Virus record (IMG/VR): IMGVR_UViG_3300030330_003269
Coordinates: 32,766-96,765 of that record
Source of the DNA: a virus
Taxonomy: Duplodnaviria > Caudoviricetes
Reading direction: 5' to 3' (one strand)
DNA length: 64,000 nt
Shown: positions 1 through 64,000 of the stretch, in pieces
How the letters are laid out: each line of letters starts with the position of its first letter
Numbering within the stretch: the first letter of the stretch is position 1
The notes under the pieces: generated by a model
Database searches by the model: none
The model's input: the letters and a program-made list of their open reading frames with translations, nothing else
What the model was told of the DNA's origin: nothing
Translations under genes and position numbers: made by a program

Positions 1-2
1 AA

Positions 3-212
3 AGACTTGAGTTGAATTTTACTAACATCCTTAAATAACTTCTCAATAACAGCATTAAATTCTTCTGTGTCTGTTGAGTCTCTGGCTCTATCTAATTTAT
101 CTAAAAGATTGCTTTCACTAGGTTCTTTGATATATTCTTTCATCTCTTCTTTGATTCTTTCCTCTGCTTGAGGGAAAGAAAGAGAAAGCGTTCCCCAATC
201 AAAATTAACCAT
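3..212 (-). CDS. hypothetical acidic protein, partial (runs off window start)
   Basis: ATG at 212 opens a frame MVNFDWGTLSL... with no stop before the window edge; follows the 222..869 gene. Confidence 0.6.
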   Translation of the reverse strand, partial: MVNFDWGTLSLSFPQAEERIKEEMKEYIKEPSESNLLDKLDRARDSTDTEEFNAVIEKLFKDVSKIQLKS

Positions 213-221
213 CTTTTAGCC

Positions 222-869
222 TCACATCAACCATTTAGCCCAAGCCGCACCTTTTTGAATTGCCGCACCTAAATGAAGTCCACTTGAAGGAGGCTCATAA
301 CTCATCTGTCCTTGAGCATCAATCCAATATGGCCGTCCATAGCCGTCTGTTCCACTTGGAGGGATAGGATAGCCTGTTCCATTGTTCATAGCACCCTGCA
401 TTTGCTGGTATTGCTGTGTTTGTCCTGTGATACCTGCGATAGCCATACCTGCCGTTGGTTGTTGCATACCGCCTCCGAAGCCTTGAGATTCAAGGTATTG
501 TTGCTTCGCAAGTTTCCTTTGGTTCACGACTTCTGTATTGATGGCTGATTGTAAAAGGGTATTTAAGTCTAATTCAATCTTTTCTTGGCTAATTTTATTA
601 AACTCTTGCAAAGCATCATTATTGATGCTCATGTTGGAACCAGCAGTAGTAAAAGACAATTTAGAAAGAAGTTGAGAAACAACCCGATTAACTACATCTT
701 CCATCAGTTGTTCAAGAGCAGATAAAAACTCCTTTCCGTGATATTGGAAAAATTCTTCAACATGGTTATCCTGTAAAGAAAGTAAGTTATTTACATTCTT
801 AAATTGCTGGTCGTTTTGCGCTTGAACTGCATTTAAAACAGTTCCATTACTTGTTCCTAAAATTCCCAA
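222..869 (-). CDS. hypothetical Gln/Gly-rich protein with C-terminal amphipathic helix
   Basis: 215-aa ORF, TTG start behind GGAGG, co-oriented in operon; ends AAIQKGAAWAKWLM. Confidence 0.75.
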   Translation of the reverse strand: MGILGTSNGTVLNAVQAQNDQQFKNVNNLLSLQDNHVEEFFQYHGKEFLSALEQLMEDVVNRVVSQLLSKLSFTTAGSNMSINNDALQEFNKISQEKIELDLNTLLQSAINTEVVNQRKLAKQQYLESQGFGGGMQQPTAGMAIAGITGQTQQYQQMQGAMNNGTGYPIPPSGTDGYGRPYWIDAQGQMSYEPPSSGLHLGAAIQKGAAWAKWLM

Positions 870-871
870 AT

Positions 872-1531
872 TTATTCCTCCTTTTCTTCAATGGTTTCAA
901 TTTTGTTGTTCATCAAAAGATAATTAATTCTTTCAGTCATTAAAGTAATTCTAGTCATTAATTCTAGCACTTCTTCATTGGCCTTCTTGGTATCTGCTAC
1001 GGCGGGTGGGGTTATAAACCAACCTGCTGATGTAAGAGACATAACATCTTTTTTGGACAATGTTTCAAGAGGGCCAGACTTAATTACCTTTGGAACCTTT
1101 GGAACGAATCTTTTGAATTCTAACCCATGTTTTTCTGCTAATACCTGTTGTTGAAGCATTTCTAATTGCATATACATAGCAGAATGTTTAGGACAATATG
1201 TTCCCATTAATGGTCTTCCCTTAACTACTTTATCTAAAGGCATAGGGGGTCTTAAATAATCTCCCGATTCCCAAATATGATGAAAACCACAAACCACACA
1301 ACGGTCTTTCAAATTAAATTTCTTACCGTATTTAATTCCCAAAAACTTCTTAGGCTCTGCCTTTAGAACAGTAGTGAGTTCCTTCAATTGTTTTTTCGGT
1401 GTAGCAGTTAAGAATTTATATTCCATTACTGCTCCACTTGCTCTTGCCTGTTGAATGGGATTCAAGGCAGGATTAAACTGCGATGGTGCGTTTTGTCCAA
1501 TTAAGTTCGGTTGTTGAAACATAGTAATCAA
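872..1531 (-). CDS. zinc-finger-containing hypothetical protein
   Basis: CVVC...YCPKH metal ligands; overlaps the stop of the GTPase gene. Confidence 0.7.
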   Translation of the reverse strand: MITMFQQPNLIGQNAPSQFNPALNPIQQARASGAVMEYKFLTATPKKQLKELTTVLKAEPKKFLGIKYGKKFNLKDRCVVCGFHHIWESGDYLRPPMPLDKVVKGRPLMGTYCPKHSAMYMQLEMLQQQVLAEKHGLEFKRFVPKVPKVIKSGPLETLSKKDVMSLTSAGWFITPPAVADTKKANEEVLELMTRITLMTERINYLLMNNKIETIEEKEE

Positions 1532-2196
1532 TAGTCCTTTATCATTGTTGTGATTCCTAAATATACCATTTCGGGGTCTGATTTGGCTGATACAATATAT
1601 TTGAAACAGGGTATTCCTTTATCATTTAATTTTCTCATACCATATTTAAATGGTTCAAATATCTCATGTTTATCTATGGATTTTCCTTCTTCTAATGGAT
1701 ATTTTTTTCCCCATATATCATATTTATTTGCCCAAATTCCTACGGCCATTGGATAATCCGAATCTCTTTTCTTTTTTCCGTTTGACCATGTGTTTGAAAT
1801 AATTGTATCTACTAAAAATTTCCATGCTAATTGGTGGTCTAAGTTTGCTTCACTATCTAAATGTCGGTGGTCAATCATAAAAATAAGATATTTAACTCTT
1901 CTTTCTCTCATATCTTTTTCCCATTCTTTCCAGTAAATTGCTTCTCCACCAATGTCTGCACTTTTAATGGTATGTGAATTTCCATCAATTTTAATATTCT
2001 TTCTTGAGGCTCTGTGTTTTCCTACAGTTCTTTGGTTTATTTGAGGAACTTCTCCCCGTGTTCTTAATTGATGACTAAGTGTTGTTTTACCAACCATTGT
2101 TGCCCCATAAACTCCAAAATTAATTGCGTGAACCTTTTTGTAGAATCCTATGATTGCTTCACCGACTAAAATAGCAAAGCCTGTCATTAGCGACAT
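1528..2196 (-). CDS. small Ras/Arf-like GTPase
   Basis: G1 GATMVGKTT, G2 Thr (QRTVG), G3 DIGG, G4 NKYD, G5 SAK; hydrophobic N-terminal helix. Confidence 0.9.
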   Translation of the reverse strand: MSLMTGFAILVGEAIIGFYKKVHAINFGVYGATMVGKTTLSHQLRTRGEVPQINQRTVGKHRASRKNIKIDGNSHTIKSADIGGEAIYWKEWEKDMRERRVKYLIFMIDHRHLDSEANLDHQLAWKFLVDTIISNTWSNGKKKRDSDYPMAVGIWANKYDIWGKKYPLEEGKSIDKHEIFEPFKYGMRKLNDKGIPCFKYIVSAKSDPEMVYLGITTMIKDY

Positions 2197-2208
2197 TCAT
2201 TTAACCAC

Positions 2209-2718
2209 CTAAAAATATTTATCTAACATTTTCTTTAAATGTTCTTGGACTCTTAACTCATCAAAACTTAACACCGCTGAATCCCTCAATGCCTCTATTA
2301 CTTCGGTTTTTATACTGTTATATTCTAAATTACTCAGTAATTCCTTTCCTAGTTCTTTAACTCTTGAATCGGGTAAATATTTGTATTCTACATCACCATC
2401 AAAATATCCTAGTCTTCCCCTTGGAGTTGTGTCTCTTTGGCTACTTGTTATTCCATATTCATTATCATAGTCAAGAAATTTATTTTCTTTTGTAGGTATT
2501 GTTTGTTTTATCATAGGTTTAGAAATGTCTTTTAATTCATCTGCCTTTGAGCCAAAAAATGCATAAATTAGTGCTTCTGTTAATCTTGGTGTCCAATATC
2601 CAGTATCTTCATCACCTTGAGAACCTTGAAATAATCTATTAAATCTCCAAGACCAATCCCTTGAATATTCTTCATCTGTTTCAATAATATATGGTTTTTT
2701 CAAAATGTTCCACCACAT
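2209..2718 (-). CDS. WxxILK-leader protein; possible ADP-ribosyltransferase-like fold
   Basis: Starts MWWNILKK; RLFQG...GYWT...EALIYA is only reminiscent of ART strands. Confidence 0.55.
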   Translation of the reverse strand: MWWNILKKPYIIETDEEYSRDWSWRFNRLFQGSQGDEDTGYWTPRLTEALIYAFFGSKADELKDISKPMIKQTIPTKENKFLDYDNEYGITSSQRDTTPRGRLGYFDGDVEYKYLPDSRVKELGKELLSNLEYNSIKTEVIEALRDSAVLSFDELRVQEHLKKMLDKYF

Positions 2719-2719
2719 A

Positions 2720-2938
2720 TCAATGCCCCCACCCGTTCAACAAAGTGTCAAACAGGAAACCCATGATGTTTATACCAAAAACACCAAGAATATTTCCAAC
2801 AAGGAAACCTGAAAGACAAGCGCAAGCACCCCAAAACCATGCTCGCATTTTCAAGAAGAAAATGTCTGCCGAATGCGCTCTTTGTTGATTATAAGCGTAA
2901 TCCGAATCGGAAAAGCCCATTAAGTCGCCAAAGACCAT
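2720..2938 (-). CDS. small membrane protein
   Basis: Hydrophobic segment WFWGACACLSGFLVGNILGVFGINIMGFLF; GAGGTG RBS. Confidence 0.75.
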   Translation of the reverse strand: MVFGDLMGFSDSDYAYNQQRAHSADIFFLKMRAWFWGACACLSGFLVGNILGVFGINIMGFLFDTLLNGWGH

Positions 2939-2947
2939 TTAACCACC

Positions 2948-3334
2948 TCATTGTAGCGTGGCTAAAAATTCACTTCCGATAGTATTTTCTTCTGTTTCAG
3001 GTTGAGTGTAAAAAGGAACATTACCGCCAAATTGTCTTGCACTTTCTCGCATCTTTTGGCGTTGTTGTTCATCTCTAGCCTTTCTTTCCCAATAAGCAGC
3101 AATCTTTCTATCAAGTAGCCACATCTCAATTTTGTCATTGAGAGCCAAATCAAATACTGCCTTAACAACCATAATTGCTCCAATTGTTCCTAAACCAAAT
3201 AGGAAAGAATGAGCAATAGGGCCGTATGGGAAAGTTAATCCAATCATAGCATAAACGAAAACATTTGCCCCGCTTAGAGTTCCAACGAATAAAATCGTCA
3301 TAACTAACCTAGTGTCTGCATTTAAAGCCGCCAT
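2948..3334 (-). CDS. two-TM membrane protein
   Basis: Two hydrophobic helices then a charged tail; AGGTGA RBS. Confidence 0.8.
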   Translation of the reverse strand: MAALNADTRLVMTILFVGTLSGANVFVYAMIGLTFPYGPIAHSFLFGLGTIGAIMVVKAVFDLALNDKIEMWLLDRKIAAYWERKARDEQQRQKMRESARQFGGNVPFYTQPETEENTIGSEFLATLQ

Positions 3335-3343
3335 AAAATCACC

Positions 3344-3664
3344 TCAGTTAAATTCAACTGAAACTGCCGCACCTTCTCCTGTTCCAGAAGAAATGCTCAA
3401 GTAAAGTCCATTCGTTGCTAAAACGCCATGCATATCAAATTCAAGACATTCTGGCCCTGTTCTTGCGGCGGGGTCAGCAGGGTCAGTTTGAGCAAGAATC
3501 ATTCTCGCTAATTCTAAACCACTTGCCGCAGAAGCATTATCAAACACCTTAATTGTGGTTGGTTTTGTTCCTGTTAAAACTCCATGAATTGAAACCAACT
3601 TACATTGTCCAGCGTGAATTGCTGTTGATGATGTTTTTACTCCGCTACTTCTGCAACTCGCCAT
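3344..3664 (-). CDS. small virion structural protein (beta-rich)
   Basis: Ala/Gly/Ser/Thr-rich, IKVFDNASAASG; downstream of capsid genes. Confidence 0.6.
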   Translation of the reverse strand: MASCRSSGVKTSSTAIHAGQCKLVSIHGVLTGTKPTTIKVFDNASAASGLELARMILAQTDPADPAARTGPECLEFDMHGVLATNGLYLSISSGTGEGAAVSVEFN

Positions 3665-3682
3665 GATAACACCTCGTTCAAT

Positions 3683-3714
3683 ACACCGTTATGGGTTGCC
3701 CCATATAACGGTGT
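3683..3714. terminator. intergenic hairpin, also containing a TATA-like GTTATAT on the minus strand
   Basis: ACACCGTTATGGG-ttgc-CCCA(TA)TAACGGTGT inverted repeat. Confidence 0.5.
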
Positions 3715-3717
3715 CGC

Positions 3718-4053
3718 TCACTCTTCGGTTAAAGAAGACTTTTTGGCTTTGGTAGCCGTTGTTTTCTTCTTTGTTCCTTTCTTTGGAAGAAACCTTGTTG
3801 CTAACTCATTATGAGTTTTAATGTCTTGGCCGATTTCAAGAGAAATAGCAGGGAAATGTTCGGGGTCAATAGCCATCATTTCCTTTCTATCCTCTTCTTG
3901 AAATGTAATTTCAAGGTTAGAATCACTCAAACGGAGAAGCGCAGCGACTACTGGTAATTCAATAGGATTTTCCCTAGTAAGTTTTTGACCATGAATAATG
4001 AATGGGTGAAAACCACCACTATCCGAGACTTCAACTTTAACCAAAGGAACCAC
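3718..4053 (-). CDS. hypothetical head-associated protein
   Basis: 111 aa with Lys-rich tail, in capsid operon. Confidence 0.65.
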   Translation of the reverse strand: MVPLVKVEVSDSGGFHPFIIHGQKLTRENPIELPVVAALLRLSDSNLEITFQEEDRKEMMAIDPEHFPAISLEIGQDIKTHNELATRFLPKKGTKKKTTATKAKKSSLTEE

Positions 4054-4054
4054 C

Positions 4055-4642
4055 TCAAAGGTTTCCAGTCACTTTGAGCCTAACCTTGCCAATATCACCA
4101 GAAGCAAGGCTAGCAGAAAGTAAAGCGGCTGAACCAGTAGTGTAAGCATAAAGGTAAAAGAAAGTCTTGTCGTTGCTAATATCACCAATAATGATATTAA
4201 CATCATGATTTTCTTGACCAACCAGTTCAACATGACTGACACTTGCTAATCCGAAAGAAGAAGCAAGAATCTTTTCACCAGCATGGGTAATTTCTTCATT
4301 TCCGCCAGAATCAGTTCCAGCCACACTTACAACAGTCATAACAGAATCCGTTGAATTTGTTAATGTGGTAATCCTAGAAACTAAAGCATTATTTGCTGAC
4401 GCTGAATCCGTAATAACGATATGGTCGCCCACTTGGAAGTCAGCAAAAGCAGTAGTGCTACCAGCAACAGTATAGGTGTTAGCAGTAGCATTAGCGGCAA
4501 TTGTTAGATTATCTGCCGTAGCCGTTGTTCCCGTTCTATATGCTGTAATATCACAGTCTCCAAGAGAAACATATTCATCAGCAACCGCTTTAGGCTTTGT
4601 ATAGCCTTTGTGGTCTGCTAACAGAGTTACAGAATTTGTCAT
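4055..4642 (-). CDS. putative capsid decoration / minor head protein
   Basis: Immediately downstream of MCP; Thr/Ala/Ser-rich beta composition. Confidence 0.6.
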   Translation of the reverse strand: MTNSVTLLADHKGYTKPKAVADEYVSLGDCDITAYRTGTTATADNLTIAANATANTYTVAGSTTAFADFQVGDHIVITDSASANNALVSRITTLTNSTDSVMTVVSVAGTDSGGNEEITHAGEKILASSFGLASVSHVELVGQENHDVNIIIGDISNDKTFFYLYAYTTGSAALLSASLASGDIGKVRLKVTGNL

Positions 4643-4652
4643 CTAAATCACC

Positions 4653-6002
4653 TCAAAGAAGGTTGGTAATCTTTCCTTGACCCTTGAAGTAAGAACAGCC
4701 CATTTCACCAATTGTTCGGTAAAGAGCCTTGTTTCCAAGACGGCCAACACCGAATGGGTTTCCATTGGAAATACCATCCTCAAAGTATTGAGTTGGCTTC
4801 ATAACCGACAACCAAAGGTGGTCAGTATCAAGAAGCAACATATCGCTGATACAGGAAGTATTTGCACCCGTTGAAGGCATAGCGGCAACAGGAATCAAAG
4901 GAATGTCGTAATAGGTAGAAACACGGAAACCGACTTCTGCACCCTTAACACCACGAACACCGTTCACGGTTGGAACGATTTCCTTTCTGTCCATGAATCG
5001 CTCTTGAGCCTGAAGCAAGTCAGAAAGCGTTTGAAGCGTATCATATCCAGTAAGAATGACCTTTGGCGAACCACCAGCAATTCTCAAATCACGAAGCATG
5101 GAGTTAAGCACAGTCAAGGTAAATTGACGAGCATTTCCACTTGCATAGCCAGAGCCGAAAGAAACAGCAGAATCAAGGAAAGAAGCCGAATCACGGTTTG
5201 TTCCGTAAAGATGGCTAATTTCATCAGTAGTTGCCGAAGAAATCAAAACGGTTCCAGAAGCCATAGCATCCAATTCTGCCTTAGAAGAAATAATCTTGTA
5301 AAGAGAAGTGTAGTTGCGCTCAATCAGAGAAATTTGGTTGGTAGCATTCAAATCGTAGTTTTCAAGAGGCATAACAAGCATAGCATTCTGCACTTCAGAA
5401 TGATGCTTACCCATGTCTTCTCTCAATTGAGCACGAATATCACCGATGCCATCATCAATAGCCGCCATTTCCATAGCAAGTTCCGAGAACTCAAATTGAT
5501 GAGCAATAATCTTGGGACTCGTAAAGAGTTGAGTGTAAGTTGGAGCAATTGAAGCCAAACCGTCTTGATGGGTGTCTAAAGCCGCATTTTCGGGAACACC
5601 ACCGATAAGGTCAGGACGCAAAGCCGCCGCACCAATGTTAGCCGCACTACCAGCGATATTAACGCCAGTCAAATCAAGGAAATTACCGCTACCACCAGCA
5701 GGTCGCTCCTTTAGGACTCTCCAACCACTTGAAGTGTAAGGTCGCTTTGAAATAACCGAAAGTGCGTTGCATTCACGGTTCAACATAGACCAGACCTTTT
5801 GGCCGTAAATTTTGTTATAAAGAGCAGTAGTGTCGGAAATAGCACTAAAGCCATTTGCGGCGGTTCCTGCAACATCATGTCCAGCATGAATACCAGCAAC
5901 ACCGCCCGCTTGCTTAAGCAATTGGTTGTTAAGGCCAGTATGACCAGTCAATCCGTAAGTTTGTCTTTCTAAGTCTGCAATTGTGTTAATATATCCTGTC
6001 AT
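4653..6002 (-). CDS. major capsid protein (HK97 fold)
   Basis: 449 aa after the protease-scaffold gene; typical C-terminal P-domain pattern (VSTYYDIPLIP, DMLLLDTD, KGQGKITNL); AGGTGA RBS. Confidence 0.9.
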   Translation of the reverse strand: MTGYINTIADLERQTYGLTGHTGLNNQLLKQAGGVAGIHAGHDVAGTAANGFSAISDTTALYNKIYGQKVWSMLNRECNALSVISKRPYTSSGWRVLKERPAGGSGNFLDLTGVNIAGSAANIGAAALRPDLIGGVPENAALDTHQDGLASIAPTYTQLFTSPKIIAHQFEFSELAMEMAAIDDGIGDIRAQLREDMGKHHSEVQNAMLVMPLENYDLNATNQISLIERNYTSLYKIISSKAELDAMASGTVLISSATTDEISHLYGTNRDSASFLDSAVSFGSGYASGNARQFTLTVLNSMLRDLRIAGGSPKVILTGYDTLQTLSDLLQAQERFMDRKEIVPTVNGVRGVKGAEVGFRVSTYYDIPLIPVAAMPSTGANTSCISDMLLLDTDHLWLSVMKPTQYFEDGISNGNPFGVGRLGNKALYRTIGEMGCSYFKGQGKITNLL

Positions 6003-6013
6003 GGTAAATCACC

Positions 6014-7243
6014 TCAGTTAAATCCTCCAGCCATTTTATGAATCTCCGACCAATCCATCTCGGCCAATTCATCCATAGTTGGGAGTTTGATTTGGGCTTC
6101 TTCTTGAGCCTTAATAATTTGGTTCTTCTCAGCCGTCAAGGACTTGCGAAGAGAAGCAAATTCATTCTTAAGAGAAGCAATTTCGGAAGCCGCATCATAT
6201 TGCGACTTTGCGAGGATGTTCTCTCTTTGGGAAGTTTCAGCCTTAAAGCGAGCCTCAAACTGCTTTTGAAGGTTGTCATAAGCCAACTTCTCCAATTGTT
6301 CTTGACGGAAAGCATCGTAAGCCTTCTCAATGTTAGCAACGCTCAAATCAAGCGTTTCTAACTCATCGTTGTTAAATGCCTTAACAACAGGAAGGTCGCT
6401 GGCTCTTGGCTTGCCGTTGTCAATAACGATTCTGTCGGCAGGTTCACCGATTTCAACGCCAGCACCATCAAGGGTAGAAAGAAGGGCTTTTGCCTCTTCA
6501 TCACGATACATCTTTTCATCCTCATCCATGAGTTTTTCGGACATCATCTTTTCATCTTCGTCCTCCATTTTCTCATCCATGAGTTTTTCAGACATCATCT
6601 TTTCATCCTCATCTTCCATCTTTTCGTCCATTTCTTCCTTACGCAGAGTATTAACCTCTGCCATAAGTGCGTCCAGTTCTTCTAAAGCCTTTTCAATTTT
6701 GCTCATGTTTTTCACCTTTTTTTCTTGTTTAAGAATATCAAACTTTGCTTCGGGGTTAATTCCTTTTTCACAGATAGTAACTTCATGTAATTCAAGTTTG
6801 CTAATTTCGTTAAATTCACCTAATTCTGGATTAGTCTTCTTTGTTTTTTGTAAAGCCTGTCCTCCAATACTAAATGACCTAAGCGAACCTTTTCTAATTC
6901 CTCTATTAATTTCCTTTGCTTTTTCAATATCATCTCTTAATTTGATTACCACAAAGAATCCAACATCATCAACTTCAGTTTTCCACAACTTTCCGTTTTT
7001 GTCTCGGTATGATTTTACTACTTCTCCAACTTGAACATTTGAATGATTAGTCATTACATTTCTAAACTTGGGGTTTTCCATGTATTTTTCAACTGCTTCC
7101 TCCAATGCTTTGAGTGTGATTAAATCATTTTGCTTATCAACGATTTCAATGCTTGCATATCCTCCAATCATTAAATCGTCGCTTTTTAGAATCCTGAAAT
7201 CTTGAGTGTTGTTCATCATCACCGAGGAAGTCATTCTTCTCAA
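6014..7243 (-). CDS. prohead protease fused to scaffold domain
   Basis: HK97-type protease motifs IGGYAS..VDKQND, catalytic His (TNHS), SFSIGG, LHEVTICEKGINP; acidic coiled-coil C-terminal half. Confidence 0.9.
   Translation of the reverse strand: MRRMTSSVMMNNTQDFRILKSDDLMIGGYASIEIVDKQNDLITLKALEEAVEKYMENPKFRNVMTNHSNVQVGEVVKSYRDKNGKLWKTEVDDVGFFVVIKLRDDIEKAKEINRGIRKGSLRSFSIGGQALQKTKKTNPELGEFNEISKLELHEVTICEKGINPEAKFDILKQEKKVKNMSKIEKALEELDALMAEVNTLRKEEMDEKMEDEDEKMMSEKLMDEKMEDEDEKMMSEKLMDEDEKMYRDEEAKALLSTLDGAGVEIGEPADRIVIDNGKPRASDLPVVKAFNNDELETLDLSVANIEKAYDAFRQEQLEKLAYDNLQKQFEARFKAETSQRENILAKSQYDAASEIASLKNEFASLRKSLTAEKNQIIKAQEEAQIKLPTMDELAEMDWSEIHKMAGGFN
6508..6632 (-). repeat. 51-bp coding tandem repeat in scaffold (MDEKMEDEDEKMMSEKL x2 plus partial)
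   Basis: Visible in both DNA and protein. Confidence 0.85.
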
Positions 7244-7277
7244 CCCTTCTTATTCAATTGCAGTATATAAAGAACAC

Positions 7278-9800
7278 CTATTCGTTGGTAGGAATGGGCA
7301 ACTTGTTATACCTATCTTCGTAAATGTTCCACTTTCCTGTGTCCGAGTCGGTGTCTGCTGGCTTTTGTTTATATCCAGTCCAAGCAAGCCACATTCTTTC
7401 TCCTTTAACAGGAATGACTCTAATATGTAATTTAGTTTCAAACTTATTCCCTTCTAAGAAATATTCATGATAGCCATCTTTTTGAACACCAAGTTTGATT
7501 TTACCAGAATCAATGACTTTTCCTCTTTCAACATTCTTTGAAACTTCTGCTGGATATTTACCAGCCGCTCCGAATAAATCAAAGAGTTCTTCTTCATTCT
7601 CTAAATCAATAGTCCAATGCATTACTTCATCTTCAACTTTAATGCTCAAGTGAACTCTATTATCCTCTCTAGCATAGATTTTAAAATTACCTTCTTGGTA
7701 TTCTTTTGGTGTTTTGTATTGTTTTATGATTTCTTCATTTTGTAAAATTACATCGGGGTCTGCGTGTAGTTTTCCATTAACCATAGAAAGGTGTTCTCTT
7801 TCTTGCGCCCAACTGCCTAACTTAGATTGCTTAGAATCCAAAATATCTTCATAAGTTTCCTTCATGTTTCTCATTAAGAAATCATGAACATCTTTAACAC
7901 TTCTATCTCCTTTTTCTTGCAAATAATTAACAATAGAAACAGTAAGTTTTCCTTGCTTTGTTTTCATAATTTCTTCTGCTTGAGTTTTCCAAAGGTCAAT
8001 GTCTTGTAAAGCATTCTTTGACATTAGATTATTTTCTTCAAAACCATAGATAGTAAATCCATTCATGTCATACTTGATAATAGCATTGGCTTCTCCATGA
8101 ATATGGTCTGTAATTTTAACTCCTTTCGTAAAGGCTTCAACATCATAGTTTAGAGATTTTTTAGTATCTTGAGATAATAGTTCTAAAGTGACTAGTTTAT
8201 CTGGGTGTTCAACCTCTGGAACTTCAATTACTTTAGCAGAGAATAAACTATACCCTTCACCTTTCTTTTTAACTTCATCCACTTTTACTCTAATAATATC
8301 CCCAACATCAACAGAAATCTTAGTGTTCAATGCTTTTCCTACATTTAAATACATTCTTCCTTCAATTTCTTGAAGGTTCTTCATTTCTTCATTAATTGGG
8401 CCGATACCTACTGTATAGGAATATAATTTAGATTTTGTTTTAGATTTGTCTAAAACGATAACATCTAAATCAACAAATTTCTTTAACTTAATCCACTTCG
8501 GATTCTTTTTTGTTCCTACATAATAAGTTGAAGTAGCGTCTTTAATAACTACTCCCTCAGATGTTGGCATTTGCATAATCTGTTCAGCGTATTCTTTTAA
8601 GTCCTTTAGACTGTCTGCCTGACGAGTATCTTTCTTTGAAGGAAAATCAATTGCTTCGGAAGATTTAGAAGAATAGTTATTGAATAGAGTTGTCATTCTC
8701 ACTTCAAGTTCTTCTTCCATCATATTTTGAGATTCATGTCTCATAATATCAAAAACATGACACCTTAGTTTAGCATCTTTATATTTATTTTTAAATACAT
8801 GAGCGATAGTATCTGCACGATGAAGAGGTTCATCACCATCAAACAAGATTAGTTCCGCATCAAGAATACAATCACCATATTCCTTTTTCTTAAGTTCTTC
8901 AACCTGTTCTTTACATTTATCAGTAATATCCTTTTCATTATAAGAAAAGACCTTAATGTTATTATCAATCTTATGTAATTGAACTCTCATGCCATCATAT
9001 TTTTCTTGAATATACCAATTGCCACTAAATCCTTTCAATTCATTAATGTCATCAATTTCAAAAATTCTATACATGGGTTTATTTGGAATAATAAAATCAC
9101 TTTGTGCTTTTTTCTCGGAAGACTTCTTTTCTTCCTTTTTCATATCAATATCTTTAAGTTCTTCAAATTCTTTTTCTGTGTTTTGAGAAAGCATAATTAA
9201 TTCTAACATATCCATAGCGGCCTTTACTTTTGATTCAACCTTCTTTGAGTCTTTTCCATCCCCGTAATGCTCCGTAATGTAGAGGGCCACATCGTCCACT
9301 TCTAGGTCAAGTCCTTGAAGACCCGCCGTAATTCGGTCAGGTTCCATGTCTTTAATGCTCAAAACCTCTTCGGAAAGCGTTTTATTGTCGTCTCTTATAG
9401 CATAATGAACAAATTTAACCATTGATTCAGGATTAGTCATTAATTCTTCCAAGACTCCATCACCAAAGGAAGCGGCGAAGGGGTCGGCCACCAGCGACGA
9501 AGTATAGCGAATTAATTTTATTTTCTTGTAAAGTTCCTTTGCTTGAGGAGATTTAGGGTCTTTTGCTTCCTTAGCATCTAAGTCCTTCTCGTCAATAAAG
9601 TTTTTTAATTCTTTTCCAGCAGCATCTAATTCTTCATATGATTCCCTAATCATATCAACTGCTTTACGCCAACGACCCCCGTATTCATCGGGGTCTTCAT
9701 TAGCAGATAAATAAGCAACTCTGGTCTTTTCAAAAAGACGAAGCAGTTCAACAGAAGGCTGCTTATCTTTCTCAATTGACCCAAGTTTCATTGATACCAC
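7278..9800 (-). CDS. ATP-dependent DNA ligase-domain protein in head module, with C-terminal LigD phosphoesterase-like region
   Basis: Motif I EKYDG, ILDAE, VFDI, EGVVIK, WIKLK and OB domain; C-terminal 150 aa resemble a degenerate LigD PE domain. Confidence 0.85.
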   Translation of the reverse strand: MVSMKLGSIEKDKQPSVELLRLFEKTRVAYLSANEDPDEYGGRWRKAVDMIRESYEELDAAGKELKNFIDEKDLDAKEAKDPKSPQAKELYKKIKLIRYTSSLVADPFAASFGDGVLEELMTNPESMVKFVHYAIRDDNKTLSEEVLSIKDMEPDRITAGLQGLDLEVDDVALYITEHYGDGKDSKKVESKVKAAMDMLELIMLSQNTEKEFEELKDIDMKKEEKKSSEKKAQSDFIIPNKPMYRIFEIDDINELKGFSGNWYIQEKYDGMRVQLHKIDNNIKVFSYNEKDITDKCKEQVEELKKKEYGDCILDAELILFDGDEPLHRADTIAHVFKNKYKDAKLRCHVFDIMRHESQNMMEEELEVRMTTLFNNYSSKSSEAIDFPSKKDTRQADSLKDLKEYAEQIMQMPTSEGVVIKDATSTYYVGTKKNPKWIKLKKFVDLDVIVLDKSKTKSKLYSYTVGIGPINEEMKNLQEIEGRMYLNVGKALNTKISVDVGDIIRVKVDEVKKKGEGYSLFSAKVIEVPEVEHPDKLVTLELLSQDTKKSLNYDVEAFTKGVKITDHIHGEANAIIKYDMNGFTIYGFEENNLMSKNALQDIDLWKTQAEEIMKTKQGKLTVSIVNYLQEKGDRSVKDVHDFLMRNMKETYEDILDSKQSKLGSWAQEREHLSMVNGKLHADPDVILQNEEIIKQYKTPKEYQEGNFKIYAREDNRVHLSIKVEDEVMHWTIDLENEEELFDLFGAAGKYPAEVSKNVERGKVIDSGKIKLGVQKDGYHEYFLEGNKFETKLHIRVIPVKGERMWLAWTGYKQKPADTDSDTGKWNIYEDRYNKLPIPTNE

Positions 9801-9804
9801 CTAT

Positions 9805-10332
9805 TTAGCGGTATCTATTTGGTGGTCTTAAGACCGTTCCACCTTCTCCTTGAAATGGAGAAGTAGAAATAAATTGTTCTAACATACCGATTAATTGACT
9901 CATTCTGGTAGTAAATCTGTTTTGGTCTACTTTACCAGCACGAAGGTCAGCAAGAAGTTTATCCATTTCTTTATTTGTTGCTTCTAAATCAGCCTCAAGG
10001 CTTTCCATTCTTCTTTTGTTAGCCTCTGCATCAAGATAGGGATTGCTTTCTTCTTTCTTGATTAGATGCTTAATAATAATCATAGCCTTTTTGAATTCTG
10101 TCATCTGACCTCCGAGATTATATCCATCTGTGGGTCTATTATCAGGAATCAGATTCTTAGGTGTTTCAGCGGAAGGTCGCTTAATTTTAACGACTTCACT
10201 ATCAGCCTCCATTGGACTTCGGTTATTATCCATTAAAGATTGATAAAGAAGTTCTTTTGCTTCTCTTGCTTTCTCAATCACCATAGATACAATTCTTTCT
10301 TCTCTAGTTACTCTTTGAGGCATATTAATCAC
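9805..10332 (-). CDS. hypothetical protein
   Basis: 175-aa ORF in head operon. Confidence 0.7.
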   Translation of the reverse strand: MINMPQRVTREERIVSMVIEKAREAKELLYQSLMDNNRSPMEADSEVVKIKRPSAETPKNLIPDNRPTDGYNLGGQMTEFKKAMIIIKHLIKKEESNPYLDAEANKRRMESLEADLEATNKEMDKLLADLRAGKVDQNRFTTRMSQLIGMLEQFISTSPFQGEGGTVLRPPNRYR

Positions 10333-10574
10333 TCCATTCCTTTGACCATCTTATGAATGTCAGACCACTCCATGTCTCCGACATTCTTCCCTAATACGGA
10401 ATCTCCACCAATAACAGATTCCATAACAGGTGTTGGACTATTTGATACAACAAAACCTGCTTTCATAAGCAGACTGTCTTTAGCATAAATTGTTTTTTCT
10501 AATGCTTCAACCTTTGCAGTTAAAGCCTTGATAATTTCAAGCATATCTTCATTAATTGAATTTTCTTCACTCAT
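10329..10574 (-). CDS. small scaffold-like protein
   Basis: N-terminal coiled coil; C-terminus MEWSDIHKM matches scaffold end MDWSEIHKM. Confidence 0.7.
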   Translation of the reverse strand: MSEENSINEDMLEIIKALTAKVEALEKTIYAKDSLLMKAGFVVSNSPTPVMESVIGGDSVLGKNVGDMEWSDIHKMVKGME

Positions 10575-10936
10575 TTCTTTTCCTCCTTTTTTCCAGTAGG
10601 ATAAACCAAATCTCTCAATTGACGGTAGAGTAATTCATACTCCTTACGAAGTTTCGTAGCGGTGGCGACTATATCAATATTCCTTTCATCCATTGACTTC
10701 ATTTTCTTATTTAACTTCTTATCTGATTTAATTAATTCTAATTCTCTAAGAGTCTCAATAAGTTCACCTAATTTAGTGAAGTCTTGACCAAAAAATTCTG
10801 TTGGTTCTGCCGCTTGAAGAGTTTTCTTCAATCTTTTTCTGCCTTTGGCATCTAAAGAATCAAGAAGTTCTTTTGGCTCTTGTTTCTCAGCCTTTAAGAT
10901 AAAGCCTTCTCCATCTCCATAGTAGTCCCATGTCAT
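10571..10936 (-). CDS. hypothetical protein
   Basis: 121 aa, ATGA-coupled; N-terminal FILKA. Confidence 0.7.
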   Translation of the reverse strand: MTWDYYGDGEGFILKAEKQEPKELLDSLDAKGRKRLKKTLQAAEPTEFFGQDFTKLGELIETLRELELIKSDKKLNKKMKSMDERNIDIVATATKLRKEYELLYRQLRDLVYPTGKKEEKK

Positions 10937-12948
10937 TCTTCATCACCTTCTGGTTGTCTTTTACTGGGTTTAAACTTAAATCTACCCGAACCTTCTCTTG
11001 CTCTTTGTTCTTCTTTGGTTTCAAAGGCTCTCTCTGGTCTTGGTTTTGGCTTTTCACTACCTCTATCTAATTGAGCAAACTCTTCTCCTGCTTCATTAAC
11101 AATTTCTTGTAATTCATTTCTTAAGGTGATATATTCATCTCTTAAATTAGTGAATTCTTCAACATCAGTAAAGCCTAATTCTTCATATCTATCATCAATG
11201 GAGAAGGCTTCTTCAATTTGAAGCCCATCTTTTAAAATTTCTTCGGTTGCTTCTTTGAGGCCCTTTTCATATCCATTAAAGTCTTTAAGTAATTTTTTGC
11301 TGAGTTTAGTTAATTTGTCTAGTTTATTATTTCCTTTAATAAGAATATTTATGGAACTCTTTCCTAATGGGATTAGTTCGCCCTCGCTATCAGTTAATCT
11401 TTTCATAAGACTTCCGTAATCTTGAACTAAGTCTTTAATTGACATTTCAGTAGTGGTTTCTCCATATCCTAATTGATTTAAATTTTTCATAACTTCATTA
11501 ACCTTGGCCTCAGCAGTTTGAATTTCATCATCAATATCTCCTAAAGTATCTTGCGCTACTTTATCTACAAACTCTGCATATTTTTCAACATCTATATCTC
11601 CAGAAAAACGCCCCTCTTCAATACCAATACCAAATGATAACTCAATAGTTTCTTTGAGTTGTCTTTTAAGTCTGCCTTGCATTATTTCTCTTCTAGGTCT
11701 TTGTAGGTTTTCTCTTTGGTTTTCGTCTGCAAGACCTTTTCTGTTTGTAAGCATAACTTTTATTGCTTCTTTGATGGTTTTAACTTTTCTTTTCATCAAA
11801 GCACCAGAATCTTCTTTCATATCACTTAAGTCTTCTATTCTATCTTCAAGGTTTTGTTGGACATCTCTAAATGAACGAATAAATTTTTTCATCTCATCAA
11901 TATTTTTCTTGGCTCTTTTGAATCCTAATTCTGTTTTTGGGTCTTTTCCTTTGCTATAACCCATAAGAGCATCCGAGACTTTTTTTTGTTGTTTGCGGTC
12001 AATAAAGCGAGCGGCATTTCTATTGAATTTAACTCTAAACATTTCATTTAATGCCTTTGATAAAGGAACGGGTTCCCCGCCCTCAACAGGATATTCTCTA
12101 ATATATGATAATAATTCATCTTGTAGTGCAGGAATATCAATAATTTTATTTTTATCTTCAGAATATACATATTCTCCTTTGTCCTTTACCATAGGAACAA
12201 ATTGTTGTCTTAGAGTTTGCGTTAGTCTTTTTTCTCCTGTATCAGTAGTTCCTTCATACAGTTTAAAGTTTCTAAGAACATCCGATAAAGACTTAACTAA
12301 AGCCTTCTTATCGGTTTCTAATTCACCAACAAGAGAAATTAGTTCATTACCTACTTTAATTCCTCTTTCTTTGTTAGGCCCAACAAATCTTTCAAACTCT
12401 CTCGTTCTAATTTGTTCTCCGCTTTTCATATCTAATTTGTCGGTAATTTTCTTCAATGCCGCAGAAAATCCTTGAATTTTTTCAATTTTCTTTTTGGCTT
12501 CTTTATTTTTCTTAAAGGTTTCAGCAAGGGATAATTTTTTCTGTTTTTCTTTTGCTGCGTCCTTTTCGCCTCGTAATTCTGCTTGGCGTTTATCTTCCTG
12601 TTCGGCTAATTCAGAAACACTACTACCTCTATCTCTTCCAGAAACGGCTTCTTCAACATCTTCCAGTTGTGCGCCTTCATCGGTTCGCTGTTCTTCTGTT
12701 CCTCTTGCTCTAACATCTTTTTCGGCTTCAAGTCTTTCTTTTCTTTGTTCTTCGGTTTCTTCTTCTTCGGCCTTTTGAATATATCTTCTATATTGAACAA
12801 TGTTTGAAGAGTTCATATTTTTAACAAGAGACATTTTAATCAAAGTAGCAGAAGAACCTTGATTCACTAACTCTTTTGTTTCTTCATCTAATTCAACGCG
12901 CTTTAGCAATCCTGCCAAAGACTTATCCTTAGATAAATCAAAAATCAT
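10933..12948 (-). CDS. large charged coiled-coil protein (putative internal head protein)
   Basis: 671 aa, E/K-rich and helical, between portal and protease. Confidence 0.7.
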   Translation of the reverse strand: MIFDLSKDKSLAGLLKRVELDEETKELVNQGSSATLIKMSLVKNMNSSNIVQYRRYIQKAEEEETEEQRKERLEAEKDVRARGTEEQRTDEGAQLEDVEEAVSGRDRGSSVSELAEQEDKRQAELRGEKDAAKEKQKKLSLAETFKKNKEAKKKIEKIQGFSAALKKITDKLDMKSGEQIRTREFERFVGPNKERGIKVGNELISLVGELETDKKALVKSLSDVLRNFKLYEGTTDTGEKRLTQTLRQQFVPMVKDKGEYVYSEDKNKIIDIPALQDELLSYIREYPVEGGEPVPLSKALNEMFRVKFNRNAARFIDRKQQKKVSDALMGYSKGKDPKTELGFKRAKKNIDEMKKFIRSFRDVQQNLEDRIEDLSDMKEDSGALMKRKVKTIKEAIKVMLTNRKGLADENQRENLQRPRREIMQGRLKRQLKETIELSFGIGIEEGRFSGDIDVEKYAEFVDKVAQDTLGDIDDEIQTAEAKVNEVMKNLNQLGYGETTTEMSIKDLVQDYGSLMKRLTDSEGELIPLGKSSINILIKGNNKLDKLTKLSKKLLKDFNGYEKGLKEATEEILKDGLQIEEAFSIDDRYEELGFTDVEEFTNLRDEYITLRNELQEIVNEAGEEFAQLDRGSEKPKPRPERAFETKEEQRAREGSGRFKFKPSKRQPEGDEE

Positions 12949-12957
12949 TTATTCACC

Positions 12958-13182
12958 TCAAAAAGGAATATTTTCTTTTCTGTTCTTTTGTTTTGGAGGC
13001 AAGGTGATAACATCAGGAACATCTGCTGAATGCAGTTTCTTTTTAACGCTAGTATCTTGGGGAATACCTACACTAAAATCCTTTGTTGGTTTTAATTTTG
13101 TGTTGGCATTTGCGTTAATCGCCCTTACTTGAGCAAGTTCCTTTGCTAACCTTACTTCCTTTTGTTTCATATCTTCTGTCAT
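12958..13182 (-). CDS. hypothetical protein
   Basis: 74 aa, TAATG-coupled to portal. Confidence 0.65.
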   Translation of the reverse strand: MTEDMKQKEVRLAKELAQVRAINANANTKLKPTKDFSVGIPQDTSVKKKLHSADVPDVITLPPKQKNRKENIPF

Positions 13183-14819
13183 TAACCCACTCTCCTTTCT
13201 GTTCTTCGGTCTGTATTTTGGTTTCCCGCATCAACGGGTAATCCTGTAAGTCTCTTATCTGGCCCTACGCTCATTGAGGCTTTATTTCTTGTGGCTGGCG
13301 GGTTTTCCTGTGGCTTTCCTCCGCCTTGCATGGCCTGTTCCTGCATTTGTCCCAACTGCGAAGCATCAATGTTTGTTCCAGCATAAGGGTCAGTTTTTGC
13401 ATCACCTTCGCCTTCTTGCGGCTTGGGTTCTTGGGGTTCGGGCTTCTTGAAAGTAAATTGTCCATCCTCGTCCATATCAACCTCAAATCCTAAATTCTTC
13501 GTTGATGCTGCAATATTGACTTCAATTTCACGCTTACGAAGAACAGCAATTTCATCTTCTTCTTCACTTGGGGGTAATTTAAGTTTCCAATCAGTAATAC
13601 CAAATTGTTTTACAAGGAATGGGAAAACATAATTATTATACACAGTTTGCGCCTTTTGAACTGCTCTGTTCGTAACTAAAATCTGCATACCTTCATTGTT
13701 TAATCCGCCGCTTGTAGTATTATCAGCCATGAAGACTTTGCTTACACCATAAAAAGCAGAAATTCTATCTCTTAAATCATCTTTGACAGAAACATAGTCC
13801 ATTTCCTTTAGACTATCCATGAACTTAATCCATTCAACTCCACCCTTTCCTCCTTCTGCTTCAATTCCCATAACAGGAATAAAGTGTGGGTCTGCTTCCA
13901 TCTTTTCTTTAACAGACCGCCAAAAGGCTCGCATTGAATCCATATTTCTTGTTTGAACGGCTAAAAGACCTCTCGGCATACGGCTCTTTGTATAAGATGA
14001 ATTGACATAGTTTTCCATAGCAATAAGAGTCATCATAGAATTAAACAAAGTAATGACAGGCGATTGACCATAAAGACGAGAAGGACTATATTTACTAAAA
14101 TGCAATACCTCTCCCTTCAAAAAGTATTGGTCTGTTCCATTTGCTCTATTAACATAATGAACAGGATAAACAGCACCACCACAAGTCCCACAACGCTCAT
14201 GTGGTTCAGTAGTGATAAAATCTCTATGATTAACACAGGTGAATCCCTTAGTTCCTCTTTGACCTAATTCATCAGAATAAATAAACATAGTTACTGGGTC
14301 GCCACGATAAAGTTCTTTAATGCGATGCATTCTAATTTTTTGATTACCGTCAATAAAATATTCTTTAACAAGGACAATATAAGCATCATCCATAATATTC
14401 AAATCGTCTTCTAATTCTTGAAGAACATCAATAAATAACTGCTCTGACTTATTAACATATCCTTCAATAAATTTTTCAGCATATTCTAATTGTTTTGCAT
14501 CGGGAATATCTAATTCCAAATGACCACAACGAGCGCATTCTTGAACAGGTCTTTGATGTTCTTTACCGCAGTTCTTACATTTTGCTTCGTATGCCTTTTC
14601 CCAGACATATCCTCTTCGGAAAACTTCTTGCTTTAATTGAGTAATGCAAGTTCTCCCAATAACTGATTGATTAATGATGTTATACAACAAAGGGCCAGTC
14701 ATCATATGACGATTTTCTCTTTCTTGAATACCCATGTTATATACGGTTCTATCCGCAGGTTTGGGAGTTTGTCTCCTAAACAGGTTTGTAAAACTGAATC
14801 TTCTTTTTTCATCAGCCAT
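13182..14819 (-). CDS. portal protein with Zn-ribbon insertions
   Basis: Position; portal-like LHFSKYSPSRLYGQSP, PRGLL, ISAFYGVSKVFM; CKNC/CARC and CVNH/CGTC. Confidence 0.85.
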   Translation of the reverse strand: MADEKRRFSFTNLFRRQTPKPADRTVYNMGIQERENRHMMTGPLLYNIINQSVIGRTCITQLKQEVFRRGYVWEKAYEAKCKNCGKEHQRPVQECARCGHLELDIPDAKQLEYAEKFIEGYVNKSEQLFIDVLQELEDDLNIMDDAYIVLVKEYFIDGNQKIRMHRIKELYRGDPVTMFIYSDELGQRGTKGFTCVNHRDFITTEPHERCGTCGGAVYPVHYVNRANGTDQYFLKGEVLHFSKYSPSRLYGQSPVITLFNSMMTLIAMENYVNSSYTKSRMPRGLLAVQTRNMDSMRAFWRSVKEKMEADPHFIPVMGIEAEGGKGGVEWIKFMDSLKEMDYVSVKDDLRDRISAFYGVSKVFMADNTTSGGLNNEGMQILVTNRAVQKAQTVYNNYVFPFLVKQFGITDWKLKLPPSEEEDEIAVLRKREIEVNIAASTKNLGFEVDMDEDGQFTFKKPEPQEPKPQEGEGDAKTDPYAGTNIDASQLGQMQEQAMQGGGKPQENPPATRNKASMSVGPDKRLTGLPVDAGNQNTDRRTERRVG

Positions 14820-14872
14820 AGATTACACCCCCTGTTTCATTCCTACGGTTCGCTTACCTATCAACGCTTCGG

Positions 14873-15106
14873 TCAAGGGCTTCCGCTATCTTCAATATCA
14901 TACCTTGCATTACTTGAACGAAGCATTTCTTCTAAGATGCCTCTTACTGCTTGAACTCTCCTTTCAGGAGAAGCCTTCCCAATGTCTAAATAATACTTAA
15001 CCATTCTTTTATTAATATCAGCAAGATTACTAAATTTAACATATTTTGTTCTATCTCTTGGCAAAACATCGGTGAGGATGCCTTTAGTAAAATCTTTCCA
15101 TTTCAT
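14873..15106 (-). CDS. hypothetical protein
   Basis: 77 aa, ATGA-coupled; starts MKWKDFTK. Confidence 0.55.
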   Translation of the reverse strand: MKWKDFTKGILTDVLPRDRTKYVKFSNLADINKRMVKYYLDIGKASPERRVQAVRGILEEMLRSSNARYDIEDSGSP

Positions 15107-15444
15107 TTGCTCATCCTCTCCGTTTTTCTTTTGCTGGATTTTTTTCTAGCCAATGCTACCTTATGTGCAGCATTTAATCTTCTTTTTGTTTCGGGGTCTT
15201 TTGCTCTTTTAGCCGCTACTCTTGCTCTTTGTTCAACTAAATTAATAATTTGAGATTGTCTCTTATGTGGCTTTGATTTGAATGATGAACTTGAAAATGT
15301 TTCTCTTACATCTTTTGCTGTTTTAAACTTGACAGGAACAGTATCTTTTGGATTTTCATCTGTATATAATCTTCTTGCTGAACCTTTGGGCTTCTTTCCC
15401 GTTCCTTTTTTTGGGTCTTTCTTTAAAACATTAATCCAATTCAA
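15103..15444 (-). CDS. small basic protein with WxxVLK leader
   Basis: MNWINVLKK then DPKKGTGKKPKGSARRLYTDENPKDTV. Confidence 0.8.
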   Translation of the reverse strand: MNWINVLKKDPKKGTGKKPKGSARRLYTDENPKDTVPVKFKTAKDVRETFSSSSFKSKPHKRQSQIINLVEQRARVAAKRAKDPETKRRLNAAHKVALARKKSSKRKTERMSK

Positions 15445-15707
15445 GGTGAACCCTTCCTTCGTTTATATGTTTTACAAGCAGCACAAGTTGGCCTACATCT
15501 TCTTTTTGTTCCTTTAGAAGCATCTTTTCTTCCACATGGTTTAGGGCCGCCTTTTTGATTACAGGTTCCGCAAGCAATCCATCCTCCTTGCGTTTTCCCT
15601 CCTTTAGATTCTTTTCCCCCTCTTCTTGAGAACCAACCGTGAAGTCCTTCACTTTTTTCTCTTTTAAAATTGTCTCCTTTCTTTTGGAGGATTTCTTCCC
15701 AAGACAC
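15441..15707 (-). CDS. small basic Cys-rich protein with WxxIL leader
   Basis: GTG start behind GTGAT; SWEEILQK; CGTC, KPCGR, CRPTCAAC. Confidence 0.75.
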   Translation of the reverse strand: MSWEEILQKKGDNFKREKSEGLHGWFSRRGGKESKGGKTQGGWIACGTCNQKGGPKPCGRKDASKGTKRRCRPTCAACKTYKRRKGSP

Positions 15708-15712
15708 AATAA

Positions 15713-16069
15713 TCACTTCTTTTTAGATTTGTTTCCCCAATTCTTTGCGCCTACTTTACGACAACGGACTAAAGCACCCGAAGCATAAGCAGAAGGCCAT
15801 TTCTTATAACGACTACGAACTTTGTGATAACAAGCGTCTTTTTCTTTCTTTAATTCTTCAAACCAAAGGCCTTTACGAATTTCTGCCTTTCCTGTGGCTA
15901 GTTTTTTCTTGCCGCCCGCTTTTCTTGCTCTATTCATTTCTTTCGCCGCCTTCTTTGCCTTTTCTTTTGTTGAGAAACCACCATGTTTTTTACCATCAAA
16001 AAAGAAATGATATTCATTACCTGTTGAATAGACCTTCACTTCCTTCTCAATTTTCATTAACAATTCCAC
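15713..16069 (-). CDS. small basic protein with internal WFEELKK motif
   Basis: C-terminal KDACYHKVRSRYKKWPSAYASGALVRCRK domain. Confidence 0.7.
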   Translation of the reverse strand: MELLMKIEKEVKVYSTGNEYHFFFDGKKHGGFSTKEKAKKAAKEMNRARKAGGKKKLATGKAEIRKGLWFEELKKEKDACYHKVRSRYKKWPSAYASGALVRCRKVGAKNWGNKSKKK

Positions 16070-16347
16070 CTTCTTCTTGCGGCCTTTGCTTTCTCGCTGT
16101 AAGTTCCATCTGCTCTCTTAAATCCTCTTGACCTTGCACAAAAAGATTTACGCCTCTTTGCTGCTTTACCGCCAGGTTTTAATTTACTTGGTTTTTTAGT
16201 TACTGGGCGCTTTAAATTAGCACCAGTTTCTCTTTTGAACTTAGCACGACCTTTCGCACTTAGTCCACCTGTTCTTGCGTGAATTTTTTTGTTATATCCT
16301 TTAAAAGGTTTTTTCTTCTTTTTAAGAATTTCTTGCCATTCATTCAT
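16057..16347 (-). CDS. small basic protein with WxxILK leader
   Basis: MNEWQEILKK; GGLSAKGRAKF...RRKSFCARS...RRWNC. Confidence 0.8.
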   Translation of the reverse strand: MNEWQEILKKKKKPFKGYNKKIHARTGGLSAKGRAKFKRETGANLKRPVTKKPSKLKPGGKAAKRRKSFCARSRGFKRADGTYSEKAKAARRRWNC

Positions 16348-16351
16348 AATA

Positions 16352-16663
16352 TCACTCTCTAATTCTTTCATAAAACCCAGTATTTTTATTTCTTTTATGA
16401 TAACCTAATTTATTAATTTTTTGACCAATAGTTTCTTTATTCACCCTTGCTTTAGCGTGTTTTGTTGCGTAATTAGTTCTAGTCATATGTCCTCCCTCAA
16501 CCAAGAGAGAAGCATATTCTCTAACTACTTCTTCAGCAATTAGAGGAAGTTTGAATGTTTTTCTGTCCTTTGTAACATTTTCAACCGCTTGAGTAAATAC
16601 AGGGTGATTTATTTTTTTTGCTGCGCCACGGGTGGCTTTAAGAATATTTTTCCACTCAATCAT
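16352..16663 (-). CDS. WxxILK-leader basic protein
   Basis: MIEWKNILKA behind GGTGA; resembles the C-terminal domain of the GNAT gene. Confidence 0.75.
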   Translation of the reverse strand: MIEWKNILKATRGAAKKINHPVFTQAVENVTKDRKTFKLPLIAEEVVREYASLLVEGGHMTRTNYATKHAKARVNKETIGQKINKLGYHKRNKNTGFYERIRE

Positions 16664-17246
16664 ATTTATCACCTATCATATAGCCTAATTTTTTTCCTGC
16701 TTGAATATCACTTGGATAATGACTTCCCATTTGCATTCTTGATAAAGAAATTCTATCTGCCATTTCTTTGAGTTCTTTCTTTTTGTTTGGATATTTTTTC
16801 CCTAATACTTTTTCTAAACCATGAGCCAACATTGAGTGTCCACTTGGAAATGCAGGGGTATCGTCTGTTTTTGTTTTAGTTGTTTTAATTTTATCAGATA
16901 TTTCATGTGGTCTTGGTCTTTGATATTTCATTTTTAAAGAGATAGCATAATAATTAATATCTTTCATAAAATCTTCGTAATCTTTTCTATCAGCATCAAC
17001 TATTTTGAGCATTTCTATTTCAGGTTTTAAATCAGAATCTTTCATTTGTTTTGGTGTTAGTTGTTTTTTTCTCATTACTGCTAAAATTTTAGGAATCTCA
17101 GTTTCTTCTTTTGGATAACTCATTTTTGGAATATCTATTTTTATTTTTGGGCTTCTCTCTAAGATTTTACTTTTTTTTCTTGAAAGAGTTCCACCCCAAG
17201 TTCTTTTTTTAAGAACAGAAAACCAACTTAATATGGTTTTGTCCAT
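16656..17246 (-). CDS. PAP2-superfamily phosphatase / haloperoxidase-like protein
   Basis: KMKYQRPRP, FPSGH, SRMQMGSHYPSD signature motifs; SWFSVLKK leader. Confidence 0.88.
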   Translation of the reverse strand: MDKTILSWFSVLKKRTWGGTLSRKKSKILERSPKIKIDIPKMSYPKEETEIPKILAVMRKKQLTPKQMKDSDLKPEIEMLKIVDADRKDYEDFMKDINYYAISLKMKYQRPRPHEISDKIKTTKTKTDDTPAFPSGHSMLAHGLEKVLGKKYPNKKKELKEMADRISLSRMQMGSHYPSDIQAGKKLGYMIGDKYD

Positions 17247-17392
17247 AACATCGCTTCCTCAATTTTACAAGTCAAACATCTTTTTGAAATAATTTCTGTT
17301 TTACATCTTCTACAAACAGTAGCATATCTAATTCTTTTTGGTAGTTTTGTTCTTACTTTATGCTTAAATACATCATAATGTTTACGAGGCAT
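17228..17392 (-). CDS. 54-aa zinc-finger protein (not in ORF track)
   Basis: MPRKHYDVFK...CRRC...CLTC...WTKPY behind GTGATAAT. Confidence 0.65.
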   Translation of the reverse strand: MPRKHYDVFKHKVRTKLPKRIRYATVCRRCKTEIISKRCLTCKIEEAMLWTKPY

Positions 17393-17396
17393 ATTA

Positions 17397-18971
17397 TCAC
17401 TCTATATTGTAGTCAAAACTAAAAACCAAACTTTTATATTTATCCTCTAAATAATCTTGAATAACATCATAGTTTTGCGACCAAGAGTTTTGCTCTTCAT
17501 CAATAGGAATTCCTTGACTTTGTAGGCTTTCTAAAGATACGGTGAAATCTTCTTTCATAGTTTCTTCTTTATCATCAAGACGAATATTTTTAATTTTAAC
17601 CTGCCTTGACTTAATAATTGTTCCAACCTGCTCAAGAGAATCCATTACAGAAATCTTACAATTATCCTTATACTTTTGAATATCGTCAAGGACGATGCCC
17701 TCCTTAGCCCAGTCAAAGCCCACATGGTCTTTATGGTTTTCCCACTTCATAAGTTTGAAGATTTCATCGCAACGGTCTTTATACCAATCGGCTTTCTTAT
17801 ATGATTTCTTCATGCGAATTAATTCTAGTAATAGTTCAGCATTTCCTTTCTTTAATCTAAAGTGGGGAAGACACTTTGTTAAAAGATTAGATACATCATC
17901 TTGAGAATAAAAGTTCAATCTATTAATAAGCCGAGTATCTTGCGGTGATTTCTGGTCTAAGTGCATACGACCAAAACCGATTGATTTATGCATTTCTTGC
18001 ATAAAAGCCTTACCTCTTTCACCTGTTGCGACTAATCCTACTCTTGGATTCATATTGCGGTCAAGAGTAATATAGCCATCAGAATCAATAAATGCAGCAG
18101 TATAAGCCCAAATATTTTTCTTAATCATAGATGGAACTTTATAGTATTTACCACCAACCGATGAAATGTCTAATTTCTTTACCATCTTTGAAATAGAATT
18201 AGCACTTGAAATTTTTGCTAATGATGTAGGCATTCTTTCATGAATAACTTGAGCACTAATTCCTGGATTTTCACAAACAGTTTTAAGAATAAAATCTTCC
18301 TGTCTTTCTTTCTTTGATTTAGTTAATGACTGTTGGGTGATTTTTGATAAGGCTTCTCTAAATTGTCTCTTTGCTAATTTCATTTCTTTTGAGAGTTCAC
18401 TATATTCCTTTGAGTAAGCCATTCCGTTCTGTTCTAATTCAGCCTCCCAATATTTACAAAGAGAATCAACAACTTCCCTTCTTTCATCAATGGTTTTCAT
18501 TTTGTATAGTTTATGTAAATCTTTTTCATTATATCTCATTTTTTTAAGAGGGGCCGTGTATTCCGATAGCCATGTAATTGAATCAATGCACTTATTTAGA
18601 TGGTCAGTATAAGCATCAATCATAGTATCAATTGCTTTTGACATTTTGTCTCGTTGTTCTCCTTTTAGTTTTCTTCTTGACATTCTCATCTTTTTAATCA
18701 AGTCAGGAATGCTTTTATCTTGAATAACATAGGTATCTGGAAAAACAGGAATATGCTTCTTAGCATCAGTAGCGTTTAGATTGTAAGTTGTTGAAATTTT
18801 ATTAATCTCATCATACTCTGACATAACATGAGAACCGTTAAAGAAAGACTTGATTTCAATATCAAGTTCTGTTTCTATGTTATCTTTCATTTCTTCTTCT
18901 TCTTCATCTAAATCGGCCAAACGGTTCATTTGTTCAGCCGCTTGTCGGTATTTATCTGCCTGTTCTGTCAT
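17397..18971 (-). CDS. multidomain protein: helical region, winged helix and LAGLIDADG-like domain
   Basis: YTAAFIDSDGYI; wHTH-like ILKTVCENPGISAQVIHERM. Confidence 0.8.
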   Translation of the reverse strand: MTEQADKYRQAAEQMNRLADLDEEEEEMKDNIETELDIEIKSFFNGSHVMSEYDEINKISTTYNLNATDAKKHIPVFPDTYVIQDKSIPDLIKKMRMSRRKLKGEQRDKMSKAIDTMIDAYTDHLNKCIDSITWLSEYTAPLKKMRYNEKDLHKLYKMKTIDERREVVDSLCKYWEAELEQNGMAYSKEYSELSKEMKLAKRQFREALSKITQQSLTKSKKERQEDFILKTVCENPGISAQVIHERMPTSLAKISSANSISKMVKKLDISSVGGKYYKVPSMIKKNIWAYTAAFIDSDGYITLDRNMNPRVGLVATGERGKAFMQEMHKSIGFGRMHLDQKSPQDTRLINRLNFYSQDDVSNLLTKCLPHFRLKKGNAELLLELIRMKKSYKKADWYKDRCDEIFKLMKWENHKDHVGFDWAKEGIVLDDIQKYKDNCKISVMDSLEQVGTIIKSRQVKIKNIRLDDKEETMKEDFTVSLESLQSQGIPIDEEQNSWSQNYDVIQDYLEDKYKSLVFSFDYNIE

Positions 18972-18980
18972 ATAAATACC

Positions 18981-20411
18981 TCAAAAGTTCAAGCCTATGG
19001 AGTTCATTCTTTGCGGGTTTTGACCTCCGCCGCCATCGTCAAATAACCCCAAATCATCTAAGAGAATAAACGCTTCGGAGGCTTGATAGGTGGCGGCATT
19101 CGCTAAGGCAAGACTCATCACCATGTCGTCATGCGCCCCGATTCCCTCAAATTTCCCTCGCTCAGTAATCGCAAACATTGACATTTCTTCAATCAATATG
19201 GATGAAACCCTCCTACTCTCTTCGTTCCCATAAGGGAAATTGATTTTACCGTTTTCAAGTGTCATTTGTAAATTGAGAATAATCTCTTGTTTCTTTCTTC
19301 GTGTCGTATCAAAGTCATGAACATTTAAATCTGCAACTTGACGAAGTTCTTGAGTAAATGATTTTGCAAATGTATTTGTTTCAAATAAGATAACTTCGGG
19401 TCGGAACAATTGACCAATCAATTTTACCTTCTGTATGTTCTCTCGGAATTGAACATTTTTAGACCTATCAACATAGACAATAGATTTATTTTCATCTTCA
19501 TCCATTTCAATAACAGTAATCACATTGTAGTCGCCATCTGTTGAAATAGCGGGGTCTACACCAACAAAGTATTTATATCCGTCTCTTCTCAAAGGTTTTA
19601 AAACTAAGTCTTTATTCTTTGCATTATCTAAATGTTCGGGATTAAAGAGAGAAGTTCCTGTTGAAATAGGCACACACATATATTCCCGTGTGAACATCAA
19701 TGAACCTACTTCTGCCTTACGAGCCATTAACGCTTCATAGTTCCATCGGTCAGGCCATAACGGTTCGTTTAATGCATTTAAACATGGGTATGTTCTAACG
19801 GTATAAGCAGCATTTTCTGATAACTGCTGATAAATATCTGTATAACTGAACGGCGTTCCAATAACACGCAAAGATGCAGTATGGTGAAGTGTAGGAATCA
19901 TATCACCATAAAACCAATCAGTCACTTTTTGAATACCAGTCATACTAAACTCTTTCAAAGGGTCGTCAATGATAATTTCTTGAGGGTGCAGACCACGAAT
20001 CTGTGAACCAACAGAACGCTCAAGGATTTGATTTCCATTTGTTAATGTAATGTTTCCAATAGCCCAACCTCTTGCGGGTTTGAATTTCTTGAGCATTGGG
20101 TGGGTGAACATCTTATCAATATCTCTCATGTGAACGAGAGTCTGCTTTTGGTTAGAAGAAATATAAAGCATTTGATATGGTGGCTCTTCAAAAATAAGTT
20201 TCCATACAACCCATGAATGCATAAAAACAGATTTACCGTGGTCACGACTACAAATGATAACTGTTCTTTGTGTCTCATTCATTAACTGATGCCATTCTTG
20301 AATATAAGAAGGAAAGTCAAAACCAAGCACATTTTGGAAAAAATACGGAAAAGAATTTTTGGACAGGCGCATATCCATCTCATGTTCAAAATTAAACGCC
20401 TCCACTTCCAT
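18981..20411 (-). CDS. terL: terminase large subunit
   Basis: Walker A SRDHGKS, Walker B IIIDD, GTP coupling motif, nuclease GVDPA and HDDMVMS. Confidence 0.93.
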   Translation of the reverse strand: MEVEAFNFEHEMDMRLSKNSFPYFFQNVLGFDFPSYIQEWHQLMNETQRTVIICSRDHGKSVFMHSWVVWKLIFEEPPYQMLYISSNQKQTLVHMRDIDKMFTHPMLKKFKPARGWAIGNITLTNGNQILERSVGSQIRGLHPQEIIIDDPLKEFSMTGIQKVTDWFYGDMIPTLHHTASLRVIGTPFSYTDIYQQLSENAAYTVRTYPCLNALNEPLWPDRWNYEALMARKAEVGSLMFTREYMCVPISTGTSLFNPEHLDNAKNKDLVLKPLRRDGYKYFVGVDPAISTDGDYNVITVIEMDEDENKSIVYVDRSKNVQFRENIQKVKLIGQLFRPEVILFETNTFAKSFTQELRQVADLNVHDFDTTRRKKQEIILNLQMTLENGKINFPYGNEESRRVSSILIEEMSMFAITERGKFEGIGAHDDMVMSLALANAATYQASEAFILLDDLGLFDDGGGGQNPQRMNSIGLNF

Positions 20412-20417
20412 TTAATT

Positions 20418-21257
20418 TCACTCCTCTTTGCCCATAGTCCAATAAGTAGTTCTTAAAATAGGAGAGGTGCTAGACAGACCATAAAGACTGACATTACCTT
20501 TAACACCCTGCTTAGCCTTTGGATAATAACCATATTTTCTCATAAGTTTAGTATAAGGCATAAATGTCATATGATTATCTTTTATTCTTCTTAATTGTGC
20601 CTTTTCTGAATGATTTCCATATGCGATAATAAGTTCTCGGTATTCTTTTGCAATTCTTTTCATTAGGTCTTTATTTTCAATACCCTTTCCGTCTAAATCT
20701 TCCACAATTTTTCTTACTGCTGCTTTAATAAATTGAAAATTATATTTTTTTTTAAGAATAGAAAACCAACTGGCCTGTTTATGAATCATCCACTTTTGAA
20801 CTTGGTCTGCATAAGTTAATCCTTCTAAATCTTGTTGAGAATCTTCAGGAAGTTCACTAATATTCATATCACCGAACCCTCTATTTCTATATGTGTTAGC
20901 AATTTTATCATTCGCAATATTCACATATAAAGTATTAGAACCCTTTTCTGCAATAATCTTATCAACTAATATTCCCGAAAGACCCCGACCTCTAAACTCA
21001 TCTCTTACATGAATACCTGCGCCAAGCAACTTACCCTTGTGTTTTGAAAATCCAATCACACCAACTGGTTTATCTTCATAATAAGCAACAAACATTGTTG
21101 CAGGAGCAGTAGCCCAAGAAGAATCACGGGACATTGAACGATAGCGCATTCTTCTTTTTTGATAATCAAAATAGCCATCGTCTTGAAAAGCCTTTACTGC
21201 ATCATCCTCAGACATTTCTCTAAAGGAAATATCAGCAGCAGAAAACTTTGAAACCAT
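20418..21257 (-). CDS. GNAT acetyltransferase fused to a WxxILK-led domain
   Basis: IHVRDEFRGRGLS acetyl-CoA motif and YRNRGF; internal SWFSILKK. Confidence 0.85.
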   Translation of the reverse strand: MVSKFSAADISFREMSEDDAVKAFQDDGYFDYQKRRMRYRSMSRDSSWATAPATMFVAYYEDKPVGVIGFSKHKGKLLGAGIHVRDEFRGRGLSGILVDKIIAEKGSNTLYVNIANDKIANTYRNRGFGDMNISELPEDSQQDLEGLTYADQVQKWMIHKQASWFSILKKKYNFQFIKAAVRKIVEDLDGKGIENKDLMKRIAKEYRELIIAYGNHSEKAQLRRIKDNHMTFMPYTKLMRKYGYYPKAKQGVKGNVSLYGLSSTSPILRTTYWTMGKEE

Positions 21258-21261
21258 AACT

Positions 21262-23841
21262 TCACCTAAAGTGTGCTTTGATTAAATAAACTTGCTCTGT
21301 GCTAATACCGAACTCTTTGGAAATATTCTGGTGAGAATCCATTTCCTTAACAATATTCTCTACCTCAAAGGAAGATAAATCAAGATTCTCTTCTACTTGC
21401 ATTTTCTTAATAATTGTATCAAAACCAACTTCATTAAAGGGCATGAAACCATAAACAATGGGCTTGCCCAACTGTTCTCTTACTACATCGTGGGCTTTCA
21501 ACATTTTTCTCAAAAGAATAGGTAAATCCTGCTGAACCTCTTGGAAGATTCTTAGAAGCCTATCATACTCTTCCTTTGTTCTTTTATCTCTTTGCCTTGC
21601 AGTAAAAGCCCCAGTATTTGCATCAAGCCAATAAGGTAAAGCAAATATGGGATATGCTTTGCCCTTTTGATAATCTTCATAGAAAGATTCAGTTCTACTT
21701 TCAATCGTCTTTCCATCAAGACTATTATCTTTCAAATTAAAATCTCCAGTCTGAACCATTAAGTAAGAAATCAAAGCAGCAACATAATCATAATTTCTTT
21801 CTTTATTCTCAAAAATCTGAGTCAATGCTTTCGCTGCTTTCTCACCAGCATCAATTAACTGTCCATCAATAGAAATGCTCTTAAGGAAAGCCATTTCCAA
21901 GAAATCCGAAATAGGACTTAACATATCTCCTGTTAAATCTTCTACTCTTGCATTTGCCATAACAGAATAAGCCCCACTCATTACAGTTTCTAATCCTAAT
22001 TTAGCACCTTGCATTTGCATAACTCGGCCACCGACATTGGAAACAAAGTCTGGAATCACAACAACCATTCTTCCTGTAAATGCAGGTTCAAAGAAATATT
22101 CATTTGCTGATTCCAACATTTGAACAAGAGCAGACTTTACTTCTTCACTTAGACCAATCAAAGGAGCATCTCTTCCTTTCTGTCTAGCATATTCATTTTC
22201 TTTAACTGATGTTGCTAATTCTCCTCTAAAACCTCTAAAGGTTTCTCTCATATCTGTTCCAGCAGAAGCCTTTCCACCTCTACGGTAAAAGTTTAACAAT
22301 TGCGGAAGTTCTTTACTTACTAAATTAGCCAATTCTTCAAAGAAAAAATTAATATTTTCAATGTTTTCTAATTCTGCTCCCCTAACATCTTTTTCATTGT
22401 AAAGATTAGCCATATCTCCATCTTCTAAAACAGAAATAGGTAAATAGAATTCTTCTCTATCATCAATAACAGTTGTATTACTAAACTCTTCAATCCAATC
22501 ATCAATATCAGTATCAAAGTCAATATCTAAAACAATTTCATCACTTTCTAAAGCCTCTCTTGCCCCAGAAAGAAGACTATATAGTGCTTCATCTCCTTCT
22601 TCGGTGATTGCTAATAATCTATCATTTCTTGAGTATTCAAGAGCGAGAAGAGGGTCAAGGTTCTGTAAATCCTCTTCTGCTTGCGAAATTACTGCATCCA
22701 ATTCCTTTTGACCAACATCTTCTACACTTAAATCAAGAGTAGAAGATTCTTCCCATTTACTATCAATTGCTCTTGAGGATTCAATAGCATCAACAATAGC
22801 ATTTTCTTTCCAATTTTCATCCTCATCCATTCCTTCAGAATATTCTTCAGGAGGGTCATCTAATGTTCTGCCTCCCTCTTCAGGTGGTCTTAAATCAACT
22901 AATCTTTTAAGAGAAGCCAATTTAGCGATTTGGGTATACCATCTTAAATTAGGAGGAATAACATCTTGTTCAACTGGTTTAAAGACAGCGATATAGTCTA
23001 ATTTAGAATTATCTAATAACTTTGAAAGACTTTCCATATCTTCAAGAAATTCCTTATGCTTTTTATTTCCTTCTTCCATTATCTTTTTGGCTTGAGATTT
23101 ATCCTGTCTTGGGGATTTATCCCCTTCACCCTCAGTAATTTCTGTTCTATCATCTTCTAAGGCATCTTGAAGCATATCTTTAGGAAACGGATTAGGCATT
23201 GTTTTAATTGCTTCAAAGAATTTTTTCCCATCTTCAATGAATTTATCAAGAGCAGACTGGTTTAGTTTCTCAAAATATTCATACACAGATTCTCTATTGT
23301 CTTTCTTTGAAATATCAAGCGCACCTAAAAACATTTTCAATCTTGCATCAACATCTAATTGAAATACTTCTGCTTCTGTAAAAGTAGTCTTTAATTTGGA
23401 CATAATTGCCCTAATATTGGACTCACCACGCTCAGTAAGATTTAATGAATCAATAAACTGAGCATTGTTCAATTCAAGAACACTCTCATCAGGGTTTCCA
23501 ATTTTTAATTGAGATAAATCGCTAAAGTTTTGTTTATTTAGATATTGAGCATCAACCCTCGTTCCACCATAAGTAATACGCATATTTAATACTCTTTTTA
23601 GTTTATTTTCAAGTTGTGCTGGTTCGCTAGTCCCTTCTCTATTTAAATAATCAGTAATATATGTTCTAATACCATACAATATTGCTTTACGGACTTTTTT
23701 AACATTTGTCATTTCTTGAACTTTAGGCTTAATAACTTCTTCAGTATATTTGATTCTAAAATTATCCTGTTCATCAAAAGGCAGTTGTCTCAATTCACTA
23801 AGAAAACTGTCTTCAATTTCAACACCCTCAACAACGACCAT
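21262..23841 (-). CDS. large acidic protein with C-terminal HTH-like domain
   Basis: 859 aa; SHQNISKEFGISTEQVYLIK. Confidence 0.75.
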   Translation of the reverse strand: MVVVEGVEIEDSFLSELRQLPFDEQDNFRIKYTEEVIKPKVQEMTNVKKVRKAILYGIRTYITDYLNREGTSEPAQLENKLKRVLNMRITYGGTRVDAQYLNKQNFSDLSQLKIGNPDESVLELNNAQFIDSLNLTERGESNIRAIMSKLKTTFTEAEVFQLDVDARLKMFLGALDISKKDNRESVYEYFEKLNQSALDKFIEDGKKFFEAIKTMPNPFPKDMLQDALEDDRTEITEGEGDKSPRQDKSQAKKIMEEGNKKHKEFLEDMESLSKLLDNSKLDYIAVFKPVEQDVIPPNLRWYTQIAKLASLKRLVDLRPPEEGGRTLDDPPEEYSEGMDEDENWKENAIVDAIESSRAIDSKWEESSTLDLSVEDVGQKELDAVISQAEEDLQNLDPLLALEYSRNDRLLAITEEGDEALYSLLSGAREALESDEIVLDIDFDTDIDDWIEEFSNTTVIDDREEFYLPISVLEDGDMANLYNEKDVRGAELENIENINFFFEELANLVSKELPQLLNFYRRGGKASAGTDMRETFRGFRGELATSVKENEYARQKGRDAPLIGLSEEVKSALVQMLESANEYFFEPAFTGRMVVVIPDFVSNVGGRVMQMQGAKLGLETVMSGAYSVMANARVEDLTGDMLSPISDFLEMAFLKSISIDGQLIDAGEKAAKALTQIFENKERNYDYVAALISYLMVQTGDFNLKDNSLDGKTIESRTESFYEDYQKGKAYPIFALPYWLDANTGAFTARQRDKRTKEEYDRLLRIFQEVQQDLPILLRKMLKAHDVVREQLGKPIVYGFMPFNEVGFDTIIKKMQVEENLDLSSFEVENIVKEMDSHQNISKEFGISTEQVYLIKAHFR

Positions 23842-23843
23842 TT

Positions 23844-25841
23844 TCAGTCCTCCAGTAGTCCTTCTTCTTTAAATGCGTTAAGTGCTTTGGTTGTATTTTC
23901 TACATTTTTACCTGTCATGTATTTTTCATAATTTTCAGCAATATCTTTCATTTGGAATTCAAATGCCTTAATAATCGCATCTCGTATTCTTTTCAGATAA
24001 TCAGGAATCTTTTTATCCAAGTCTTGAAGCCGTGAAGCGACCTCTTCGCTTTGCGGGTTGGCCTTCACGGACTTAAATACTTCCTTCGGGGTCATGTCAT
24101 TTAATGCGTGGTCAGCCATTCTTGAAAGAAAAGAGATAAAATTCTTTGGGTTTAACTGTTCAAGAGGACTTGCACCAACATCTTTAGAATTAATTAGTTT
24201 ATCCATTTCATCTGCCTTTTGTTTTACAAATTCAGGGAAAGAAGAGCCTGTAATTAAATCTCTTACCTTGGGAATATTACTAAATTCTAAAACATCGTCA
24301 GGTATTTTTTCAATAATAGTATTTGGGGTTAAATTAAGTTTTCTTATTCCATCATCAAATGTTATTTGAACATAGAAAGCAAGGTCGCCCATCTCATCTT
24401 CTTCAACATTTTCTCCTGAATAATCAATATATTGATACTCTAAGTCGTCAGCATCATATATCTTTTCAATAGTAGCCTTCAATTGTTTAAATTCAGAAAC
24501 AGTAAAATAATCCTTCAAAAAGGTTAATTGTTGTCTTCTTGAGATATCTTTTGTATTACTAACTATATTTTTAATGTTTCTAGAGAGTCGCATTTGATTT
24601 CTTATTTCTTTTCTAACTGCCGTTCTTGCTGCTTTAGTATCTGTTCTGCTTTTATTTTCAACTAATTCATTAATAAAAGGCCTGACATTTACATTAAACT
24701 TACGAGAATTATCCTGTCCTAGAAAAATAGATTCTGTAATATCATCAATTACTTCTAATTCAGCCTCTCCATCAGTCTGTGTTTCATTAATACGAAATTC
24801 ATTAAAGAAATTAGAAAACCAATCTTCTTTAAACTCAGTTTTAAGAATTAAAGAAGCCATAGGATTCAAGGCAACCGACTTAGCACCACTACCGCTTTTT
24901 GTTAAAAATAGCATATCTGGGACAGTTTCATCCTCTATATTTGGCCCTAAAGCACTTCTATCAAACTCTTTTGGAAGAAATTTGTCCTTTTTTCCAGCAA
25001 ATTTGCCAGAATTAAGAACATCTATGAATTTAAATACATCGTTTGCATCAAATGTCGCTTTGGCTTTAAATTTTTTGTCAGAAATGAGGAAATTATCAGG
25101 AATTTTTGAAGATTTGCCTCCTTCAACAAAATTTAACCCAACTGATTTCCTTTTTCCAAGAATAGGGGCAAAATGTTCGCTATAAAACTGTGAAACTCCA
25201 GAATCTCCACGAATTTTCTCTTGTAATTGAGTAAAATTCTCAAAATCTGTTAAAATAATGTCTTCACTTAGTTCTCCACCGATGAGTTCAGCAAAAATTC
25301 TTAGTAAATTTTTGTTTTTTGGTGGATTTTTGAAGGTAATGTAGTTTTTTGCACCTAATGTGTTGCTTACAAACAAATATTTTTGTTGAAGTCTTGGCTT
25401 ATTAGACCAAAATGCTAATTTTGTGTTATATTTTGGAGTATTTTTATTGAATTCAGAAAATTCTTGCTTGGCTTCATCGGGTTTTTTATTATTTATCAAA
25501 TCTCTTATCATGTTTAGTTGAGAAATTGCTTCATTTTCTGATAAATACTTCTTATCTGGTTCAATTTCTGAAATAAGTTCTTTTAATTTATTAAATCTTT
25601 CAGTAAATTGTTCCAATGTTGCTTCGCCTGTATCATATTCTTCATAATATTTTTCAGGAGCGTCCTTTAGAGCAGAAAGCGTCCCTCTCAAACTCTTTAC
25701 GAATTTTTTCGAAGTCTTGATTCTATCTAAAATTGTATTGAAATTACCTTCATCCATTAAAGCAGGGAAGAGAAAGTAAGATGGCATATTATCTTCGGGG
25801 ATAAACGGGAGAGGTTTCTTAATAATTGAAAACCAACTCAT
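23844..25841 (-). CDS. large WxxIIK-leader protein
   Basis: True start likely MSWFSIIKK at 25841 behind AGGAGA in the 22-bp repeat. Confidence 0.75.
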   Translation of the reverse strand: MSWFSIIKKPLPFIPEDNMPSYFLFPALMDEGNFNTILDRIKTSKKFVKSLRGTLSALKDAPEKYYEEYDTGEATLEQFTERFNKLKELISEIEPDKKYLSENEAISQLNMIRDLINNKKPDEAKQEFSEFNKNTPKYNTKLAFWSNKPRLQQKYLFVSNTLGAKNYITFKNPPKNKNLLRIFAELIGGELSEDIILTDFENFTQLQEKIRGDSGVSQFYSEHFAPILGKRKSVGLNFVEGGKSSKIPDNFLISDKKFKAKATFDANDVFKFIDVLNSGKFAGKKDKFLPKEFDRSALGPNIEDETVPDMLFLTKSGSGAKSVALNPMASLILKTEFKEDWFSNFFNEFRINETQTDGEAELEVIDDITESIFLGQDNSRKFNVNVRPFINELVENKSRTDTKAARTAVRKEIRNQMRLSRNIKNIVSNTKDISRRQQLTFLKDYFTVSEFKQLKATIEKIYDADDLEYQYIDYSGENVEEDEMGDLAFYVQITFDDGIRKLNLTPNTIIEKIPDDVLEFSNIPKVRDLITGSSFPEFVKQKADEMDKLINSKDVGASPLEQLNPKNFISFLSRMADHALNDMTPKEVFKSVKANPQSEEVASRLQDLDKKIPDYLKRIRDAIIKAFEFQMKDIAENYEKYMTGKNVENTTKALNAFKEEGLLED

Positions 25842-25852
25842 TGTAATCTCTC

Positions 25853-26131
25853 CTATTCCCACACCGAATCTGCCTTTCTAAGAGTCTTTCTAGGCTTAAA
25901 TCTCAAGACATTGTTTCCTCTATCCAACTTACGCCCATACCCTGTTTGCTCTGCTAAAGACTCATCGGTGAAATATAGAAGTCTTCCTCCGAACAAGCGA
26001 ATTAAGTAGTGGGTCTTTCCTTTCTCATTCGCTAGATTTTGAACCATTTCTTTTGCTTCGCCAATAGCGACTCCATCCCTAATCGGGGTCATTTTGCTAG
26101 TATCAATTTTCAGTATATCTTCCCAACTCAT
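25853..26131 (-). CDS. cassette gene, MSWEDILK leader
   Basis: 92 aa between repeats. Confidence 0.8.
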   Translation of the reverse strand: MSWEDILKIDTSKMTPIRDGVAIGEAKEMVQNLANEKGKTHYLIRLFGGRLLYFTDESLAEQTGYGRKLDRGNNVLRFKPRKTLRKADSVWE

Positions 26132-26142
26132 TGTAATCTCTC

Positions 26143-26472
26143 CTACACATTAAAAGGATTAAAGGGTTCTTTTTCTTCTTCTTCTTTTACAGGCTTATCC
26201 AAAAATTGACCGCCTGTGTATTTTGCTTCCTTTCTGGCTTTTTCTTCTCTTAGCCTTTTTTCTTCATTGAGTTTTTTAGTTTCTGCTGCTTTTTTATTAG
26301 CCTGTTGTCGTCTTTCAGGAGAAAGAGGTTTTCTTGGCTTATCAGCATATATTCTTCCAGGTTTTTTTGTTCTTAGAGCCTGTCTTTTTGTCGGGGATGC
26401 GCCATATTCTTTAAAATCAAAAGCATCACCTCTTCCTGCATATCCTCTTTTAATAATGTCCTGCCACTTCAT
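26143..26472 (-). CDS. cassette gene, MKWQDIIK leader, basic
   Basis: 109 aa between repeats. Confidence 0.8.
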   Translation of the reverse strand: MKWQDIIKRGYAGRGDAFDFKEYGASPTKRQALRTKKPGRIYADKPRKPLSPERRQQANKKAAETKKLNEEKRLREEKARKEAKYTGGQFLDKPVKEEEEKEPFNPFNV

Positions 26473-26744
26473 TGTAATCTTTCCTGTATTCTAAAATCTT
26501 CTTGTCTGCTTAAACTGTTCAATAATTCAGTCATATCAAAATCGGGGTTATCTAAATTCTCTTGAGTTAATTGATTAAGAGCATCATCAATTGTTTCTTC
26601 CAAAAGTTCTTTTTGTCTTTGGTATTCGGCCTCAATAAACTCTTCTTGCATCTCTCTAAAAATAGCAATAGAATTGCTAATATCAGGATATTTATTAAAA
26701 TCAATTTGATTTGGGTCTAGTTTCAAAATTTCTTCCCAACTCAT
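26469..26744 (-). CDS. cassette gene, MSWEEILK leader, acidic
   Basis: 91 aa; ends QERLQ encoded by the repeat. Confidence 0.8.
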   Translation of the reverse strand: MSWEEILKLDPNQIDFNKYPDISNSIAIFREMQEEFIEAEYQRQKELLEETIDDALNQLTQENLDNPDFDMTELLNSLSRQEDFRIQERLQ

Positions 26745-26761
26745 TGTAATCTCTCCTGCAT

Positions 26762-26941
26762 TTAAGCCTTAGTATTAGCCTCATCCAAGTATAACTCTAA
26801 TACTTGGTCGGGAGCATTTTTATCATCTGTGCGATATACTCCTTTTTTTCCATCTTCTAAATATTCAACAACATAATATTCTATTCCATCATGTTTTATT
26901 TCTTTAGGGAAGTCTCCCTTTAGTATGCTTTTCCAACTCAT
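26762..26941 (-). CDS. cassette gene, MSWKSILK leader (59 aa, not in ORF track)
   Basis: MSWKSILKGDFPKEIKHDG...EANTKA*. Confidence 0.8.
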   Translation of the reverse strand: MSWKSILKGDFPKEIKHDGIEYYVVEYLEDGKKGVYRTDDKNAPDQVLELYLDEANTKA

Positions 26942-27601
26942 TGTAATCTCTCCTGCATCTTCTGTTTAATATCCAGCCAAATCTCAGGATTGTTCTGTGC
27001 TAACACTTCTTGAACAATTTGCATTTGTGCGACAATAATCGTGTCCTGTCTCTTGTGAATCAATTTACCCTTGAACTCCATAAGATACTTTAAAGATTCT
27101 CTAATCTCTTGCTAACTTGGTAAGAGCGTCAATCATCTTAGGGTCAAGGTCATTCCCCAAATCGTTGAAGACTTGCTCTAAACGCATATCTAACTTTTGC
27201 ACATTGTTTGAAAGCAAATCAACTTCATTTACTTCCTTTTTCGCCAGCATCATGGCGGCGGATTCCTGCACGATTGGCGTTAAGTGGTGTTTGATGTGCC
27301 TACGCACCTGCTCTTTTGTGGTGTTCAGCGCAGAAGAAACAGCCTCAATGGTGATATTACCTTCTTTAATCGCAAGTTCGTAGTGCTTCCTCATGGGGTC
27401 TGTGCATAGAACACAACGAGGATTTGACGACATTTCATAATTCCCCATGTGGTTTCTTTGATGTTGTGCGGCAGTTCCGCTTCTCCATCCATGTTGTGCA
27501 TCCATATCATCACAAGTCATTGAACCCATCTCAAGAAGGGATTCCAACTCTTCTCGGTTGTCTGCTTGACAAAGACCACAACGCTTGCGATTAACTGTCA
27601 T
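26938..27601 (-). CDS. putative terminase small subunit (two CxxC...HxxxH fingers), frameshifted near 27105
   Basis: CGLC..HQRNH and CVLC..HIKHH then helices; frame 1 stops at LARD*, another frame continues IRESLKYLMEF...MQERLQ* to 26938. Confidence 0.6.
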
Positions 27602-27936
27602 TATGGAGAACCCCTATAAAAAATGTCATGTCCTCTTGATAAGTTCACAAGCCCACTACGATACATCATAAATTCATCAGTTCCGATACTTTCTTCCATC
27701 AAATCTAATGTGCTTTGCATAGCAAGCCAAACAGTAGGCTCTTTTGCGATAATCTTGCTCTTATTTGCCATAATTTTTTCTTTTATGTCTTTAAATATTT
27801 TGGTATGTCTTTTAATCTCTTTACCAGTATTTACCATATTTCTATTAAGGCTGGCTTCTTCCATATCTTCGGGAGCATATTTTTCTCCTAATCTACGGGC
27901 TTCATCCATATCAATCTTTAAAACCTCTTTCCACAT
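27601..27936 (-). CDS. MWKEVLK-leader protein
   Basis: 111 aa. Confidence 0.75.
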   Translation of the reverse strand: MWKEVLKIDMDEARRLGEKYAPEDMEEASLNRNMVNTGKEIKRHTKIFKDIKEKIMANKSKIIAKEPTVWLAMQSTLDLMEESIGTDEFMMYRSGLVNLSRGHDIFYRGSP

Positions 27937-27937
27937 A

Positions 27938-29083
27938 TTATTTTCTCCATAAAACCTGTTGCCACATTTTAGAAATAACCTTTTGATTAGGATTCAACTT
28001 AAAGTCATCATGTTGATATGTATCTGGATATTTTTCTTTGGCTGTCTTTCTGTAATCAAAACCACCCCTTGTATCATTTTGCCACGCACGAAAACCATTC
28101 GGTGCTTTGTTAGTTCCTTTTCTTTTTAAGGCTCTATCAACTAATTCAATAAAGACTTCTTTACCTACTGCTTTTGGAAATGAAACTATAGCAATATCAC
28201 CAGCAATAGAATTATCTTCGTCTGCTGGCCCAAGTTTAGCCAGTTCTCTTGCGATGTTCTGGTCTTTATTGGTTAGTCTAAACTTTTGATTTTTAAAATC
28301 TGTTCTAACCTTATTAGTTAATAATCTACCACCTGCGTTCCAAAATGCATTATTACGAACAACTTTATTAAAGTAACTTTGAATTGAACTGAGGTCTTCT
28401 AATTCTTCAGCATCAATACCTGATAAATTTTCAATGCCCAAGTCTTCAATTTCTGGCTTATCAATATCTTCTAAAATATGGAGAAGTCCTCTTGGTCTTG
28501 CGAACTTTGTTGAAGATTCTGAGAAAAGAGCCTGATGTGGCGGATTTTTTCCAGCAAACCATTCATCGTCTGCCTTTGGCACTTTGTTCTTCTTTGCATA
28601 ACTTTCGGTGGCATAATGTCCTTGGACTTTTCTTTCCTTTCTTTTCTGCTCACCTTCACCAACAGGTTTATCTGTGAATAAAATGAACGCAGGGTCAAAT
28701 GCTGGAGACTTTTCACCAATAACATGACCAGTTCCTTTCATGCCCTTTAATGTCTTAGCAAGGGCTTTAATTGTTTTAATGTTTCCAGTAGTCAATAATT
28801 CATTATCAACAAAACCTTCAACTGCAGTCAAAATATCAGCAACACCTTGACCTTCAACATCTTTATTTCTGCTTTTACTTCTTGCCTTTTTAATGTGTTG
28901 TTTAAGAAAAGCATATAATGATGGAACTCTTTGGACTCTCATATCACCTGCGCTGACAGAAAGACAATTATCTCTCCATTCATTAAACTCTTCAACAAAC
29001 CTTTCATTATCAAAGGTTTGGTCAAGAGAGTTTCCTTTATGTTTTTTTGGAGCCTTCTTTTTATCTTCAGGCATATTCTTCAT
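27938..29083 (-). CDS. hypothetical protein with C-terminal MWQQVLWRK
   Basis: 381-aa ORF. Confidence 0.75.
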   Translation of the reverse strand: MKNMPEDKKKAPKKHKGNSLDQTFDNERFVEEFNEWRDNCLSVSAGDMRVQRVPSLYAFLKQHIKKARSKSRNKDVEGQGVADILTAVEGFVDNELLTTGNIKTIKALAKTLKGMKGTGHVIGEKSPAFDPAFILFTDKPVGEGEQKRKERKVQGHYATESYAKKNKVPKADDEWFAGKNPPHQALFSESSTKFARPRGLLHILEDIDKPEIEDLGIENLSGIDAEELEDLSSIQSYFNKVVRNNAFWNAGGRLLTNKVRTDFKNQKFRLTNKDQNIARELAKLGPADEDNSIAGDIAIVSFPKAVGKEVFIELVDRALKRKGTNKAPNGFRAWQNDTRGGFDYRKTAKEKYPDTYQHDDFKLNPNQKVISKMWQQVLWRK

Positions 29084-29243
29084 CCTCCTTTTTCTTCTTT
29101 CGGCGGATTGCCTTTTGATTAAACATAGCAGGTGCAGAAGCGGTCGTTACTGCTCCAGCCATCTTTTCTTCTTCTTTTGCTGGAATAGGTTCGGGTGGAT
29201 TTCTGTGATACTCACAGTATTTGAGAACATCTTTCCAACTCAT
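29067..29243 (-). CDS. small MSWKDVLK-leader protein
   Basis: ATGA-coupled start at 29243. Confidence 0.7.
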   Translation of the reverse strand: MSWKDVLKYCEYHRNPPEPIPAKEEEKMAGAVTTASAPAMFNQKAIRRKKKKEDEEYA

Positions 29244-29350
29244 TCCTTTTTCCCACCCGTAGCGAAACACTTCTTGGTTTTCTTTTCTTCTTCGTCAATC
29301 TTTTTAGATTGCGAATCAAACCACGAATCAAGATAGGAACAACGAGTCAT
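29240..29350 (-). CDS. 36-aa protein (not in ORF track)
   Basis: MTRCSYLDSWFDSQSKK...; GAGG RBS; fills the operon gap. Confidence 0.55.
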   Translation of the reverse strand: MTRCSYLDSWFDSQSKKIDEEEKKTKKCFATGGKKE

Positions 29351-29352
29351 GT

Positions 29353-29538
29353 TTATTCCTCTTTCTTTTTTGCATCTTTAGCGGCTTCCTTCATAGGTTC
29401 GGTAGTGTTGCCATCTTTGTCCAAATCAATATAATCTGGCTTTGCACCCTTCTTTTCAAACAATTGTTTTTCAAATCGTTTTTTCCTACAATCTTCACAA
29501 TCACAATCGCCTTTACGAACAATGTCTTTCCAACTCAT
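29353..29538 (-). CDS. small MSWKDIVRK-leader protein with DxDxDG loop
   Basis: CDCEDC; KPDYIDLDKDGN. Confidence 0.7.
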   Translation of the reverse strand: MSWKDIVRKGDCDCEDCRKKRFEKQLFEKKGAKPDYIDLDKDGNTTEPMKEAAKDAKKKEE

Positions 29539-29597
29539 AGATGCGACCTCAACCTAACCGATGTTTCTTGACCTTATCAACCTTGCTCACTTCATGT

Positions 29598-30185
29598 TCA
29601 AGCGTTGGCAAAGATTCTGCTAATGTCTCCTTCAAACCTTTCATTTTCAAAAACTTCGTGAATAAAATGGTCATAGTGGTCAAGTAAATCAATAGAAAGA
29701 TAAGCAACATATGTGCCTCCACCTTTGATATTAAAATTCCCAGGAAGAAGGTCTGCACTAATTGATAAATGAAAAATATAGGTGTCTTCATCGGCACTAA
29801 AGCGAGAAAGCCCAAAATTACTGGTTGGGTGTTTCTTTAATTCCTGTAATATATAACAAGCGGCTTCTTCAGTTATATTATTAAAGGGTTCAAGTATTTT
29901 ATTAAAAAGTCTATATCTTATATAAGTTTCATTTTCAGGTTCTCCTGTTTCAAAAACATATTCTCCTTCACCTAATGTTCTAAAGTCCTCAACTGGCATC
30001 TTTATATTTTTATAGGGATATCTAAAGTAATCTCTAAAATCAAGTTTAGTAAGAACATCTACCATTTTAATTAGGCGTTCCTTACAATTGTCTTCTTCTT
30101 CTATCATAGGCTGATTGAAGTCCAACTGAAAGGTTTTACCTTTTGTTGAAGCGATTTGATTTTTAATAATGCTCCACCAAGTCAT
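29598..30185 (-). CDS. ASTKGK-FQLDF leader family, paralog 1
   Basis: MTWWSIIKNQIASTKGKTFQLDFNQPMIEEEDNC. Confidence 0.85.
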   Translation of the reverse strand: MTWWSIIKNQIASTKGKTFQLDFNQPMIEEEDNCKERLIKMVDVLTKLDFRDYFRYPYKNIKMPVEDFRTLGEGEYVFETGEPENETYIRYRLFNKILEPFNNITEEAACYILQELKKHPTSNFGLSRFSADEDTYIFHLSISADLLPGNFNIKGGGTYVAYLSIDLLDHYDHFIHEVFENERFEGDISRIFANA

Positions 30186-30796
30186 AGTAATTCCTCAATT
30201 GTTTGTTTTAAATTTTTACTAAGCAAATAAATTTCTTTTCCTCTACCTGCTGTTCTGCTTTCTGTAAAGTAAATAGATAGTGAGATTAAAAAGCCGCAAT
30301 AAGCACCGAGGTTTAAATCACGAATTTCAACACCAAAGTATATTGACATATTTCCTGGAACAACTTCATAATTTATTTTAGTCAGTCTTATTTTACTAAA
30401 ATCTCTAAAATTAATTTTTAATGTATAATTATTAAATTCTTCGTGTTTAGTTATATTATCAAATGCTCTTCTGTCCAACATCTCTAAGGCCTTGCAAAAA
30501 ACTTCTTCGGGAATTTTATCTGTGTTTCCTATGTTATGAGTATGATAACCTATAAGAACCCTTTTAAAATCAGGAAAGTCTGTTTCTATTTCCCATCGTT
30601 TTTTAGTGCTTTGTGAAGAACTCGTAGAAAGGATTGAAGTATCTGTTCTTTCGGCTTTATTTATTTTATCTATAATTTCAAAAAAGCGTTTTCTACAATC
30701 ATCCTCTTCTTCAATCATGGGTTGATTGAAGTCTAACTGGAAAGTTTTACCTTTAGTGGAGGCAATCTGGTTTTTAATAATACTCCACCAATTCAA
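30182..30796 (-). CDS. ASTKGK-FQLDF leader family, paralog 2
   Basis: MNWWSIIKNQIASTKGKTFQLDFNQPMIEEEDDC. Confidence 0.85.
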   Translation of the reverse strand: MNWWSIIKNQIASTKGKTFQLDFNQPMIEEEDDCRKRFFEIIDKINKAERTDTSILSTSSSQSTKKRWEIETDFPDFKRVLIGYHTHNIGNTDKIPEEVFCKALEMLDRRAFDNITKHEEFNNYTLKINFRDFSKIRLTKINYEVVPGNMSIYFGVEIRDLNLGAYCGFLISLSIYFTESRTAGRGKEIYLLSKNLKQTIEELL

Positions 30797-31620
30797 AATA
30801 CTAACGCCCCCTGTATAATTTGTTCAAGTTTATCATCTAACTCTGGATTTAATTTACCATCATCTCCATACCTTCCTTTATAGAAAATTCTATGTCTTAT
30901 GTCAGTAGTCGCCAATGGAAGTGATTCAGGGGAATCTTTCAAATAAATAGATATATCATAGGTATAATTATCAAAATTATATTCTTCTTCATTCCCACGA
31001 CTTTTTCCAAGTGTTCTTTTCTCCGTAAGAATTCTATACTTACCATAATCTTCTAATATGCTTTTACTAATAGCAGTATTTTCATATTGTTCTATTGCTT
31101 TACAATAGATTTCATCAGGGATGCTTTCATCAAATAATACAAAAATACCCAGTTCTGGTCTCATTCCAATAGGGTCTCTTTTTTCGTCATAAAAATGGTT
31201 TTGGTCATACGGACTCCAATGCGCGTCTGCCTTTGTAAGTCCTGCAATAGTCAAACTTTTTAATTTATCTTGAACTGCTAGGAATTTTTTCTTACAGTTT
31301 TCTTCCTCTTCTTCAATCATAGGCTGGTTAAAATCTAACTGAAATTGTTTGCCTTTGGTGGAAGCAATTTGTCTTTTGACTAAAGTGCCACTCTTACCTC
31401 TATTTTCTAATATCCGACAAGCGGTTTCTTCAGACAAATTATCTATATCATTGAGAAACAAATCTATGTTCAATAAATTATGTTTTTTATGAGCCCTTCT
31501 AAAAATATTTTTTAATTTTTCTTTGCACGGTTCATCCTCAATCATAGGTTGAGTAAAATCTAATTGGAACTGTTTGCCTTTGGTAGAGGCAACCTGTCGT
31601 TTTAGAATTTCCCACCACAT
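30793..31620 (-). CDS. ASTKGK-FQLDF leader family, paralog 3 (two fused units)
   Basis: Leader at the N-terminus and again internally after TLVK. Confidence 0.85.
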   Translation of the reverse strand: MWWEILKRQVASTKGKQFQLDFTQPMIEDEPCKEKLKNIFRRAHKKHNLLNIDLFLNDIDNLSEETACRILENRGKSGTLVKRQIASTKGKQFQLDFNQPMIEEEEENCKKKFLAVQDKLKSLTIAGLTKADAHWSPYDQNHFYDEKRDPIGMRPELGIFVLFDESIPDEIYCKAIEQYENTAISKSILEDYGKYRILTEKRTLGKSRGNEEEYNFDNYTYDISIYLKDSPESLPLATTDIRHRIFYKGRYGDDGKLNPELDDKLEQIIQGALVF

Positions 31621-31624
31621 AATA

Positions 31625-32215
31625 TCAACCTACAATATTTCTAATTGTTTCGTGTATTTTTTCAATATTTACATATTTTCTAACATTGCTCTTAAATACA
31701 TCATCACTTCTAAACGCAACCGATTCAATTCTTATAGTTGTATGAAAAGCCATTTTTATTCCTGAATCTGAGTCATACCATAAAGAATATACTAATCTTC
31801 CTGTCTTTCCAATTTCTTCAATTCTTACTTGTGCCATTGAAACTTTATCGTTTATTTTAAAATTCTTTTGTGCATTTCGTTTCAGATTTTCTAAAAACCA
31901 ACAGGCTACTTCTTCTGGCATATCGTTTAATATATCAATTTCAGGATTACTTCTAGCAAAAGTCACAGCAACAGCATCTTCCCAATTATTACCATCATTT
32001 ACTTTATAGTTAGTAGAAACATAAGGCCTATCATCAAAACCAATATCTTTCAACAAAAACTGTTTAAAATCTAATTCCCAAAATTTCTTAACAATAGCAA
32101 GAAATTTTTCTTTACAGGTTTCTTCATCTTCTACCATTGGCTCTGAGAAGTCTAATTGAAATGTCTTTCCCTTAGTGGAAGAAATTTGGTTTTTCAGAAT
32201 ATCAAACCAACTCAT
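31625..32215 (-). CDS. ASTKGK-FQLDF leader family, paralog 4
   Basis: MSWFDILKNQISSTKGKTFQLDFSEPMVEDEETC. Confidence 0.85.
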   Translation of the reverse strand: MSWFDILKNQISSTKGKTFQLDFSEPMVEDEETCKEKFLAIVKKFWELDFKQFLLKDIGFDDRPYVSTNYKVNDGNNWEDAVAVTFARSNPEIDILNDMPEEVACWFLENLKRNAQKNFKINDKVSMAQVRIEEIGKTGRLVYSLWYDSDSGIKMAFHTTIRIESVAFRSDDVFKSNVRKYVNIEKIHETIRNIVG

Positions 32216-32724
32216 AGGCTCATCTCCCTATTAGTCCACTCTTCTACAGTATCAATAAATTCATCAGTTTCTTTTTCTACTTTATCGGTTTTTATAGAAA
32301 ATCCAACACTATATATTGTTTCAGGTAAATTTCTACGGTCTATTAAAATACCTGTATATACTACTACTCTGTTATCAAAATATCCACTAGTTACTTGCTT
32401 ATATAATCTAACATAGTAACCATCTAAAGTTACTTCAGTTATACCATACTGCAATTCATTCCATAATCTAATTACCTCACAACAAACTTCTTCAGAAACT
32501 GAAGAAAGTTCACCTTTGAGATTTTGTTCTATAACCCTCCCACCTATACTATTTTCAAGAGGCTTAGATATATTATCCCAATTATTTTTAAACTTCTCAT
32601 ATAATTTAATAAGTTTACGCTTACAATCATCGTCATCTTCAACCATTGGTTGAGAAAAATCAAGTTGAAATTGCTTCCCTTTGGTGGAAGCCATTTGATT
32701 CTTCAAAATAGAGAACCAATCCAA
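32212..32724 (-). CDS. ASTKGK-FQLDF leader family, paralog 5
   Basis: TTG start; MDWFSILKNQMASTKGKQFQLDFSQPMVEDDDDC. Confidence 0.85.
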   Translation of the reverse strand: MDWFSILKNQMASTKGKQFQLDFSQPMVEDDDDCKRKLIKLYEKFKNNWDNISKPLENSIGGRVIEQNLKGELSSVSEEVCCEVIRLWNELQYGITEVTLDGYYVRLYKQVTSGYFDNRVVVYTGILIDRRNLPETIYSVGFSIKTDKVEKETDEFIDTVEEWTNREMSL

Positions 32725-32728
32725 GAAA

Positions 32729-33367
32729 TCACTTCCTTAGATTGTCAAACCATTTTTCCATCTTGTATTCATCTTGGAAAGCGGAACTGAATCCACTTTC
32801 GTCAAATTTAACACGGGGAAGAGGTTCTTTTCTTTCATCTGCCTCTTCCATTTCTTGTGCCTTATCGTAATAAAATGAGGCAGTTAGACCAAGTAAATAT
32901 CCCATAAGGTTTGTAGCACTTGGTAAGGATAATACTTCAGCGAACTTTTCCATCATTTCATCAGAATTAATTCCTAATTGCTCGGATAATTTTTCAGCCA
33001 TTTCAGAAAGTTCTTCTTTGATGACATCTTCTGCTAAGTCTTTTATTTTAGAGAGAATATTATCTGGCACTTCAAAAGGATTATCTTCACCATCTAAATC
33101 AAGTTCATCATCTGTTTCTTCGGGATTTTGTTTGAAATCAAACTTTTTATAAGTTTCATTTACACCAAACAACATTCCACCAATAGTAGTAGAAATAATA
33201 GTATCTACATCATCAGCAGAAATACCTTCGTTTTCTAATTTAGGAAAAGCATCATTGATGTAATCATAGGCTGCCTTAAAAACACCTTTGTTTCTTGGCG
33301 ATAGTTTATTGAAAACTACCGTATAGTTTGATTTACCGCGTTCTAAGATGTTTCTAAAATCTACCAT
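32729..33367 (-). CDS. acidic hypothetical protein
   Basis: 212 aa; ends KWFDNLRK. Confidence 0.75.
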   Translation of the reverse strand: MVDFRNILERGKSNYTVVFNKLSPRNKGVFKAAYDYINDAFPKLENEGISADDVDTIISTTIGGMLFGVNETYKKFDFKQNPEETDDELDLDGEDNPFEVPDNILSKIKDLAEDVIKEELSEMAEKLSEQLGINSDEMMEKFAEVLSLPSATNLMGYLLGLTASFYYDKAQEMEEADERKEPLPRVKFDESGFSSAFQDEYKMEKWFDNLRK

Positions 33368-33371
33368 AATA

Positions 33372-34562
33372 TCACCTATACCAATACATTTCGTCCATCA
33401 TTTTTTCCATTTCGTCAAACTTTCCTTCTTGGGAACGCTTAAGATAACCCCTCAAAACCGGTTCTGTAAGTCTCAAAAAGTTCCGAATATCTTCTGTTGA
33501 TGCCATTATCTCTTGAGGAGTAGCATTCGTTTCTCTCTTAAAATCACCGAAACTTGGCCCTTCAACCCTACTTTGACCTATAGAGGGATTGTCCATCACT
33601 CTATTATTTAGGCTAGCATAGACACCAAATTTAGCACCATTAGCAGTAGTAAAGCCCCCTTCCTTAGCGTTAGGAACTTCATCAAAAGTGAAAGAAATTT
33701 CGGAAACATTTCCAAACTTAACCATTCTAAATGGGCCAAGAACGCTATACATGTCCTCTCCCTCCAATCTTTCTAAATCAATACTTGGGAAATACTCTTC
33801 AATCTCTTCTTTGGTCAAGGCCAGTTCTAAATCGTCGTCCATTCTCTTATTATATCCCTTCATCGCTTCTTTGAGTTCTCTAAATACTTTCATGGCTGTC
33901 CTTGTTTCTTCACTAGCGACACTTCCCGCCCCCAAAACATCCTTCCAACTGCTAACCTTATTTTTACGACTACCGAAATCTTCTCTTAATCCACGACCAT
34001 ATCCGTAAGGGTCATAGTTTCTTCTGTCCATTCCTTGACCAAAATCTAAGGAACTACCATCATCGTCGTCAGTCCTAGGAACAGCCGCCATCGGGCCATC
34101 CCCATAATCTTCGGAATAGGATTGCATCACGGCGTTTATAATATCTGTTAAAAACACATTTAGAGAACCTGTCCCTTTATTCGTAGTCTCGCCATCTAAT
34201 TCAATTTCCGTCCTTCCTCTAGGGAAGTTTGGCATACCATCTTGTTCTTTAGCGGCTTCAACAGGAAATCTTCTCTTTTTGTTAGGATAAGAAACAGTCT
34301 TGGAATACTCACTAGTATATTCAAAAGTGCCTTTCTTGCCCGACTCTAATTCAAAGTCTCCTTCTAAACCAATTTCACGACCTTGTAGTTTCGTCATTTT
34401 TACATCAATATCTACTAATTTCTCCCCGGCAACCTCTAGCCTATCTTCATCCGTGTATCGCTTCAATTCTTGAGCAACGACCCTTTGACCATAATTACCA
34501 TTGAATTGCTCTATAATTTTCTTGGTATTCACCAATCCTCTCTTCAAAATGTTCTGCCACAT
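33372..34562 (-). CDS. MWQNILK-leader protein with internal SWKDVL (two fused units)
   Basis: Start refined to GTGATATT-ATG at 34562. Confidence 0.75.
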   Translation of the reverse strand: MWQNILKRGLVNTKKIIEQFNGNYGQRVVAQELKRYTDEDRLEVAGEKLVDIDVKMTKLQGREIGLEGDFELESGKKGTFEYTSEYSKTVSYPNKKRRFPVEAAKEQDGMPNFPRGRTEIELDGETTNKGTGSLNVFLTDIINAVMQSYSEDYGDGPMAAVPRTDDDDGSSLDFGQGMDRRNYDPYGYGRGLREDFGSRKNKVSSWKDVLGAGSVASEETRTAMKVFRELKEAMKGYNKRMDDDLELALTKEEIEEYFPSIDLERLEGEDMYSVLGPFRMVKFGNVSEISFTFDEVPNAKEGGFTTANGAKFGVYASLNNRVMDNPSIGQSRVEGPSFGDFKRETNATPQEIMASTEDIRNFLRLTEPVLRGYLKRSQEGKFDEMEKMMDEMYWYR

Positions 34563-34578
34563 AATATCACATCCTCTT

Positions 34579-34833
34579 TCACGAAGGAAAACTCTCCATA
34601 GCACTAACGGCCATACCTAGCCCTTTTAGAGCATTCTCAATTTCTTTCAATGAATACTTTGGAAAACCCCGTTGAAAGTCAGGACTACTCAACATATTCT
34701 GCATTTTAGATAGTTCTTTTGCCATCCTATACATTTCCTGTATTTTTTCTCCAACTTTCCCCTCAACTGCTTCTTCCGTCATAAAGAAGTCGTCTTCATT
34801 ATAGGCTCGCTTTCTAATCTCATCTTTCCACAT
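34579..34833 (-). CDS. cassette gene, MWKDEIRK leader
   Basis: 84 aa behind the 45-bp repeat. Confidence 0.75.
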   Translation of the reverse strand: MWKDEIRKRAYNEDDFFMTEEAVEGKVGEKIQEMYRMAKELSKMQNMLSSPDFQRGFPKYSLKEIENALKGLGMAVSAMESFPS

Positions 34834-34880
34834 AATATCACCTTAAATTTCTCAAAAATTTTTGGCGGATTTTTTTGCAT

Positions 34881-35135
34881 TTACAAAACACGCTCTTCCA
34901 AGAACATGAGAAGGTCGTGAACGGTTGCACCACCAGCAGGGAAATATGTTATAAAAGTATCAACAACATCAATTGACCTTTTATCGTCTTCGGAAAGGTC
35001 TTTCTCCTTCAATTTTTTCTTCAAACGGAAAAAGGAATTGCTGGCTTCCTTATGGTGCTTTTTTGCTTCTCTGAGCATTCGCCCCAGTTGCGGTTTCCAA
35101 TCAGGTTCTTCGTTTTTTAACATATCTTCCCACAT
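34881..35135 (-). CDS. cassette gene, MWEDMLK leader
   Basis: 84 aa behind the 45-bp repeat. Confidence 0.75.
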   Translation of the reverse strand: MWEDMLKNEEPDWKPQLGRMLREAKKHHKEASNSFFRLKKKLKEKDLSEDDKRSIDVVDTFITYFPAGGATVHDLLMFLEERVL

Positions 35136-35177
35136 AATATCACCTTAATTTCTCAAAATTTGGCTCGGAATTTTTTT

Positions 35178-35501
35178 TCAGTAAAATCTTGTAAAGGATG
35201 GAGGAGGGGAACCTTTAGGTCTGGTTTCTTTGTAATACTTCCCACTTCCTCTTGAGGGCGAAGGTTGCTTTTCTGCCATATCAGGAGACATTCCTTGTTC
35301 TTCCATTAATCTAACCAAATTTAAATATTCTTTTCTATATGGGGCAATCATGGCATTTAGGCCATAGTTAAATTGCCTAACAAAATCTTCACCGTGTCTT
35401 TTTTCCATAATTCTATATGCTTCTCTGTTTGCATTTTCTTTTAAAGCCTTTGTTCTTGGATTAGGGTTATTTCTTGCTTTTAGAATATCTTCCCAATTCA
35501 T
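35178..35501 (-). CDS. cassette gene, MNWEDILK leader
   Basis: Behind the 45-bp repeat. Confidence 0.75.
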   Translation of the reverse strand: MNWEDILKARNNPNPRTKALKENANREAYRIMEKRHGEDFVRQFNYGLNAMIAPYRKEYLNLVRLMEEQGMSPDMAEKQPSPSRGSGKYYKETRPKGSPPPSFTRFY

Positions 35502-35615
35502 GTTAATCACCTTAAATTTCTCAAAAAATGACTCGGAATTTTTTTGCCACTTGCGCCCTCATTTAAATGATAAAGAATGTATTCCCAGGATAAAAAGTAT
35601 ATGCTTTAAAGATTA

Positions 35616-35852
35616 TCAGTTTTGGCCCGTGTTAAAATCTTGTAGGCTTGTTTGAACTCTAAATGTTTTTAAATAATTGGATAAATTAGTTCTAACTTGT
35701 TTTAATTTATTTGTTATTTCTGATATTGCTGCTTTCTCTGCATCAGTAAGTTTCCTTGAATCTCGCTTATCTTTATTTGCTTCTTCTAGGGTATCTTTGA
35801 TTATTGTGAATACTTCGTTTAATCTGTCTATTGCCTCTTGCTCGGCAGACAT
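35616..35852 (-). CDS. small helical protein with C-terminal PIP-box-like motif
   Basis: Ends QTSLQDFNTGQN (QxxLxxF). Confidence 0.65.
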   Translation of the reverse strand: MSAEQEAIDRLNEVFTIIKDTLEEANKDKRDSRKLTDAEKAAISEITNKLKQVRTNLSNYLKTFRVQTSLQDFNTGQN

Positions 35853-36297
35853 TCTGTATCATTTACTGGGTGAACGCCATACCCTATAATGGTGGCGGTT
35901 TCACCTTTGAACATTTAAAATTAATGCTTTAGGGCTGCATAATTAAAGCCTTTTTATTCAAAATAGGTGCTTTGAACGATAATTCTTTAAAGCGAGAGAA
36001 AATAAAAAATTTGAAACAAAGCCATATGGTTGTATGTTCTTGTTAAGCGCGAAAAGTTGTTAATAACTACCATTTCTTTTTATTCGTTTCGTTAGATTCA
36101 TGCTAACGCTTTTCTATAGAACGCATTACGCAACTGTTTAAACATTATTTACAGCCATCTATGATGAATAACTACACCAGTTATACAAACCAATATAGTA
36201 GTTATTAACAACTTTACAACCATATGGTAGTGCTTTGTCAATAATCCCCAAGATTCCCCCCAAAAAGCCATGCGAAAGCGGGTTCCCCCCGCACAGG

Positions 36298-36339
36298 TCA
36301 TGTTCCCTTCTTTTTGCTCTTGCTTCCGCCTTTGCACAT
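36298..36339 (-). CDS. possible leaderless micropeptide MCKGGSKSKKKGT
   Basis: ATG about 20-25 nt after the TATA of unit 3, followed by a GC hairpin. Confidence 0.35.
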   Translation of the reverse strand: MCKGGSKSKKKGT

Positions 36340-36458
36340 GATATAGCGCAAATCCTCTAATATATGGTAATATCTCACAAAGTTTTATATTACCATATGG
36401 TTTGGCTTTGCCAGTTCACGGAAACCCCCCAAAGGGGGCAACGGGGAGTTAATCCGCA

Positions 36459-36965
36459 TCATTCCTCTTCTTGACCTCCTTCGGCGGATTTAACCGCTGG
36501 TGGGGTCATGTTGGGCATATCGCCATCAAGCGAGCCATCCCAACGACCTTCTTTGTAGCCAGTCAAAAGAGCCTTATACGCCTTCTCAGCGTAGTTAGCG
36601 GCCAATGCGTCAATATCAGCAAAAGCACCGCCAGTCCGACCATGAGGGAGAATGACCTGCAAAATCAAGTCAGCACTACCAATGGTGGCAAAGGCATTTT
36701 GAACCGCATTCTTCACAGAAAGCGCATTTTGCTCCACATCGTCGGGAAGTGAAGACTCCCGACCACGGCGAGCGACTGGGAAATCGTCATAAACGCTCCC
36801 AATACTTCGGATAGCCGTCCAGTAAGTAGAACGCATATCGTCGTTCTCTGCACCATTTCCAAGCATAATGCTCAATTCAATGGCCTTACCGTTATCACCT
36901 CGTTCTTCACGCTCAAGCCACGCAAGAACGGCATTCGTGTTTTTCGTCCAATTTTTCGTATTCAT
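36459..36965 (-). CDS. early protein, paralog family A
   Basis: GGAGG RBS; RSTYWTAIRSIGS, ARRGRES and PHGRTGG shared with 37625..38164. Confidence 0.85.
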   Translation of the reverse strand: MNTKNWTKNTNAVLAWLEREERGDNGKAIELSIMLGNGAENDDMRSTYWTAIRSIGSVYDDFPVARRGRESSLPDDVEQNALSVKNAVQNAFATIGSADLILQVILPHGRTGGAFADIDALAANYAEKAYKALLTGYKEGRWDGSLDGDMPNMTPPAVKSAEGGQEEE

Positions 36966-37260
36966 ATCAATTCCTCCAAGTGGGTTTGATGCTTCATAAC
37001 TCCCCGAAGCAACCAAGACCCCACTATTCAGTATAAGGTTGTAATTAAAGTGCAGGCAAAGCCATTACAACCATATGGTAATATGCTTTGTCAATTAAGT
37101 GAAACGACCCCAATTGCCACCTACGGAGAATTGAGCCCTTTTCTCCGTAGGTGGTCTTAATTCCCTGCCTTCCCTGTTTCTTTCCAGTCGGGTCGGGCGA
37201 ATTGGCCGAGGGCCGCCAATTATCGGGCTGTTTTGCCTCATGCATGAGGAATATGGTCGT

Positions 37261-37485
37261 TCACGCCCAAAGGCGTGAAGAAGCCTCAGTTCCGACTTCA
37301 AAGGGATATTCAAAGCCATGTGAATCAAGGTATTCCGTTTGAAAATATTCAACGAATCGCCAAGCATCAAAGCGTGGGTTATCGCATTTGAACGACCAAA
37401 TGATGATTTCAATGGTTCGGGGGTGAACCTCGGCGTTATCTGCAAGGTTTTCGGCTATTCGTCGGTAGTGCTGGCGGCTGAACAT
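37261..37485 (-). CDS. small leaderless early protein (DNPRFD motif)
   Basis: MFSRQHYRRIAE...DNPRFDAWRF; ATG about 20 nt after TATA. Confidence 0.75.
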   Translation of the reverse strand: MFSRQHYRRIAENLADNAEVHPRTIEIIIWSFKCDNPRFDAWRFVEYFQTEYLDSHGFEYPFEVGTEASSRLWA

Positions 37486-37624
37486 GATAAAGCACAAATG
37501 GTTCAATATAGGGTGCGTAGCCACAAAGTTCCTCTTACCATATGGTTTGAGACTTTGTTAATGTAATGGCGAACCCCAATAGCCCGAAGGCTAAAGGGGG
37601 CAACAAGGGGCTAACCTGTTGCAA

Positions 37625-38164
37625 TCACTCTTCTTCCGAACCTCCGTTGGATTCAGCCTTAACAGGCTTGGTTCGGGGCATGATTTGCAGAAGGTCGCCC
37701 TTCATGTCAAATTCGCCGTCTTTGGTCATAGCCACACGACCATCCTTCATTGATTGAATGATGTAGTTATGCGCCTGTTTCTTGAAAGAAGCGCACAATT
37801 CGTCAAAGGAGCCATAAACGCCACCAGTTCGCCCGTGTGGAACAATCACCGTAAGGAGTAGTTCGTGGAATTCAGTAGGGATTTGAGCAAAGGCATAAGC
37901 CACGCTTTCCTCCACAGTCGCCAAAACAAGTTCCTGCGTTTCCGAAAGATTGCTTTCCCGACCACGACGGGCCTGTGGAAAACCATCCATAGTAGAACCA
38001 ATTGAACGAATTGCAGTCCAATAGGTTGAACGAAGGTCGTCATTGGCCGCATTGTCTCCCAATTGCAGGGAAAGCATAACAGCACTCAAGTTATCGCTTG
38101 GGTCTTGATTTTCAGCCCATGCTCGCACTTTGTTTGCATTACTAATCCAGTTATTCTTCTTCAT
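37625..38164 (-). CDS. early protein, paralog family A
   Basis: GAGGTGA RBS; paralogous to 36459..36965. Confidence 0.85.
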   Translation of the reverse strand: MKKNNWISNANKVRAWAENQDPSDNLSAVMLSLQLGDNAANDDLRSTYWTAIRSIGSTMDGFPQARRGRESNLSETQELVLATVEESVAYAFAQIPTEFHELLLTVIVPHGRTGGVYGSFDELCASFKKQAHNYIIQSMKDGRVAMTKDGEFDMKGDLLQIMPRTKPVKAESNGGSEEE

Positions 38165-38294
38165 GTTTTTCACCTCTTCGGTTGGTGTTGCTCAAGTTAG
38201 CCCCTTGAAGCAACAATACATTTCCTTTTGAGTATATAGGGTTGTAATACAAAGTATACAACCATATGGTTTAATGCTTTGCAAATGTAATGTT

Positions 38295-38886
38295 TAACCC
38301 CAATATATTTTGGGGGCAACAAACAGGGCAGGGAAAAGTCTCCATTGTTATTGATATTCGCACTAATATGCCCGTTTGTGCCTTTGCTCGCCGTTATGCC
38401 GCTTCCTACATCAGTTGCTCTCAAGCGGGGGCTGTGAATGTAAAACGCCGCCTACTCCATTCAAATGAGACTCACACCACTACTTTGTTTCTTCATCAAG
38501 AATTGGCGCGCCAATAAATGACTACTCGTTGCTTTCGCGCTTTACTGCTCTGTGTTTCGGCTTTGTTTCCGATTGGTGTTTATGGCCAATCAACCAAGGG
38601 AATATGAAAAGGATGGGATGAAGAATTGGGTATCTCCAAGCATGAAGCGATTGGGTCGCTCTCACTTTTTGGTGCTCTATTGTTCTATAGAGCCATGCTG
38701 CTGATTTTACGAAGTAGATTAGTAGTCTACCGCCTTTTGAGCCTTAGTCGCTTTCACAGGGAACAATTAATCTATACCGCTTGGCCGTCATAACTGCTTT
38801 GTGTCCCACTACAGGAAAAATCACACCTTACCCCCACCAACAAGGGTATTCGGTCAATCCCCTTCGGGGGAGCGACCCCCGAAGCA
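38295..38886 (-). ncRNA. candidate large structured ncRNA (about 590 nt)
   Basis: Own palindrome-plus-TATA promoter, no credible ORF, many hairpins, terminal hairpin. Confidence 0.6.
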
Positions 38887-39112
38887 ATAGGGGCTTGCTT
38901 ATACAGTATAAGGTTTTAATCGCAAAGCAATACAACCATATGGTCTTACTTTGTTTTAATGGCCCGAAGGCTCAGTAAGGCCTTGCAGAATTGCATTCCC
39001 TACATTCAAGTTGGGAACCCCAAAAGGGCGGAATCCGCAGATAAACACGAATCCAATGCGCCCCTTGAGAGGGTTTGTATTGTTCACAAGATTGACACCA
39101 CATTTCACTCAT

Positions 39113-39397
39113 TCAAGCCCACTCCTTTTGAAAATCGGTAGATTCACCCAACATCTCAACCACGCCCGACATATCGCCCAACATAACTGAAATCATCATG
39201 TCGGTGATTTCATCCATCAAAACCGCATCAACGGTGTTTTTGAGGGCTTCAGCGTGAACCTCGTAAGCAACGAGAAAAGGAACATGAGGGTCAAGAGCCG
39301 CCAAATCTTTGTGCATGGACTCAACGAACCGTTCTTTGAGGTGGGCTTTCATCATTGGGCTAATGGTGGTCAAGGCTTCTACACACTTTTGGCACAT
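39113..39397 (-). CDS. leaderless early hypothetical protein
   Basis: 94 aa; ATG about 20 nt after the TATA of unit 8. Confidence 0.75.
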   Translation of the reverse strand: MCQKCVEALTTISPMMKAHLKERFVESMHKDLAALDPHVPFLVAYEVHAEALKNTVDAVLMDEITDMMISVMLGDMSGVVEMLGESTDFQKEWA

Positions 39398-39499
39398 GAT
39401 TAAGCCTCCATTGGTGAATATAGGGTTTTATTCTACAAAGTGTCTAAAACCATATGGTTTGAATATATCGTTGAAAGCGACATTGTGTTGTTTTACATA

Positions 39500-40130
39500 A
39501 CCTTCAACTGCATTAGTTTGTATAATTTATTACACCTCAACCGACTATCGGACTAACTGGGTATTATCCAATTGGGCTTATATTAATTCGTATAAGAATA
39601 CGAATATGAATATGAATATTAATATGAAGTATTGGCTCTTTCGCATGGGGTTCGCATGGGATGAGAAACACTATCCCCTCAAAAATGAGAGGGTTGTGTA
39701 GCAGAAGATATATGTTTTACATATATTATCATATTCTCATTATTATCATACTGTGTCTGAAATCTACCCCTCTAAAACTAAGGGGTTATGTGTCCTTGCA
39801 TAAGTGGCCTATTATGAGGGAGAGAATACCATGACCCCCCATGCGAAAATGAGAAATGCGAAAAAGGTGGGGCAAAATGCTGTTTTCGTTTAGTTTTGAA
39901 AGGGTTGTGTTGCATAACCCCCGATTCTCATGTATGCGAAACACATGAGAAAGGTTCTCATGGTGTGGTAGCGTTAATGTCTTTCAATCGCTATTCATTT
40001 TGAACAATTAATTACATTAGGGCAAAGTAAGGATAAAAGAAATCATTTCATTCATTTTAAACACGATTGAAAGACGGTGCAATCGGAGTTCAAATCTGCC
40101 CTCGGCGCATTCAAATCTGCCTTCGTCGGT
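39500..40130. other. putative replication origin / control region at the strand switch
   Basis: Non-coding; about 11 ATG[AC]GAA heptamers in both orientations; AT-rich tracts. Confidence 0.5.
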
Positions 40131-40155
40131 GTGAAAATAACACCCCATCCTTGAA

Positions 40156-40180
40156 AATGAAGCCCCTTATATACCATTGA
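40156..40180 (+). promoter_or_regulatory. archaeal BRE/TATA promoter
   Basis: AATGAAGCCCCTTATATACCATTGA, nearly repeated at 48164. Confidence 0.75.
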
Positions 40181-40229
40181 CAAGAGGAAAGGATAGAGCC
40201 AACAAGAACTGGCTCGGAGTTGAAAAAAA

Positions 40230-40697
40230 ATGGACAACACACAATGGGAAAGCCTCGTTATTGAGGTCAATGAATACCTTGAAGCCGACACCTCGCTTGA
40301 CGCTGGATTGCGCCAAGTCGTTGAATTGAACCTGCAAATTGGGTCTAACAACCCTGATGAGCGAACCGCCGCTGAAGGTGCTTTGAAAGCACTTTTGAAG
40401 GGCAGAGATGGAACCCCTTTCCGAAGAGGTCAGAAATCTGCTGTTCCAGCCGCAGTTCGTGTGTCAATTGACCGAATTTGCGGAGTTGTTGAAGAAGCCG
40501 CTATTGGCTACTTTAACCACGATGAAATCATCGGTGCAATCACCATGAAGCACATTAAGTCTGGTGGCGGTGCTTTTGAGGATGCAAATGAATACGCTTC
40601 CGCAGTTGTTAAGCGAACCCGCAACAACCTCGGAAAGATGTATAAGGACGGAAACTGGGATGGAAGCGTTGATTCCCTCCTTTCCTCCGAAGAGTGA
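40230..40697 (+). CDS. early protein, divergent member of paralog family A
   Basis: LNLQIG, PFRRGQKS and YKDGNWDGSVD match LSIMLG, PVARRGRES and YKEGRWDGSLD. Confidence 0.8.
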   Translation: MDNTQWESLVIEVNEYLEADTSLDAGLRQVVELNLQIGSNNPDERTAAEGALKALLKGRDGTPFRRGQKSAVPAAVRVSIDRICGVVEEAAIGYFNHDEIIGAITMKHIKSGGGAFEDANEYASAVVKRTRNNLGKMYKDGNWDGSVDSLLSSEE

Positions 40698-40850
40698 AGT
40701 TAATTCTTCATCCTTTGCATTTCCAGTTCTCTGAACTGAACAACGGAGAATAGGAGGCTACGGCCTTCTATTCTTCCCTTTCTCCACAAATGGGGGAAGA
40801 GAGGCGCATGAACTTGGGGGCTTTCGGGCTTTTCCTCTCTTCTCCCTCCT

Positions 40851-41111
40851 TTGGGTGATTTGATGCGTTTAGTAGAAGAAGTCTATGTTAAAGCAAAAAA
40901 GGATTACATCTGTCAATCCTGCGGCGTTGATATTCCCGAAGGTTCTAATCATCTTCTTGAATCCTATGTTCATCATGGGGTTATTTCAACCAGTCATTAC
41001 TGTTTGAAGAAAAAGTGCAATCCTCCAAACAATGTCCGATTAAGGTTGTTTTGGGGGTCAATTGTCGTAGGCTTTTGTTTATGGCTCATTTACCTCATCA
41101 GGTTTAATTGA
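40851..41111 (+). CDS. Zn-finger protein with C-terminal TM helix
   Basis: KAKKDYICQSC...HYC..KC; hydrophobic tail. Confidence 0.7.
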   Translation: MGDLMRLVEEVYVKAKKDYICQSCGVDIPEGSNHLLESYVHHGVISTSHYCLKKKCNPPNNVRLRLFWGSIVVGFCLWLIYLIRFN

Positions 41112-41260
41112 TGAGGATTTAATCAAACAACCAACAAAGAATGAGGGGGGGTGAACGGGTCTTATACGGCTCACCCCTGCCCCTGTTGAAGTGCGCCGAA
41201 TGGTTGCACATTTCCATCCATTTAATGTAAATATTCTCATTTCATTATACAAATTCAAAT

Positions 41261-41344
41261 GCTGAGATGGTGGAGCATGGTTAAACACGCAGGGCTTAAA
41301 CTCCTGTCCTTAACGGTTCGCAGGTTCAAATCCTGCTCTCAGCA
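41261..41344 (+). tRNA. tRNA-Leu(UAA)
   Basis: GCTGAGA/TCTCAGC acceptor stem, CAGGG-CTTAAAC-TCCTG anticodon arm, long variable arm, GGTTCAAATCC T-arm. Confidence 0.9.
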
Positions 41345-41451
41345 CTATTTTCACGGAGAAGTTGAGGCAGGGGCAACAAACGAAGTATGACCGATTAAGT
41401 TCGGTTTTGCCTCCTTCTCCTCCTATTCCCTAATTTACAGGAGAAAGAAAC

Positions 41452-42885
41452 ATGATAAAAGGAACACAAGAACAAGAAAACATTTGGAATGCAATTGAAA
41501 ACACAGAAGACCATGTATTTGTTAGCGCAGGTGCAGGATGCGGTAAAACCTTCACTATTGTTGAAGGCGCAAACCGACTACCTCAAAACACCAAAGCAGC
41601 ATTTTTGGCTTTCAATAAATCAATTGCTACTGAATTACAAGAACGACTACCAGATAATGTAGAAGCAAAAACTTTCCATGCATTTGGATTTGCAGCAATT
41701 CGTAGTGCTGGAGTTAGAACGAAGGTAAATAACTTCAAAGTGAATAACATTGTAAAGGAACTTCTTGGAAAAGACTTCCACATACCACCTGTGAAGAAAC
41801 TAGTATCTTTAGTCAAGGGTAGTCTCATTGATGCAAAGGACATTAAATCACTACACAGGCTCATTGGTGAGTATAACATCAACTTTCATTCGGAACGAGA
41901 AATGAACATTGTTATTGAAGCCATGCCAGCCATCCTTACTTTGTGCAAAACTCAAACTCATTTGATTGATTTTGATGACATGGTTTGGTTGCCTTTGGTG
42001 AATAACTATCCTCTTCCTCGCTATGATATTCTATTCGTTGATGAAGCGCAAGATTTCAATGAAAGCCAGCGTGAATTGATTATGCGAAGCGTTGGTAATG
42101 GCCGTTGCATCATCGTTGGTGATAAAAACCAAGCGATTTACGGCTTTCGTGGAGCAGACTCAAACTCAATTGCGATGTTTCATCAGCGTCTTTCAAAGGA
42201 TGAGCGAAAAATCAGCGATTTTCCTCTCTCAATCACTTGGCGTTGTCCAGTATCGGTTGTTAAGGAAGCCAATAGATATGTTCCTGAACTAAAATACCAC
42301 GAAGATGCGATTAACGGAAGTGTCATTGAAAATGCACCCTTTAATCCCCAAGCAGACGACATGGTTCTTTGCCGATATAACGCTCCTTTGGTTGGTGCTT
42401 TTTACGAATTAATTAGTGCGGGTAAATCTGCATATATTCTTGGTCGTGATATGACTAAAGGATTAATCATGGCCGTTGAAAAGATTTCAAAGAATAAACA
42501 CATGGGTTCAGATGAGTTCTGGCAATTGTATGAAAAGGACTTTGATTTCAACTATGAACGATTAGTTAGTGAAGACAAAATGTCTCAAGCCTTTGCTCTT
42601 GAAGATAAGCGAGATTGTATTGCTATCTTTATTGGTAAAGCAACTACGGTTGGCGGCATCATTGAAGAAATTAAGCGTGTTTTTGACAACCCCGATGTTG
42701 GAGAAATTATGCTTTCTACTGTCCACAAAGCGAAGGGACTTGAAGCAGATAATGTTTATATCCTTGCTACGGATAGAATGCCACACCCAAAGGGAGGACA
42801 TGAAGAAAACAACATTTGTTATGTTGCTATTACGAGAGCAAAGCAAAATCTATTCTTTGTCGGGCCAAAGCCTGGAATTAATTGA
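41452..42885 (+). CDS. UvrD/Rep-like SF1 helicase
   Basis: AGAGCGKT, VDEAQD, VGDKNQAIYGFRGAD, STVHKAKGLE, YVAITRAK. Confidence 0.95.
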   Translation: MIKGTQEQENIWNAIENTEDHVFVSAGAGCGKTFTIVEGANRLPQNTKAAFLAFNKSIATELQERLPDNVEAKTFHAFGFAAIRSAGVRTKVNNFKVNNIVKELLGKDFHIPPVKKLVSLVKGSLIDAKDIKSLHRLIGEYNINFHSEREMNIVIEAMPAILTLCKTQTHLIDFDDMVWLPLVNNYPLPRYDILFVDEAQDFNESQRELIMRSVGNGRCIIVGDKNQAIYGFRGADSNSIAMFHQRLSKDERKISDFPLSITWRCPVSVVKEANRYVPELKYHEDAINGSVIENAPFNPQADDMVLCRYNAPLVGAFYELISAGKSAYILGRDMTKGLIMAVEKISKNKHMGSDEFWQLYEKDFDFNYERLVSEDKMSQAFALEDKRDCIAIFIGKATTVGGIIEEIKRVFDNPDVGEIMLSTVHKAKGLEADNVYILATDRMPHPKGGHEENNICYVAITRAKQNLFFVGPKPGIN

Positions 42886-42994
42886 TAATCCACAGGGCCG
42901 TGTTTCCCCTGCTCTGATTGTGTAAGCGTGAACAATCTGGATATTTTGACGCTCGGATAGGTGCGATGCCTATACCTAAAAAGGAGAAATAAAT

Positions 42995-43180
42995 ATGAAT
43001 AATGAATTGAAAATGTTGGTGCATGAGATGATTGAAAATGCCACTCAAGCACTTAAGCGATATGATAAAAATGATGACCATTGGGAAGTTTTACTTTCGC
43101 TTCTGCGATACGAAGCAAAGAACTTTATTAAGAGGTTTGAAGAAATTGAAGCGACTATTTTTCGTGGTGAAGAAGAATGA
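42995..43180 (+). CDS. hypothetical protein
   Basis: AGGAG RBS, 61 aa. Confidence 0.65.
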   Translation: MNNELKMLVHEMIENATQALKRYDKNDDHWEVLLSLLRYEAKNFIKRFEEIEATIFRGEEE

Positions 43181-43392
43181 AGTATAAAGAATTCATGAAG
43201 ATTACAGATAGATGGTCAGATAATGACACGGTATGTTTCTTGATGGAATATCCGTTTTGGAACGAAGCAATTATGCGCTTTATTATGCATAAGTGGCGTG
43301 ATGAAGTAGAGATTGAGATTGAAGAGATTGCTTTCTTTGCTCAAGACAACGACATTTTGGAACACACGGATTTGCCAGAGGTGGAAGAATGA
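43177..43392 (+). CDS. hypothetical acidic protein
   Basis: ATGA-coupled. Confidence 0.65.
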   Translation: MKYKEFMKITDRWSDNDTVCFLMEYPFWNEAIMRFIMHKWRDEVEIEIEEIAFFAQDNDILEHTDLPEVEE

Positions 43393-43557
43393 GTTGGTTT
43401 AGAAGTTATGAAAGTCTTTATCCCAAAGGAAAACGAGGCTGGAGAAGCCCTCTTTCAAGAGCGAGAAAGGCGGTTGAAGAAGCATTGGAGGAAGAAGAAT
43501 GAAATACATTGATGCAATACTTGAACAACTATTTGAAAAATATTTGGAGGGACATCT

Positions 43558-43737
43558 ATGAATTGCCAACACGATGATTATGAATTAACCGCAGAGGACT
43601 TGACTGTTGAAGAACCATACAATGTGATTCATCAACATTTTGTTTGTTTGGAATGCGGTGCAATTGGTGAACGAACTTATCGTATTCCAATTGAAATCAC
43701 TTGGAATGGACAACAATCCAAACTAAATATTGAGTAA
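43558..43737 (+). CDS. small Zn-binding protein (not in ORF track)
   Basis: MNCQH...CLECG; GGAGG RBS. Confidence 0.55.
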   Translation: MNCQHDDYELTAEDLTVEEPYNVIHQHFVCLECGAIGERTYRIPIEITWNGQQSKLNIE

Positions 43738-44135
43738 TATTCACTTCGGGGGTCGCCCCGATTTGATAGCAGGTTTAAGCGAAATAAAAAATAAGGAAAT
43801 GGTGCTACCTAATTCTCTCTTTATCCTTGGTCGGATGAACGAACATTCCAGCCTTTATTTTCCTGCATAGGGGTTTTACAAGTAAAAATAGGAAATCATT
43901 TCAAAAAAGTAATAGTGTCCATACAGCACGAACCTATTTTCCTCGCCCTCTTATGGAGAGATAACAATGAAATTAATGAAAGATAAACTTAGACCAGAGA
44001 GCCATCGGTTCTTTGATAAAAAATTCCTAATGAAGCCTGTTGCTACTGCTGAACGAGAAGCAAGGCTTTACAAATTATATCGGAGTCAAGGTATGGACTC
44101 CTACAAAGCATACCTAAAATCACGGAGTTGATTTT

Positions 44136-44372
44136 ATGAAAGAAGAAATACAAGTAAGAAAACAACAAGAAAGAATGCATGGGCCTATTAATGAACCCAT
44201 GCTTGAAAATGAAGTTAGAATTAATATTATGGCTTCTCGTCAATGTATGGAGGATGATTTTGTTAAGTTCAAAAAGAACGCATCCATCCGTAATTTGAGA
44301 GATTTGAGATTCTCTATGTATTGGTATCAATACTGGATGAACAAGGCCACTTACGAAGAGGTGGAATGCTAA
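44136..44372 (+). CDS. hypothetical protein
   Basis: 78 aa in operon. Confidence 0.6.
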   Translation: MKEEIQVRKQQERMHGPINEPMLENEVRINIMASRQCMEDDFVKFKKNASIRNLRDLRFSMYWYQYWMNKATYEEVEC

Positions 44373-44563
44373 TGAGTGAAAGAGACTGGATGGAAATTAA
44401 ATGTATTAATTGTAGTGTTGTTTTGGCTAAAACACCAAAACATCTTTTTTTCAGTAATAACATCACAGGCATGGGTTTAAAACAGGTAAATAAATTGACT
44501 TTAACGAAGCAACCAATATTCTGTTTTAATTGCTACAATTTGAGGAAGAGTGGTATTGAATGA
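44372..44563 (+). CDS. small Zn-finger protein
   Basis: MSERDW..CINC...CFNC; TAATG coupling. Confidence 0.6.
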   Translation: MSERDWMEIKCINCSVVLAKTPKHLFFSNNITGMGLKQVNKLTLTKQPIFCFNCYNLRKSGIE

Positions 44564-45246
44564 ATATCTTTGCACTATCACGAAACCCTGTTGAAGCGGC
44601 TCAACAGATGCTTGATAAGCATATTATCAAAATGCCGACTGAAACCTGTCAAATGTTGCATACTAACATTCTTTATATGCAATATGTTCAAGAACACGGT
44701 GAAGAACCTCAATTGAAAGACCTTAAGGCTTTTCACCTCGCCACCGAGTCGGAATTGATGAAGCCAGCCATGCTAAATCACCCCTCAACCATTTGGGCGA
44801 GGCAATCTTTGGCTAATTTTCGTTGGCTTTATCGGCATGGTTTGGCTCTTTGTGATGAATACTCTTATCGCTACGAAAAAAAGCATGGAACTCTATCAAG
44901 AATTCATGATTGCACTTTATACGCACCTATGATTAATGATTATCCATATCCTATAAATGAACTGACTCCAGTATCTATTGCTATGGATGACAAATATCGC
45001 ATTGATAGAGATGAGTTTTACAACACATCAAGAGTTCAATTTGGCATTGAAACCGATGAATGGGATTTTGTAATTGAATCTTATCGCCACTATTATCTTG
45101 AGGGTAAGTGGCGTATTGCCGAATGGCGCAAAAACCGTCGTCCCGATTGGTTTCCTGCAAACCATTATGCAAAGAAATACAATGTGGGTGTTCGTGCTTA
45201 CAATGCTCGTAAGCCTCGTTATCCACAACAACTTATGGAGGAATAA
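44560..45246 (+). CDS. pyrimidine-dimer DNA glycosylase-like protein (DenV-related family)
   Basis: MNIF...DKHIIKMPTETCQML, NHPSTIWAR, YRHYY. Confidence 0.8.
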   Translation: MNIFALSRNPVEAAQQMLDKHIIKMPTETCQMLHTNILYMQYVQEHGEEPQLKDLKAFHLATESELMKPAMLNHPSTIWARQSLANFRWLYRHGLALCDEYSYRYEKKHGTLSRIHDCTLYAPMINDYPYPINELTPVSIAMDDKYRIDRDEFYNTSRVQFGIETDEWDFVIESYRHYYLEGKWRIAEWRKNRRPDWFPANHYAKKYNVGVRAYNARKPRYPQQLMEE

Positions 45247-45248
45247 AG

Positions 45249-45467
45249 ATGGAATATATGAACATAAAAGTCAAATGGGGTAATCTTATCCATAATGACA
45301 ATACAATAAAAAGAACGATAACTACTTTCTTTTCTTCAAAAGAAGATATGAAAGAAGCATGGAGTAAACGAAATAACGATTCTAATTGTATTTTAAACAT
45401 TATTTCCATGTCTATGACCATCTCTGAATATGTTCCTGCAGAGGAATATTTTAATTGGGAGGAATAA
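45249..45467 (+). CDS. hypothetical protein
   Basis: 72 aa, GGAGG RBS. Confidence 0.55.
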   Translation: MEYMNIKVKWGNLIHNDNTIKRTITTFFSSKEDMKEAWSKRNNDSNCILNIISMSMTISEYVPAEEYFNWEE

Positions 45468-45605
45468 AAATGAAAACAGTAAAAGTAATTTGTAGTAATA
45501 ATAAATGTAAGAAGGTCTTTGAATCAAAAGCAAACAACGGTTTCCCAGAACAGAGTTTCTGTGAAGGCTATTGCCGTAATCACGCACGATATGGGAGGGT
45601 TTCTT

Positions 45606-45914
45606 ATGGACTCTTGTGAAAAGTGTGAAGGAAAACTTTGGTATGTTGTTCCAAACTATCAGCATGATGTTCTTGAAAGAATTGAATGTTTTGATTGTTT
45701 GGCGCATATGCAATACAAAGACCACTTGGTTGAACAATTGTCTAAGATGATTGTCAGCGCAAGTCCACAACGCTTGGCTTTGCTTCTGTCTGAATTTATT
45801 GTTCAAGGAGCAGATAAAAGCGCAGTTGATGATTTGGGAAGGATTGAAAATATCATTCATACCAAGAACATCAACGAAGCCTTTTTAATAGGGGGCTTTT
45901 ATAGCAAAGACTGA
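45606..45914 (+). CDS. Zn-finger hypothetical protein
   Basis: MDSCEKC...CFDC behind GGAGG. Confidence 0.65.
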   Translation: MDSCEKCEGKLWYVVPNYQHDVLERIECFDCLAHMQYKDHLVEQLSKMIVSASPQRLALLLSEFIVQGADKSAVDDLGRIENIIHTKNINEAFLIGGFYSKD

Positions 45915-45930
45915 GAATGGTGGCTCACAT

Positions 45931-46006
45931 GGGCGTATGGTGTAATAGGATAGCATTTTGGCCTTCTAAGCCGAAGATTCGGGTTCAAATCCTGATACGC
46001 CCGCCA
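45931..46006 (+). tRNA. tRNA-Arg(UCU) with encoded CCA
   Basis: GGGCGTA/TACGCCC acceptor stem, TTGGC-CTTCTAA-GCCGA anticodon arm, GGTTCAAATCC. Confidence 0.92.
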
Positions 46007-46081
46007 CTATTTTTGCGTTCTTTATAAGTAGTCGTGGGACTCACTTTCACGGCTCTCATAAAATGAAAATGAGGAAGAAAT

Positions 46082-46453
46082 ATGTTTACAAAAAGAAATA
46101 TTATTGAAACGGCTGTTATCAATGAATTTATCAGGTATAATCGTTTATCACCAGATGAAATCTTTGAAGCAATCGTAGCACATGGTCTTGATGAACCATT
46201 GGAACGAACACCAACTAATTTTATTCGTTCTGTATGTATCACAATTCAGCGAGCATTTAGGAAACACGACATTCGTTTCTTTACTTTCAATGCTCAATTG
46301 AATTCTATTCATCAATACCAAATGACGAATGAAGCAAGAATGTTCTGTGAAGAACATTTACAACAACCTATCTATGATGAAAACGGTGAATTTGAATCTA
46401 ATTATGTTCAACACCCCGATTCATTAAAAGCAAAATGGAGGATGCTAATATGA
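46082..46453 (+). CDS. hypothetical protein
   Basis: 123 aa. Confidence 0.65.
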   Translation: MFTKRNIIETAVINEFIRYNRLSPDEIFEAIVAHGLDEPLERTPTNFIRSVCITIQRAFRKHDIRFFTFNAQLNSIHQYQMTNEARMFCEEHLQQPIYDENGEFESNYVQHPDSLKAKWRMLI

Positions 46454-46713
46454 CCACACCCTTTTTAAAACCAAGACCAAATGTAGAATTTAGAATTATT
46501 GATACTGATGAAATGCCGCCGATTGTGATTACTCAAAACGAAGAAGACCAACCAAAAGTGGTAATCAATATGTATCATAAACTATGGATTAGTCTTAATC
46601 GCCGTGTAATTGCAGGGATTATTGAAGGACTACAAGAAAAGATGGATGATATTCTAACTGGATATTTGAAAGAACAATATAACTTTGAGAAAGAGGACAG
46701 GGAATTTCTATGA
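46435..46713 (+). CDS. hypothetical protein
   Basis: 92 aa. Confidence 0.65.
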   Translation: MEDANMTTPFLKPRPNVEFRIIDTDEMPPIVITQNEEDQPKVVINMYHKLWISLNRRVIAGIIEGLQEKMDDILTGYLKEQYNFEKEDREFL

Positions 46714-48050
46714 GGAGAAAGGTTTTAATTTCTGCTAACAACCATGAACATATAAATGCAAGGAGTAATTTGGACATTACTTCTGTCAAACGCCGATTAG
46801 GTGAAGGTAAGTGGGATAAAGTTTTAAAAGAGCGAATGGTGGAACTATCCGTAGCAGATGATTACGAAGAAGCAAAACATGAATGGATTGCTACTGGTGA
46901 AGTCTTTTGGTCGGATTATTATGTTCCTCAAGAAAGAATGCCCGAATGGATTACTAATTCCAGAAACGGATATGGTAAGTGTCTTTGTGGACACCGAATC
47001 AAATATCATTTCCGTATTGAAAATACAGAGAATGGAAATGTTGAATGCGTTGGTAGCGACCACATCAATTCATATTTGATTGTTCGTCAAATTTCACAGG
47101 AGTTGAGTATTCCTGCTGACATGATTACTGATGAACAAATTAAGGAGTGGATTGATGTTCGTATTAAGTCCATGAAAGCAGAAGCATGGTGGACTGAACA
47201 GGGTCAAGCATTTGAAATGATGTTTGAAGCGGTTCGTGAATTAGACTTGTATTACAATGTTCACCAAAAGGGTGGGCAATATTGGGATGCTGAAATTGAA
47301 GAGAACCGAGACATTACCACTATTCGTAAGCGAGCAGAAGGTAAATTCGGTCAAACTGGATATAAAATGGCTTCTATTGTTTGGCGTTGGAATCACCCAG
47401 ATAACCCAAAGAACCAACAAACAGTTCATGGCTATCCAAATGATAATTTGATGAAAGACCTTGCTTTGTTCTATGTGAAATCAACTGAACTATCTCTTGA
47501 ATTCTTAGCAGAAAAGAAGAGAATTGAAGAGAAGAAAGCGGCAATAGCCCGACGAAAGCAGGAAATAATTGAACGCCGTCGCCGTCAAGAAGCCGAAAGA
47601 CAGGCAAGAATGGAAGAACGCCGCCGATACCTTGAGTCTCCTGAATATCAGGAAAAACTTCGTATTGAACGAGAAAGACAGGAAAGACTTGAGCGTGAAC
47701 GAGAAGAACGCCGATTGGAAGCGTTTAGAAAGGAACAGTTAGAATACAAACTGTTTCTTCGTAAGCAAAGCCGAACCTTCCGTTTCGGTTGCGCTCAGTT
47801 CAATATGCCCATGTTTGATGAAACTTGGGCATCTCATTCTAATGAGTTAAAATTGCTTGCTAGAATTAAAGAAAGGATGGAAGAGAGAAAATCTCTTTCT
47901 GATAGCGACATTCGTTTCTTACACGAAAAGTATAATGAAATGAAACCTACGGAAACGCAACTTCTTAACCTAAAAGCCCTCGGTTATGAAGAAAAGGTGA
48001 AAACCAAATATGAGGCAATTGAAATAATTAAAAAACTAAAAGGTGAATAA
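46710..48050 (+). CDS. Zn-binding and coiled-coil protein
   Basis: CLCGHRI...VGSDHI; long E/R-rich helix. Confidence 0.75.
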   Translation: MRRKVLISANNHEHINARSNLDITSVKRRLGEGKWDKVLKERMVELSVADDYEEAKHEWIATGEVFWSDYYVPQERMPEWITNSRNGYGKCLCGHRIKYHFRIENTENGNVECVGSDHINSYLIVRQISQELSIPADMITDEQIKEWIDVRIKSMKAEAWWTEQGQAFEMMFEAVRELDLYYNVHQKGGQYWDAEIEENRDITTIRKRAEGKFGQTGYKMASIVWRWNHPDNPKNQQTVHGYPNDNLMKDLALFYVKSTELSLEFLAEKKRIEEKKAAIARRKQEIIERRRRQEAERQARMEERRRYLESPEYQEKLRIERERQERLEREREERRLEAFRKEQLEYKLFLRKQSRTFRFGCAQFNMPMFDETWASHSNELKLLARIKERMEERKSLSDSDIRFLHEKYNEMKPTETQLLNLKALGYEEKVKTKYEAIEIIKKLKGE

Positions 48051-48163
48051 AATGGAAAAAGATACGAAAATTGGATTGGCTTTGGTATTGGGAAGTATTG
48101 CTATCCCTGTGATTGGAGGCTTTATTGCCTCATACATCATCGGCATTGGCGACCACCCCCTTG

Positions 48164-48188
48164 AATGAAGCCCTTTATATATGATTGA
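48164..48188 (+). promoter_or_regulatory. archaeal BRE/TATA promoter of the Ubl gene
   Basis: AATGAAGCCCTTTATATATGATTGA. Confidence 0.75.
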
Positions 48189-48220
48189 GGATAGGAAAGA
48201 ATGCAACAGGAGTTGATATT

Positions 48221-48427
48221 ATGATTAGACTAAGAATTTTGAATGAAACAGGACATACAGACTTAATGCTCGCTTCATCTGAAGTGATTGAGCAAATTGG
48301 CGACCATCCGACCCATTGGGTTTTTATTGACGGAGAAATGGTTGCTAGAGAAAGTATTGCAGGAATTAACTGGGACACCGTTCAATCGGTGGACTTGACT
48401 CCTGCAATTGTTGGAGGAAATTACTGA
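48221..48427 (+). CDS. ubiquitin-like beta-grasp protein (ThiS/MoaD/SAMP-like) with GG-NY end
   Basis: 68 aa; WVFIDGEMV and VDLTPAIVGG-NY; AGGAG RBS. Confidence 0.8.
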   Translation: MIRLRILNETGHTDLMLASSEVIEQIGDHPTHWVFIDGEMVARESIAGINWDTVQSVDLTPAIVGGNY

Positions 48428-48462
48428 AAGTAATTTTTTCCTGTTCTCAATTGCCCACAATC

Positions 48463-48505
48463 GGGGGAGTCGTTAGTTATATTAACTGGCGGCTTCCCCT
48501 TTTTT
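48463..48505 (+). terminator. hairpin plus T-tract terminator
   Basis: GGGGAGTCGTTAGTTA...TAACTGGCGGCTTCCCC-TTTTTT. Confidence 0.75.
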
Positions 48506-48507
48506 GA

Positions 48508-48897
48508 GTGATGGAAGCCGATTTACTCAATTTTATTCACGAAGATGCCCTCAAATTAATGCTTGATTTGAAGGGCTGGCAATATGCCAAAAACGCACTA
48601 CTGCTCAACGGTTTAGCAGTTGTGAAGCCCGATTTTTACCCACCCCGTCATATCCTTGCGACGGGTCGGAAGGGCTACATTTATGCCGAGGGACAAACTC
48701 GGATTGACTACGCAGGGCAAGTGTTTGCTTCTGTTGAAGATTTGTTCACAACACACGGAAAAGAAGCGATTCTTGATTTTAAGAATTGGTCTTTTCTGGA
48801 AGAAAAAGAATGGGTCTTGACAGATGGACAAACACCGTTTATCTTTAGTTTTACAACTTTAGATGCCTTGCCAAAAAGGACAAAATACAGGTGTTGA
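48508..48897 (+). CDS. hypothetical protein
   Basis: 129 aa. Confidence 0.65.
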   Translation: MMEADLLNFIHEDALKLMLDLKGWQYAKNALLLNGLAVVKPDFYPPRHILATGRKGYIYAEGQTRIDYAGQVFASVEDLFTTHGKEAILDFKNWSFLEEKEWVLTDGQTPFIFSFTTLDALPKRTKYRC

Positions 48898-48900
48898 AAA

Positions 48901-50766
48901 ATGAAACAAGAACAAAACATTAAGATTCTATCAGATATTACGGTGCATATGAAATACGCTAAGTTTAGCGAAGAAAAGTCCCGACGAGAAACATGGGATG
49001 AAATTGTTGAGCGAAATATGCAAATGCACATTAAGACTTACCCACAATTAAAGGACGAAATTGTAGATGTTTATACTCATTTTGTGAAAACAAAGAAAGT
49101 ATTGCCTTCTATGCGTTCAATGCAGTTTGGTGGTAAGCCTATTGAAATTAGTCCAAACCGTGTGTATAATTGTGCTTATATGCCAATTGATACTCATATT
49201 GCTTTTAGTGAAGCCATGTTTCTTTTGTTAGGAGGAACAGGTGTTGGTTATTCCGTTCAAAGACATCATGTGGAATTGATGTCTCCTATTCAGCATCCCA
49301 ACCCTAATCGCCAACGACGCTATTTAGTTAATGATTCAATAGAAGGTTGGGCTGATGCAGTTAAAATTCTAATGGAATGTTATACTGGTATTAGAACATC
49401 CACTCCTACTTTTGATTATTCGGATATTAGACCAAAAGGTTCTCTTTTGAAAACTTCTGGTGGTAAAGCCCCAGGCCCACAACCATTGAGAGAATGTCTC
49501 GTTAAAATTGAAGGTATGCTTCAAAACATTCCTAATGGTTCTAACTTGAAACCTATTCAAGCACATGATATTATGTGTCATATTGCTGATGCTGTTCTTA
49601 GCGGCGGTATTCGTCGTGCGGCTATGATTAGTCTGTTTTCAGCAGACGACCATGAGATGATTGCTTGTAAATCTGGTAATTGGTGGGAAAACAATGCTCA
49701 AAGAGGCAGAGCAAACAATTCAGCAGTATTGCTACGACACCGTGTAAAGAAACCATTCTTTATGGATTTGTGGAACAGAATTAAAGCCTCTGGTTCGGGA
49801 GAACCTGGAATTTATTTCAATAATGATAAAGACTGGGGAACGAACCCATGCTGTGAAATCGCTTTGCGCCCTTATCAATTTTGTAATCTTACTGAGGTAA
49901 ATGCTTCAAATGTAATTGACCAAGCCGATTTAGAATCAAGAGTTTCTGCCGCCGCTTTCCTCGGAACGCTTCAAGCAGGATATACCGATTTCCATTATCT
50001 TCGTGAGGTTTGGCGAAAGAACACAGAAAAAGATGCTTTGCTTGGTGTTTCTATGACTGGTATTGCTTCAAATGTTGTTGAGCATTTAGATTTAGAAATG
50101 GCCGCTTATGAAGTCAAGAAAGAAAATGAGCGTGTTGCTAAGTTAATTGGTATTAATCCTGCTTCACGAACAACCTGTGTTAAACCTGCTGGAACTACTT
50201 CTCTTGTTCTTGGAACATCAAGTGGTATTCACGCTTGGCATAATCATTACTATATTCGCAGAATCAGAGTTGGTAAAAACGAAGCCATTTATGACTATTT
50301 GATTCGCAATCATCCCGAATTGGTTGAAGATGAATTCTTTAATCCGATTGAACAGGCAGTTATTAGTATTCCTCAAAAAGCCCCCGAAGGTGCAATTACT
50401 CGCCACGAATCAGTATTTGATTTGTTGGAGCGAGTCAAGAACTTTAGTATTCGTTGGGTCGGCGCAGGACATAATGATGGTTTGAATACTCACAATGTTT
50501 CAGCGACTATTTCTATCAAAGAAGATGAATGGGAGAAGGTTGCGGAATGGATGTGGATTAATCGGCATTATTACAATGGCTTATCTGTATTACCCTATGA
50601 TGGTGGTTCCTACACTCAAGCACCGTTTGAAGACTGTGATGCTAAAATGTATGAGGAACTAAGTGAAACCTTAACTCAAGTTGATTTATCTAAGGTTGTT
50701 GAAACCCAAGACAATACTGACCTTTCAGGCGAATTAGCCTGTGCTGGTGGTGCTTGTGAAATCTAG
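48901..50766 (+). CDS. nrdJ: class II (B12-dependent) ribonucleotide reductase, monomeric type
   Basis: YNC, GGIRRAAMI, TNPCCEI, CNLTE, TTCVKPAGT, C-terminal ACAGGACEI; no small-subunit gene adjacent. Confidence 0.93.
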   Translation: MKQEQNIKILSDITVHMKYAKFSEEKSRRETWDEIVERNMQMHIKTYPQLKDEIVDVYTHFVKTKKVLPSMRSMQFGGKPIEISPNRVYNCAYMPIDTHIAFSEAMFLLLGGTGVGYSVQRHHVELMSPIQHPNPNRQRRYLVNDSIEGWADAVKILMECYTGIRTSTPTFDYSDIRPKGSLLKTSGGKAPGPQPLRECLVKIEGMLQNIPNGSNLKPIQAHDIMCHIADAVLSGGIRRAAMISLFSADDHEMIACKSGNWWENNAQRGRANNSAVLLRHRVKKPFFMDLWNRIKASGSGEPGIYFNNDKDWGTNPCCEIALRPYQFCNLTEVNASNVIDQADLESRVSAAAFLGTLQAGYTDFHYLREVWRKNTEKDALLGVSMTGIASNVVEHLDLEMAAYEVKKENERVAKLIGINPASRTTCVKPAGTTSLVLGTSSGIHAWHNHYYIRRIRVGKNEAIYDYLIRNHPELVEDEFFNPIEQAVISIPQKAPEGAITRHESVFDLLERVKNFSIRWVGAGHNDGLNTHNVSATISIKEDEWEKVAEWMWINRHYYNGLSVLPYDGGSYTQAPFEDCDAKMYEELSETLTQVDLSKVVETQDNTDLSGELACAGGACEI

Positions 50767-50774
50767 GTGAGAAT

Positions 50775-51146
50775 ATGACAACGCTTTTTAATTCCTATAA
50801 GGAATGTGAAAGTGTAATTATCCAAATGTGCAATTATAATGATAATACAAATCTTGATAGATTGACAATGGCAATTAATGTCTGTCATTCTCTTCAAGAT
50901 GATAAAGAAAAAATATGGAGACTTTCTCAAACCTTTCTAAAAACTCTTTGGAATAATGACGAAGCAATCCGAAAAGGATTTCATAAGTATTTTAAAGAAG
51001 AGGCAGAAAAAATAAAACAAATGTTAGAGTATCATGAAAAAGAATGCCCTAAACATAATTGTAAAGTGTGCACTCACGAAAAAAATATCAAAGAAAAGAT
51101 GGTGAAAATATATGAAAGAAAAAGACCCAAAATATATTCTCAATAA
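50775..51146 (+). CDS. hypothetical protein
   Basis: 123 aa, GGTGA RBS. Confidence 0.6.
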   Translation: MTTLFNSYKECESVIIQMCNYNDNTNLDRLTMAINVCHSLQDDKEKIWRLSQTFLKTLWNNDEAIRKGFHKYFKEEAEKIKQMLEYHEKECPKHNCKVCTHEKNIKEKMVKIYERKRPKIYSQ

Positions 51147-51277
51147 GAGAAAGAATAAACAGGTCGCTACTCGTTGTAGAGTCTGCGGAAATCAATTGCT
51201 ATTGGCAGAAGAAATAGAAAAAGAAATTCACAATTATTGTGATAATGATAATAAAAATATGTATGTGATGTGATTAT

Positions 51278-52408
51278 ATGGCAAAAATTGAAATTGCAAA
51301 ACCCGATGATAGTCGTTCATACGATAGAACTGAGATTCATTGTGAGACTTTTAACTTCAGAGATTCAACCATTGGCCCAGATAGGTCAAAGAAAGACCCT
51401 ATTCTAGCAGGTATTGAAAACTATTGGAGAAATTATCTGTCTCCCAAAAAGACAAGATATTACCGTGGGGCTGGTTTTGAACCCACTTTTAACCATTTAG
51501 TTAAAATCGGTTCCTGTCCTGTTTTACTTTCTCGTTCAGGTATTCGTTATGAGATTAATGGTAAAGTTGCTAATTTAGCAGATATTGTCTCTGCATTGGC
51601 TCGTTTAACATACAAATCTTGTTTTGAGCAAGACCCTGCTAAGTTGTTGCTTACTTTATATTCAACGCTGAATCTTCCTGCTGATGTAAAGTATTGTCTT
51701 GAGAATCGCATTCCTTATTTCTTTTATGATTTTAATGAAAGTCGTGAAAAGATTGAGGTTCGTCTTAACTGTCAGCAAATTGGCGATAAAGAAATCGCAG
51801 TTGAGATTAGTGATGGTATTTGGGGAACAATGTCTGTCCGAGAATTAAATACTTTCTGTAATTTCTATGTTCATGGAAAGAAAGTTGGTTCTTGGGTAAA
51901 TATTAGTCCCGATGAACTTTATTATCGTTTAATGGATGAAGATGCTTCGGAGTCAAGTATGAAGGTGATGAGAGCCTTCCTTGCACAAAACCGAACACAG
52001 GATATTGTTGAGCAACGGGCTATTGAATTGGTTCAAGAATTACTAAGTCAATATCCTGACAGGCTCAAGGCTACCTTTGATGCAAACGGCGACCTCTCTT
52101 CTCTTTATGTGAAAGGTCAAGATTATGATTGGAAGATTACTGACACCAAATTCAAGTCTGAAATTCAGATGGTTTCTACTTATGTTTGGCAACCGATTAG
52201 GAGAGATGAACCAGAAGATATAGATTGGCGAGGGCCGATTTGTATTGACAATATGGCGAAGGGTTCTTCGCTTGGCGACCAATTTGCCGCAAGAGCGTTA
52301 GCCTTATTAAATGACTCTTTTACCATACAAATTGTAAGCACAATCCAACGCTATCTGGTTGGAAGTAAAAATGAAAATAGGTTTGATTTTGATGAAATTG
52401 AAATGTGA
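51278..52408 (+). CDS. hypothetical protein with C-terminal GPICID motif (possible E2-like)
   Basis: 376 aa; WRGPICIDN...GDQFAARALALLND. Confidence 0.6.
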   Translation: MAKIEIAKPDDSRSYDRTEIHCETFNFRDSTIGPDRSKKDPILAGIENYWRNYLSPKKTRYYRGAGFEPTFNHLVKIGSCPVLLSRSGIRYEINGKVANLADIVSALARLTYKSCFEQDPAKLLLTLYSTLNLPADVKYCLENRIPYFFYDFNESREKIEVRLNCQQIGDKEIAVEISDGIWGTMSVRELNTFCNFYVHGKKVGSWVNISPDELYYRLMDEDASESSMKVMRAFLAQNRTQDIVEQRAIELVQELLSQYPDRLKATFDANGDLSSLYVKGQDYDWKITDTKFKSEIQMVSTYVWQPIRRDEPEDIDWRGPICIDNMAKGSSLGDQFAARALALLNDSFTIQIVSTIQRYLVGSKNENRFDFDEIEM

Positions 52409-53258
52409 AGATTGTGGAAGCAGAAACAACGAATTTGATGAATCTCTTGGAGAAACAGTCTGTTCGGATTGTGGTCTTGTTCTTGATGTTGAAATCTTTG
52501 AGCAAACTACTTTAGGCATCAAAGGTGGTGAAGCCACCCATACTGCTAACTTAGGTTTGTTTAATCGTGGATTAGGCTCATCTATTGAAGGCAGTATTAA
52601 AAACATTAGGTCTCATGTAGTAAAGAAAACAGTTAATTCTGTTCTACCTACATATGTTATGGATGGATTGCACAACTGTAATATGGTTTTTGCTCCATTT
52701 AGTCATCTTCTAAATCAAGAAGAAATGCATAAACTGTATCTTGATTTATTCAATAAAGGTGTATTTTCAACGAGCGACACCTATGAAACAAGAGCAGTAT
52801 CTATTGTGTATTTCATGCTACTGAATCAAGGTATGCCTCATACCTTTGAAGAAGTTGCTTTAGATTTATCTTCAGAGATACCAAAAGCAAAAAAGGTTGT
52901 AAAGAAGATAAAGAAACATCTAGGATTTAGACCTGTTCGTGAAAATATATACTTTCTTTTAGATAGAGTTCTTTCTAAGTTAAATGCTGGAAACGATTTC
53001 AACAAGGAAGCGGTCAAGACTATGGAATATTTTGAAACTATTCTTGAAGCAAACGACTATAACAAAACAGTTAATCATTATGAATGCATCTGTTGGATTA
53101 CTGCAAATGCGATTCTTTCGCATACAGAAATCTCACAGAAATACATTTGTGAAAAGACAAACAGAAAAAGAGATAGTTTAATGAAAAACACTAAAACCCT
53201 GTTATCCTATCTCAATATGACAAAAGTCAAAGAAATTAGGGGGAAGAAATTATGGTAA
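52392..53258 (+). CDS. tfb: transcription initiation factor TFB/TFIIB homologue
   Basis: Zn ribbon CEDCGS...DESLGETVCSDCGLVL followed by two cyclin-like helical repeats. Confidence 0.85.
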   Translation: MKLKCEDCGSRNNEFDESLGETVCSDCGLVLDVEIFEQTTLGIKGGEATHTANLGLFNRGLGSSIEGSIKNIRSHVVKKTVNSVLPTYVMDGLHNCNMVFAPFSHLLNQEEMHKLYLDLFNKGVFSTSDTYETRAVSIVYFMLLNQGMPHTFEEVALDLSSEIPKAKKVVKKIKKHLGFRPVRENIYFLLDRVLSKLNAGNDFNKEAVKTMEYFETILEANDYNKTVNHYECICWITANAILSHTEISQKYICEKTNRKRDSLMKNTKTLLSYLNMTKVKEIRGKKLW

Positions 53259-53437
53259 GAAATAAAACAGAAAAACGAGAAAGCCTGACAATAACTGATT
53301 GTGATAAGTGCGGTCAGCCTATGACTCGCAAAGAAGCAACTTTATGGGTGAATAATGGAGAAGTGTATGCCATGCACAAATCTTGCTTACCCCGAAAGGT
53401 TAAAATTGAACGAGGATATATTGAGGTGAAACAATGA
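53252..53437 (+). CDS. small Zn-finger protein
   Basis: CDKC...HKSC. Confidence 0.6.
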   Translation: MVRNKTEKRESLTITDCDKCGQPMTRKEATLWVNNGEVYAMHKSCLPRKVKIERGYIEVKQ

Positions 53438-53760
53438 CATTTATCAAGGAATGGAATAGCGTTGCAAAGAAGGTCTATAAAAACGCCGTTAATCATGGTT
53501 TTTGGAAAGAAGAACCAAATGACGGAGAACGCATGGCTTTGATTCATGCTGAAATTAGCGAAGCACTTGAAGCCTTGCGTGAAGGTAATCCTTCTTCATC
53601 AAAAATTATGGAATTTAGTAATCTTGAAGAAGAATTAGCCGATGCAGTAATTCGCATTATGGATTATGCTTTCGGCAAAGACTTAGATATTGCAGGAGCA
53701 ATTCTAGCAAAGATGGAATATAATGAAAGCCGTGAATTTATGCATGGCAAAACTTTTTGA
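53434..53760 (+). CDS. MazG-like NTP pyrophosphohydrolase
   Basis: LIHAEISEALE...EEELADAVIRIMD. Confidence 0.88.
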   Translation: MTFIKEWNSVAKKVYKNAVNHGFWKEEPNDGERMALIHAEISEALEALREGNPSSSKIMEFSNLEEELADAVIRIMDYAFGKDLDIAGAILAKMEYNESREFMHGKTF

Positions 53761-53771
53761 GGTGATTAAAT

Positions 53772-54194
53772 ATGGAATGTAATGATGAAGATAGAATAGC
53801 ACTAGATGAAAATGCCCGTAAAACTCTTGAGGAGTTAAGAACAGATTGTCCTTTTTGTGTAGAGAAAGTCAAAGAATTTATGGGAATATCTAGCACAACT
53901 ATTATGTCAATGCCCGACCCTAACGCAGCAATTAATTACATTTTTAATTTTAATTGGGATTGTCCTCTTTGTGAGAAAAATGTGAAACCCGATGATGTTT
54001 TCCCTCTTTCTCCTGAAATGCAAGAGGTTGAAAAATACGAGAAAATGGGACACAAAATTGTTTTTCACCAGGAATATGATGCTTATTTGAATTATACTCT
54101 TGAGAAGAAAATTAGCCTAGATTGTGGAGATGAAAATTGTGAATTTTGTAATAAAGAAATTGATTGGAAGAAAATTAAAGAGGCATACCTATGA
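53772..54194 (+). CDS. Cys-rich hypothetical protein
   Basis: CPFC, CPLC, C..CEFC. Confidence 0.65.
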   Translation: MECNDEDRIALDENARKTLEELRTDCPFCVEKVKEFMGISSTTIMSMPDPNAAINYIFNFNWDCPLCEKNVKPDDVFPLSPEMQEVEKYEKMGHKIVFHQEYDAYLNYTLEKKISLDCGDENCEFCNKEIDWKKIKEAYL

Positions 54195-54457
54195 GTGATT
54201 TTGAAAAATTTATCAAAGAAATGCAAAAGAAAGGAACAATTGTAGCAGGTTTAGATGCGTGTATGTGTCCCGATTGTGTAGCAAGAAGGAAAAAGTTCGG
54301 TGCAAAAGCACCAGAAATTATTCCTCTTGAATCGGACGACCCTGTTCAGGAAGAGAATCGTAAAAGAGCAATTAAGCGCATGGAATTAGGAATGCGAAGA
54401 ACGAATCAAACTCAAAGAAAGACAAAACAAAGAAAAAATAAGAAAAAGGAGAAATAA
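54191..54457 (+). CDS. hypothetical basic protein
   Basis: CMCPDC. Confidence 0.6.
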   Translation: MSDFEKFIKEMQKKGTIVAGLDACMCPDCVARRKKFGAKAPEIIPLESDDPVQEENRKRAIKRMELGMRRTNQTQRKTKQRKNKKKEK

Positions 54458-54459
54458 AT

Positions 54460-55017
54460 ATGAAAAAAGTATTAGTAATCGGAGCAGGTGGGATTGGAAG
54501 TTTTCTAATCCCGCTTTTGGATAAAGTTGGTCTTTATGACATAACTGTGGCTGACCCAGATTCAGTTGAAGGTAAGAATATACCTTATCAAAACTTTAAT
54601 CTAGGCCATGTAAGTCGTAATAAAGCAGCAGTTATGGCAGAAAACTATGATTCTGTCAGTATTGGTAGCGAATACCCTATTTTGACCAAGAAGCAGATGC
54701 AGGGGTATGACCTTGTGATTTGCTGTGTTGATAACTTGAGCGTGAGGCGAACCTTATACAACACAAGTATTAAATGGTTAGACCTACGAGCGCAGGGTAG
54801 AAATGCCGCCCTTGTGTCGCATAAGGCCGACCCGAAGATGTATGATATGCTCTTAGCAGGTGAAGAAGGTTCATTCAGTTGTCAAGGGGATTCATGGGAT
54901 GGAACAAATAAAGGAGTTCATTTTATGCAAGTCGCAATCGCTGGATTAGGCGCACAATGGACGCAAAGGTTCTTCAACGGAGAAGAAGTAAAAGAATATA
55001 CCGTATTAAATATGTAA
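54460..55017 (+). CDS. ThiF/E1-like Ubl-activating enzyme (minimal)
   Basis: VIGAGGIGS, DPDSVEGKN..YQ, NKA, CCVDN..VRR, WLD; candidate catalytic Cys in SFSCQ. Confidence 0.92.
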   Translation: MKKVLVIGAGGIGSFLIPLLDKVGLYDITVADPDSVEGKNIPYQNFNLGHVSRNKAAVMAENYDSVSIGSEYPILTKKQMQGYDLVICCVDNLSVRRTLYNTSIKWLDLRAQGRNAALVSHKADPKMYDMLLAGEEGSFSCQGDSWDGTNKGVHFMQVAIAGLGAQWTQRFFNGEEVKEYTVLNM

Positions 55018-55030
55018 GGAGGAATAAATA

Positions 55031-56167
55031 ATGCCAAAATACACCGCAGAAGAAGTAGCCACGCTTGTTGTAATGAGAAGTGGAGGTAGCAGTTATAAAG
55101 AAATTAACGAAGTTCTCGTTGAAAAATTCGGTAATGACCGAAAGCCTGAAACTTTGAGTGCGAAATACAATTCTATTATTTCGTCTAAAGAAAAACAGCA
55201 GGTTAGTGATAACCTAAAGGTTCAAACAATTAATAGTGAAAAGAACTGGCGTAGCGAAAATGCTACCCGTCGTCAATTGAGAACCTTAGCGGCTCTTACT
55301 GCTCCCGAAGCAAATCTTGGAGAAAGAATGGTTTTAGCAGATTCTTTTGAAAAGAAGGGAATGACTAAAGGTGAAGCATCTGATTTAATTCAATTGAATA
55401 TGAACAAGGAAAAACCTAAGAAGCCAAAGAAGGCTGAAACGAAGAAGCAAAGGCCAAAGAAGGATGAACGCTTCGTTAGGAAGAGTTCTAATTATTGGAC
55501 TCCCGCACAAACTATTCTTTTGTTTCAACTTTTTACTTCTGGAAAGAAGTGGAAGCAGGTTGCTGAGGTTTTAGGTAGAACAGAAACGGCTTGTATTCAA
55601 AAGAAAGCACAGATGGTAAGAGATGGAATTTGGGAAGATATGCAAACTGCTCAAGCAAAGGCTACTCTTGAGAAGAAGGAGAAACCGACTGAAATTGAAG
55701 TCTTTGTTGAGAAGCATGGTAATCCTCGCACTCGCCACATTACAAAGGACGAAAAGAAAATGTTGCTTAAAATCAATGACGACTTGAAGAATAGGATTCA
55801 AGAAGAACTTGATAGAAAGAACGAAGAATCTTACGAAACTTCTTGGACTCATTCCCAAGATATGAACATCTTGGTGAATTTCTATGAAATGTCCATTGAT
55901 GAGGTTAGAGAAGCATTTGCCCGACCTTACTGGATAGTGGCTCAAAGGCTTGAAATGCTCTTTGACTCTACAGAACCAGAGCATATTGCTATGCTTATGG
56001 AGGCTTCGGACATTGTTTTGAAGCGTAAGAGTCCACGAACCGAGAAGCCCCAAAAGCCTTCACGAAAGGAGCGCAGGGCGGCGAAAAAGGCCAATAAGCG
56101 AGCCGCTAAGGTTGCTCGCCTTGAGGCCAAAATGGAACGAAAGTTGAACCGACTACGAGGTGAATAA
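55031..56167 (+). CDS. protein with three Myb/SANT-like HTH repeats
   Basis: YTAEEVATL, WTPAQTILL..WKQVAEVLGRTETAC, WTHSQDMNIL. Confidence 0.7.
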   Translation: MPKYTAEEVATLVVMRSGGSSYKEINEVLVEKFGNDRKPETLSAKYNSIISSKEKQQVSDNLKVQTINSEKNWRSENATRRQLRTLAALTAPEANLGERMVLADSFEKKGMTKGEASDLIQLNMNKEKPKKPKKAETKKQRPKKDERFVRKSSNYWTPAQTILLFQLFTSGKKWKQVAEVLGRTETACIQKKAQMVRDGIWEDMQTAQAKATLEKKEKPTEIEVFVEKHGNPRTRHITKDEKKMLLKINDDLKNRIQEELDRKNEESYETSWTHSQDMNILVNFYEMSIDEVREAFARPYWIVAQRLEMLFDSTEPEHIAMLMEASDIVLKRKSPRTEKPQKPSRKERRAAKKANKRAAKVARLEAKMERKLNRLRGE

Positions 56168-56169
56168 AC

Positions 56170-56754
56170 ATGGGAAGAATTAAAGATAAAATGATTAGAG
56201 ATGGTGATGAAGACAATGATGATGGATATATCCATCATCAAATTGAACAAGCAGAATTGGAGTATTTCCGACAAAAGGCGATGAATGACATTAAGACTCA
56301 TTATGAGATTCTTTTGAATCAACAGTTGCGTTCTTGCGTTGGCCCAAGAGAAAAACTAGAAGGTGTTGCTATGCATCATTTAGCATTTCATGACACTATT
56401 TGGCAAGCATCTACGGAAACCCTTCCTAATCTTGAAGTGCAGGTTGTAATTGATGGAAAGAACAATTGTTTCGTTTCAACGGGAAGTCCAGGTTTTGTTG
56501 ATTTCTTTGAGCCTCCAATTGGTATGACTCTTCCTATTCGTTGTTGGATTCATACTCATCCCTTTGGTTCCGCATATTTTAGTGGAACTGATATTCGGAC
56601 TGTTTCTATCTGGGAACCAAATATGGAATGTGCATATGTTCTTGGCGGAACTGGACATTATGGTTTTTGGGAGAATCGTTTTGAACCTAAACAATTAGCA
56701 ATCTATGTGAACTATGAAGAACATAAAATCCAAACATGGGGTGAAGAAGAATGA
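56170..56754 (+). CDS. JAB/MPN+ (JAMM) metalloprotease
   Basis: Glu (LEVQ) plus WIHTHPFGSAYFSGTD, matching HxHx7SxxD. Confidence 0.9.
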   Translation: MGRIKDKMIRDGDEDNDDGYIHHQIEQAELEYFRQKAMNDIKTHYEILLNQQLRSCVGPREKLEGVAMHHLAFHDTIWQASTETLPNLEVQVVIDGKNNCFVSTGSPGFVDFFEPPIGMTLPIRCWIHTHPFGSAYFSGTDIRTVSIWEPNMECAYVLGGTGHYGFWENRFEPKQLAIYVNYEEHKIQTWGEEE

Positions 56755-57071
56755 AGAATAATATTTCAACTGGACAAAAATTTAAATCAATCAAAAGCGG
56801 TCTAAGCACCGCTTCAAAATATCCTGACCGACCAATGCAACAATTTGAAAACATCTCTTTGTTGGATAGAGCAGAACGACACGCAAATGCTCATCCAAAT
56901 GATGAAAATAAACCAAGAGAAGACAAAGGCGTTCAATGGCGAAAGAAAAATGAAAAGCGAACCGAGCGAGAAAAGCGTCTTGAAGAGTTTTACAAGACTC
57001 ATGTTTATACTTGGGTTTCTCACGATAGGCGGGCATGGGTCGCTATTCCACCAATGGAGGAAGAAGAATGA
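56751..57071 (+). CDS. hypothetical protein
   Basis: 106 aa, ATGA-coupled. Confidence 0.6.
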   Translation: MKNNISTGQKFKSIKSGLSTASKYPDRPMQQFENISLLDRAERHANAHPNDENKPREDKGVQWRKKNEKRTEREKRLEEFYKTHVYTWVSHDRRAWVAIPPMEEEE

Positions 57072-57289
57072 TTGCTATTGGTGATTATGTTTTGATTAAT
57101 ATTCCTCCTACGGTTATTTCAGGAATTCATGTCAAAAATGATGGGTATGGTGTTTGTGTTTCTGCACCAAGTCTTCCGCATATTGAAGGAAAGAGAGTTA
57201 TGTTTGATTCAGACCAGAAATATCATGAGTATGAAGATAATGTGATTATTCATAAGAATCATCTTTTGCTATGTTTGGAGGAAGAATAG
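57068..57289 (+). CDS. groES: GroES-like co-chaperonin (divergent)
   Basis: MIAIGDYVLI..TVISGI..GVCVS..GKRVMF; upstream of GroEL. Confidence 0.7.
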   Translation: MIAIGDYVLINIPPTVISGIHVKNDGYGVCVSAPSLPHIEGKRVMFDSDQKYHEYEDNVIIHKNHLLLCLEEE

Positions 57290-57402
57290 ATGTGTGGAGC
57301 AATTAGAACAGAATGCGAAACAGAAGGATGTGAGCGTTTTACCAAAGAGGTTTATTGTTCTCAATGTCAGGCAAACATGGCTCATCTTACGGGGGTCTAA
57401 TT

Positions 57403-58929
57403 ATGATTATTCAAGGAAAAGAAGTAAAAGAAAAACTACTACAAGGAATTAACTTGGTTGCTGATACTGTTAAACCAACATTAGGGCCACAAGCAAAAAC
57501 AGTTATTTTGCAGGGTAATCCTCCAGTTGTGATTAATGACGGCGTAACGATTACCAAGTATGTTTCCCATGAAGACCCTTATGTTCAAATGGGAGTTCAA
57601 TTGGTTCAAAATCTAGCAAGTAAAGCCCAAGAAGGCTCAGGTGATGGGACTACAACGGCTTGTATTCTTGCACAGGCTTTTTGTAATGAATTGTTTAATA
57701 GTGAAGATAACATGACGGCACATGACTTTAATCTGTTGATGGAGAATCTTCGCCAACAAACGATTGATTTCTTGAATGATATTTCCATGACTGTTGAAGA
57801 TTCGGATATTCTAAATGTTGCTACAATTGCGGCAAACAATGATGCCTCTCTTGGTCATTTGATTCAAGAAGCGTTTAATACGGTTGGTCGTGATGGTGTT
57901 ATCACCGTTGAGGAATCTAACAACTATACTACAAAATTGATTCTCCGAGAGGGAATGGAAGTTCCCGAAGGATATATCAGTCATTTAATGTGCAACACCG
58001 AAAGCGGTAAGGTTGAATTTGAAAATCCATTGATTTTCTTATCCAATATTCCTTTCCGTTCTTTTAAGGATTTGTTGCCAATGCTTGAGTATTCTTCACA
58101 GAACGGAAGACCTCTGTTAATTCTTTGTAAGGGTATGGAAAGTTCGGCATTAAACAATCTATTGATGAATCTAATCAATAAGACTGTGGAGTGTGCGGCT
58201 ATTCTTGCACCTAACTTTGGTGATGCACAAATTGATGAATTGGCTGATATCCAAGCAATTGTTGGTGGAAAGGTATTCAACCATGAAAGCAAAGATAATC
58301 CTCAACAGTTTGTTGTTTCTGACTTTGGAACCTGTGAGAAGGTTATTATCAGCAAAGAGAACACTACCTTTGTGGGTGGTGAAGGAAACGCTGATGAACG
58401 AATTGCTACTCTCAAAGAAACATTGAGCGAAATGAAAGGATATGATGCGGCACGAATTAAGTCTCGTATTACTCGTCTAAAGGGTGGCGTTGCTACAATC
58501 AAGGTTGGTGCTTCTTCATCAATTGAAATGCGAGAAAAGAAAGAAAGACTTGATGATGCCCTTAATGCAACAAAAGCGGCTCTTGAAGAAGGTATTGTTG
58601 TTGGTGGCGGTGTTCCATTCATTCGTCTTGCTCATGCTATTGATGCACCAGATTGGTTTAGAAAATCTGTTGTTAAGCCTTATCGTGTTCTTTTAGATAA
58701 TGCAAATTATACTGAACAGACCCGTGTTGTTGGTTTTGAAATTGAAAAGACAATTGATGGAACAAATCCTAACTGGGGATTCAATGCCGTTTCATGTCAG
58801 CATGAAGATTTGTTCAAAGCAGGAGTCTTTGACCCAGTAAAGGTTTCTAAGAACAGTTTCTTGGCGGCATTGTCAATTGCTCAGTTGTTTTATTCAACAG
58901 ATGTTGCAGTATTGGTGGGAGAACAATGA
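57403..58929 (+). CDS. groEL: group I chaperonin GroEL
   Basis: TLGP, NDGVTI, GDGTTTA, GRDGVITVEE, GGVATIKVG, DALNATKAALEEGIVVGGG, DPVKV. Confidence 0.95.
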   Translation: MIIQGKEVKEKLLQGINLVADTVKPTLGPQAKTVILQGNPPVVINDGVTITKYVSHEDPYVQMGVQLVQNLASKAQEGSGDGTTTACILAQAFCNELFNSEDNMTAHDFNLLMENLRQQTIDFLNDISMTVEDSDILNVATIAANNDASLGHLIQEAFNTVGRDGVITVEESNNYTTKLILREGMEVPEGYISHLMCNTESGKVEFENPLIFLSNIPFRSFKDLLPMLEYSSQNGRPLLILCKGMESSALNNLLMNLINKTVECAAILAPNFGDAQIDELADIQAIVGGKVFNHESKDNPQQFVVSDFGTCEKVIISKENTTFVGGEGNADERIATLKETLSEMKGYDAARIKSRITRLKGGVATIKVGASSSIEMREKKERLDDALNATKAALEEGIVVGGGVPFIRLAHAIDAPDWFRKSVVKPYRVLLDNANYTEQTRVVGFEIEKTIDGTNPNWGFNAVSCQHEDLFKAGVFDPVKVSKNSFLAALSIAQLFYSTDVAVLVGEQ

Positions 58930-59321
58930 AGAAGGCGATAACTGTCGTTTTACCTGCACCCCATAAGGCTCAAATTAGATGCCCTGTTTGTGAAGGAAAT
59001 AAATGCAGAGTCTGTAATTTTACAGGTTCATTAAAGATTGATGTTGAACCAAGAATCCCTATTCAAAGAACGCATATCATCAAATATATTGCTGAGAATA
59101 TTCAAACAGTAGCAAATGAATTAACTAAAAAGTATGGATTAAACCCTGAAGTTAATACTATTGAAGTGCTAGAATTAAATGATGGCCAGTATGAAGTTGT
59201 TCAAGTATCTTCTCTTGGTGGTGTTTGTTGGATTGTTAATCGTCTTGATGAGTTAGATACTCCAAGATATTTCACATCAAAGCAGGAGTTAGAAAGATTC
59301 AAACAGGGGTGGATGAATTGA
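58926..59321 (+). CDS. Zn-finger protein (CxxCxG motifs)
   Basis: CPVCEG..CRVCNFTG. Confidence 0.65.
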   Translation: MKKAITVVLPAPHKAQIRCPVCEGNKCRVCNFTGSLKIDVEPRIPIQRTHIIKYIAENIQTVANELTKKYGLNPEVNTIEVLELNDGQYEVVQVSSLGGVCWIVNRLDELDTPRYFTSKQELERFKQGWMN

Positions 59322-59530
59322 CAGATGAATTAGAAGTAAAAGGAACAATTGTTCGGAATGCAAACCAAGATTGTAAAATTAAGATGGGTAAGTATTGGAA
59401 CATTGAAGTGGTTGATATTCGCTGGTATAATAGCGATAAGCCAACCAACAAAGGCATACGCCTAAATAGAGAAGAAGCAAAAACATTATTAGATATTTTG
59501 AGGAGGGAACTCAATGACGGACAGAACTAA
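59309..59530 (+). CDS. PC4/Sub1-like ssDNA-binding protein
   Basis: VDIRWY...PTNKGIRL signature. Confidence 0.85.
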   Translation: MDELTDELEVKGTIVRNANQDCKIKMGKYWNIEVVDIRWYNSDKPTNKGIRLNREEAKTLLDILRRELNDGQN

Positions 59531-60038
59531 GATAAGTGAATTACAAGCAAAGAAAGCGGTAAGAAAAGCCAATCCTGAAAGACAATGGGGTAATTCTCAT
59601 GGTCAGTCTCTAACAAAGTTTAGAGCAAAGGCTGGAGAATTGGTAGATTTATTTGCTTTATACATTGAACAAAGAATGCCTGTTCCGCCGAATAGTGGAA
59701 GAGGTTGCCGTGTGCAGTTGCCTCATGTTGAAATGGCGTTTGGAAGAATGTATCAGGCTATGAGGCAATTTATGGACGATGAATTGACTATGAAGAAATT
59801 AAAAGAAAATGAAGCAAAGGATATTATCACTACAGATATTAACACACTTCATAAAGAAAGAACCTTGTTGTCTAATGAAATCACAGCGCATGAAAAAGAA
59901 AAGATTAGGCTTCTAGAAAATATTAGAAAACTAGAATTAAGGAGGAAAGATGTCAAAAATATAGATACTGATAAACAAAGCCTATATTATGATATGCTTA
60001 AAAGACTAAATGAATTAGAAGGAGAGGAAGAAGAATGA
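59514..60038 (+). CDS. divergent histone-fold protein with coiled-coil tail
   Basis: ISELQAKKAVRK...RVQLPHVEMAF. Confidence 0.5.
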   Translation: MTDRTKISELQAKKAVRKANPERQWGNSHGQSLTKFRAKAGELVDLFALYIEQRMPVPPNSGRGCRVQLPHVEMAFGRMYQAMRQFMDDELTMKKLKENEAKDIITTDINTLHKERTLLSNEITAHEKEKIRLLENIRKLELRRKDVKNIDTDKQSLYYDMLKRLNELEGEEEE

Positions 60039-60394
60039 TTAACTATGATTATGACAGATTATTGAAGTGGCTCTATGAAAAAGATAGAGGGCTTTTTGAC
60101 GAGTGGGTTATGCTTTGTAAAGAACAAAGTGCAGAATACAAAAAGAAGACATCTAAAGATAATAGAATGCTTGATTACTGTCTTACTAGGTATAAGGAAA
60201 CATTCCCAGATACCCCACAGCATATTGTAAATGCTATTGACTTACTCAACCACGAAAAAGATTTACCTTATGAAGATAAGATGCCTGCTATTCGTGCTTT
60301 GTTGCATGAAAGAGGCGGAAGAATCTTTAGAGGTAGCGGTAATCTTTGGGGTCAATGGAAAAGCGAATTTGAACAATTGGAGGAAGAGGAATGA
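60035..60394 (+). CDS. hypothetical protein
   Basis: 119 aa, coupled. Confidence 0.65.
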   Translation: MINYDYDRLLKWLYEKDRGLFDEWVMLCKEQSAEYKKKTSKDNRMLDYCLTRYKETFPDTPQHIVNAIDLLNHEKDLPYEDKMPAIRALLHERGGRIFRGSGNLWGQWKSEFEQLEEEE

Positions 60395-60747
60395 ATGAAC
60401 TATACAATACAACCGTTGATGATAAAGCATTTGAAGAATGGGCGAAAGAGATGAAGGGATTAATTCCTAATGATTTGAACCTTGACCACTTTAATCAAGG
60501 ATATGCTGAATTAGCAGACGGAGCAAACTATTTAGCAAGAGCCAGTTTTGTTTGTTATTGGGAAATCTCAATGAATAACAGTCTTGCTAGATTAGCACCA
60601 GCAATTACTCAAGCAACCCTTATTCACATGATGCATCGTTTTATTGAACAAGGGCAAATTGAAGAGGCGCAGGTTGTTGAACAACTTATGATTAATTTCT
60701 TGCGTCTTCTTCAAGCATTAGGCGGTGCAAATGATGAAGAAGAGTGA
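60391..60747 (+). CDS. hypothetical protein
   Basis: 118 aa, coupled. Confidence 0.65.
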   Translation: MNELYNTTVDDKAFEEWAKEMKGLIPNDLNLDHFNQGYAELADGANYLARASFVCYWEISMNNSLARLAPAITQATLIHMMHRFIEQGQIEEAQVVEQLMINFLRLLQALGGANDEEE

Positions 60748-60931
60748 ATGGAACTATTTGGCGAAAGCCATGTGGGAATATTCAGAAAAACACGAAGGTA
60801 AAATCAGTCGCCTTCTAAAAGAACTGATAAGACTAATACACAACAATATGGAGATGATTGAAAATGACATGGGAAAATATGAGCAGAATGCTACAAGCGA
60901 CAGACCAATTAACACCGACTCAACAGATTAG
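60725..60931 (+). CDS. hypothetical protein
   Basis: 68 aa overlapping its neighbours. Confidence 0.45.
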   Translation: MQMMKKSEWNYLAKAMWEYSEKHEGKISRLLKELIRLIHNNMEMIENDMGKYEQNATSDRPINTDSTD

Positions 60932-62405
60932 TCGGATTTCACGGGACTTGGAAACATTCACGACTGAGAAGAGTAGTCCTTCTTTGGTTTTGCAGATTCT
61001 TGATAAAGATAAACTTGAAGCCAACAGTCTTGGATTAGCAAAGGCGAAGAAATGGATGGCTAAGATTTTTGGTATCTTTGATGATGAAATTGACGGATTG
61101 ATGTATGCTCACGATGATTTGGGCGAAGCAATTTATCATCTTGATTCATCAGCAGAAAAGCAACGAAACTTTTCTGTTCAGTATGTTCACCGACTATTGA
61201 ACATGAATTGTGGAAAGATTGATTCTAATGAATTTGAAATGATTGAGGAATCAATTTTGGCTATGTCTGCAAATGCACGACGCTGGTTCATTCGCTATAT
61301 GCTAAGAACACCACGAAACGGAATCAATGAAGGAACGGTTGCGAAGATTATTGCCAAGCACTACAATAAGAAGCAAGCAGATGTGAAGAAACATTTGAAT
61401 TTTAATTCGGTTGAAACAGTTGTTTCTCATTATGTTGCAGGTTCTAATCCTCCATGCAATCTAACATATGGAAAATTCATTAAGCCAATGCTTGCTAAGG
61501 AAGTTCCGATGAATAAGTGGCCGACTAACTTTGTTGTTGATTACAAATACGATGGAAACCGTTATCAAATTCACATTGATGGAGATAAGACAATGATTTT
61601 TAATCGTAAAGGTAAAATCGTAACTCAGCAATTCCCCGATATTGTTGAATTGGTTCAAGCCTATGATGTTGAAAACGCTATTCTTGATGGTGAAATCTAT
61701 CCTATCTTGGAAAATGGCGCACCTGCGCCTCATAAGCAAATGGGAACAAGGGTTCATTCAAAGAATGTTCAAGAGGCTATGGAAAGGGTCAAGGTTGAAT
61801 GGGTCATTTTTGATTGTCTCATGTTGAACAACGAAACAGTCATGGATTTGTCATACACGGAACGCTTGGAGAAGATGAAAGACTTGCCGAATCAAGCACA
61901 CCGAATCACAGAAGGCGACATTATGGCCTTTTACCATGAAGCAATCAACGAAGGCTTTGAAGGAATCATCGTTAAAGATGCAAGCCAACCTTACCAATCA
62001 GGAAAACGCTCCGTTTTCTGGGCTAAATATAAACCTCCGCAGATTAATCTTGATGTTGTTATCCTCTCCGCAAAATACGGGGAAGGTAAGCGGTCAAATG
62101 TTTTCGGCACTTACGAGTTAGGCGTGAAGGCTGATAATGGTTTTCATAGCGTTGGTTGGTGTGGAACAGGCTTCTCGGACAGCGATTTAATCAACCTCAC
62201 CAATACGCTACGGCGTAATGTTGAATCCTTTGACAACGGGCGATTCTTTGTTTCGCCTGTTGTTGTTCTTGAAGTTAAGGCTGATTTGGTTAGCCGAGAT
62301 GCTAATAATGATATTGGGCTTAGGTTCCCAAGATGTATTCGTATTCGTGATGATAAATTTGTTGCGGATATTAACACTTTAAATGATGTGGAGAGATTAG
62401 AATGA
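60858..62405 (+). CDS. lig: ATP-dependent DNA ligase (replicative type)
   Basis: N-terminal DNA-binding domain, KPMLA, YKYDG, ILDGE, EGIIVK, WAKYK, LRFPR. Confidence 0.95.
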   Translation: MKMTWENMSRMLQATDQLTPTQQISRISRDLETFTTEKSSPSLVLQILDKDKLEANSLGLAKAKKWMAKIFGIFDDEIDGLMYAHDDLGEAIYHLDSSAEKQRNFSVQYVHRLLNMNCGKIDSNEFEMIEESILAMSANARRWFIRYMLRTPRNGINEGTVAKIIAKHYNKKQADVKKHLNFNSVETVVSHYVAGSNPPCNLTYGKFIKPMLAKEVPMNKWPTNFVVDYKYDGNRYQIHIDGDKTMIFNRKGKIVTQQFPDIVELVQAYDVENAILDGEIYPILENGAPAPHKQMGTRVHSKNVQEAMERVKVEWVIFDCLMLNNETVMDLSYTERLEKMKDLPNQAHRITEGDIMAFYHEAINEGFEGIIVKDASQPYQSGKRSVFWAKYKPPQINLDVVILSAKYGEGKRSNVFGTYELGVKADNGFHSVGWCGTGFSDSDLINLTNTLRRNVESFDNGRFFVSPVVVLEVKADLVSRDANNDIGLRFPRCIRIRDDKFVADINTLNDVERLE

Positions 62406-62767
62406 GTAAATCAGATGCAAAAGCAAGAGTAAATCATATTGCAGACCCGACTGGTAGAGTTAGAAAAATTACAGATATGAGTTTGAAACAGGTGAATAAT
62501 CATCTATCCAATATTTCTAGAAGAATTAAATGGGATAGTAGAGTGCTTATTCATTTGTATGAGCGACGGTCGCAGTTAATGGGAGAGCCTATTGAACCGA
62601 GAAAGAATCAACGCAAGATAGCAGAATGGATTGGTATTAAAGACATAAAACCCGAAAATGAACAAAGGTATAAACAATTGATTTTGTTGTGTCTTAATAT
62701 GTTTGATAGTGGAAAAGCCGACCTTCCTGTGATTGAAGCCATTTTAAGGCAGGTGATGGATGAATGA
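62402..62767 (+). CDS. hypothetical protein
   Basis: 121 aa. Confidence 0.65.
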   Translation: MSKSDAKARVNHIADPTGRVRKITDMSLKQVNNHLSNISRRIKWDSRVLIHLYERRSQLMGEPIEPRKNQRKIAEWIGIKDIKPENEQRYKQLILLCLNMFDSGKADLPVIEAILRQVMDE

Positions 62768-63210
62768 TTCAACAGGGAGATATGACAATCATTGGGACAA
62801 CAACTTATCGTTGTTTGAAAATTGAAGACGGTATGGCTCATTTAAAGAACATTCTGCATGACCAAGGCAGACCAAAGGTTGTTGAGCAGAAATACTGTCC
62901 TTATATTTTAGATGGAAAAGTTATTGTTCCAGAAAAACCAAAACCAAAACCAATTCCACGAACAACCAAAATAAATGTAACTCAACTTATCAAAGATACA
63001 ACCGATTTAACTGTATCTAATGATGCAAAGTATTTTATTAGTGAATGGGTTGAAACGGCTATTGCTAATATGGTTAGCAACGCCGAGGAAAATGCTTTAA
63101 TGATGGGACACTCTCGCCTAACTGCCGCACACTTCTTTTGGCTTGAGACAAATACCGCACCTAATGGTTATTGGCCTGAAAACAAAGAATACATGAATGA
63201 GAGTGAATAA
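62764..63210 (+). CDS. histone-fold protein with N-terminal beta domain
   Basis: INVTQLIK..LTVSNDAK..ISEWVE...AEENA..GHSRLTAAHF aligns by eye to archaeal histones. Confidence 0.75.
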   Translation: MIQQGDMTIIGTTTYRCLKIEDGMAHLKNILHDQGRPKVVEQKYCPYILDGKVIVPEKPKPKPIPRTTKINVTQLIKDTTDLTVSNDAKYFISEWVETAIANMVSNAEENALMMGHSRLTAAHFFWLETNTAPNGYWPENKEYMNESE

Positions 63211-63586
63211 AATGGTCAATGACCCAGTATTGCAAGAACTGGTTAATAAATATGACCATGTATTCAATCTTAATTTTCTTGTATATGGCGATTTAAAAGA
63301 TGAAGAAGTATCTCTTTTAACCAAAGGGCTAATTGTTATGATTTCATCTCAAATAACAACTGCACAACATGGAGAGGCAGTATTGTTATTTGACCCAATC
63401 TCTGAAGAAGCGGCGGTTCTTCATGAAACATTTCAAGGAACGAGCCTAAATGTTATTTATGCTTCTTCTGTTGAGGTTGAAGAAGATATTTTAAATTTAG
63501 TTGAAGAAACAATATTAGATGGATTAAAATATCTAAGATACAAAGCAGATTTTCAAGGAATAACAAGGAGCGTTTCTCATGTATAG
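63197..63586 (+). CDS. hypothetical protein
   Basis: 129 aa. Confidence 0.65.
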   Translation: MRVNKMVNDPVLQELVNKYDHVFNLNFLVYGDLKDEEVSLLTKGLIVMISSQITTAQHGEAVLLFDPISEEAAVLHETFQGTSLNVIYASSVEVEEDILNLVEETILDGLKYLRYKADFQGITRSVSHV

Positions 63587-63974
63587 TAGAGATATGCTCA
63601 TAGGTATTCTTCTTAGTCTTTCTAAGATGGATTTTATTTTAGAAAGAAGTCCTGCATCAAAAATGGGATATATTGTTAGATTGAGTTTATCCCTAAGAGC
63701 AGATGAAAAGTTTCTACTCGGTGTTAAGAGAAGCCTATTACAACATGAAATTACCTCTTCCTACAAAGAAAGGGAGAGTAAAACACGACCGAGACCTATT
63801 CTTAAGATAGGCGGCATAAAAAATCTATACAAGATAGTTGAAATGACACCGAATCTTCCAGATGCAAAGGACGAATGGACAGTATTTAGGGAAGTAGTGC
63901 ATTTGGTTTCTCACGGAGAACATCGTAATGCAGAAGGATTAGAAAGAATATTTGAATTAAAAGGAGTAATATGA
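63579..63974 (+). CDS. degenerate LAGLIDADG-fold protein
   Basis: LIGILLS lacks the DG; GYIVRL, C-terminal GEHRNAEGLERIFELK typical of single LAGLIDADG enzymes. Confidence 0.7.
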   Translation: MYSRDMLIGILLSLSKMDFILERSPASKMGYIVRLSLSLRADEKFLLGVKRSLLQHEITSSYKERESKTRPRPILKIGGIKNLYKIVEMTPNLPDAKDEWTVFREVVHLVSHGEHRNAEGLERIFELKGVI

Positions 63975-64000
63975 ATGGGATTAACCAATTACAATAAAGA

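Follow-up and report, generated by a model that had tools for sequence, protein, structure and literature searches.

Matching tryptophan-led C-terminal helices on the protease-scaffold and a small protein of a magrovirus: a candidate procapsid docking peptide

Introduction

In herpesviruses (UL26 and UL26.5) and phage lambda (C and Nu3), the maturation protease enters the procapsid by way of a coat-binding C-terminus that it has in common with the abundant scaffold. In HK97, the delta domain of the major capsid protein (MCP) takes the place of a separate scaffold; a short C-terminal segment of the gp4 protease was reportedly found by Duda and colleagues in 2013 to be sufficient for encapsidation, that is, for capsid targeting. 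The scaffolding protein of phage 80alpha and the 72-residue dimeric CpmB of SaPI1 have a common C-terminal helix-and-hook, with which both bind at one capsid-protein site (PMC5644958).

The DNA considered here, referred to below as the window, is a 64,000-nt stretch of the magrovirus record IMGVR_UViG_3300030330_003269 (positions 32,766 to 96,765). Among the viruses of ocean archaea, magroviruses rank with the most abundant; to our knowledge none has been cultured, and we know of no characterization of any part of their assembly. Two proteins encoded in the window, a protease-scaffold and a protein of 81 aa, end in closely similar peptides; in the magrovirus papers searched for the motif, for scaffolds, and for terminal signals, neither peptide is mentioned.

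Genes and predicted proteins

The protease-scaffold gene, its parts, and the MCP gene that follows it are:

6014..7243, minus strand: protease-scaffold fusion gene (409 aa), directly upstream of the MCP gene
6731..7171, minus strand: S78 prohead protease domain, residues 25-171; beta-rich in the AF2 model, pLDDT about 80-86
6350..6592, minus strand: acidic, Met-rich disordered linker, residues 218-298; pLDDT <50 throughout
6098..6340, minus strand: helical hairpin, residues 302-382; AF2 helices 302-348 and 351-382, pLDDT 76-92
6017..6058, minus strand: tail, MDWSEIHKM (6032-6058) plus AGGFN; predicted helix from W398
4653..6002, minus strand: MCP, HK97 fold, SU10/HVTV-1-like; matches Pfam SU10_MCP and the PHROG for major head protein (E 1e-20), with 24% identity to MCPs of haloarchaeal viruses

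The first of these joins a Peptidase S78 prohead protease of the HK97 gp4 type to a helical domain, the probable scaffold. It matches Pfam Peptidase_S78 (PF04586) over residues 24-180 (E 9.8e-10, with a score of 39.2 bits where the curated cut-off is 21) and PHROG 23555, head maturation protease (E 5.9e-17), and has 1256 homologues at E<=1e-3. Numerous columns of the S78 domain are invariant in an alignment (A3) of 35 sequences with 37-96% identity to the window's protein; H67 and S125, a His and a Ser that may be catalytic, are among them. The linker contains the 17-residue unit MDEKMEDEDEKMMSEKL twice (read from the translation). The hairpin beyond it, with conserved columns at A308, Y309, E318, F329, R332, E336, D350, A351, L365, and K378, is probably the scaffold core or an oligomerization domain. 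W398, at the start of the tail helix (residues 398-406 in the AF2 model), is invariant in A3.

The second tail is carried by a much smaller protein:

10329..10574, minus strand: gene for the 81-aa tail-bearing protein, a candidate scaffolding protein; 4-nt overlap with each neighboring gene
10461..10571, minus strand: N-terminal coiled-coil-like helices, residues 2-38; AF2 helices 2-30 and 32-38, ending LLMKAGxV
10374..10460, minus strand: linker, residues 39-67; start conserved (G40, V42, SPTP), remainder variable and predicted disordered
10332..10373, minus strand: tail, MEWSDIHKM (10347-10373) plus VKGME; predicted helix from W70

Searches of Pfam, PHROG, and PDB assigned it to no family, and no homology to a known scaffolding family was detectable. 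A PDB profile search gave weak matches to GCN4-type coiled coils (E 0.06), and the protein Atlas placed it with otherwise unnamed viral clusters, with a sub-threshold score of 0.75 to one cluster in which 15% of members have PF11418, the phi29 scaffold family. The AF2 model has helices at 2-38 (pLDDT 75-83 across residues 11-30), disorder at 39-63 (pLDDT <50 at 51-62), and a helix at 70-80, and conservation follows the same three-part pattern of coiled coil, linker, and terminal helix. In an alignment of 35 small-protein sequences (A1), the LLMKAGxV segment is conserved, with L36, K38, G40, and V42 near-invariant; past G40, V42, and P47 the linker is free in both sequence and length between relatives; and in the tail beside this variable linker W70 is invariant, and 90% or more of the sequences have M68 and I73.

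The portal gene (13182-14819), protease-scaffold gene, and MCP gene are in identical order across all related loci examined. Both tail-bearing genes lie between those for portal and MCP, about 3 kb apart, and every clade has an orthologue of the small protein located between its portal and protease genes. It belongs to a run of four genes (9805-12948), each overlapping the next by 4 nt, whose synteny is conserved in relatives. This position, the overlaps, and the sequence of coiled-coil helix, disordered variable linker, and terminal helix agree with the suggestion in the original prediction that the 81-aa protein is an auxiliary scaffold. As modeled, its build would fit a scaffold like phi29 gp7 or CpmB, with a coiled coil, a floppy linker, and a peg, and on these grounds we infer a scaffolding role.

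The shared tail

The protease-scaffold ends in EMDWSEIHKMAGGFN (full ORF end LAEMDWSEIHKMAGGFN) and the small protein in DMEWSDIHKMVKGME (full ORF end VGDMEWSDIHKMVKGME). Both C-termini had been correctly noted in the original prediction, although FN follows the AGG quoted there for the former and ME follows the end quoted for the latter. Comparison of the two proteins by BLASTP aligned 16 tail residues only, 8 of them identical and 12 similar, at an E value of 2e-4 that applies to one single comparison; as far as can be judged by sequence, they have nothing in common beyond the tail.

In a crude call of 102 genes, the pattern W..[ILVM][ILVMH][KRQ] is found 20 times N-terminally, twice C-terminally (both tails), and three times internally, where we estimate, from the frequencies of the residues, about 3.4 chance hits. 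The stricter M-x-W-x-x-[IVM]-x-K has 11 occurrences on the coding strand of the whole 96.8-kb genome, two in the tails and nine in N-terminal leaders (discussed below), and none in a reversed control. Tail motifs number exactly two in the window's genome and two per genome in five genomes of another clade.

Conservation in scaffold homologues, whose absence the original prediction had named as a refutation, proved to be strong. M[DE]W[SAN]xIHKM is retained by both tails in 80 close relatives. Three further magrovirus clades also keep the tail pair; in every clade sampled, a large protein and a small one end in tails that match. The Trp tail is found on protease-scaffold homologues down to about 38% identity, always, at the loci with enough surrounding DNA for the search, with a second, small tailed protein. 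More distant proteases (P0045, P0074, P0022, P0017, and P0019) bear the tail too, on contigs too short for such a search or without DNA. Protease representatives at 36-62% identity commonly have the ending [KEN]-M-[SDT]-W-x-[ED]-[IV]-[HNE]-x-[LMIA], and the family-wide consensus is [ML]-[SD]-W-x-[DE]-[IV]-H-x-[LM]-[AV], the Lys being specific to the window's clade. Protease-scaffold, small protein, and MCP were found together at 118 loci, with 62 distinct tail pairs. On these comparisons, the pairing of the tails is not due to chance.

The device is not traceable into the haloviruses as far as HVTV-1, the nearest cultured relative, was compared: its 637-aa S78 protease ends ...QKSWEQEDEP...QLYDL, and no tail pair is recognizable. 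The tails are therefore not universal among related archaeal tailed viruses.

Variation of the tails between clades

Where the tails differ between clades, they tend to differ together. At the third and fourth positions after the Trp (W+3/W+4), the protease and small-protein tails have IH and IH in all 34 window-like loci, and VH and IH in 36 of the 37 loci of a second clade (IH and IH in the one remaining). A sub-clade has [VL]-[NE] paired with [IV]-D (5/5 loci), and a further clade [ATV]-E paired with A-E (41/46 loci). These co-varying changes represent two or three independent events only. Nor is the co-variation strict: in one clade W+4 of the small protein is R, N, S, or G although the protease retains His.

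N-terminal leaders

A second short peptide, W-x-x-I-L-K, stands near the start of many of the window's other predicted proteins. Two of the genes concerned are:

26469..26744, minus strand: representative leader-bearing gene, starting MSWEEILK; one of about 21 ORFs within 2209-35501, all on the minus strand
10571..10936, minus strand: 121-aa gene directly upstream of the small-protein gene (4-nt overlap), starting MTWDYYGDGEGFILK, a leader interrupted by an insertion

In all, some 20-21 ORFs carry the leader, so many unrelated proteins have this one short peptide at their terminus. Where the 121-aa gene stands here, other clades have a gene that starts MSWQSILK, MSWEDILK, or MSWKNILK, and strict copies of the leader number 7-16 per genome in relatives, against 0 in controls. 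All six Leu codons are used at W+4, which points to selection on the peptide; both Lys codons are used as well, and an explanation at the RNA level was rejected on these grounds.

It had been proposed that the leaders are mimics of the scaffold tail, through which some 20 cargo proteins are loaded by way of the same MCP pocket, with M-x-W-x-x-I-x-K as the motif common to the tails and MSWEEILK. Of this motif the core S-W-x-[DE]-[IV] holds up, but the Lys is clade-specific and the leader Met is the initiator, with the Trp one, two, or three residues downstream. There are further points of likeness, in columns outside the search patterns: like the tails, leaders favor S/T/N at W-1 and, in 74%, D/E/N at W+2. 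Leader and tail are both short helices with flexible sequence after them; the leader genes are interspersed with scaffold genes, the one directly upstream of the small protein often being among them; and the leader proteins are soluble and in many cases strongly basic, as internal head proteins should be. One fusion protein has the tag internally, so that a free N-terminus may be unnecessary.

The differences weigh more heavily. The conserved His (W+4), Leu/Met (W+6), and Ala/Val (W+7) of the tails are missing from the leaders, and the Leu/Ile (W+4) and Lys (W+5) of the leaders are missing from the tails family-wide. A clade with nearly identical tails (MSWEEVHQL and MSWEEIHEM; P0010-like) has no W-x-x-I-L-K leader in five genomes of 86-107 kb, but a tag F-[DE]-x-A-W-x-x-L-K in its place; conversely, a clade with altered tails (W-x-x-V-N-E-L and W-x-x-I-D-E-L) has the leader unchanged, and in a complete 108-kb genome with A-E tails the tags are at background level only. 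Any model of the W-tags will have to explain how they change or are lost between clades with constant tails, and how the tails change with constant tags. Mimicry of the tail is thus poorly borne out, and we regard it as unlikely. The likeness is partial, and by these comparisons leader and tail appear to evolve independently; the leader is best read as a separate, faster-changing tag on late proteins, probably with its own receptor or its own constraints. A broader version, in which W-tags and scaffold tails would be versions of a single peptide code with one reading site on the MCP, with the scaffold tail as the ancestral ligand and a changeable set of enzymes and basic proteins loaded as in encapsulins, seems similarly doubtful; if true, it would tie virus scaffolding mechanistically to encapsulin cargo loading.

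Possible functions

The common element is a short amphipathic helix that begins at an invariant Trp and is borne by two otherwise unrelated, putatively internal head-assembly proteins; in the AF2 models, both motifs are in terminal helices that begin at the Trp and lie behind disordered or flexible segments. The reading that we favor, with a probability of roughly 0.6, is that both tails are one docking peptide, recognized at a single site inside the procapsid that most likely belongs to the MCP, and that the small protein acts as a scaffold. During assembly the tails would bring their carriers to this common site on the inner surface, with the HK97-fold MCP as the presumed receptor of both; the protease would in this way be incorporated alongside the small, probably more abundant, scaffolding protein; and at maturation both protease-scaffold and small protein would be released or degraded.

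The tails could conceivably be processing or regulatory signals instead, either sites that the prohead protease recognizes or an autoinhibitory segment. Such proteases commonly trim both themselves and scaffolds, with precedents in 80alpha and the herpesviruses; the HK97 protease cuts after Lys, and the window's clade has a Lys at W+5, as the leader does. But this Lys is unconserved in the tails of other clades, a cleavage site need be neither at the extreme C-terminus nor an amphipathic helix, and such a signal would not be confined to two proteins per genome. Signals of this kind seem very improbable.

The partner could also be something other than the coat: the portal, the scaffold core, or the 840-aa ligase-domain polyvalent protein encoded between portal and MCP. 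Tags might then bind the scaffold, as the targeting sequences of T4 are thought to do. The region from portal to MCP holds both tail genes among large conserved neighbors, scaffold-portal contacts are known in P22 and phi29, and the MCP is not singled out by anything in the data; a region-by-region survey of its conservation marked out no binding site. However, the large neighbor is replaced from clade to clade (840-920 aa with a ligase domain in some, 1118 or 1849 aa without a Pfam family in others) while the tails persist. In the solved cases 80alpha, P22, and phi29, according to a review (PMC12749128), the scaffold terminal helices that have been located touch the N-arm helix of the capsid protein. 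A non-coat partner is accordingly a minor prospect.

As a docking peptide on the procapsid, a peg of 10 residues with an invariant Trp, on exactly two proteins per genome in the sampled clades, would give a concrete, testable point of entry to procapsid assembly, with predictions as to which proteins belong to the internal scaffold, by what route the protease enters, and which residues to mutate.

Comparison with known systems

The arrangement would extend to archaeal viruses the principle of a protease and a scaffold with one coat-binding end. In UL26/UL26.5 and C/Nu3 that common end is long and arises from nested in-frame genes. Here it is a short peptide, about 10 residues (16 aligned), on unrelated proteins from separate genes about 3 kb apart, and the 81-aa protein is not an in-frame C-terminal portion of the protease-scaffold. 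HK97 gp4 is of the same S78 protease family as the protease-scaffold, and the likeness of its C-terminal segment to the tail is one of position. The T4 capsid targeting sequence and the cargo-loading peptides of encapsulins, in which a short terminal peptide directs unrelated proteins into an HK97-fold shell, would be parallels only to the leader, a candidate tag, and the comparative data do not link leader to scaffold tail.

The nearest parallel is that of 80alpha gp46 and SaPI1 CpmB, likewise two different internal proteins with one short C-terminal helix motif and an HK97-fold capsid (PMC5644958). CpmB, however, belongs to a phage parasite and competes with the 80alpha scaffold, while here both proteins come from one virus, the larger being a fusion with the protease; the hook of the 80alpha and CpmB motif is RIIK, against a Trp helix here, without sequence homology, and for the magrovirus pair binding is a prediction. 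In build, the correspondence is close: CpmB has an N-terminal dimerization domain and a C-terminal peg (PMC5644958), as the 81-aa protein is predicted to have a coiled coil and a terminal helix.

The head module and its two tailed proteins

The window is the final 64 kb of a complete linear 96.8-kb virus record, and its virus fits a magrovirus; magrovirus hosts are marine Poseidoniales archaea (PMC5434244). The nearest relatives of its major capsid protein (MCP) and protease are in the haloarchaeal tailed viruses HVTV-1 and HCTV-1 (24-33% identity). The record's close relatives are IMG/VR contigs some 94-97 kb long. The minus strand carries the head module, portal through MCP:

13182-14819, minus strand: portal
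minus strand: Lys/Glu-rich protein, 671 aa
minus strand: 121-, 81- and 175-aa proteins
7278-9800, minus strand: 840-aa protein carrying an ATP-dependent DNA ligase domain at residues 255-440 (E 7e-29), encoded between the genes for the small tail protein and the protease
6014-7243, minus strand: S78 protease with a fused helical C-terminal half (the protease-scaffold, 409 aa)
4653-6002, minus strand: MCP, HK97-fold

Between 12948 and 9805, each consecutive pair among four genes shares 4 nt, which suggests coupled translation. At the position of the 840-aa protein, other magrovirus lineages have a ligase-domain protein of 842-920 aa; in another two clades the protein there measures 1118 or 1849 aa and has no Pfam family. 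The 840-aa protein could be a packaged "polyvalent" protein of large size. A 222-aa protein (1528-2196, minus strand), encoded downstream of the head genes, has a weak small-GTPase match to MMR_HSR1 (E 0.002; 18.7 bits, under the curated cut-off of 21.9).

The protease-scaffold ends ...EMDWSEIHKMAGGFN and the 81-aa protein ...DMEWSDIHKMVKGME. The Trp motif originally noted at both C-termini is indeed present in each, and BLASTP alignment of the two proteins is limited to 16 tail residues. Genome-wide, M-x-W-x-x-[IVM]-x-K has 11 coding-strand matches, namely the two tails and nine N-terminal leaders, and none in a reversed control. A looser pattern gives 20 N-terminal, two C-terminal and three internal matches, the last at chance level (about 3.4 expected by our own estimate).

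From its N-terminal side, the protease-scaffold consists of a protease domain (residues 25-171), a helix at 182-223, an acidic repeat region at 218-298 that is disordered, a helical hairpin modeled with confidence (302-382) and, last, a helix of residues 398-406 whose first residue is the invariant W398. The linker (6350-6592, minus strand), predicted to be disordered, contains a 17-residue acidic, Met-rich unit, MDEKMEDEDEKMMSEKL, twice as an exact duplicate; over it the consensus of the family alignment (553 columns against the 409-residue reference) is mostly undefined. The AF2 model of the small protein has helices at 2-30 and 32-38, then low confidence over 39-63, and then another helix (70-80) starting at W70. 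Among 35 aligned orthologues (16-94% identity) W70 and G40 are invariant and L36, K38, V42, P47, M68 and I73 nearly so; the linker ahead of the tail varies in length and sequence.

Conservation and co-variation of the tails

The shared tail is a real and conserved feature, on which a literature search found no publication. In 80 of 80 close relatives, wherever the contig carries both proteins, both keep M[DE]W[SAN]xIHKM. The 150 best representatives of the protease family, clustered at 50% identity, include many full-length members that end [KEN]-M-[SDT]-W-x-[ED]-[IV]-[HNE]-x-[LMIA], 8-18 residues ahead of the stop. Three further clades were sampled via the representatives P0001/P0005, P0010 and P0012. 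In every one of them a protein of 70-112 aa is encoded between portal and protease, with a tail matching that of the clade's own protease-scaffold: MSWEEVHQL with MSWEEIHEM, LSWEEVNEL with MDWTQIDEL, LSWGDIHNL with MDWDDIHNM, and GWRAAEDL with DWKQAEKQ. Five P0010-like genomes have exactly two matches each to M-x-W-x-[DE]-[IVM]-H; no such tail was found in HVTV-1. Conservation in scaffold homologues holds for the Trp tail, which is kept across the clades sampled; the Lys is restricted to the window's clade.

Residues three and four positions after the motif Trp (W+3, W+4), protease-scaffold / small protein
Window-like clade: I-H / I-H, 34 of 34 loci
P0010-like clade: V-H / I-H, 36 of 37 loci; the remaining one I-H / I-H
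P0005-like sub-clade: [VL]-[NE] / [IV]-D, 5 of 5 loci
P0012-like clade: [ATV]-E / A-E, 41 of 46 loci with enough upstream DNA

P0001-like loci are mixed, with His kept in the protease and H, R, N, S or G in the small protein. These pairings point to joint loss of His from both tails in at least two lineages, the behavior that would be expected of two ligands of one co-evolving site, with few independent events behind it.

Leaders and their relation to the tails

About 21 minus-strand ORFs (2209-35501) begin M(x)W-x-x-[IV]-[LI]-K; no ORF on the replication strand does. All six Leu codons are in use at W+4, which argues that the leader peptide itself is under selection. None of the tagged proteins has a membrane segment, and a strongly basic composition is common among them. 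Examples, and two atypical cases, are:

16656-17231, minus strand: PAP2 phosphatase-domain protein (E 6e-12), no membrane segment predicted
16057-16347, minus strand: DUF6321 protein (E 1e-14), Lys/Arg at 34 of 96 residues
20418-21257, minus strand: GNAT acetyltransferase domain (1-131), with the tag (...QASWFSILKKK..., from residue 163) at a domain junction, not N-terminal, and about 110 residues after it
10571-10936, minus strand: directly upstream of the small tail protein (4 nt shared), beginning MTWDYYGDGEGFILK

The last of these leaders appears to be split by a 7-residue insertion, kept in the window's sub-clade; the same position in other clades starts MSWQSILK, MSWEDILK or MSWKNILK. 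In one distant contig, where the S78 protease has the C-terminus ...KTPWNEIHREVKK, a 60-aa ORF (positions 1155-1337 of that contig) starts (V)SWEELWIK, a single case resembling tail and leader alike.

The original prediction had cargo leaders mimicking the tail in the same pocket, and the tags could on that reading derive as loose tail copies. In 201 leaders and 129 tails, judged only at columns left free by the search patterns, the two agree at W-1 (S/T/N vs. S/D) and W+2 (D/E/N vs. D/E), but differ at W+4 (L/I vs. H), W+6 and W+7 (no clear leader preference vs. L/M and A/V); the leader Met is the initiator, one, two or three residues ahead of Trp. Nothing in this comparison calls for a common pocket, and leader and tail change separately between clades. 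P0005-like genomes have altered tails and unchanged leaders (10-12 copies). P0010-like magroviruses have near-standard tails; in five of their genomes, 86-107 kb long, leaders of the W-x-x-I-L-K type are absent. They carry a different coding-strand tag, F-[DE]-x-A-W-x-x-[LI]-K, at 4-8 per genome, both N-terminally and within 6-50 residues of C-termini; its F-[DE]-x-A-W-x-x-L-K form does not rise above noise in the window's genome. In the P0012-like genomes the tails are of the A-E type; the M-x-W-x-x-I-L-K start is absent from four of five, with one match in G014, and [AG]-W-x-x-L-K tags are abundant in G013 and G016 and at background in G014, G015 (a 100% complete genome) and G017. Leader and tail evolve independently, and the tails are accordingly taken as the ancient, unchanging element and the tags as the variable one; a common pocket is an improbable, minority reading.

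A probable docking role for the tails

The best reading of the tail is a docking peg common to both proteins, because the helix is amphipathic, terminal and flexibly tethered, has just two carriers, and is conserved amid drifting surroundings. Those carriers are the protease-scaffold and the small coiled-coil protein; by analogy the receptor would be the capsid protein, to which both tails would bind, and the small protein may be a transient component of assembly. Herpesvirus UL26/UL26.5 and lambda C/Nu3 follow the same logic of a shared docking end, and the HK97 protease reportedly has a C-terminal targeting segment of the same kind. CpmB, a 72-residue dimer, has an end homologous to that of the 80alpha scaffolding protein and uses the same capsid site (PMC5644958), and an excerpt of a review has the resolved scaffold ends of 80alpha, P22 and phi29 all touching the N-arm helix (PMC12749128). 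The tail shared here would be a further variant on a principle already known.

Follow-up and report, generated by a model that had tools for sequence, protein, structure and literature searches.

In T4-type phages, short conserved expression signals named PeSLs (promoter-early stem-loops) are found on either side of non-essential ORFans in a hyperplastic region, and the boundaries of indels and replacements between close relatives lie at the motif (Arbiol et al. 2010, PMC2839356; PMC4122927). PeSLs are transcriptional units with a sigma-70-like promoter and a terminator stem-loop, and no dedicated recombinase is known for them. Excised mini-circles were shown, and the PeSL authors themselves made the comparison with integrons (PMC2839356; PMC4122927). 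The internal-protein (IP) loci of T-even phages, described by Repoila et al. 1994 as cited in PMC3012670 and PMC2839356, encode diverse and mostly small proteins sharing only a short N-terminal leader; these loci are plastic among relatives, are flanked by conserved expression elements consisting of early promoters with AT-rich stem-loops, and occur in viruses that have a prohead protease. An archaeal tailed virus, the haloarchaeal myovirus HGTV-1 (Sencilo et al. 2013, summarised in PMC3950731), has a repeated motif composed of a TATA box and an inverted repeat before many ORFs, for which roles in expression regulation and shuffling were proposed; the account of the motif in that summary cites no comparative breakpoint evidence. 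Integrons are one-directional arrays of unrelated small genes with a recurring site, in which the content varies, the boundaries fall at the site, and an adjacent intI gene encodes a tyrosine recombinase acting at attC sites, which are hairpin-forming imperfect inverted repeats. Cluster K mycobacteriophages carry start-associated sequences (SAS), asymmetric 13-bp repeats containing AGGAG and placed a few nucleotides 5' of ATG starts, which are found in one orientation, are virus-specific and sometimes overlap the upstream stop codon (Pope et al. 2011, PMC3203893).

Here we analysed a window of 64,000 nucleotides, the whole stretch of DNA under study, from a complete magrovirus-type genome of 96.8 kb (96,765 bp; CheckV completeness 100%). 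In the surface ocean, few viruses are more abundant than magroviruses, which infect the uncultured Marine Group II archaea. To our knowledge, almost nothing is known about magrovirus variation and the roles of the ORFan genes, and the two main magrovirus papers that we searched mention neither the repeat nor the leader described below. A minus-strand search of the window and the whole genome for the 22-mer AGGAGAGATTACAATGAGTTGG recovered the five copies claimed in the original prediction, four of them exact (Table 1). With up to 4 mismatches allowed, these array copies are the only ones in the entire genome, and shuffled sequences gave 0 matches. The repeats bound four small genes, here called cassettes, and the start of a 665-aa protein. 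The cassettes had been predicted to be unrelated to each other, which was borne out, as their leader-trimmed bodies are dissimilar even at E≤10. The ORFs 3' of the repeat copies begin with MSW or MKW.

Table 1. Features of the cassette array, in window positions.
Feature	Position	Strand	Remarks
Anchor gene (upstream; named "terS" in the original prediction)	26938..27601	-	split here; source of the repeat
Repeat copy 1, exact	26933..26954	-	native junction; anchor-gene stop TGA overlaps cassette 1 ATG
Cassette 1, 59 aa, acidic	26762..26941	-	leader MSWKSILK; pI 4.8
Repeat copy 2 with ATGC remnant	26736..26761	-	exact 22-mer at 26736-26757
Cassette 2, 91 aa, acidic	26469..26744	-	leader MSWEEILK; pI 4.1; C-terminus RIQERLQ-stop, as in the anchor-gene tail
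Repeat copy 3, 3 mismatches	26464..26485	-	doubles as cassette 2 tail and cassette 3 SD and start
Cassette 3, 109 aa, very basic	26143..26472	-	leader MKWQDIIK; pI 10.0
Repeat copy 4, exact	26123..26144	-	its AGGAG overlaps the cassette 3 TAG stop
Cassette 4, 92 aa, basic	25853..26131	-	leader MSWEDILK; pI 9.5
Repeat copy 5, exact	25833..25854	-	at large-protein start; close-relative homology resumes here
Large leader-bearing protein, 665 aa	23844..25841	-	constant last array member

For conservation statistics we used 58 related loci fetched via the anchor protein (the protein-anchored set L059-L120); the first locus set, L001-L058, had been picked by the exact repeat and was therefore left out of them. 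The comparisons were made throughout on short-read metagenome contigs, and such assemblies may contain chimeras joined where sequence is shared.

The junction reads ...AAAATGCAGGAGAGATTACA-ATG-AGT-TGG..., in which the anchor-gene tail, the Shine-Dalgarno sequence (SD) AGGAG, a 7-nt spacer, the start codon and the leader codons (consensus M-S-W-x-x-I-L-K) follow one another. The junction sequences agree with the earlier claims that the repeat supplies the ribosome-binding site, the start codon and the first leader codons, and that it is at the same time the natural end of the upstream gene, whose product ends in KMQERLQ. The repeat derives from the 3' end of the anchor gene, and the junction between this gene and the next one was copied to every cassette boundary. 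The TAA of cassette 1 is followed at once by a non-coding ATGC (26758-26761), which corresponds to the Met-Gln codons of the anchor gene and extends repeat copy 2 to 26 nt identical to the anchor-gene 3' end. In the relatives, a non-coding TAAATGCAGGAG remnant is kept at 21 of the 62 junctions having an earlier stop, and such Met-Gln remnants indicate copying rather than convergence. An ATGA overlap was found at 28 internal junctions, in 23 of which the upstream cassette ends in [QK]E[RKE]LQ-stop. The first junction is within 2 mismatches of the 22-mer in 51 of 58 cases; most relatives show divergence at the last one, where the large protein starts. Together, the repeat and the leader codons make about 25-50 bp of homology available at each boundary.

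The anchor gene is conserved and encodes 221 aa in relatives. It is intact in all relatives examined; in the genome studied here, a 2-bp deletion near 27105 divides it into 27101-27601 and 26938-27081. Its protein contains Cys-x-x-Cys pairs, a weak HTH signal (HTH_20 was matched weakly in 6 of 14 family members) and a long coiled coil. No match was obtained in Pfam or PHROGs, or by tblastn against GenBank phages; a profile of 14 sequences found nothing below E 0.1 in the PDB, and the AlphaFold model (pLDDT 65) had no Foldseek match. Neither Pfam nor PDB sequences nor the fold search support the "terS" label, and the Zn-ribbon/HTH plus coiled-coil architecture is compatible with a small terminase without being diagnostic.

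The cassettes are real genes under purifying selection, with a median dN/dS of 0.27 over 100 pairs and 0.14 for cassette 3. Searches of all four against Pfam and PHROGs gave nothing meaningful, and the ESM Atlas matches of cassette 4 were all to unnamed viral clusters, with scores at chance level. Cassette 1 has no homologue among about 200 related loci, and cassette 2 has one, in L013 (51% aa identity). Cassette 3 is also present in L059 at 86% nucleotide identity, and cassette 4 is common to L060/L033 and L207 at about 85%; the arrays differ otherwise. The large protein comprises 600-840 aa in relatives; its model had no match in the PDB and found only five unnamed viral relatives in BFVD. 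Gene content is far from invariant in the 58 loci, where array size ranges from 0 to 7 cassettes with three relatives having none. Turnover is fast: the mean Jaccard index of cassette families is 0.29 between loci with anchor DNA at least 95% identical and 0.09 at 90-95%. Judged from these sequences, more than 100 related viruses appear to exchange, gain or lose whole genes at the start signal. The locus is a delimited hotspot: genes come and go there much faster than the flanking sequence changes, and the 22-mer predicts where the boundaries lie.

Homology between related arrays ends at the repeats. A repeat is found within 25 bp of 74% of the 572 interior homology ends, compared with 4.6% of random positions, but since BLAST ends fall where similarity ends, these statistics indicate exchange of whole units and do not prove crossover in the repeat. 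Left ends lie at -20 to +10 and right ends at +10 to +50 relative to the repeat start, and an endpoint is present at 99 of 150 repeat junctions versus 29 of 148 other gene starts. Unrelated cassettes have no sequence in common except the junction. The locus L079 equals L082 plus a 413-bp insertion of one cassette between repeat copies, both alignments overlapping on the repeat, and clean replacements between repeats distinguish L095 from L096, L100 from L102, and L059 from L062. In the closest IMG/VR relative, homology to our window (89%) ends at 26938 and restarts at 25854, and among the nearest relatives it is lost at about 26930-26938 and back at about 25854-25857. Five Tara/JGI contigs with 93-96% identical anchor genes all break at the first repeat (about 26930); in one of them, L210, there is no cassette, and the anchor gene meets the large protein via a single repeat. 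Of the predicted gain and loss of cassettes by recombination at this junction, the exchange of whole units with boundaries at the repeats is supported by these comparisons of assemblies, while a crossover inside the repeat is what we infer. Neither of the two outcomes named beforehand as refuting the prediction, invariant gene content in relatives or indel breakpoints away from the repeats, was observed.

We consider it probable that the late morphogenetic arm of this magrovirus-type archaeal tailed virus contains a hypervariable array, with one junction copied to the boundaries and homology-dependent recombination occurring there. General homology-dependent recombination would act at the cassette boundaries with the repeat itself as the crossover substrate, either between co-infecting relatives or by unequal exchange inside replicating genomes, and would use general recombination functions of the host or the virus rather than a site-specific recombinase. 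Its products would be insertions, deletions or replacements of whole cassettes, each retaining an in-frame start, ribosome site, leader, and stop/start coupling with the neighbour. Because the crossover would lie in the translation-initiation and leader segment, a swapped gene could be expressed and leader-tagged immediately. Homology of 22-50 bp is short for RadA-type recombination. KaiC/AAA_25 gave only sub-threshold, weak P-loop matches near the left end of the genome, and a RadA-like ATPase of magroviruses was reported to be detectable only by profile-profile methods (PMC5434244).

The high conservation of the core sequence over diverged genomes could also be expected from a true site-specific system, in which an unrecognised recombinase acts at the repeat like an integron integrase at attC, and many magrovirus proteins are without known function. 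Such a system is very improbable in our view, as no tyrosine or serine recombinase was found: the lack of an integrase, noted before for the window, extends to the complete genome, which had no match to PF00589 (14 of 14 control genomes were positive), to resolvase/serine recombinase or to Rad51. Moreover, the repeat is asymmetric, always in gene orientation, and forms no RNA or DNA hairpin; the folding of five 70-nt junction windows was no more stable than that of shuffled sequences (z from -1.1 to +0.8). The gradual decay of the homologous tract, and its variable length of 22 to about 30 nt in addition to the leader, suit homology-driven exchange better than a fixed site. The locus is not an integron, because both the recombinase match and the junction hairpin are missing; "an integron without an integrase", as originally proposed, holds as an analogy but not as membership. 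Selection on translation by itself could maintain the repeat as an optimised initiation region plus leader, if illegitimate exchange were filtered to gene boundaries. The repeat has its AGGAG 7 nt before ATG and is unstructured, which would be expected of a good initiation region, the SAS are thought to be translational (PMC3203893), and BLAST ends must land at conserved sequence. This explanation is nevertheless unlikely, although less so than a site-specific system. In the 58 protein-anchored loci, 110 of 156 leader-tagged array ORFs have at most 2 mismatches in the 13 non-coding nucleotides before ATG, whereas none of the 347 leader-tagged ORFs outside the array uses this sequence, other SD and spacer sequences being found there; the 13-nt sequence is thus not required for expressing a tagged gene. 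The non-coding Met-Gln remnants, and the two repeat copies flanking insertions, with alignments overlapping on the repeat, also argue against it.

The observed shuffling might be an assembly artefact, created when co-occurring strains are joined at shared 22-50-bp junctions. Repeats no longer than the assembly k-mer are classic chimera points, and only short-read metagenome contigs were compared. However, multi-cassette orders recur across samples (L044/L047/L050, L029/L057, L021/L049), and both cassette-free and multi-cassette arrays were found. A chimera would also need a real genome with a cassette between repeats. Single contigs may still be chimeric, but we give an artefact very little credence as the explanation of the shuffling. 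The least probable alternative, with hardly any weight in our assessment, is that the cassettes are tandem paralogues that diverged everywhere except at the N-terminus, with no horizontal exchange. A neighbouring family at 29598-32724 is indeed a real tandem paralogue set, with a longer common leader, and two relatives contain the same cassette family twice in one array. The cassette bodies, on the contrary, differ in length and charge in addition to lacking similarity, the shared cassettes at 85-86% nucleotide identity occur in otherwise different arrays beside non-homologous large proteins, and a non-coding spacer is identical where a shared cassette has a dS of 0.47.

Among the described systems, PeSL shuffling and the T-even IP loci appear to be the closest analogues. 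Like PeSLs, the magrovirus linker is a short expression signal at which close relatives differ, with no dedicated recombinase known. Unlike PeSLs, it has no promoter and terminator stem-loop and is translational (SD, spacer, start and leader codons), unstructured and overlapping with the upstream stop; it comes from the 3' end of a neighbouring gene, is restricted to one array, and belongs to an archaeal virus. The polymorphic locus of unrelated small proteins with a short conserved leader resembles the T-even IP loci as cited above, but there is no sequence relationship between them, and the element at the magrovirus boundaries is an SD/start/leader repeat in place of early promoters with stem-loops. 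The motif of HGTV-1, as summarised, is promoter-like with an inverted repeat, whereas the magrovirus repeat has none and includes coding sequence. The one-directional array of unrelated small genes of varying content, with its boundaries at a recurring site, is integron-like, but each magrovirus cassette comes with a ribosome site, a start codon and a leader of its own. The SAS share the asymmetric AGGAG element but are scattered over the non-structural half, tied to particular gene families, not linked to cassette exchange, and stop short of a shared leader peptide, in contrast to the single array here.

In the complete genome, 16 ORFs start with M(x)Wxx[IVLM][IVLM][KRQ], and over 58 related loci and the window's own region there are 394 such leader ORFs on the gene strand versus 2 on the opposite strand. 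The leader is modelled as a short helix, joined to the rest by a flexible tether; in the large protein (pLDDT 76), the helix spans residues 3-7 before the folded body. The same arm carries an S78 prohead protease-scaffold, with the conserved C-terminus MDW[SA][DE]IHKM, and an HK97-type capsid protein with a conserved N-terminal N[QE]LLK. The leader presumably addresses the proteins to a common partner. By analogy with the capsid-targeting sequence (CTS) of T4, this partner may be the procapsid, the candidate that we favour, at slightly less than even odds; packaging through the CTS and removal by gp21 were proven for T4 according to the cited accounts, whereas the magrovirus leader is known from sequence and modelling. 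More speculatively, the array could be a diversification locus for capsid-loaded, host-delivered effectors, in which one element serves as ribosome site, start, address tag and recombination site. If so, a cassette from a co-infecting relative would be at once expressed and addressed, and the locus would represent a translational "plug-and-play" counterpart to the T4 IP loci and PeSLs that is new for archaeal viruses.

For the archaeal virosphere, the locus lends itself to testing linker-mediated modular evolution in a natural setting, and its cassettes can be shortlisted as candidates for host-interaction or anti-defence proteins. Primers or probes placed on the 22-mer could be used to amplify the accessory gene pool directly from seawater and to catalogue it. 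Against 185,579 cellular genomes, the 22-mer gave four single matches, all in Levilactobacillus and none archaeal, which we read as a probable chance match in one conserved gene.

The minus strand carries the 22-mer AGGAGAGATTACAATGAGTTGG in five places, one of them with three mismatches and the rest exact, and a search of the whole genome found no further copies outside the array; shuffled sequences contained none (0 copies). Every copy provides AGGAG and, after a spacer of 7 nt, ATG followed by Ser and Trp codons, and it opens one of the five ORFs tabulated below. The four small proteins differ in pI (4.8, 4.1, 10.0, and 9.5) and, once stripped of the leader (the N terminus of the M-S-W-x-x-I-L-K type), show no mutual similarity even at E<=10. 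The upstream gene ends in K-M-Q-E-R-L-Q-stop, and its TGA overlaps the following ATG. Cassette 2 has the same C terminus, QERLQ-stop, and a non-coding ATGC follows the TAA of cassette 1, so that the repeat copy there amounts to 26 nt identical to the end of the upstream gene. The original prediction of a repeat that bounds unrelated small genes, supplies their ribosome-binding site, start codon, and MSW leader codons, and is the natural end of the upstream gene was correct, because the repeat copies, ORF starts, and QERLQ-stop ends were all found as described. In a collection of 185,579 species, the 22-mer was not found in archaeal genomes. It is present exactly, once apiece, in four Levilactobacillus species (L203-L206), which we read as a chance match to one conserved bacterial gene start.

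The virus record is a single contig of 96,765 bp with 100% completeness according to CheckV, and the window spans its bases 32766-96765. Its size of about 100 kb and the ligase embedded in the structural module agree with what has been published on magroviruses, tailed viruses that infect Marine Group II archaea (PMC5434244). Relatives keep the gene order of the 381-aa gene, the upstream gene, the array, the large leader-bearing protein (600-840 aa), and an 859-aa gene, onward to the terminase.

Features of the array and its surroundings (window positions)
Feature	Positions	Strand	Length (aa)
HK97-type major capsid protein	4653-6002	minus	
S78 prohead protease fused to scaffold	6014-7243	minus	
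Protease-scaffold and capsid genes with leader-like motifs	4653-7243	minus	
ATP-dependent DNA ligase, within structural module	7278-9800	minus	
Portal	13182-14819	minus	
Large terminase	18981-20411	minus	
GNAT acetyltransferase	20418-21257	minus	279
ORFs opened by repeat copies		minus	59, 91, 109, 92, 665
Upstream gene	26938-27601	minus	221
Site of 2-bp deletion in upstream gene	27081-27121	minus	
Leader-like end of 381-aa gene	27910-27965	minus	
Tandem paralogues	29598-32724	minus	195, 204, 275, 196

The upstream gene had been named terS. Two Cys-x-x-Cys pairs and a long coiled coil mark its protein, along with weak HTH signals. A small terminase finds no support in family, PDB-sequence, or fold matches, and the large terminase lies 6.7 kb away. 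We call it a conserved anchor gene and regard the small terminase as only putative. The gene is split here by a 2-bp deletion near 27105 (GCAAGAG--ATTAGAG), where relatives have GCAAGAGAAATTAGAG or GCAAGAGAGATT.... Every one of the 14 relatives in the alignment, like the five closest from Tara/JGI, has the gene intact at 218-230 aa; the deletion is due either to misassembly or to a mutation private to this genome.

Among the loci retrieved through the upstream protein, about 40 nt of the first junction hardly vary, 60 of the 126 internal junctions have at most two mismatches, and most relatives have a diverged last junction, where the large protein begins. The ATGA overlap is retained at 28 internal junctions, at 23 of which the preceding cassette ends in [QK]E[RKE]LQ-stop, the tail of the upstream gene. 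Where a cassette stops earlier, a non-coding TAAATGCAGGAG remnant precedes the next start at 21 of 62 junctions. Such remnants are the mark of copying and not of convergent evolution of ribosome-binding sites.

Array content is far from invariant among relatives. Arrays hold 0 to 7 small ORFs, three relatives having none, and the majority of cassette families are singletons. One of the four cassettes in the window has no homologue, and the other three have one homologue each, all in differing arrays. The cassettes are real genes, with a median dN/dS of 0.27 over 100 pairs (0.14 for cassette 3 against L059, a related locus). Turnover is fast: for pairs with upstream genes at least 95% identical in DNA, the mean Jaccard index of cassette families is 0.29, and the arrays are identical in only 1 of 18 pairs. 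In relatives (e.g. L016, L041, L044, and L050), a second variable slot, which contains leader-tagged cassettes, separates the 381-aa gene from the upstream gene. For some families (c58, c66, and c43), the position relative to the anchor gene, upstream or downstream, differs among genomes, and cassettes therefore move between the two slots.

The differences between relatives mostly begin and end near the repeat. Locus L079 equals L082 plus a 413-bp single-cassette insertion that has repeat copies on both sides, and both alignments extend across the repeat; insertions that are likewise repeat-bounded distinguish the members of L105/L106 and L065/L070. In L095/L096, L100/L102, and L059/L062, the sequence between repeats is replaced, with adjoining flanks 94-97% identical. 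Against the closest IMG/VR relative (L116/L032), the window shows 89% identity as far as 26938 and once more from 25854, and the intervening array is wholly unrelated. Five Tara/JGI contigs whose upstream genes are 93-96% identical came from an independent scan of metagenomes, and all five lose homology at about 26930; in L209, L210, and L211 it resumes at 25854-25857. L210 has no cassettes, its upstream gene and large protein being joined via a single repeat, and L207 carries cassette 4 of the window at 85% identity within a different array. We surveyed the interior ends of alignments of at least 80% identity among 56 loci (n = 572), and 74% fell within 25 bp of a repeat, compared with 4.6% for random positions. 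Relative to the repeat start, blocks start at -20 to +10 and end at +10 to +50, and an endpoint is present at 99 of 150 repeat junctions versus 29 of 148 other gene starts. Since an alignment necessarily stops where similarity stops, these statistics prove unit-wise exchange, not the exact crossover point. All compared sequences are metagenome contigs, which could possibly be chimeric at shared sequence, but the same orders of several cassettes are seen again in independent samples. The repeat-flanked insertions and replacements and the enrichment of endpoints support the predicted gain and loss of cassettes by recombination at this junction.

An integron has an integrase and attC hairpins, whereas this array has neither an integrase nor an attC-like hairpin, and it is not an integron. 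The predicted likeness to an integron lacking an integrase holds as an analogy, for the variable array with boundaries at the repeat, but not for integron identity. No integrase was seen: neither a tyrosine nor a serine recombinase was found anywhere in the genome, and nothing matched Rad51/RadA. Weak, sub-threshold matches to KaiC/RadA-type and AAA_25 P-loop proteins lie outside the window at genome bases 511-645 and 1760-1876 (L201 and L202), one of them spanning a TGA. The RadA-like ATPase of magroviruses was found only by profile-profile methods (PMC5434244), and the weak matches could be this protein. No secondary structure was found at the junction, the repeat is asymmetric and oriented with the genes in every case, and the homologous tract at junctions varies in length. 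For these reasons, we consider exchange driven by homology between short repeats more likely than a site-specific system. Such exchange would take place between relatives that infect the same cell, or unequally within replicating concatemers; in two relatives the same family is present twice within one array, the product that unequal exchange would give. A crossover within the SD/start/leader segment would leave the start, leader, and stop/start coupling intact in each product, and such recombinants would be viable because all three are preserved.

The leader is a genome-wide feature, and the nucleotide repeat is local to the array. Sixteen minus-strand ORFs in this genome start with M(x)Wxx[IVLM][IVLM][KRQ], and looser variants lie between portal and terminase. 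In 58 related loci and the window's own region, 394 leader-type ORF starts are on the gene strand versus 2 on the opposite strand. Another set of 58 loci was fetched through the upstream protein and so was not chosen for the repeat. In this set, 110 of 156 leader-tagged array ORFs have at most two mismatches in the 13 non-coding nt before the ATG; by the same criterion, 0 of 347 leader-tagged ORFs outside the array match, and these have different SD/spacer sequences, e.g. GGTGATATT. Since none of the 347 matches, the repeat is not generally required for expression of tagged genes.

Modular shuffling by PeSLs in T4-type phages, which its authors likened to integrons and for which they identified no dedicated recombinase (PMC2839356), is among the nearest described mechanisms. 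So are the polymorphic T-even internal-protein loci, in which a capsid-targeting leader is all that the members have in common. The others are a promoter-like repeated motif of the haloarchaeal virus HGTV-1, for which a PeSL-like role has been proposed (PMC3950731), and the start-associated sequences of cluster K mycobacteriophages, which have a similar motif form but no known link to cassette exchange. The comparison of loci supports the view of the array as linker-mediated cassette shuffling, a known kind of process. What is new is a translational, partly coding linker that is fused to a protein leader and derives from the end of a neighbouring conserved gene, and the presence of such a system in an abundant archaeal virus group; the two main magrovirus papers searched make no mention of it.

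The leader is confined to the late, morphogenetic arm, and a structure model of the 665-aa protein places it as a short helix, followed by a flexible tether and a folded body. The protease-scaffold C terminus MDW[SA][DE]IHKM and the capsid N-terminal N[QE]LLK (about residues 26-30), kept in 80 relatives (L121-L200), loosely resemble W-x-x-I-L-K. By analogy, the leader would fit a capsid-addressing tag, possibly protease-processed, like the T4 capsid targeting sequence (PMC3012670).

Leader-like sequences also occur in other arrangements. Four adjacent tandem paralogues and a fifth related ORF have a longer constant leader, W..I[IL]K[NR]Q[IVM]ASTKGK.FQLDF, and different upstream DNA; this family is separate from the repeat-bounded array. 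The leader-like end of the 381-aa gene, ...KMWQQVLWRK-stop, immediately precedes the MWKEVLK start of the next gene. It resembles a tandemly duplicated copy of the leader-coding DNA that has joined the reading frame of the 381-aa gene, and exchange at a second hotspot may have left this footprint. In the GNAT ORF, the GNAT domain comprises residues 1 to about 130, and an internal leader motif lies in frame at residue 164 (...HKQASWFSILKKK) with no preceding ATG. The ORF looks like a gene fusion because its family in relatives ranges from 63 to 693 aa, with an N-terminal leader on some members.

Follow-up and report, generated by a model that had tools for sequence, protein, structure and literature searches.

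A divergent manA-type core in a probably stand-alone structured RNA of a group-B-like magrovirus

Results

The locus and its promoter module

The window analysed here, 64,000 nucleotides of IMG/VR virus record IMGVR_UViG_3300030330_003269 (positions 32,766 to 96,765), belongs to a virus whose gene content fits the group-B magroviruses (PMC5434244), the traits in question being tRNA-Leu, tRNA-Arg, a thermosome, two ATP-dependent ligases and a size of about 97 kb. This is consistent with the archaeal virus assumed in an earlier note made on the same DNA. From 38885 to about 38296 on the minus strand lies a non-coding structured RNA unit of about 590 nt (Table 1), composed of a 5' domain (D1) and two further domains (D2 and D3). 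The unit stands about 0.6 kb from a strand-switch and GC-skew turning region at approximately 39.5-40.1 kb, and the only tRNAs in the window (41261-41345 and 45931-46006, by ARAGORN) are 2.4 kb and 7 kb away. The 182-aa family, p94, p46 and p87 gave no Pfam or PHROG matches, and the protein-atlas scores of the neighbouring proteins, at 0.82 or below, are at noise level.

Table 1 Features of the RNA unit and of the promoter modules on either side of it (window coordinates)
Feature	Position	Strand	Sequence elements	Remarks
Upstream promoter-module palindrome, operator-like	38935..38944	-	ACCATATGGT	Motif count and spacing in homologues
TATA-like box	38906..38911	-	TTATAC	Downstream of the ACCATATGGT palindrome; preceded by A-rich AAAACC, 38912-38917
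Probable transcription start	38885	-	G	Metatranscriptome contig ends
P0, 5' hairpin	38862..38884	-	CUUCGGGGG / CCCCCGAAG	Equivalent to manA model positions 1-21; covaries
D1 core, closed by P1	38615..38861	-		manA-type fold with insertions; covariation and end-to-end RF01745 alignment of homologues
P1, closing helix	38861-38857 / 38619-38615	-	GGGAU / AUCCC	
PK1 5' strand, P2a loop	38836..38840	-	UUGGU	Pairs with ACCAA 38669-38673
PK2 5' strand, P4 loop	38808..38811	-	UAGU	Kisses ACUA 38720-38723
PK2 3' strand, in P6b loop CUACUAA	38720..38723	-	ACUA	
PK1 3' strand, between P7a and P7b	38669..38673	-	ACCAA	
D2	38440..38613	-		P9 and P10 98-100% paired, with compensatory changes
P9 hairpin	38597-38594 / 38576-38573	-	UUGG / CCAA	Invariant loop palindrome UGGCCA 38588-38583
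P10, D2 closing helix	38570-38565 / 38446-38441 and 38561-38559 / 38452-38450	-	GGAAAC / GUUUUA and GCC / GGC	
P11 hairpin	38502..38515	-	AUUGGCGCGCCAAU	Apex is a loop-less palindrome; flanking stems covary
Clade-specific extra hairpin	38399..38428	-	CCGCUU 38428-38423 / AAGCGG 38404-38399	Compensatory C-G to U-A relative to L002
D3, P12	38321..38377	-	AAACGGGCA 38377-38369 / UGCCCUGUUU 38330-38321	Encloses conserved AUUAG...CUUUUCCCUG
3' terminal hairpin	38298..38315	-	CCCCAA / UUGGGG, then UUAAAC	Probable 3' end
Next unit's palindrome, promoter of the 182-aa gene	38261..38270	-	ACCATATGGT	Delimits the RNA unit on its downstream side

The promoter layout described in the earlier note, with TTATAC downstream of the ACCATATGGT palindrome, is present. 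The extended palindrome motif has 16 matches where 1.6 are expected, clustered at 36016-39463; in nearly all homologous units D1 is preceded by CCATATGG at a distance of 52-65 nt, and the layout AACC[TCA]TATA recurs in 15/15 units of one alignment. A downstream palindrome follows 123-333 nt after D1 (59 units), and a separate palindrome-plus-TATA promoter serves the next gene. The cassettes that follow share the strand of the RNA unit in nearly all cases. Genomes differ in the order of these cassettes, so that the gene next downstream may be p182, p168, p87 or p94.

Homologues of the unit occur on more than 60 distinct marine contigs, from viruses and from metagenomes, and at 13 of 16 related IMG/VR loci; those of D1 were searched for and aligned by nhmmer and MAFFT. 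One conserved 26-nt pattern pulled out 79 marine metagenome contigs, nearly all with the RNA unit. An initial DNA pattern, GGATTGACCGAATACCC, recovered two relatives along with L005 and L006, which were rejected as chance matches. A scan of GTDB genomes gave one real match, a magrovirus contig that binning had placed in an 'Altibacter' MAG, and two chance matches inside coding regions of gut Clostridia; no host-encoded copy emerged from this pattern scan, which would miss divergent copies. In a phage GenBank collection that does not include magroviruses, blastn for the RNA found nothing, and the ligase protein had one weak match, ANMV-1.

Expression

Words of the stretch occur in 21 RNA libraries from 16 studies. 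Assembled RNA contigs cover 38559-38885 (depth 54) and 38427-38586, the flanks being almost uncovered, and one of them reads through the short U-run that follows P1 in most copies and into D2. The metatranscriptome contigs X1 (334 nt, depth 54) and X3 (234 nt, depth 12.8) both end at 38885 with zero mismatches, at a site that the TATA centre precedes by about 24 nt; since both runs come from one study, this is only a hint of the transcription start. As regards the metatranscriptome coverage proposed as a check in the earlier note, the contigs span 38427-38885: 38295-38427 and most flanking genes have no cover in the contigs of four RNA runs, which is not evidence of absence, and D3 is not seen in the RNA contigs examined. 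Being assembled contigs from runs picked for holding the stretch, these data carry neither strand nor true ends, nor a fair ranking against neighbouring genes. The RNA is likely a stand-alone transcript, a reading which the data establish in part.

Absence of a conserved coding sequence

The earlier note saw no credible ORF on the minus strand, and indeed the longest there are 35-75 aa, none conserved. Several ORFs of 30-75 aa on both strands could nevertheless hint at a hidden protein-coding gene, masked by frameshifting or a non-standard genetic code, or split into small ORFs; conserved small ORFs or a frameshifted gene had been named in that note as fatal to an RNA. Column variability is 0.266, 0.264 and 0.271 across codon positions and so lacks codon periodicity; gap runs of length 1, 2 and 0 modulo 3 number 494, 142 and 49, meaning that 93% are not multiples of three; ORF positions (median length 45 aa in sense, 57 aa in antisense) are not conserved, and the substitutions are compensatory pairs. 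A hidden gene is, therefore, vanishingly improbable.

Covariation and the fold of D1

Single-sequence folding gives no more-than-chance signal (MFE z-scores of -0.31 and -0.74 for the two strands); comparative analysis does, overwhelmingly. In an alignment with a mean identity of 65% and a minimum of 45%, 98.3% of 3516 cells in the 14 helices of D1 are paired, against 37-45% with partners slid. Compensatory changes are found in 49 of its 69 pairs, double-change cells number 751 versus 50-122 in the slid controls, and none of 500 shuffles reached the observed values. The pseudoknots PK1 and PK2 are 85.9% paired (28-44% slid) and the helices of D2 and D3 95.8% (33-58% slid). Homologues collected from magrovirus contigs, as the earlier note had advised, hence yield covariation in D1, D2, D3 and the pseudoknots alike. 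Furthermore, G.U cells outnumber A.C cells by 413 to 18, which fixes the strand of the RNA. A structured non-coding RNA on the minus strand is, with near certainty, what the locus encodes, and covariation together with the unit's own promoter module supports the proposal of a large, ornate and independently promoted viral non-coding RNA.

The proximity of the strand-switch region and the wealth of perfect palindromes would also suit an element acting as DNA, such as origin-associated inverted repeats, cruciforms or protein-binding palindromes near a divergence point. The G.U excess is, however, strand-specific and meaningless in duplex DNA, and long-range helices and pseudoknots covary. The palindromes of D2 vary between viruses whereas that of the promoter is invariant, RNA contigs match the 5' boundary of the unit, and its core is homologous to a known RNA family. 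For D1 the DNA-level reading is already refuted, and for the unit at large we find it scarcely credible.

Behind the 5' hairpin P0, which appears among homologues as CUCCAGUC/GACUGGAG or GUCGG/CCGAC, the D1 core comprises helices P2, P2a, P3, P4, P5, P6, P6a, P6b, P7, P7a, P7b and P8 within the closing helix P1. All strings named in the earlier note lie where it had placed them, and most of its stems are recovered as covarying helices: the 9-bp hairpin CTTCGGGGG/CCCCCGAAG (38884-38876 / 38870-38862) as P0, GTAGA/TCTAC as P6b, GCTCTAT/ATAGAGC as P7a and the palindromic hairpin ATTGGCGCGCCAAT as P11, while the terminal CCCCAA/TTGGGG hairpin (38315-38298) also holds under covariation. The suggested closing helix GGGACACAAAGCAG/CTGTTTGTTGCCC has to be abandoned, its strands being used in the covarying P4/P5 and P12 and D3 being absent in many homologues.

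PK1 (UUGGU/ACCAA) is exchanged among homologues for UGAAC/GUUCA, UAGAC/GUCUA, UGGUC/GACCA, UUGUU/AACAA and GGGUU/AACCC, and PK2 varies among UAGU/ACUA, UUGU/ACAA and UGGU/ACCA, being 95.5% paired. The pseudoknot GACTACT/AGTAGTC envisaged earlier matches at 6-7 of 7 positions in the window's clade; elsewhere it falls to 0-5 of 7, and the loop instead kisses the P4 loop. An anticodon-like stem-loop at P6b was rejected because of this same contact. Many nucleotides of the compact, pseudoknotted fold are invariant and unpaired.

D2, D3 and the palindromic apex

D2 is absent in L017, L018 and L020, though D1 is kept. Its P9 hairpin retains the conserved core UUGG/CCAA of the GATTGG/CCAATC stem that had been proposed; the full stem beyond this core is not upheld. 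GCGUUUU was rejected as a terminator because it forms the 3' strand of P10. The extra hairpin that follows is confined to the window's clade. In D3, the P12 pairing ACGGACA/UGUCCGU is swapped for ACACACA/UGUGUGU, ACGAGCA/UGCUCGU or CUUGGUA/UGCCAAG; D3 is absent in L009 and from many homologues. At the position of the terminal hairpin, other clades carry different yet self-complementary hairpins. D2 and D3 have no Rfam matches, and both are new.

The P11 region holds a perfect palindrome of 6-20 nt in 33/33 aligned D2 sequences, with CAUG, UAUA, CUAG or CGCG at its centre; in two of the rows the palindrome scored is GAATTC (centre AAUU), which adjoins an apex CCAUGG. A constraint acting on the DNA could also account for palindromic apices. 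In OLE L9.3 and GOLLD L21a, a tetranucleotide that switches between palindromes was the covariation signal used to support symmetric intermolecular kissing loops (PMC12286853). The apex of P11 differs from a classic kissing loop in having no flanking loop nucleotides, which would favor an extended duplex. An apex that is always palindromic predicts RNA-RNA self-association, and association of copies through D2 is accordingly a serious, if slightly less than even, prospect.

Relation to manA RNA

D1 is a divergent, expanded relative of Rfam manA RNA (RF01745), and we hold the homology with high confidence. Nine homologues align over model positions 1-192 (E 2.2e-11 to 6.6e-6) with full-model scores of 54.6, 52.4, 52.2, 51.3, 49.6, 49.3, 48.7, 39.4 and 36.9 bits. 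The window copy scores 20.5 bits and stands in one alignment with L079, L041 and L048; the manA of P-SSM2, our positive control, scores 181.6 bits. As every copy falls short of the gathering score of 55.2 bits, the Infernal scan against Rfam that the earlier note had proposed is blank at that threshold, manA appearing below the cut-off. This alignment overturns the idea of a brand-new RNA class: what had been called an unrecognised large class has a manA relative as its 5' domain of about 270 nt, and D2, D3 and the ORF-less arrangement are what is still new.

The two RNAs have in common a marine viral habitat, a 5' hairpin, the P3 multi-stem junction, a UGACYGAAUA...GGGGUAAGGUG arm, a GUGGUG-type loop facing an ACCA-type loop, the P7 and P8 arms with a UA..CA..AAU loop (P8), and a contact of the P2a loop with the P7 interior (PK1). 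They also have in common the closing helix GGGAN...NUCCCACC, the 'pseudoknot?' of the original manA description (Weinberg et al. 2010, PMC2864571). The cmscan alignments place the conserved GGGAG/CUCCCACC pairing, the UGACUGAAUA...UAAGGUG arm and the GUGGUG loop hairpin of manA on D1. In canonical manA the PK1 contact reads GGCAU/AUGCC or GGAAU/AUUCC, and the equivalent of PK2 is an invariant GGUGGUG / ACCA.

The differences are equally marked. Insertions in P5, P6 and P7 lengthen the P1-to-P1 span to 247 nt in the window, against 167-179 nt in manA, and where manA is a single domain of about 190 nt, D1 (about 270 nt) is joined here to D2 (about 170 nt) and D3 (about 145 nt). Unlike manA, the window unit has an archaeal-type TATA promoter and a 3' hairpin, and its carrier is an archaeal magrovirus rather than a cyanophage or bacterium.

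Discussion

A magrovirus probably transcribes as a separate unit an RNA whose core is, with high confidence, a relative of manA. As a riboswitch candidate, manA has been an orphan since 2010, and nearly all known examples come from marine metagenomes and cyanophages. Ligand-responsive behavior of canonical manA is unproven (PMC2864571; PMC9964418), so to say that D1 works like manA transfers little.

The most immediate question is whether the RNA acts in cis, as a leader or riboswitch of the kind proposed for manA. Its fold would set how many polymerases terminate, at the 3' end or at the U-run behind P1, and hence how far transcription runs on into the next cassette or interferes with it. manA is classed in Rfam as cis-regulatory; cyanophage contigs have their following ORF a median 24 nt after P1, in P-SSM2 a purL-like ORF begins 15 nt downstream of manA, and the same-strand cassettes and the U-run behind P1 would suit such a role. 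Moreover, the clade L021-L023, the only one to lie directly upstream of a protein-coding gene, follows D1 and D2 with a Shine-Dalgarno-like GGUGA and a basic ORF of 85-88 aa, standing where other clades have D3. Thus, a cis role is ancestral or at least possible. Against it, no conserved ORF precedes the next promoter in the window or in most of 59 complete units, and the downstream gene has a full promoter module to itself. That the downstream neighbor differs between genomes means that no gene-specific logic is conserved. Furthermore, transcription into D2 passes the U-run, and the 170-330 nt of covarying structure in D2 and D3 far exceed the needs of an expression platform. We therefore consider cis regulation an unlikely account of the magrovirus unit.

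On balance we favor a manA-type structured RNA that stands alone and acts in trans, encoded by a group-B-like magrovirus. D1, whose arms are locked together by PK1 and PK2 and which has extra peripheral helices inserted at three sites, would serve as a conserved recognition core, binding whatever small molecule or universal component of the cell cyanophage manA binds; such sensing of a ligand or partner is a reasonable suggestion by analogy, though one we put forward tentatively. The output would be the RNA itself, whereas canonical manA would control the ORF about 24 nt downstream. The self-complementary loops of D2 (UGGCCA and the palindromic apex) would probably pair two or more copies symmetrically, and D3 with the 3' hairpin may stabilize or end the transcript.

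With some 600 nt, many helices and pseudoknots and a function that is not known, the unit resembles ROOL, GOLLD and OLE. GOLLD and ROOL are themselves virus-borne, residing in prophages, and their genes often lie near tRNA genes. The central tetranucleotide of the palindromic loop also switches as it does in OLE and GOLLD (PMC12286853). The architecture is another, however, and oligomerization here is only predicted, from palindromes. No match to ROOL, GOLLD, OLE, raiA or HEARO was found in Rfam at the gathering threshold, nor at E up to 10 (38150-39000); in keeping with the earlier note, which recognised no RNase P, SRP or tRNA signature, the RNA unit has no Rfam or ARAGORN match to RNase P RNA, SRP RNA, tmRNA, group I/II introns or tRNA.

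These absences bear on a further possibility, namely that the RNA is a self-contained machine, either a ribozyme or a cage or scaffold like ROOL and GOLLD, in which the manA-like core is architectural and binds no ligand. The compact pseudoknotted fold with its invariant unpaired nucleotides, the palindromic loops, and the tRNA genes at 2.4 kb and 7 kb, loosely like the GOLLD/ROOL setting, lend this some appeal, and phage-borne ornate RNAs that assemble into homo-oligomers provide a precedent (PMC12286853). Yet no Rfam ribozyme, intron, ROOL, GOLLD or OLE match appears even at E up to 10, the RNA contigs contain no cleavage site or joint, and the palindrome-bearing D2 is missing from some clades that keep D1. 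A ligand-free machine is, accordingly, a rather doubtful proposition.

The L021-L023 ORF at the D3 position, together with the variable presence of D2 and D3, might instead suggest decay, the unit being what is left of a manA-type 5' leader that lost its ORF and now drifts. Covariation largely refutes this: structure is under strong purifying selection in sequences that average 65% identity and reach as low as 45%, and D3 has a covarying helix of its own. The promoter is also intact in more than 60 contigs and the RNA is present in RNA libraries. Decay is, therefore, very improbable, and we return to the stand-alone, trans-acting RNA as the reading that we favor.

As for previous records, literature searches returned no structured RNA of a magrovirus or archaeal virus. 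The text of Fremin et al. 2023 (PMC10690425) reports 8,495 'DNAVirus_X' motifs, covariation-mined from IMG/VR contigs; the motifs measure 29-151 nt, and neither a multi-domain RNA of 400-600 nt nor a magrovirus RNA is described. Short pieces of the window RNA may be among them, since both come from the same contig collection. To our knowledge, this would be the first large covariation-supported non-coding RNA described for an archaeal virus.

The magrovirus alignment is informative for manA itself, giving strong covariation for the closing helix marked doubtful in the original description and revealing two pseudoknots that are unmarked in the Rfam structure line of the cmscan output. Magroviruses are an abundant ocean virus group, and the RNA is apparently an abundant transcript, as judged in runs picked for holding the stretch. 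The function of manA may need rethinking, now that a relative exists in viruses of Marine Group II archaea, ORF-less and fused to two structured domains. Whatever the fold recognises must then be common to bacterial and archaeal hosts, unless it belongs to the viruses, and the magrovirus relative amounts to a natural experiment on the role of the fold. It is tempting to speculate, and we offer it as a less likely reading, that manA-type RNAs are not gene-specific riboswitches but a cross-domain viral RNA family acting on something universal, whether a metabolite or a core machine, and that the magrovirus form is a free, abundant particle of about 600 nt, self-assembling via the D2 palindromes into symmetric dimers or oligomers. 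If true, it would be the first ornate multimeric RNA from an archaeal virus.

Results

Non-coding status and relatives

No credible ORF lies between the two palindromes bounding the RNA unit, as the earlier note had stated for the minus strand. Column variability was flat by codon position (0.266, 0.264, 0.271), alignment gap runs were overwhelmingly not multiples of three, and a search for a conserved ORF across relatives found none, the ORFs being short. The RNA unit is not protein-coding.

Contig L002 was reached through its 97%-identical version of the 182-aa protein encoded next to the RNA; its RNA region is only 86% identical to the window's, the differences being paired compensating changes in hairpins. 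A profile of three paralogous proteins recovered 16 viral loci, 13 with the element, and one conserved 26-nt pattern recovered 79 marine metagenome contigs (TARA, GOS, JGI), nearly all nhmmer-confirmed. The 14.8-kb contig L120 (NZ_NZTP01000027.1, labelled Altibacter sp. MAG), which bears the RNA (nhmmer 260 bits) with genes for the small cassette proteins p182, p168 and p155, is of magrovirus origin and had been binned into a Flavobacteria MAG.

Positions of the RNA domains and neighbouring features in the window
Feature	Position	Strand	Remark
D1 (5′ domain)	38884-38600	minus	universal among relatives
D2	38613-38440	minus	missing in one clade
D3 + 3′ hairpin	38440-38296	minus	missing or altered in other clades
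Bounding palindrome	38944-38935		
Bounding palindrome	38270-38261		
Paralogous protein (155-182 aa)	37625-38164	minus	
Paralogous protein (155-182 aa)	36459-36965	minus	
Paralogous protein (155-182 aa)	40230-40697	plus	
tRNA-Leu(TAA)	41261-41345		2.4 kb from RNA unit, on strand opposite to it
tRNA-Arg(TCT)	45931-46006		7 kb from RNA unit, on strand opposite to it

Structure and covariation

The hairpin strings of the earlier note were all found where it had placed them. Single-sequence folding was indistinguishable from shuffled controls (z = -0.31), so the case for RNA structure rests wholly on comparison with relatives. For D1 (n=51, pairwise identity <97%; mean 65%, minimum 45%), RNAalifold predicted 14 helices comprising 69 pairs, 49 of which show compensatory changes. 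Cells were 98.3% paired, against 37-45% with slid partners, and double-change cells numbered 751 against 50-122; these values were reached by 0 of 500 shuffles. The closing helix P1 varies from GGGAU/AUCCC to GGCAU/AUGCC, GACAU/AUGUC and GAGAA/UUCUC. The excess of G.U over A.C cells (413 vs 18) identifies the window's minus strand as the folded one.

Scanning all column pairs for tertiary contacts yielded two pseudoknots, together 85.9% paired against 28-44% when slid. PK1 pairs the P2a loop with the segment linking P7a and P7b, in at least eight different complementary versions; in PK2 the P4 loop kisses the P6b loop (UAGU/ACUA, UUGU/ACAA, UGGU/ACCA). One D1 copy (L041:866-1164, TARA_R100000734 scaffold) looks recombinant, with a 5′ half similar to that of the window's clade and a 3′ half similar to that of a different clade; its PK1 strands (UUGGU vs GUUCA) are consequently mismatched. 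The P9 hairpin and P10 closing helix of D2, with P12 of D3, were 95.8% paired against 33-58% when slid. GCGUUUU, a terminator look-alike, belongs to the P10 helix. Covariation and relatives thus confirm the structured RNA that the earlier note had observed.

In 33 of 33 sequences, the apex of the variable D2 hairpin is a perfect palindrome without a loop, 6-20 nt long and centred on CAUG, UAUA, CUAG or CGCG; in two rows, the palindrome scored is GAATTC, which adjoins a CCAUGG apex. The P9 loop palindrome, UGGCCA, is invariant. A hairpin loop needs no self-complementarity. For OLE and GOLLD, Kretsch et al. (PMC12286853) took a loop tetranucleotide that changes from one palindrome to another as covariation evidence of symmetric contacts between molecules, and the D2 apex switches in the same pattern. 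By this analogy the palindromes may hint at RNA self-association, a reading we place slightly short of probable. A site for a shared DNA-binding protein was argued against, since the D2 sequences change from virus to virus, whereas that of the promoter palindrome stays invariant.

A manA-type core

An Rfam scan of the window at gathering threshold returned two tRNAs only; a permissive scan matched the window copy weakly (20.5 bits), with striking motif identity, to manA (RF01745), a cyanophage and marine RNA motif. Other family members align end-to-end to all 192 positions, scoring 54.6, 52.4, 52.2, 51.3, 49.6, 49.3, 48.7, 39.4 and 36.9 bits (E down to 2e-11), all below, at best just below, the 55.2-bit cut-off. 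D1 and manA helices correspond one-to-one (P0, P1, P2+P2a, P3, P4, P5, P6, P7, P8), the P1 equivalent being a doubtful 'pseudoknot?' in the original paper (PMC2864571). In magrovirus D1, P5, P6 and P7 are each enlarged by an insertion of ~25-35 nt, and the P1-to-P1 span is 247 nt, against 167-179 nt in canonical manA.

In canonical manA (P-SSM2, 181.6 bits, and IMG/VR contigs), GGUGGUG in the P4 loop faces ACCA in the P6 loop, equivalent to PK2, and GGCAU/AUGCC or GGAAU/AUUCC links the P2a loop with the strand after P7a, equivalent to PK1. Because both complementarities are present in manA, the tertiary design is common to both RNAs. In L128-L204 and L125:1501-1698, canonical copies on cyanophage contigs, they are unmarked as pairs in the cmscan-printed Rfam structure line. 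D1 is a manA-type RNA. The earlier note's proposal of a large, ornate non-coding RNA in an archaeal virus therefore stands, but not as a new class, its core belonging with manA.

Cassettes and expression

The palindrome ACCATATGGT has 16 extended-motif matches against 1.6 expected, clustered at ~36.0-39.5 kb, where every copy is followed by a TATA-like box and then a short minus-strand unit; 36016-39463 holds about eight autonomous cassettes, each opening with the invariant palindrome and box. In essentially all relatives, 52-65 nt separate CCATATGG from the conserved domain downstream of it, and the next palindrome follows 123-333 nt past that domain. The neighbours of the RNA unit always come from one family of small cassettes. 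Their order (p182, p168, p155, p94, p46, p87, RNA) is permuted among related genomes, so the RNA unit behaves as an independent cassette; the pattern suggests shuffling under one common regulator.

The three paralogous proteins have common motifs (RSTYWTAIRSIGS, RRGRES, PHGRTGG) and acidic ...SEEE tails, and matched nothing in Pfam or PHROG. They accompany the RNA unit in nearly all contigs with sufficient flank, and are therefore possible RNA partners.

Sequence words from the stretch were found in 21 RNA-library runs, which belong to 16 studies. Four metatranscriptome assemblies, from runs picked because they contain the stretch (two from one study), were mapped on 36000-41000. One contig covers 38559-38885 with 0 differences at depth 54; others cover 38654-38885, 38427-38586 and D1 in variant strains. 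Being assembled products, these contigs establish neither strand nor true ends nor relative level. Hardly any contig cover falls on the flanks. Two of the contigs end at 38885, where a G lies ~24 nt past the centre of the TATA box; this would fit an archaeal start site. In the repeat-rich non-coding strand-switch region, a 36-nt RNA contig (39596-39628; depth 432 in one library, 8.5 in another) may reflect either cross-matching of low-complexity sequence or a short RNA of very high abundance.

Discussion

The window, bases 32766-96765 of a 96.8-kb IMG/VR record, agrees in gene content with the published group-B magroviruses (PMC5434244), and its tRNA-Leu(TAA)/tRNA-Arg(TCT) pair is the one reported for them. 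It encodes portal, terminase, an SU10-like capsid protein, a thermosome-type chaperonin and two ATP-dependent DNA ligases, one within the structural module. From the agreement with that description, we infer Marine Group II archaea as the likely host.

Weinberg et al. (PMC2864571) put manA forward as a candidate riboswitch that lies in the 5′ UTRs of genes concerned with sugars, nucleotides, chaperones and photosynthesis, and a 2023 paper (PMC9964418) still terms its role unverified. The ORF downstream of canonical manA starts at a median distance of 24 nt. In P-SSM2, 15 nt separate the RNA from a purL-like gene, and a bacterial-type promoter precedes them; in a few copies a tRNA gene (L159) or terminator hairpin (L154) takes the place of the ORF. 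The main rival reading, that the magrovirus RNA acts in cis to control read-through to the cassette that follows, would retain such a leader role. In contrast to canonical manA, the magrovirus RNA has two extra domains after the core and lacks a downstream ORF; the gene that follows the unit is served by a promoter of its own, and which gene this is varies between genomes. In clade L021-L023 (L022:8922-9188 and equivalents), D1 and D2 precede a GGUGA ribosome-binding-like site and an 85-88 aa ORF that replaces D3 and encodes a basic, lysine- and arginine-rich product; this layout may be the ancestral leader arrangement. Our best reading is a trans-acting RNA, in which a manA-type recognition core would be combined with a self-pairing D2.

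What is new here is an archaeal-virus host domain, a stand-alone transcription unit and an enlarged core, together with two added domains, two pseudoknots and a palindromic-loop signature.
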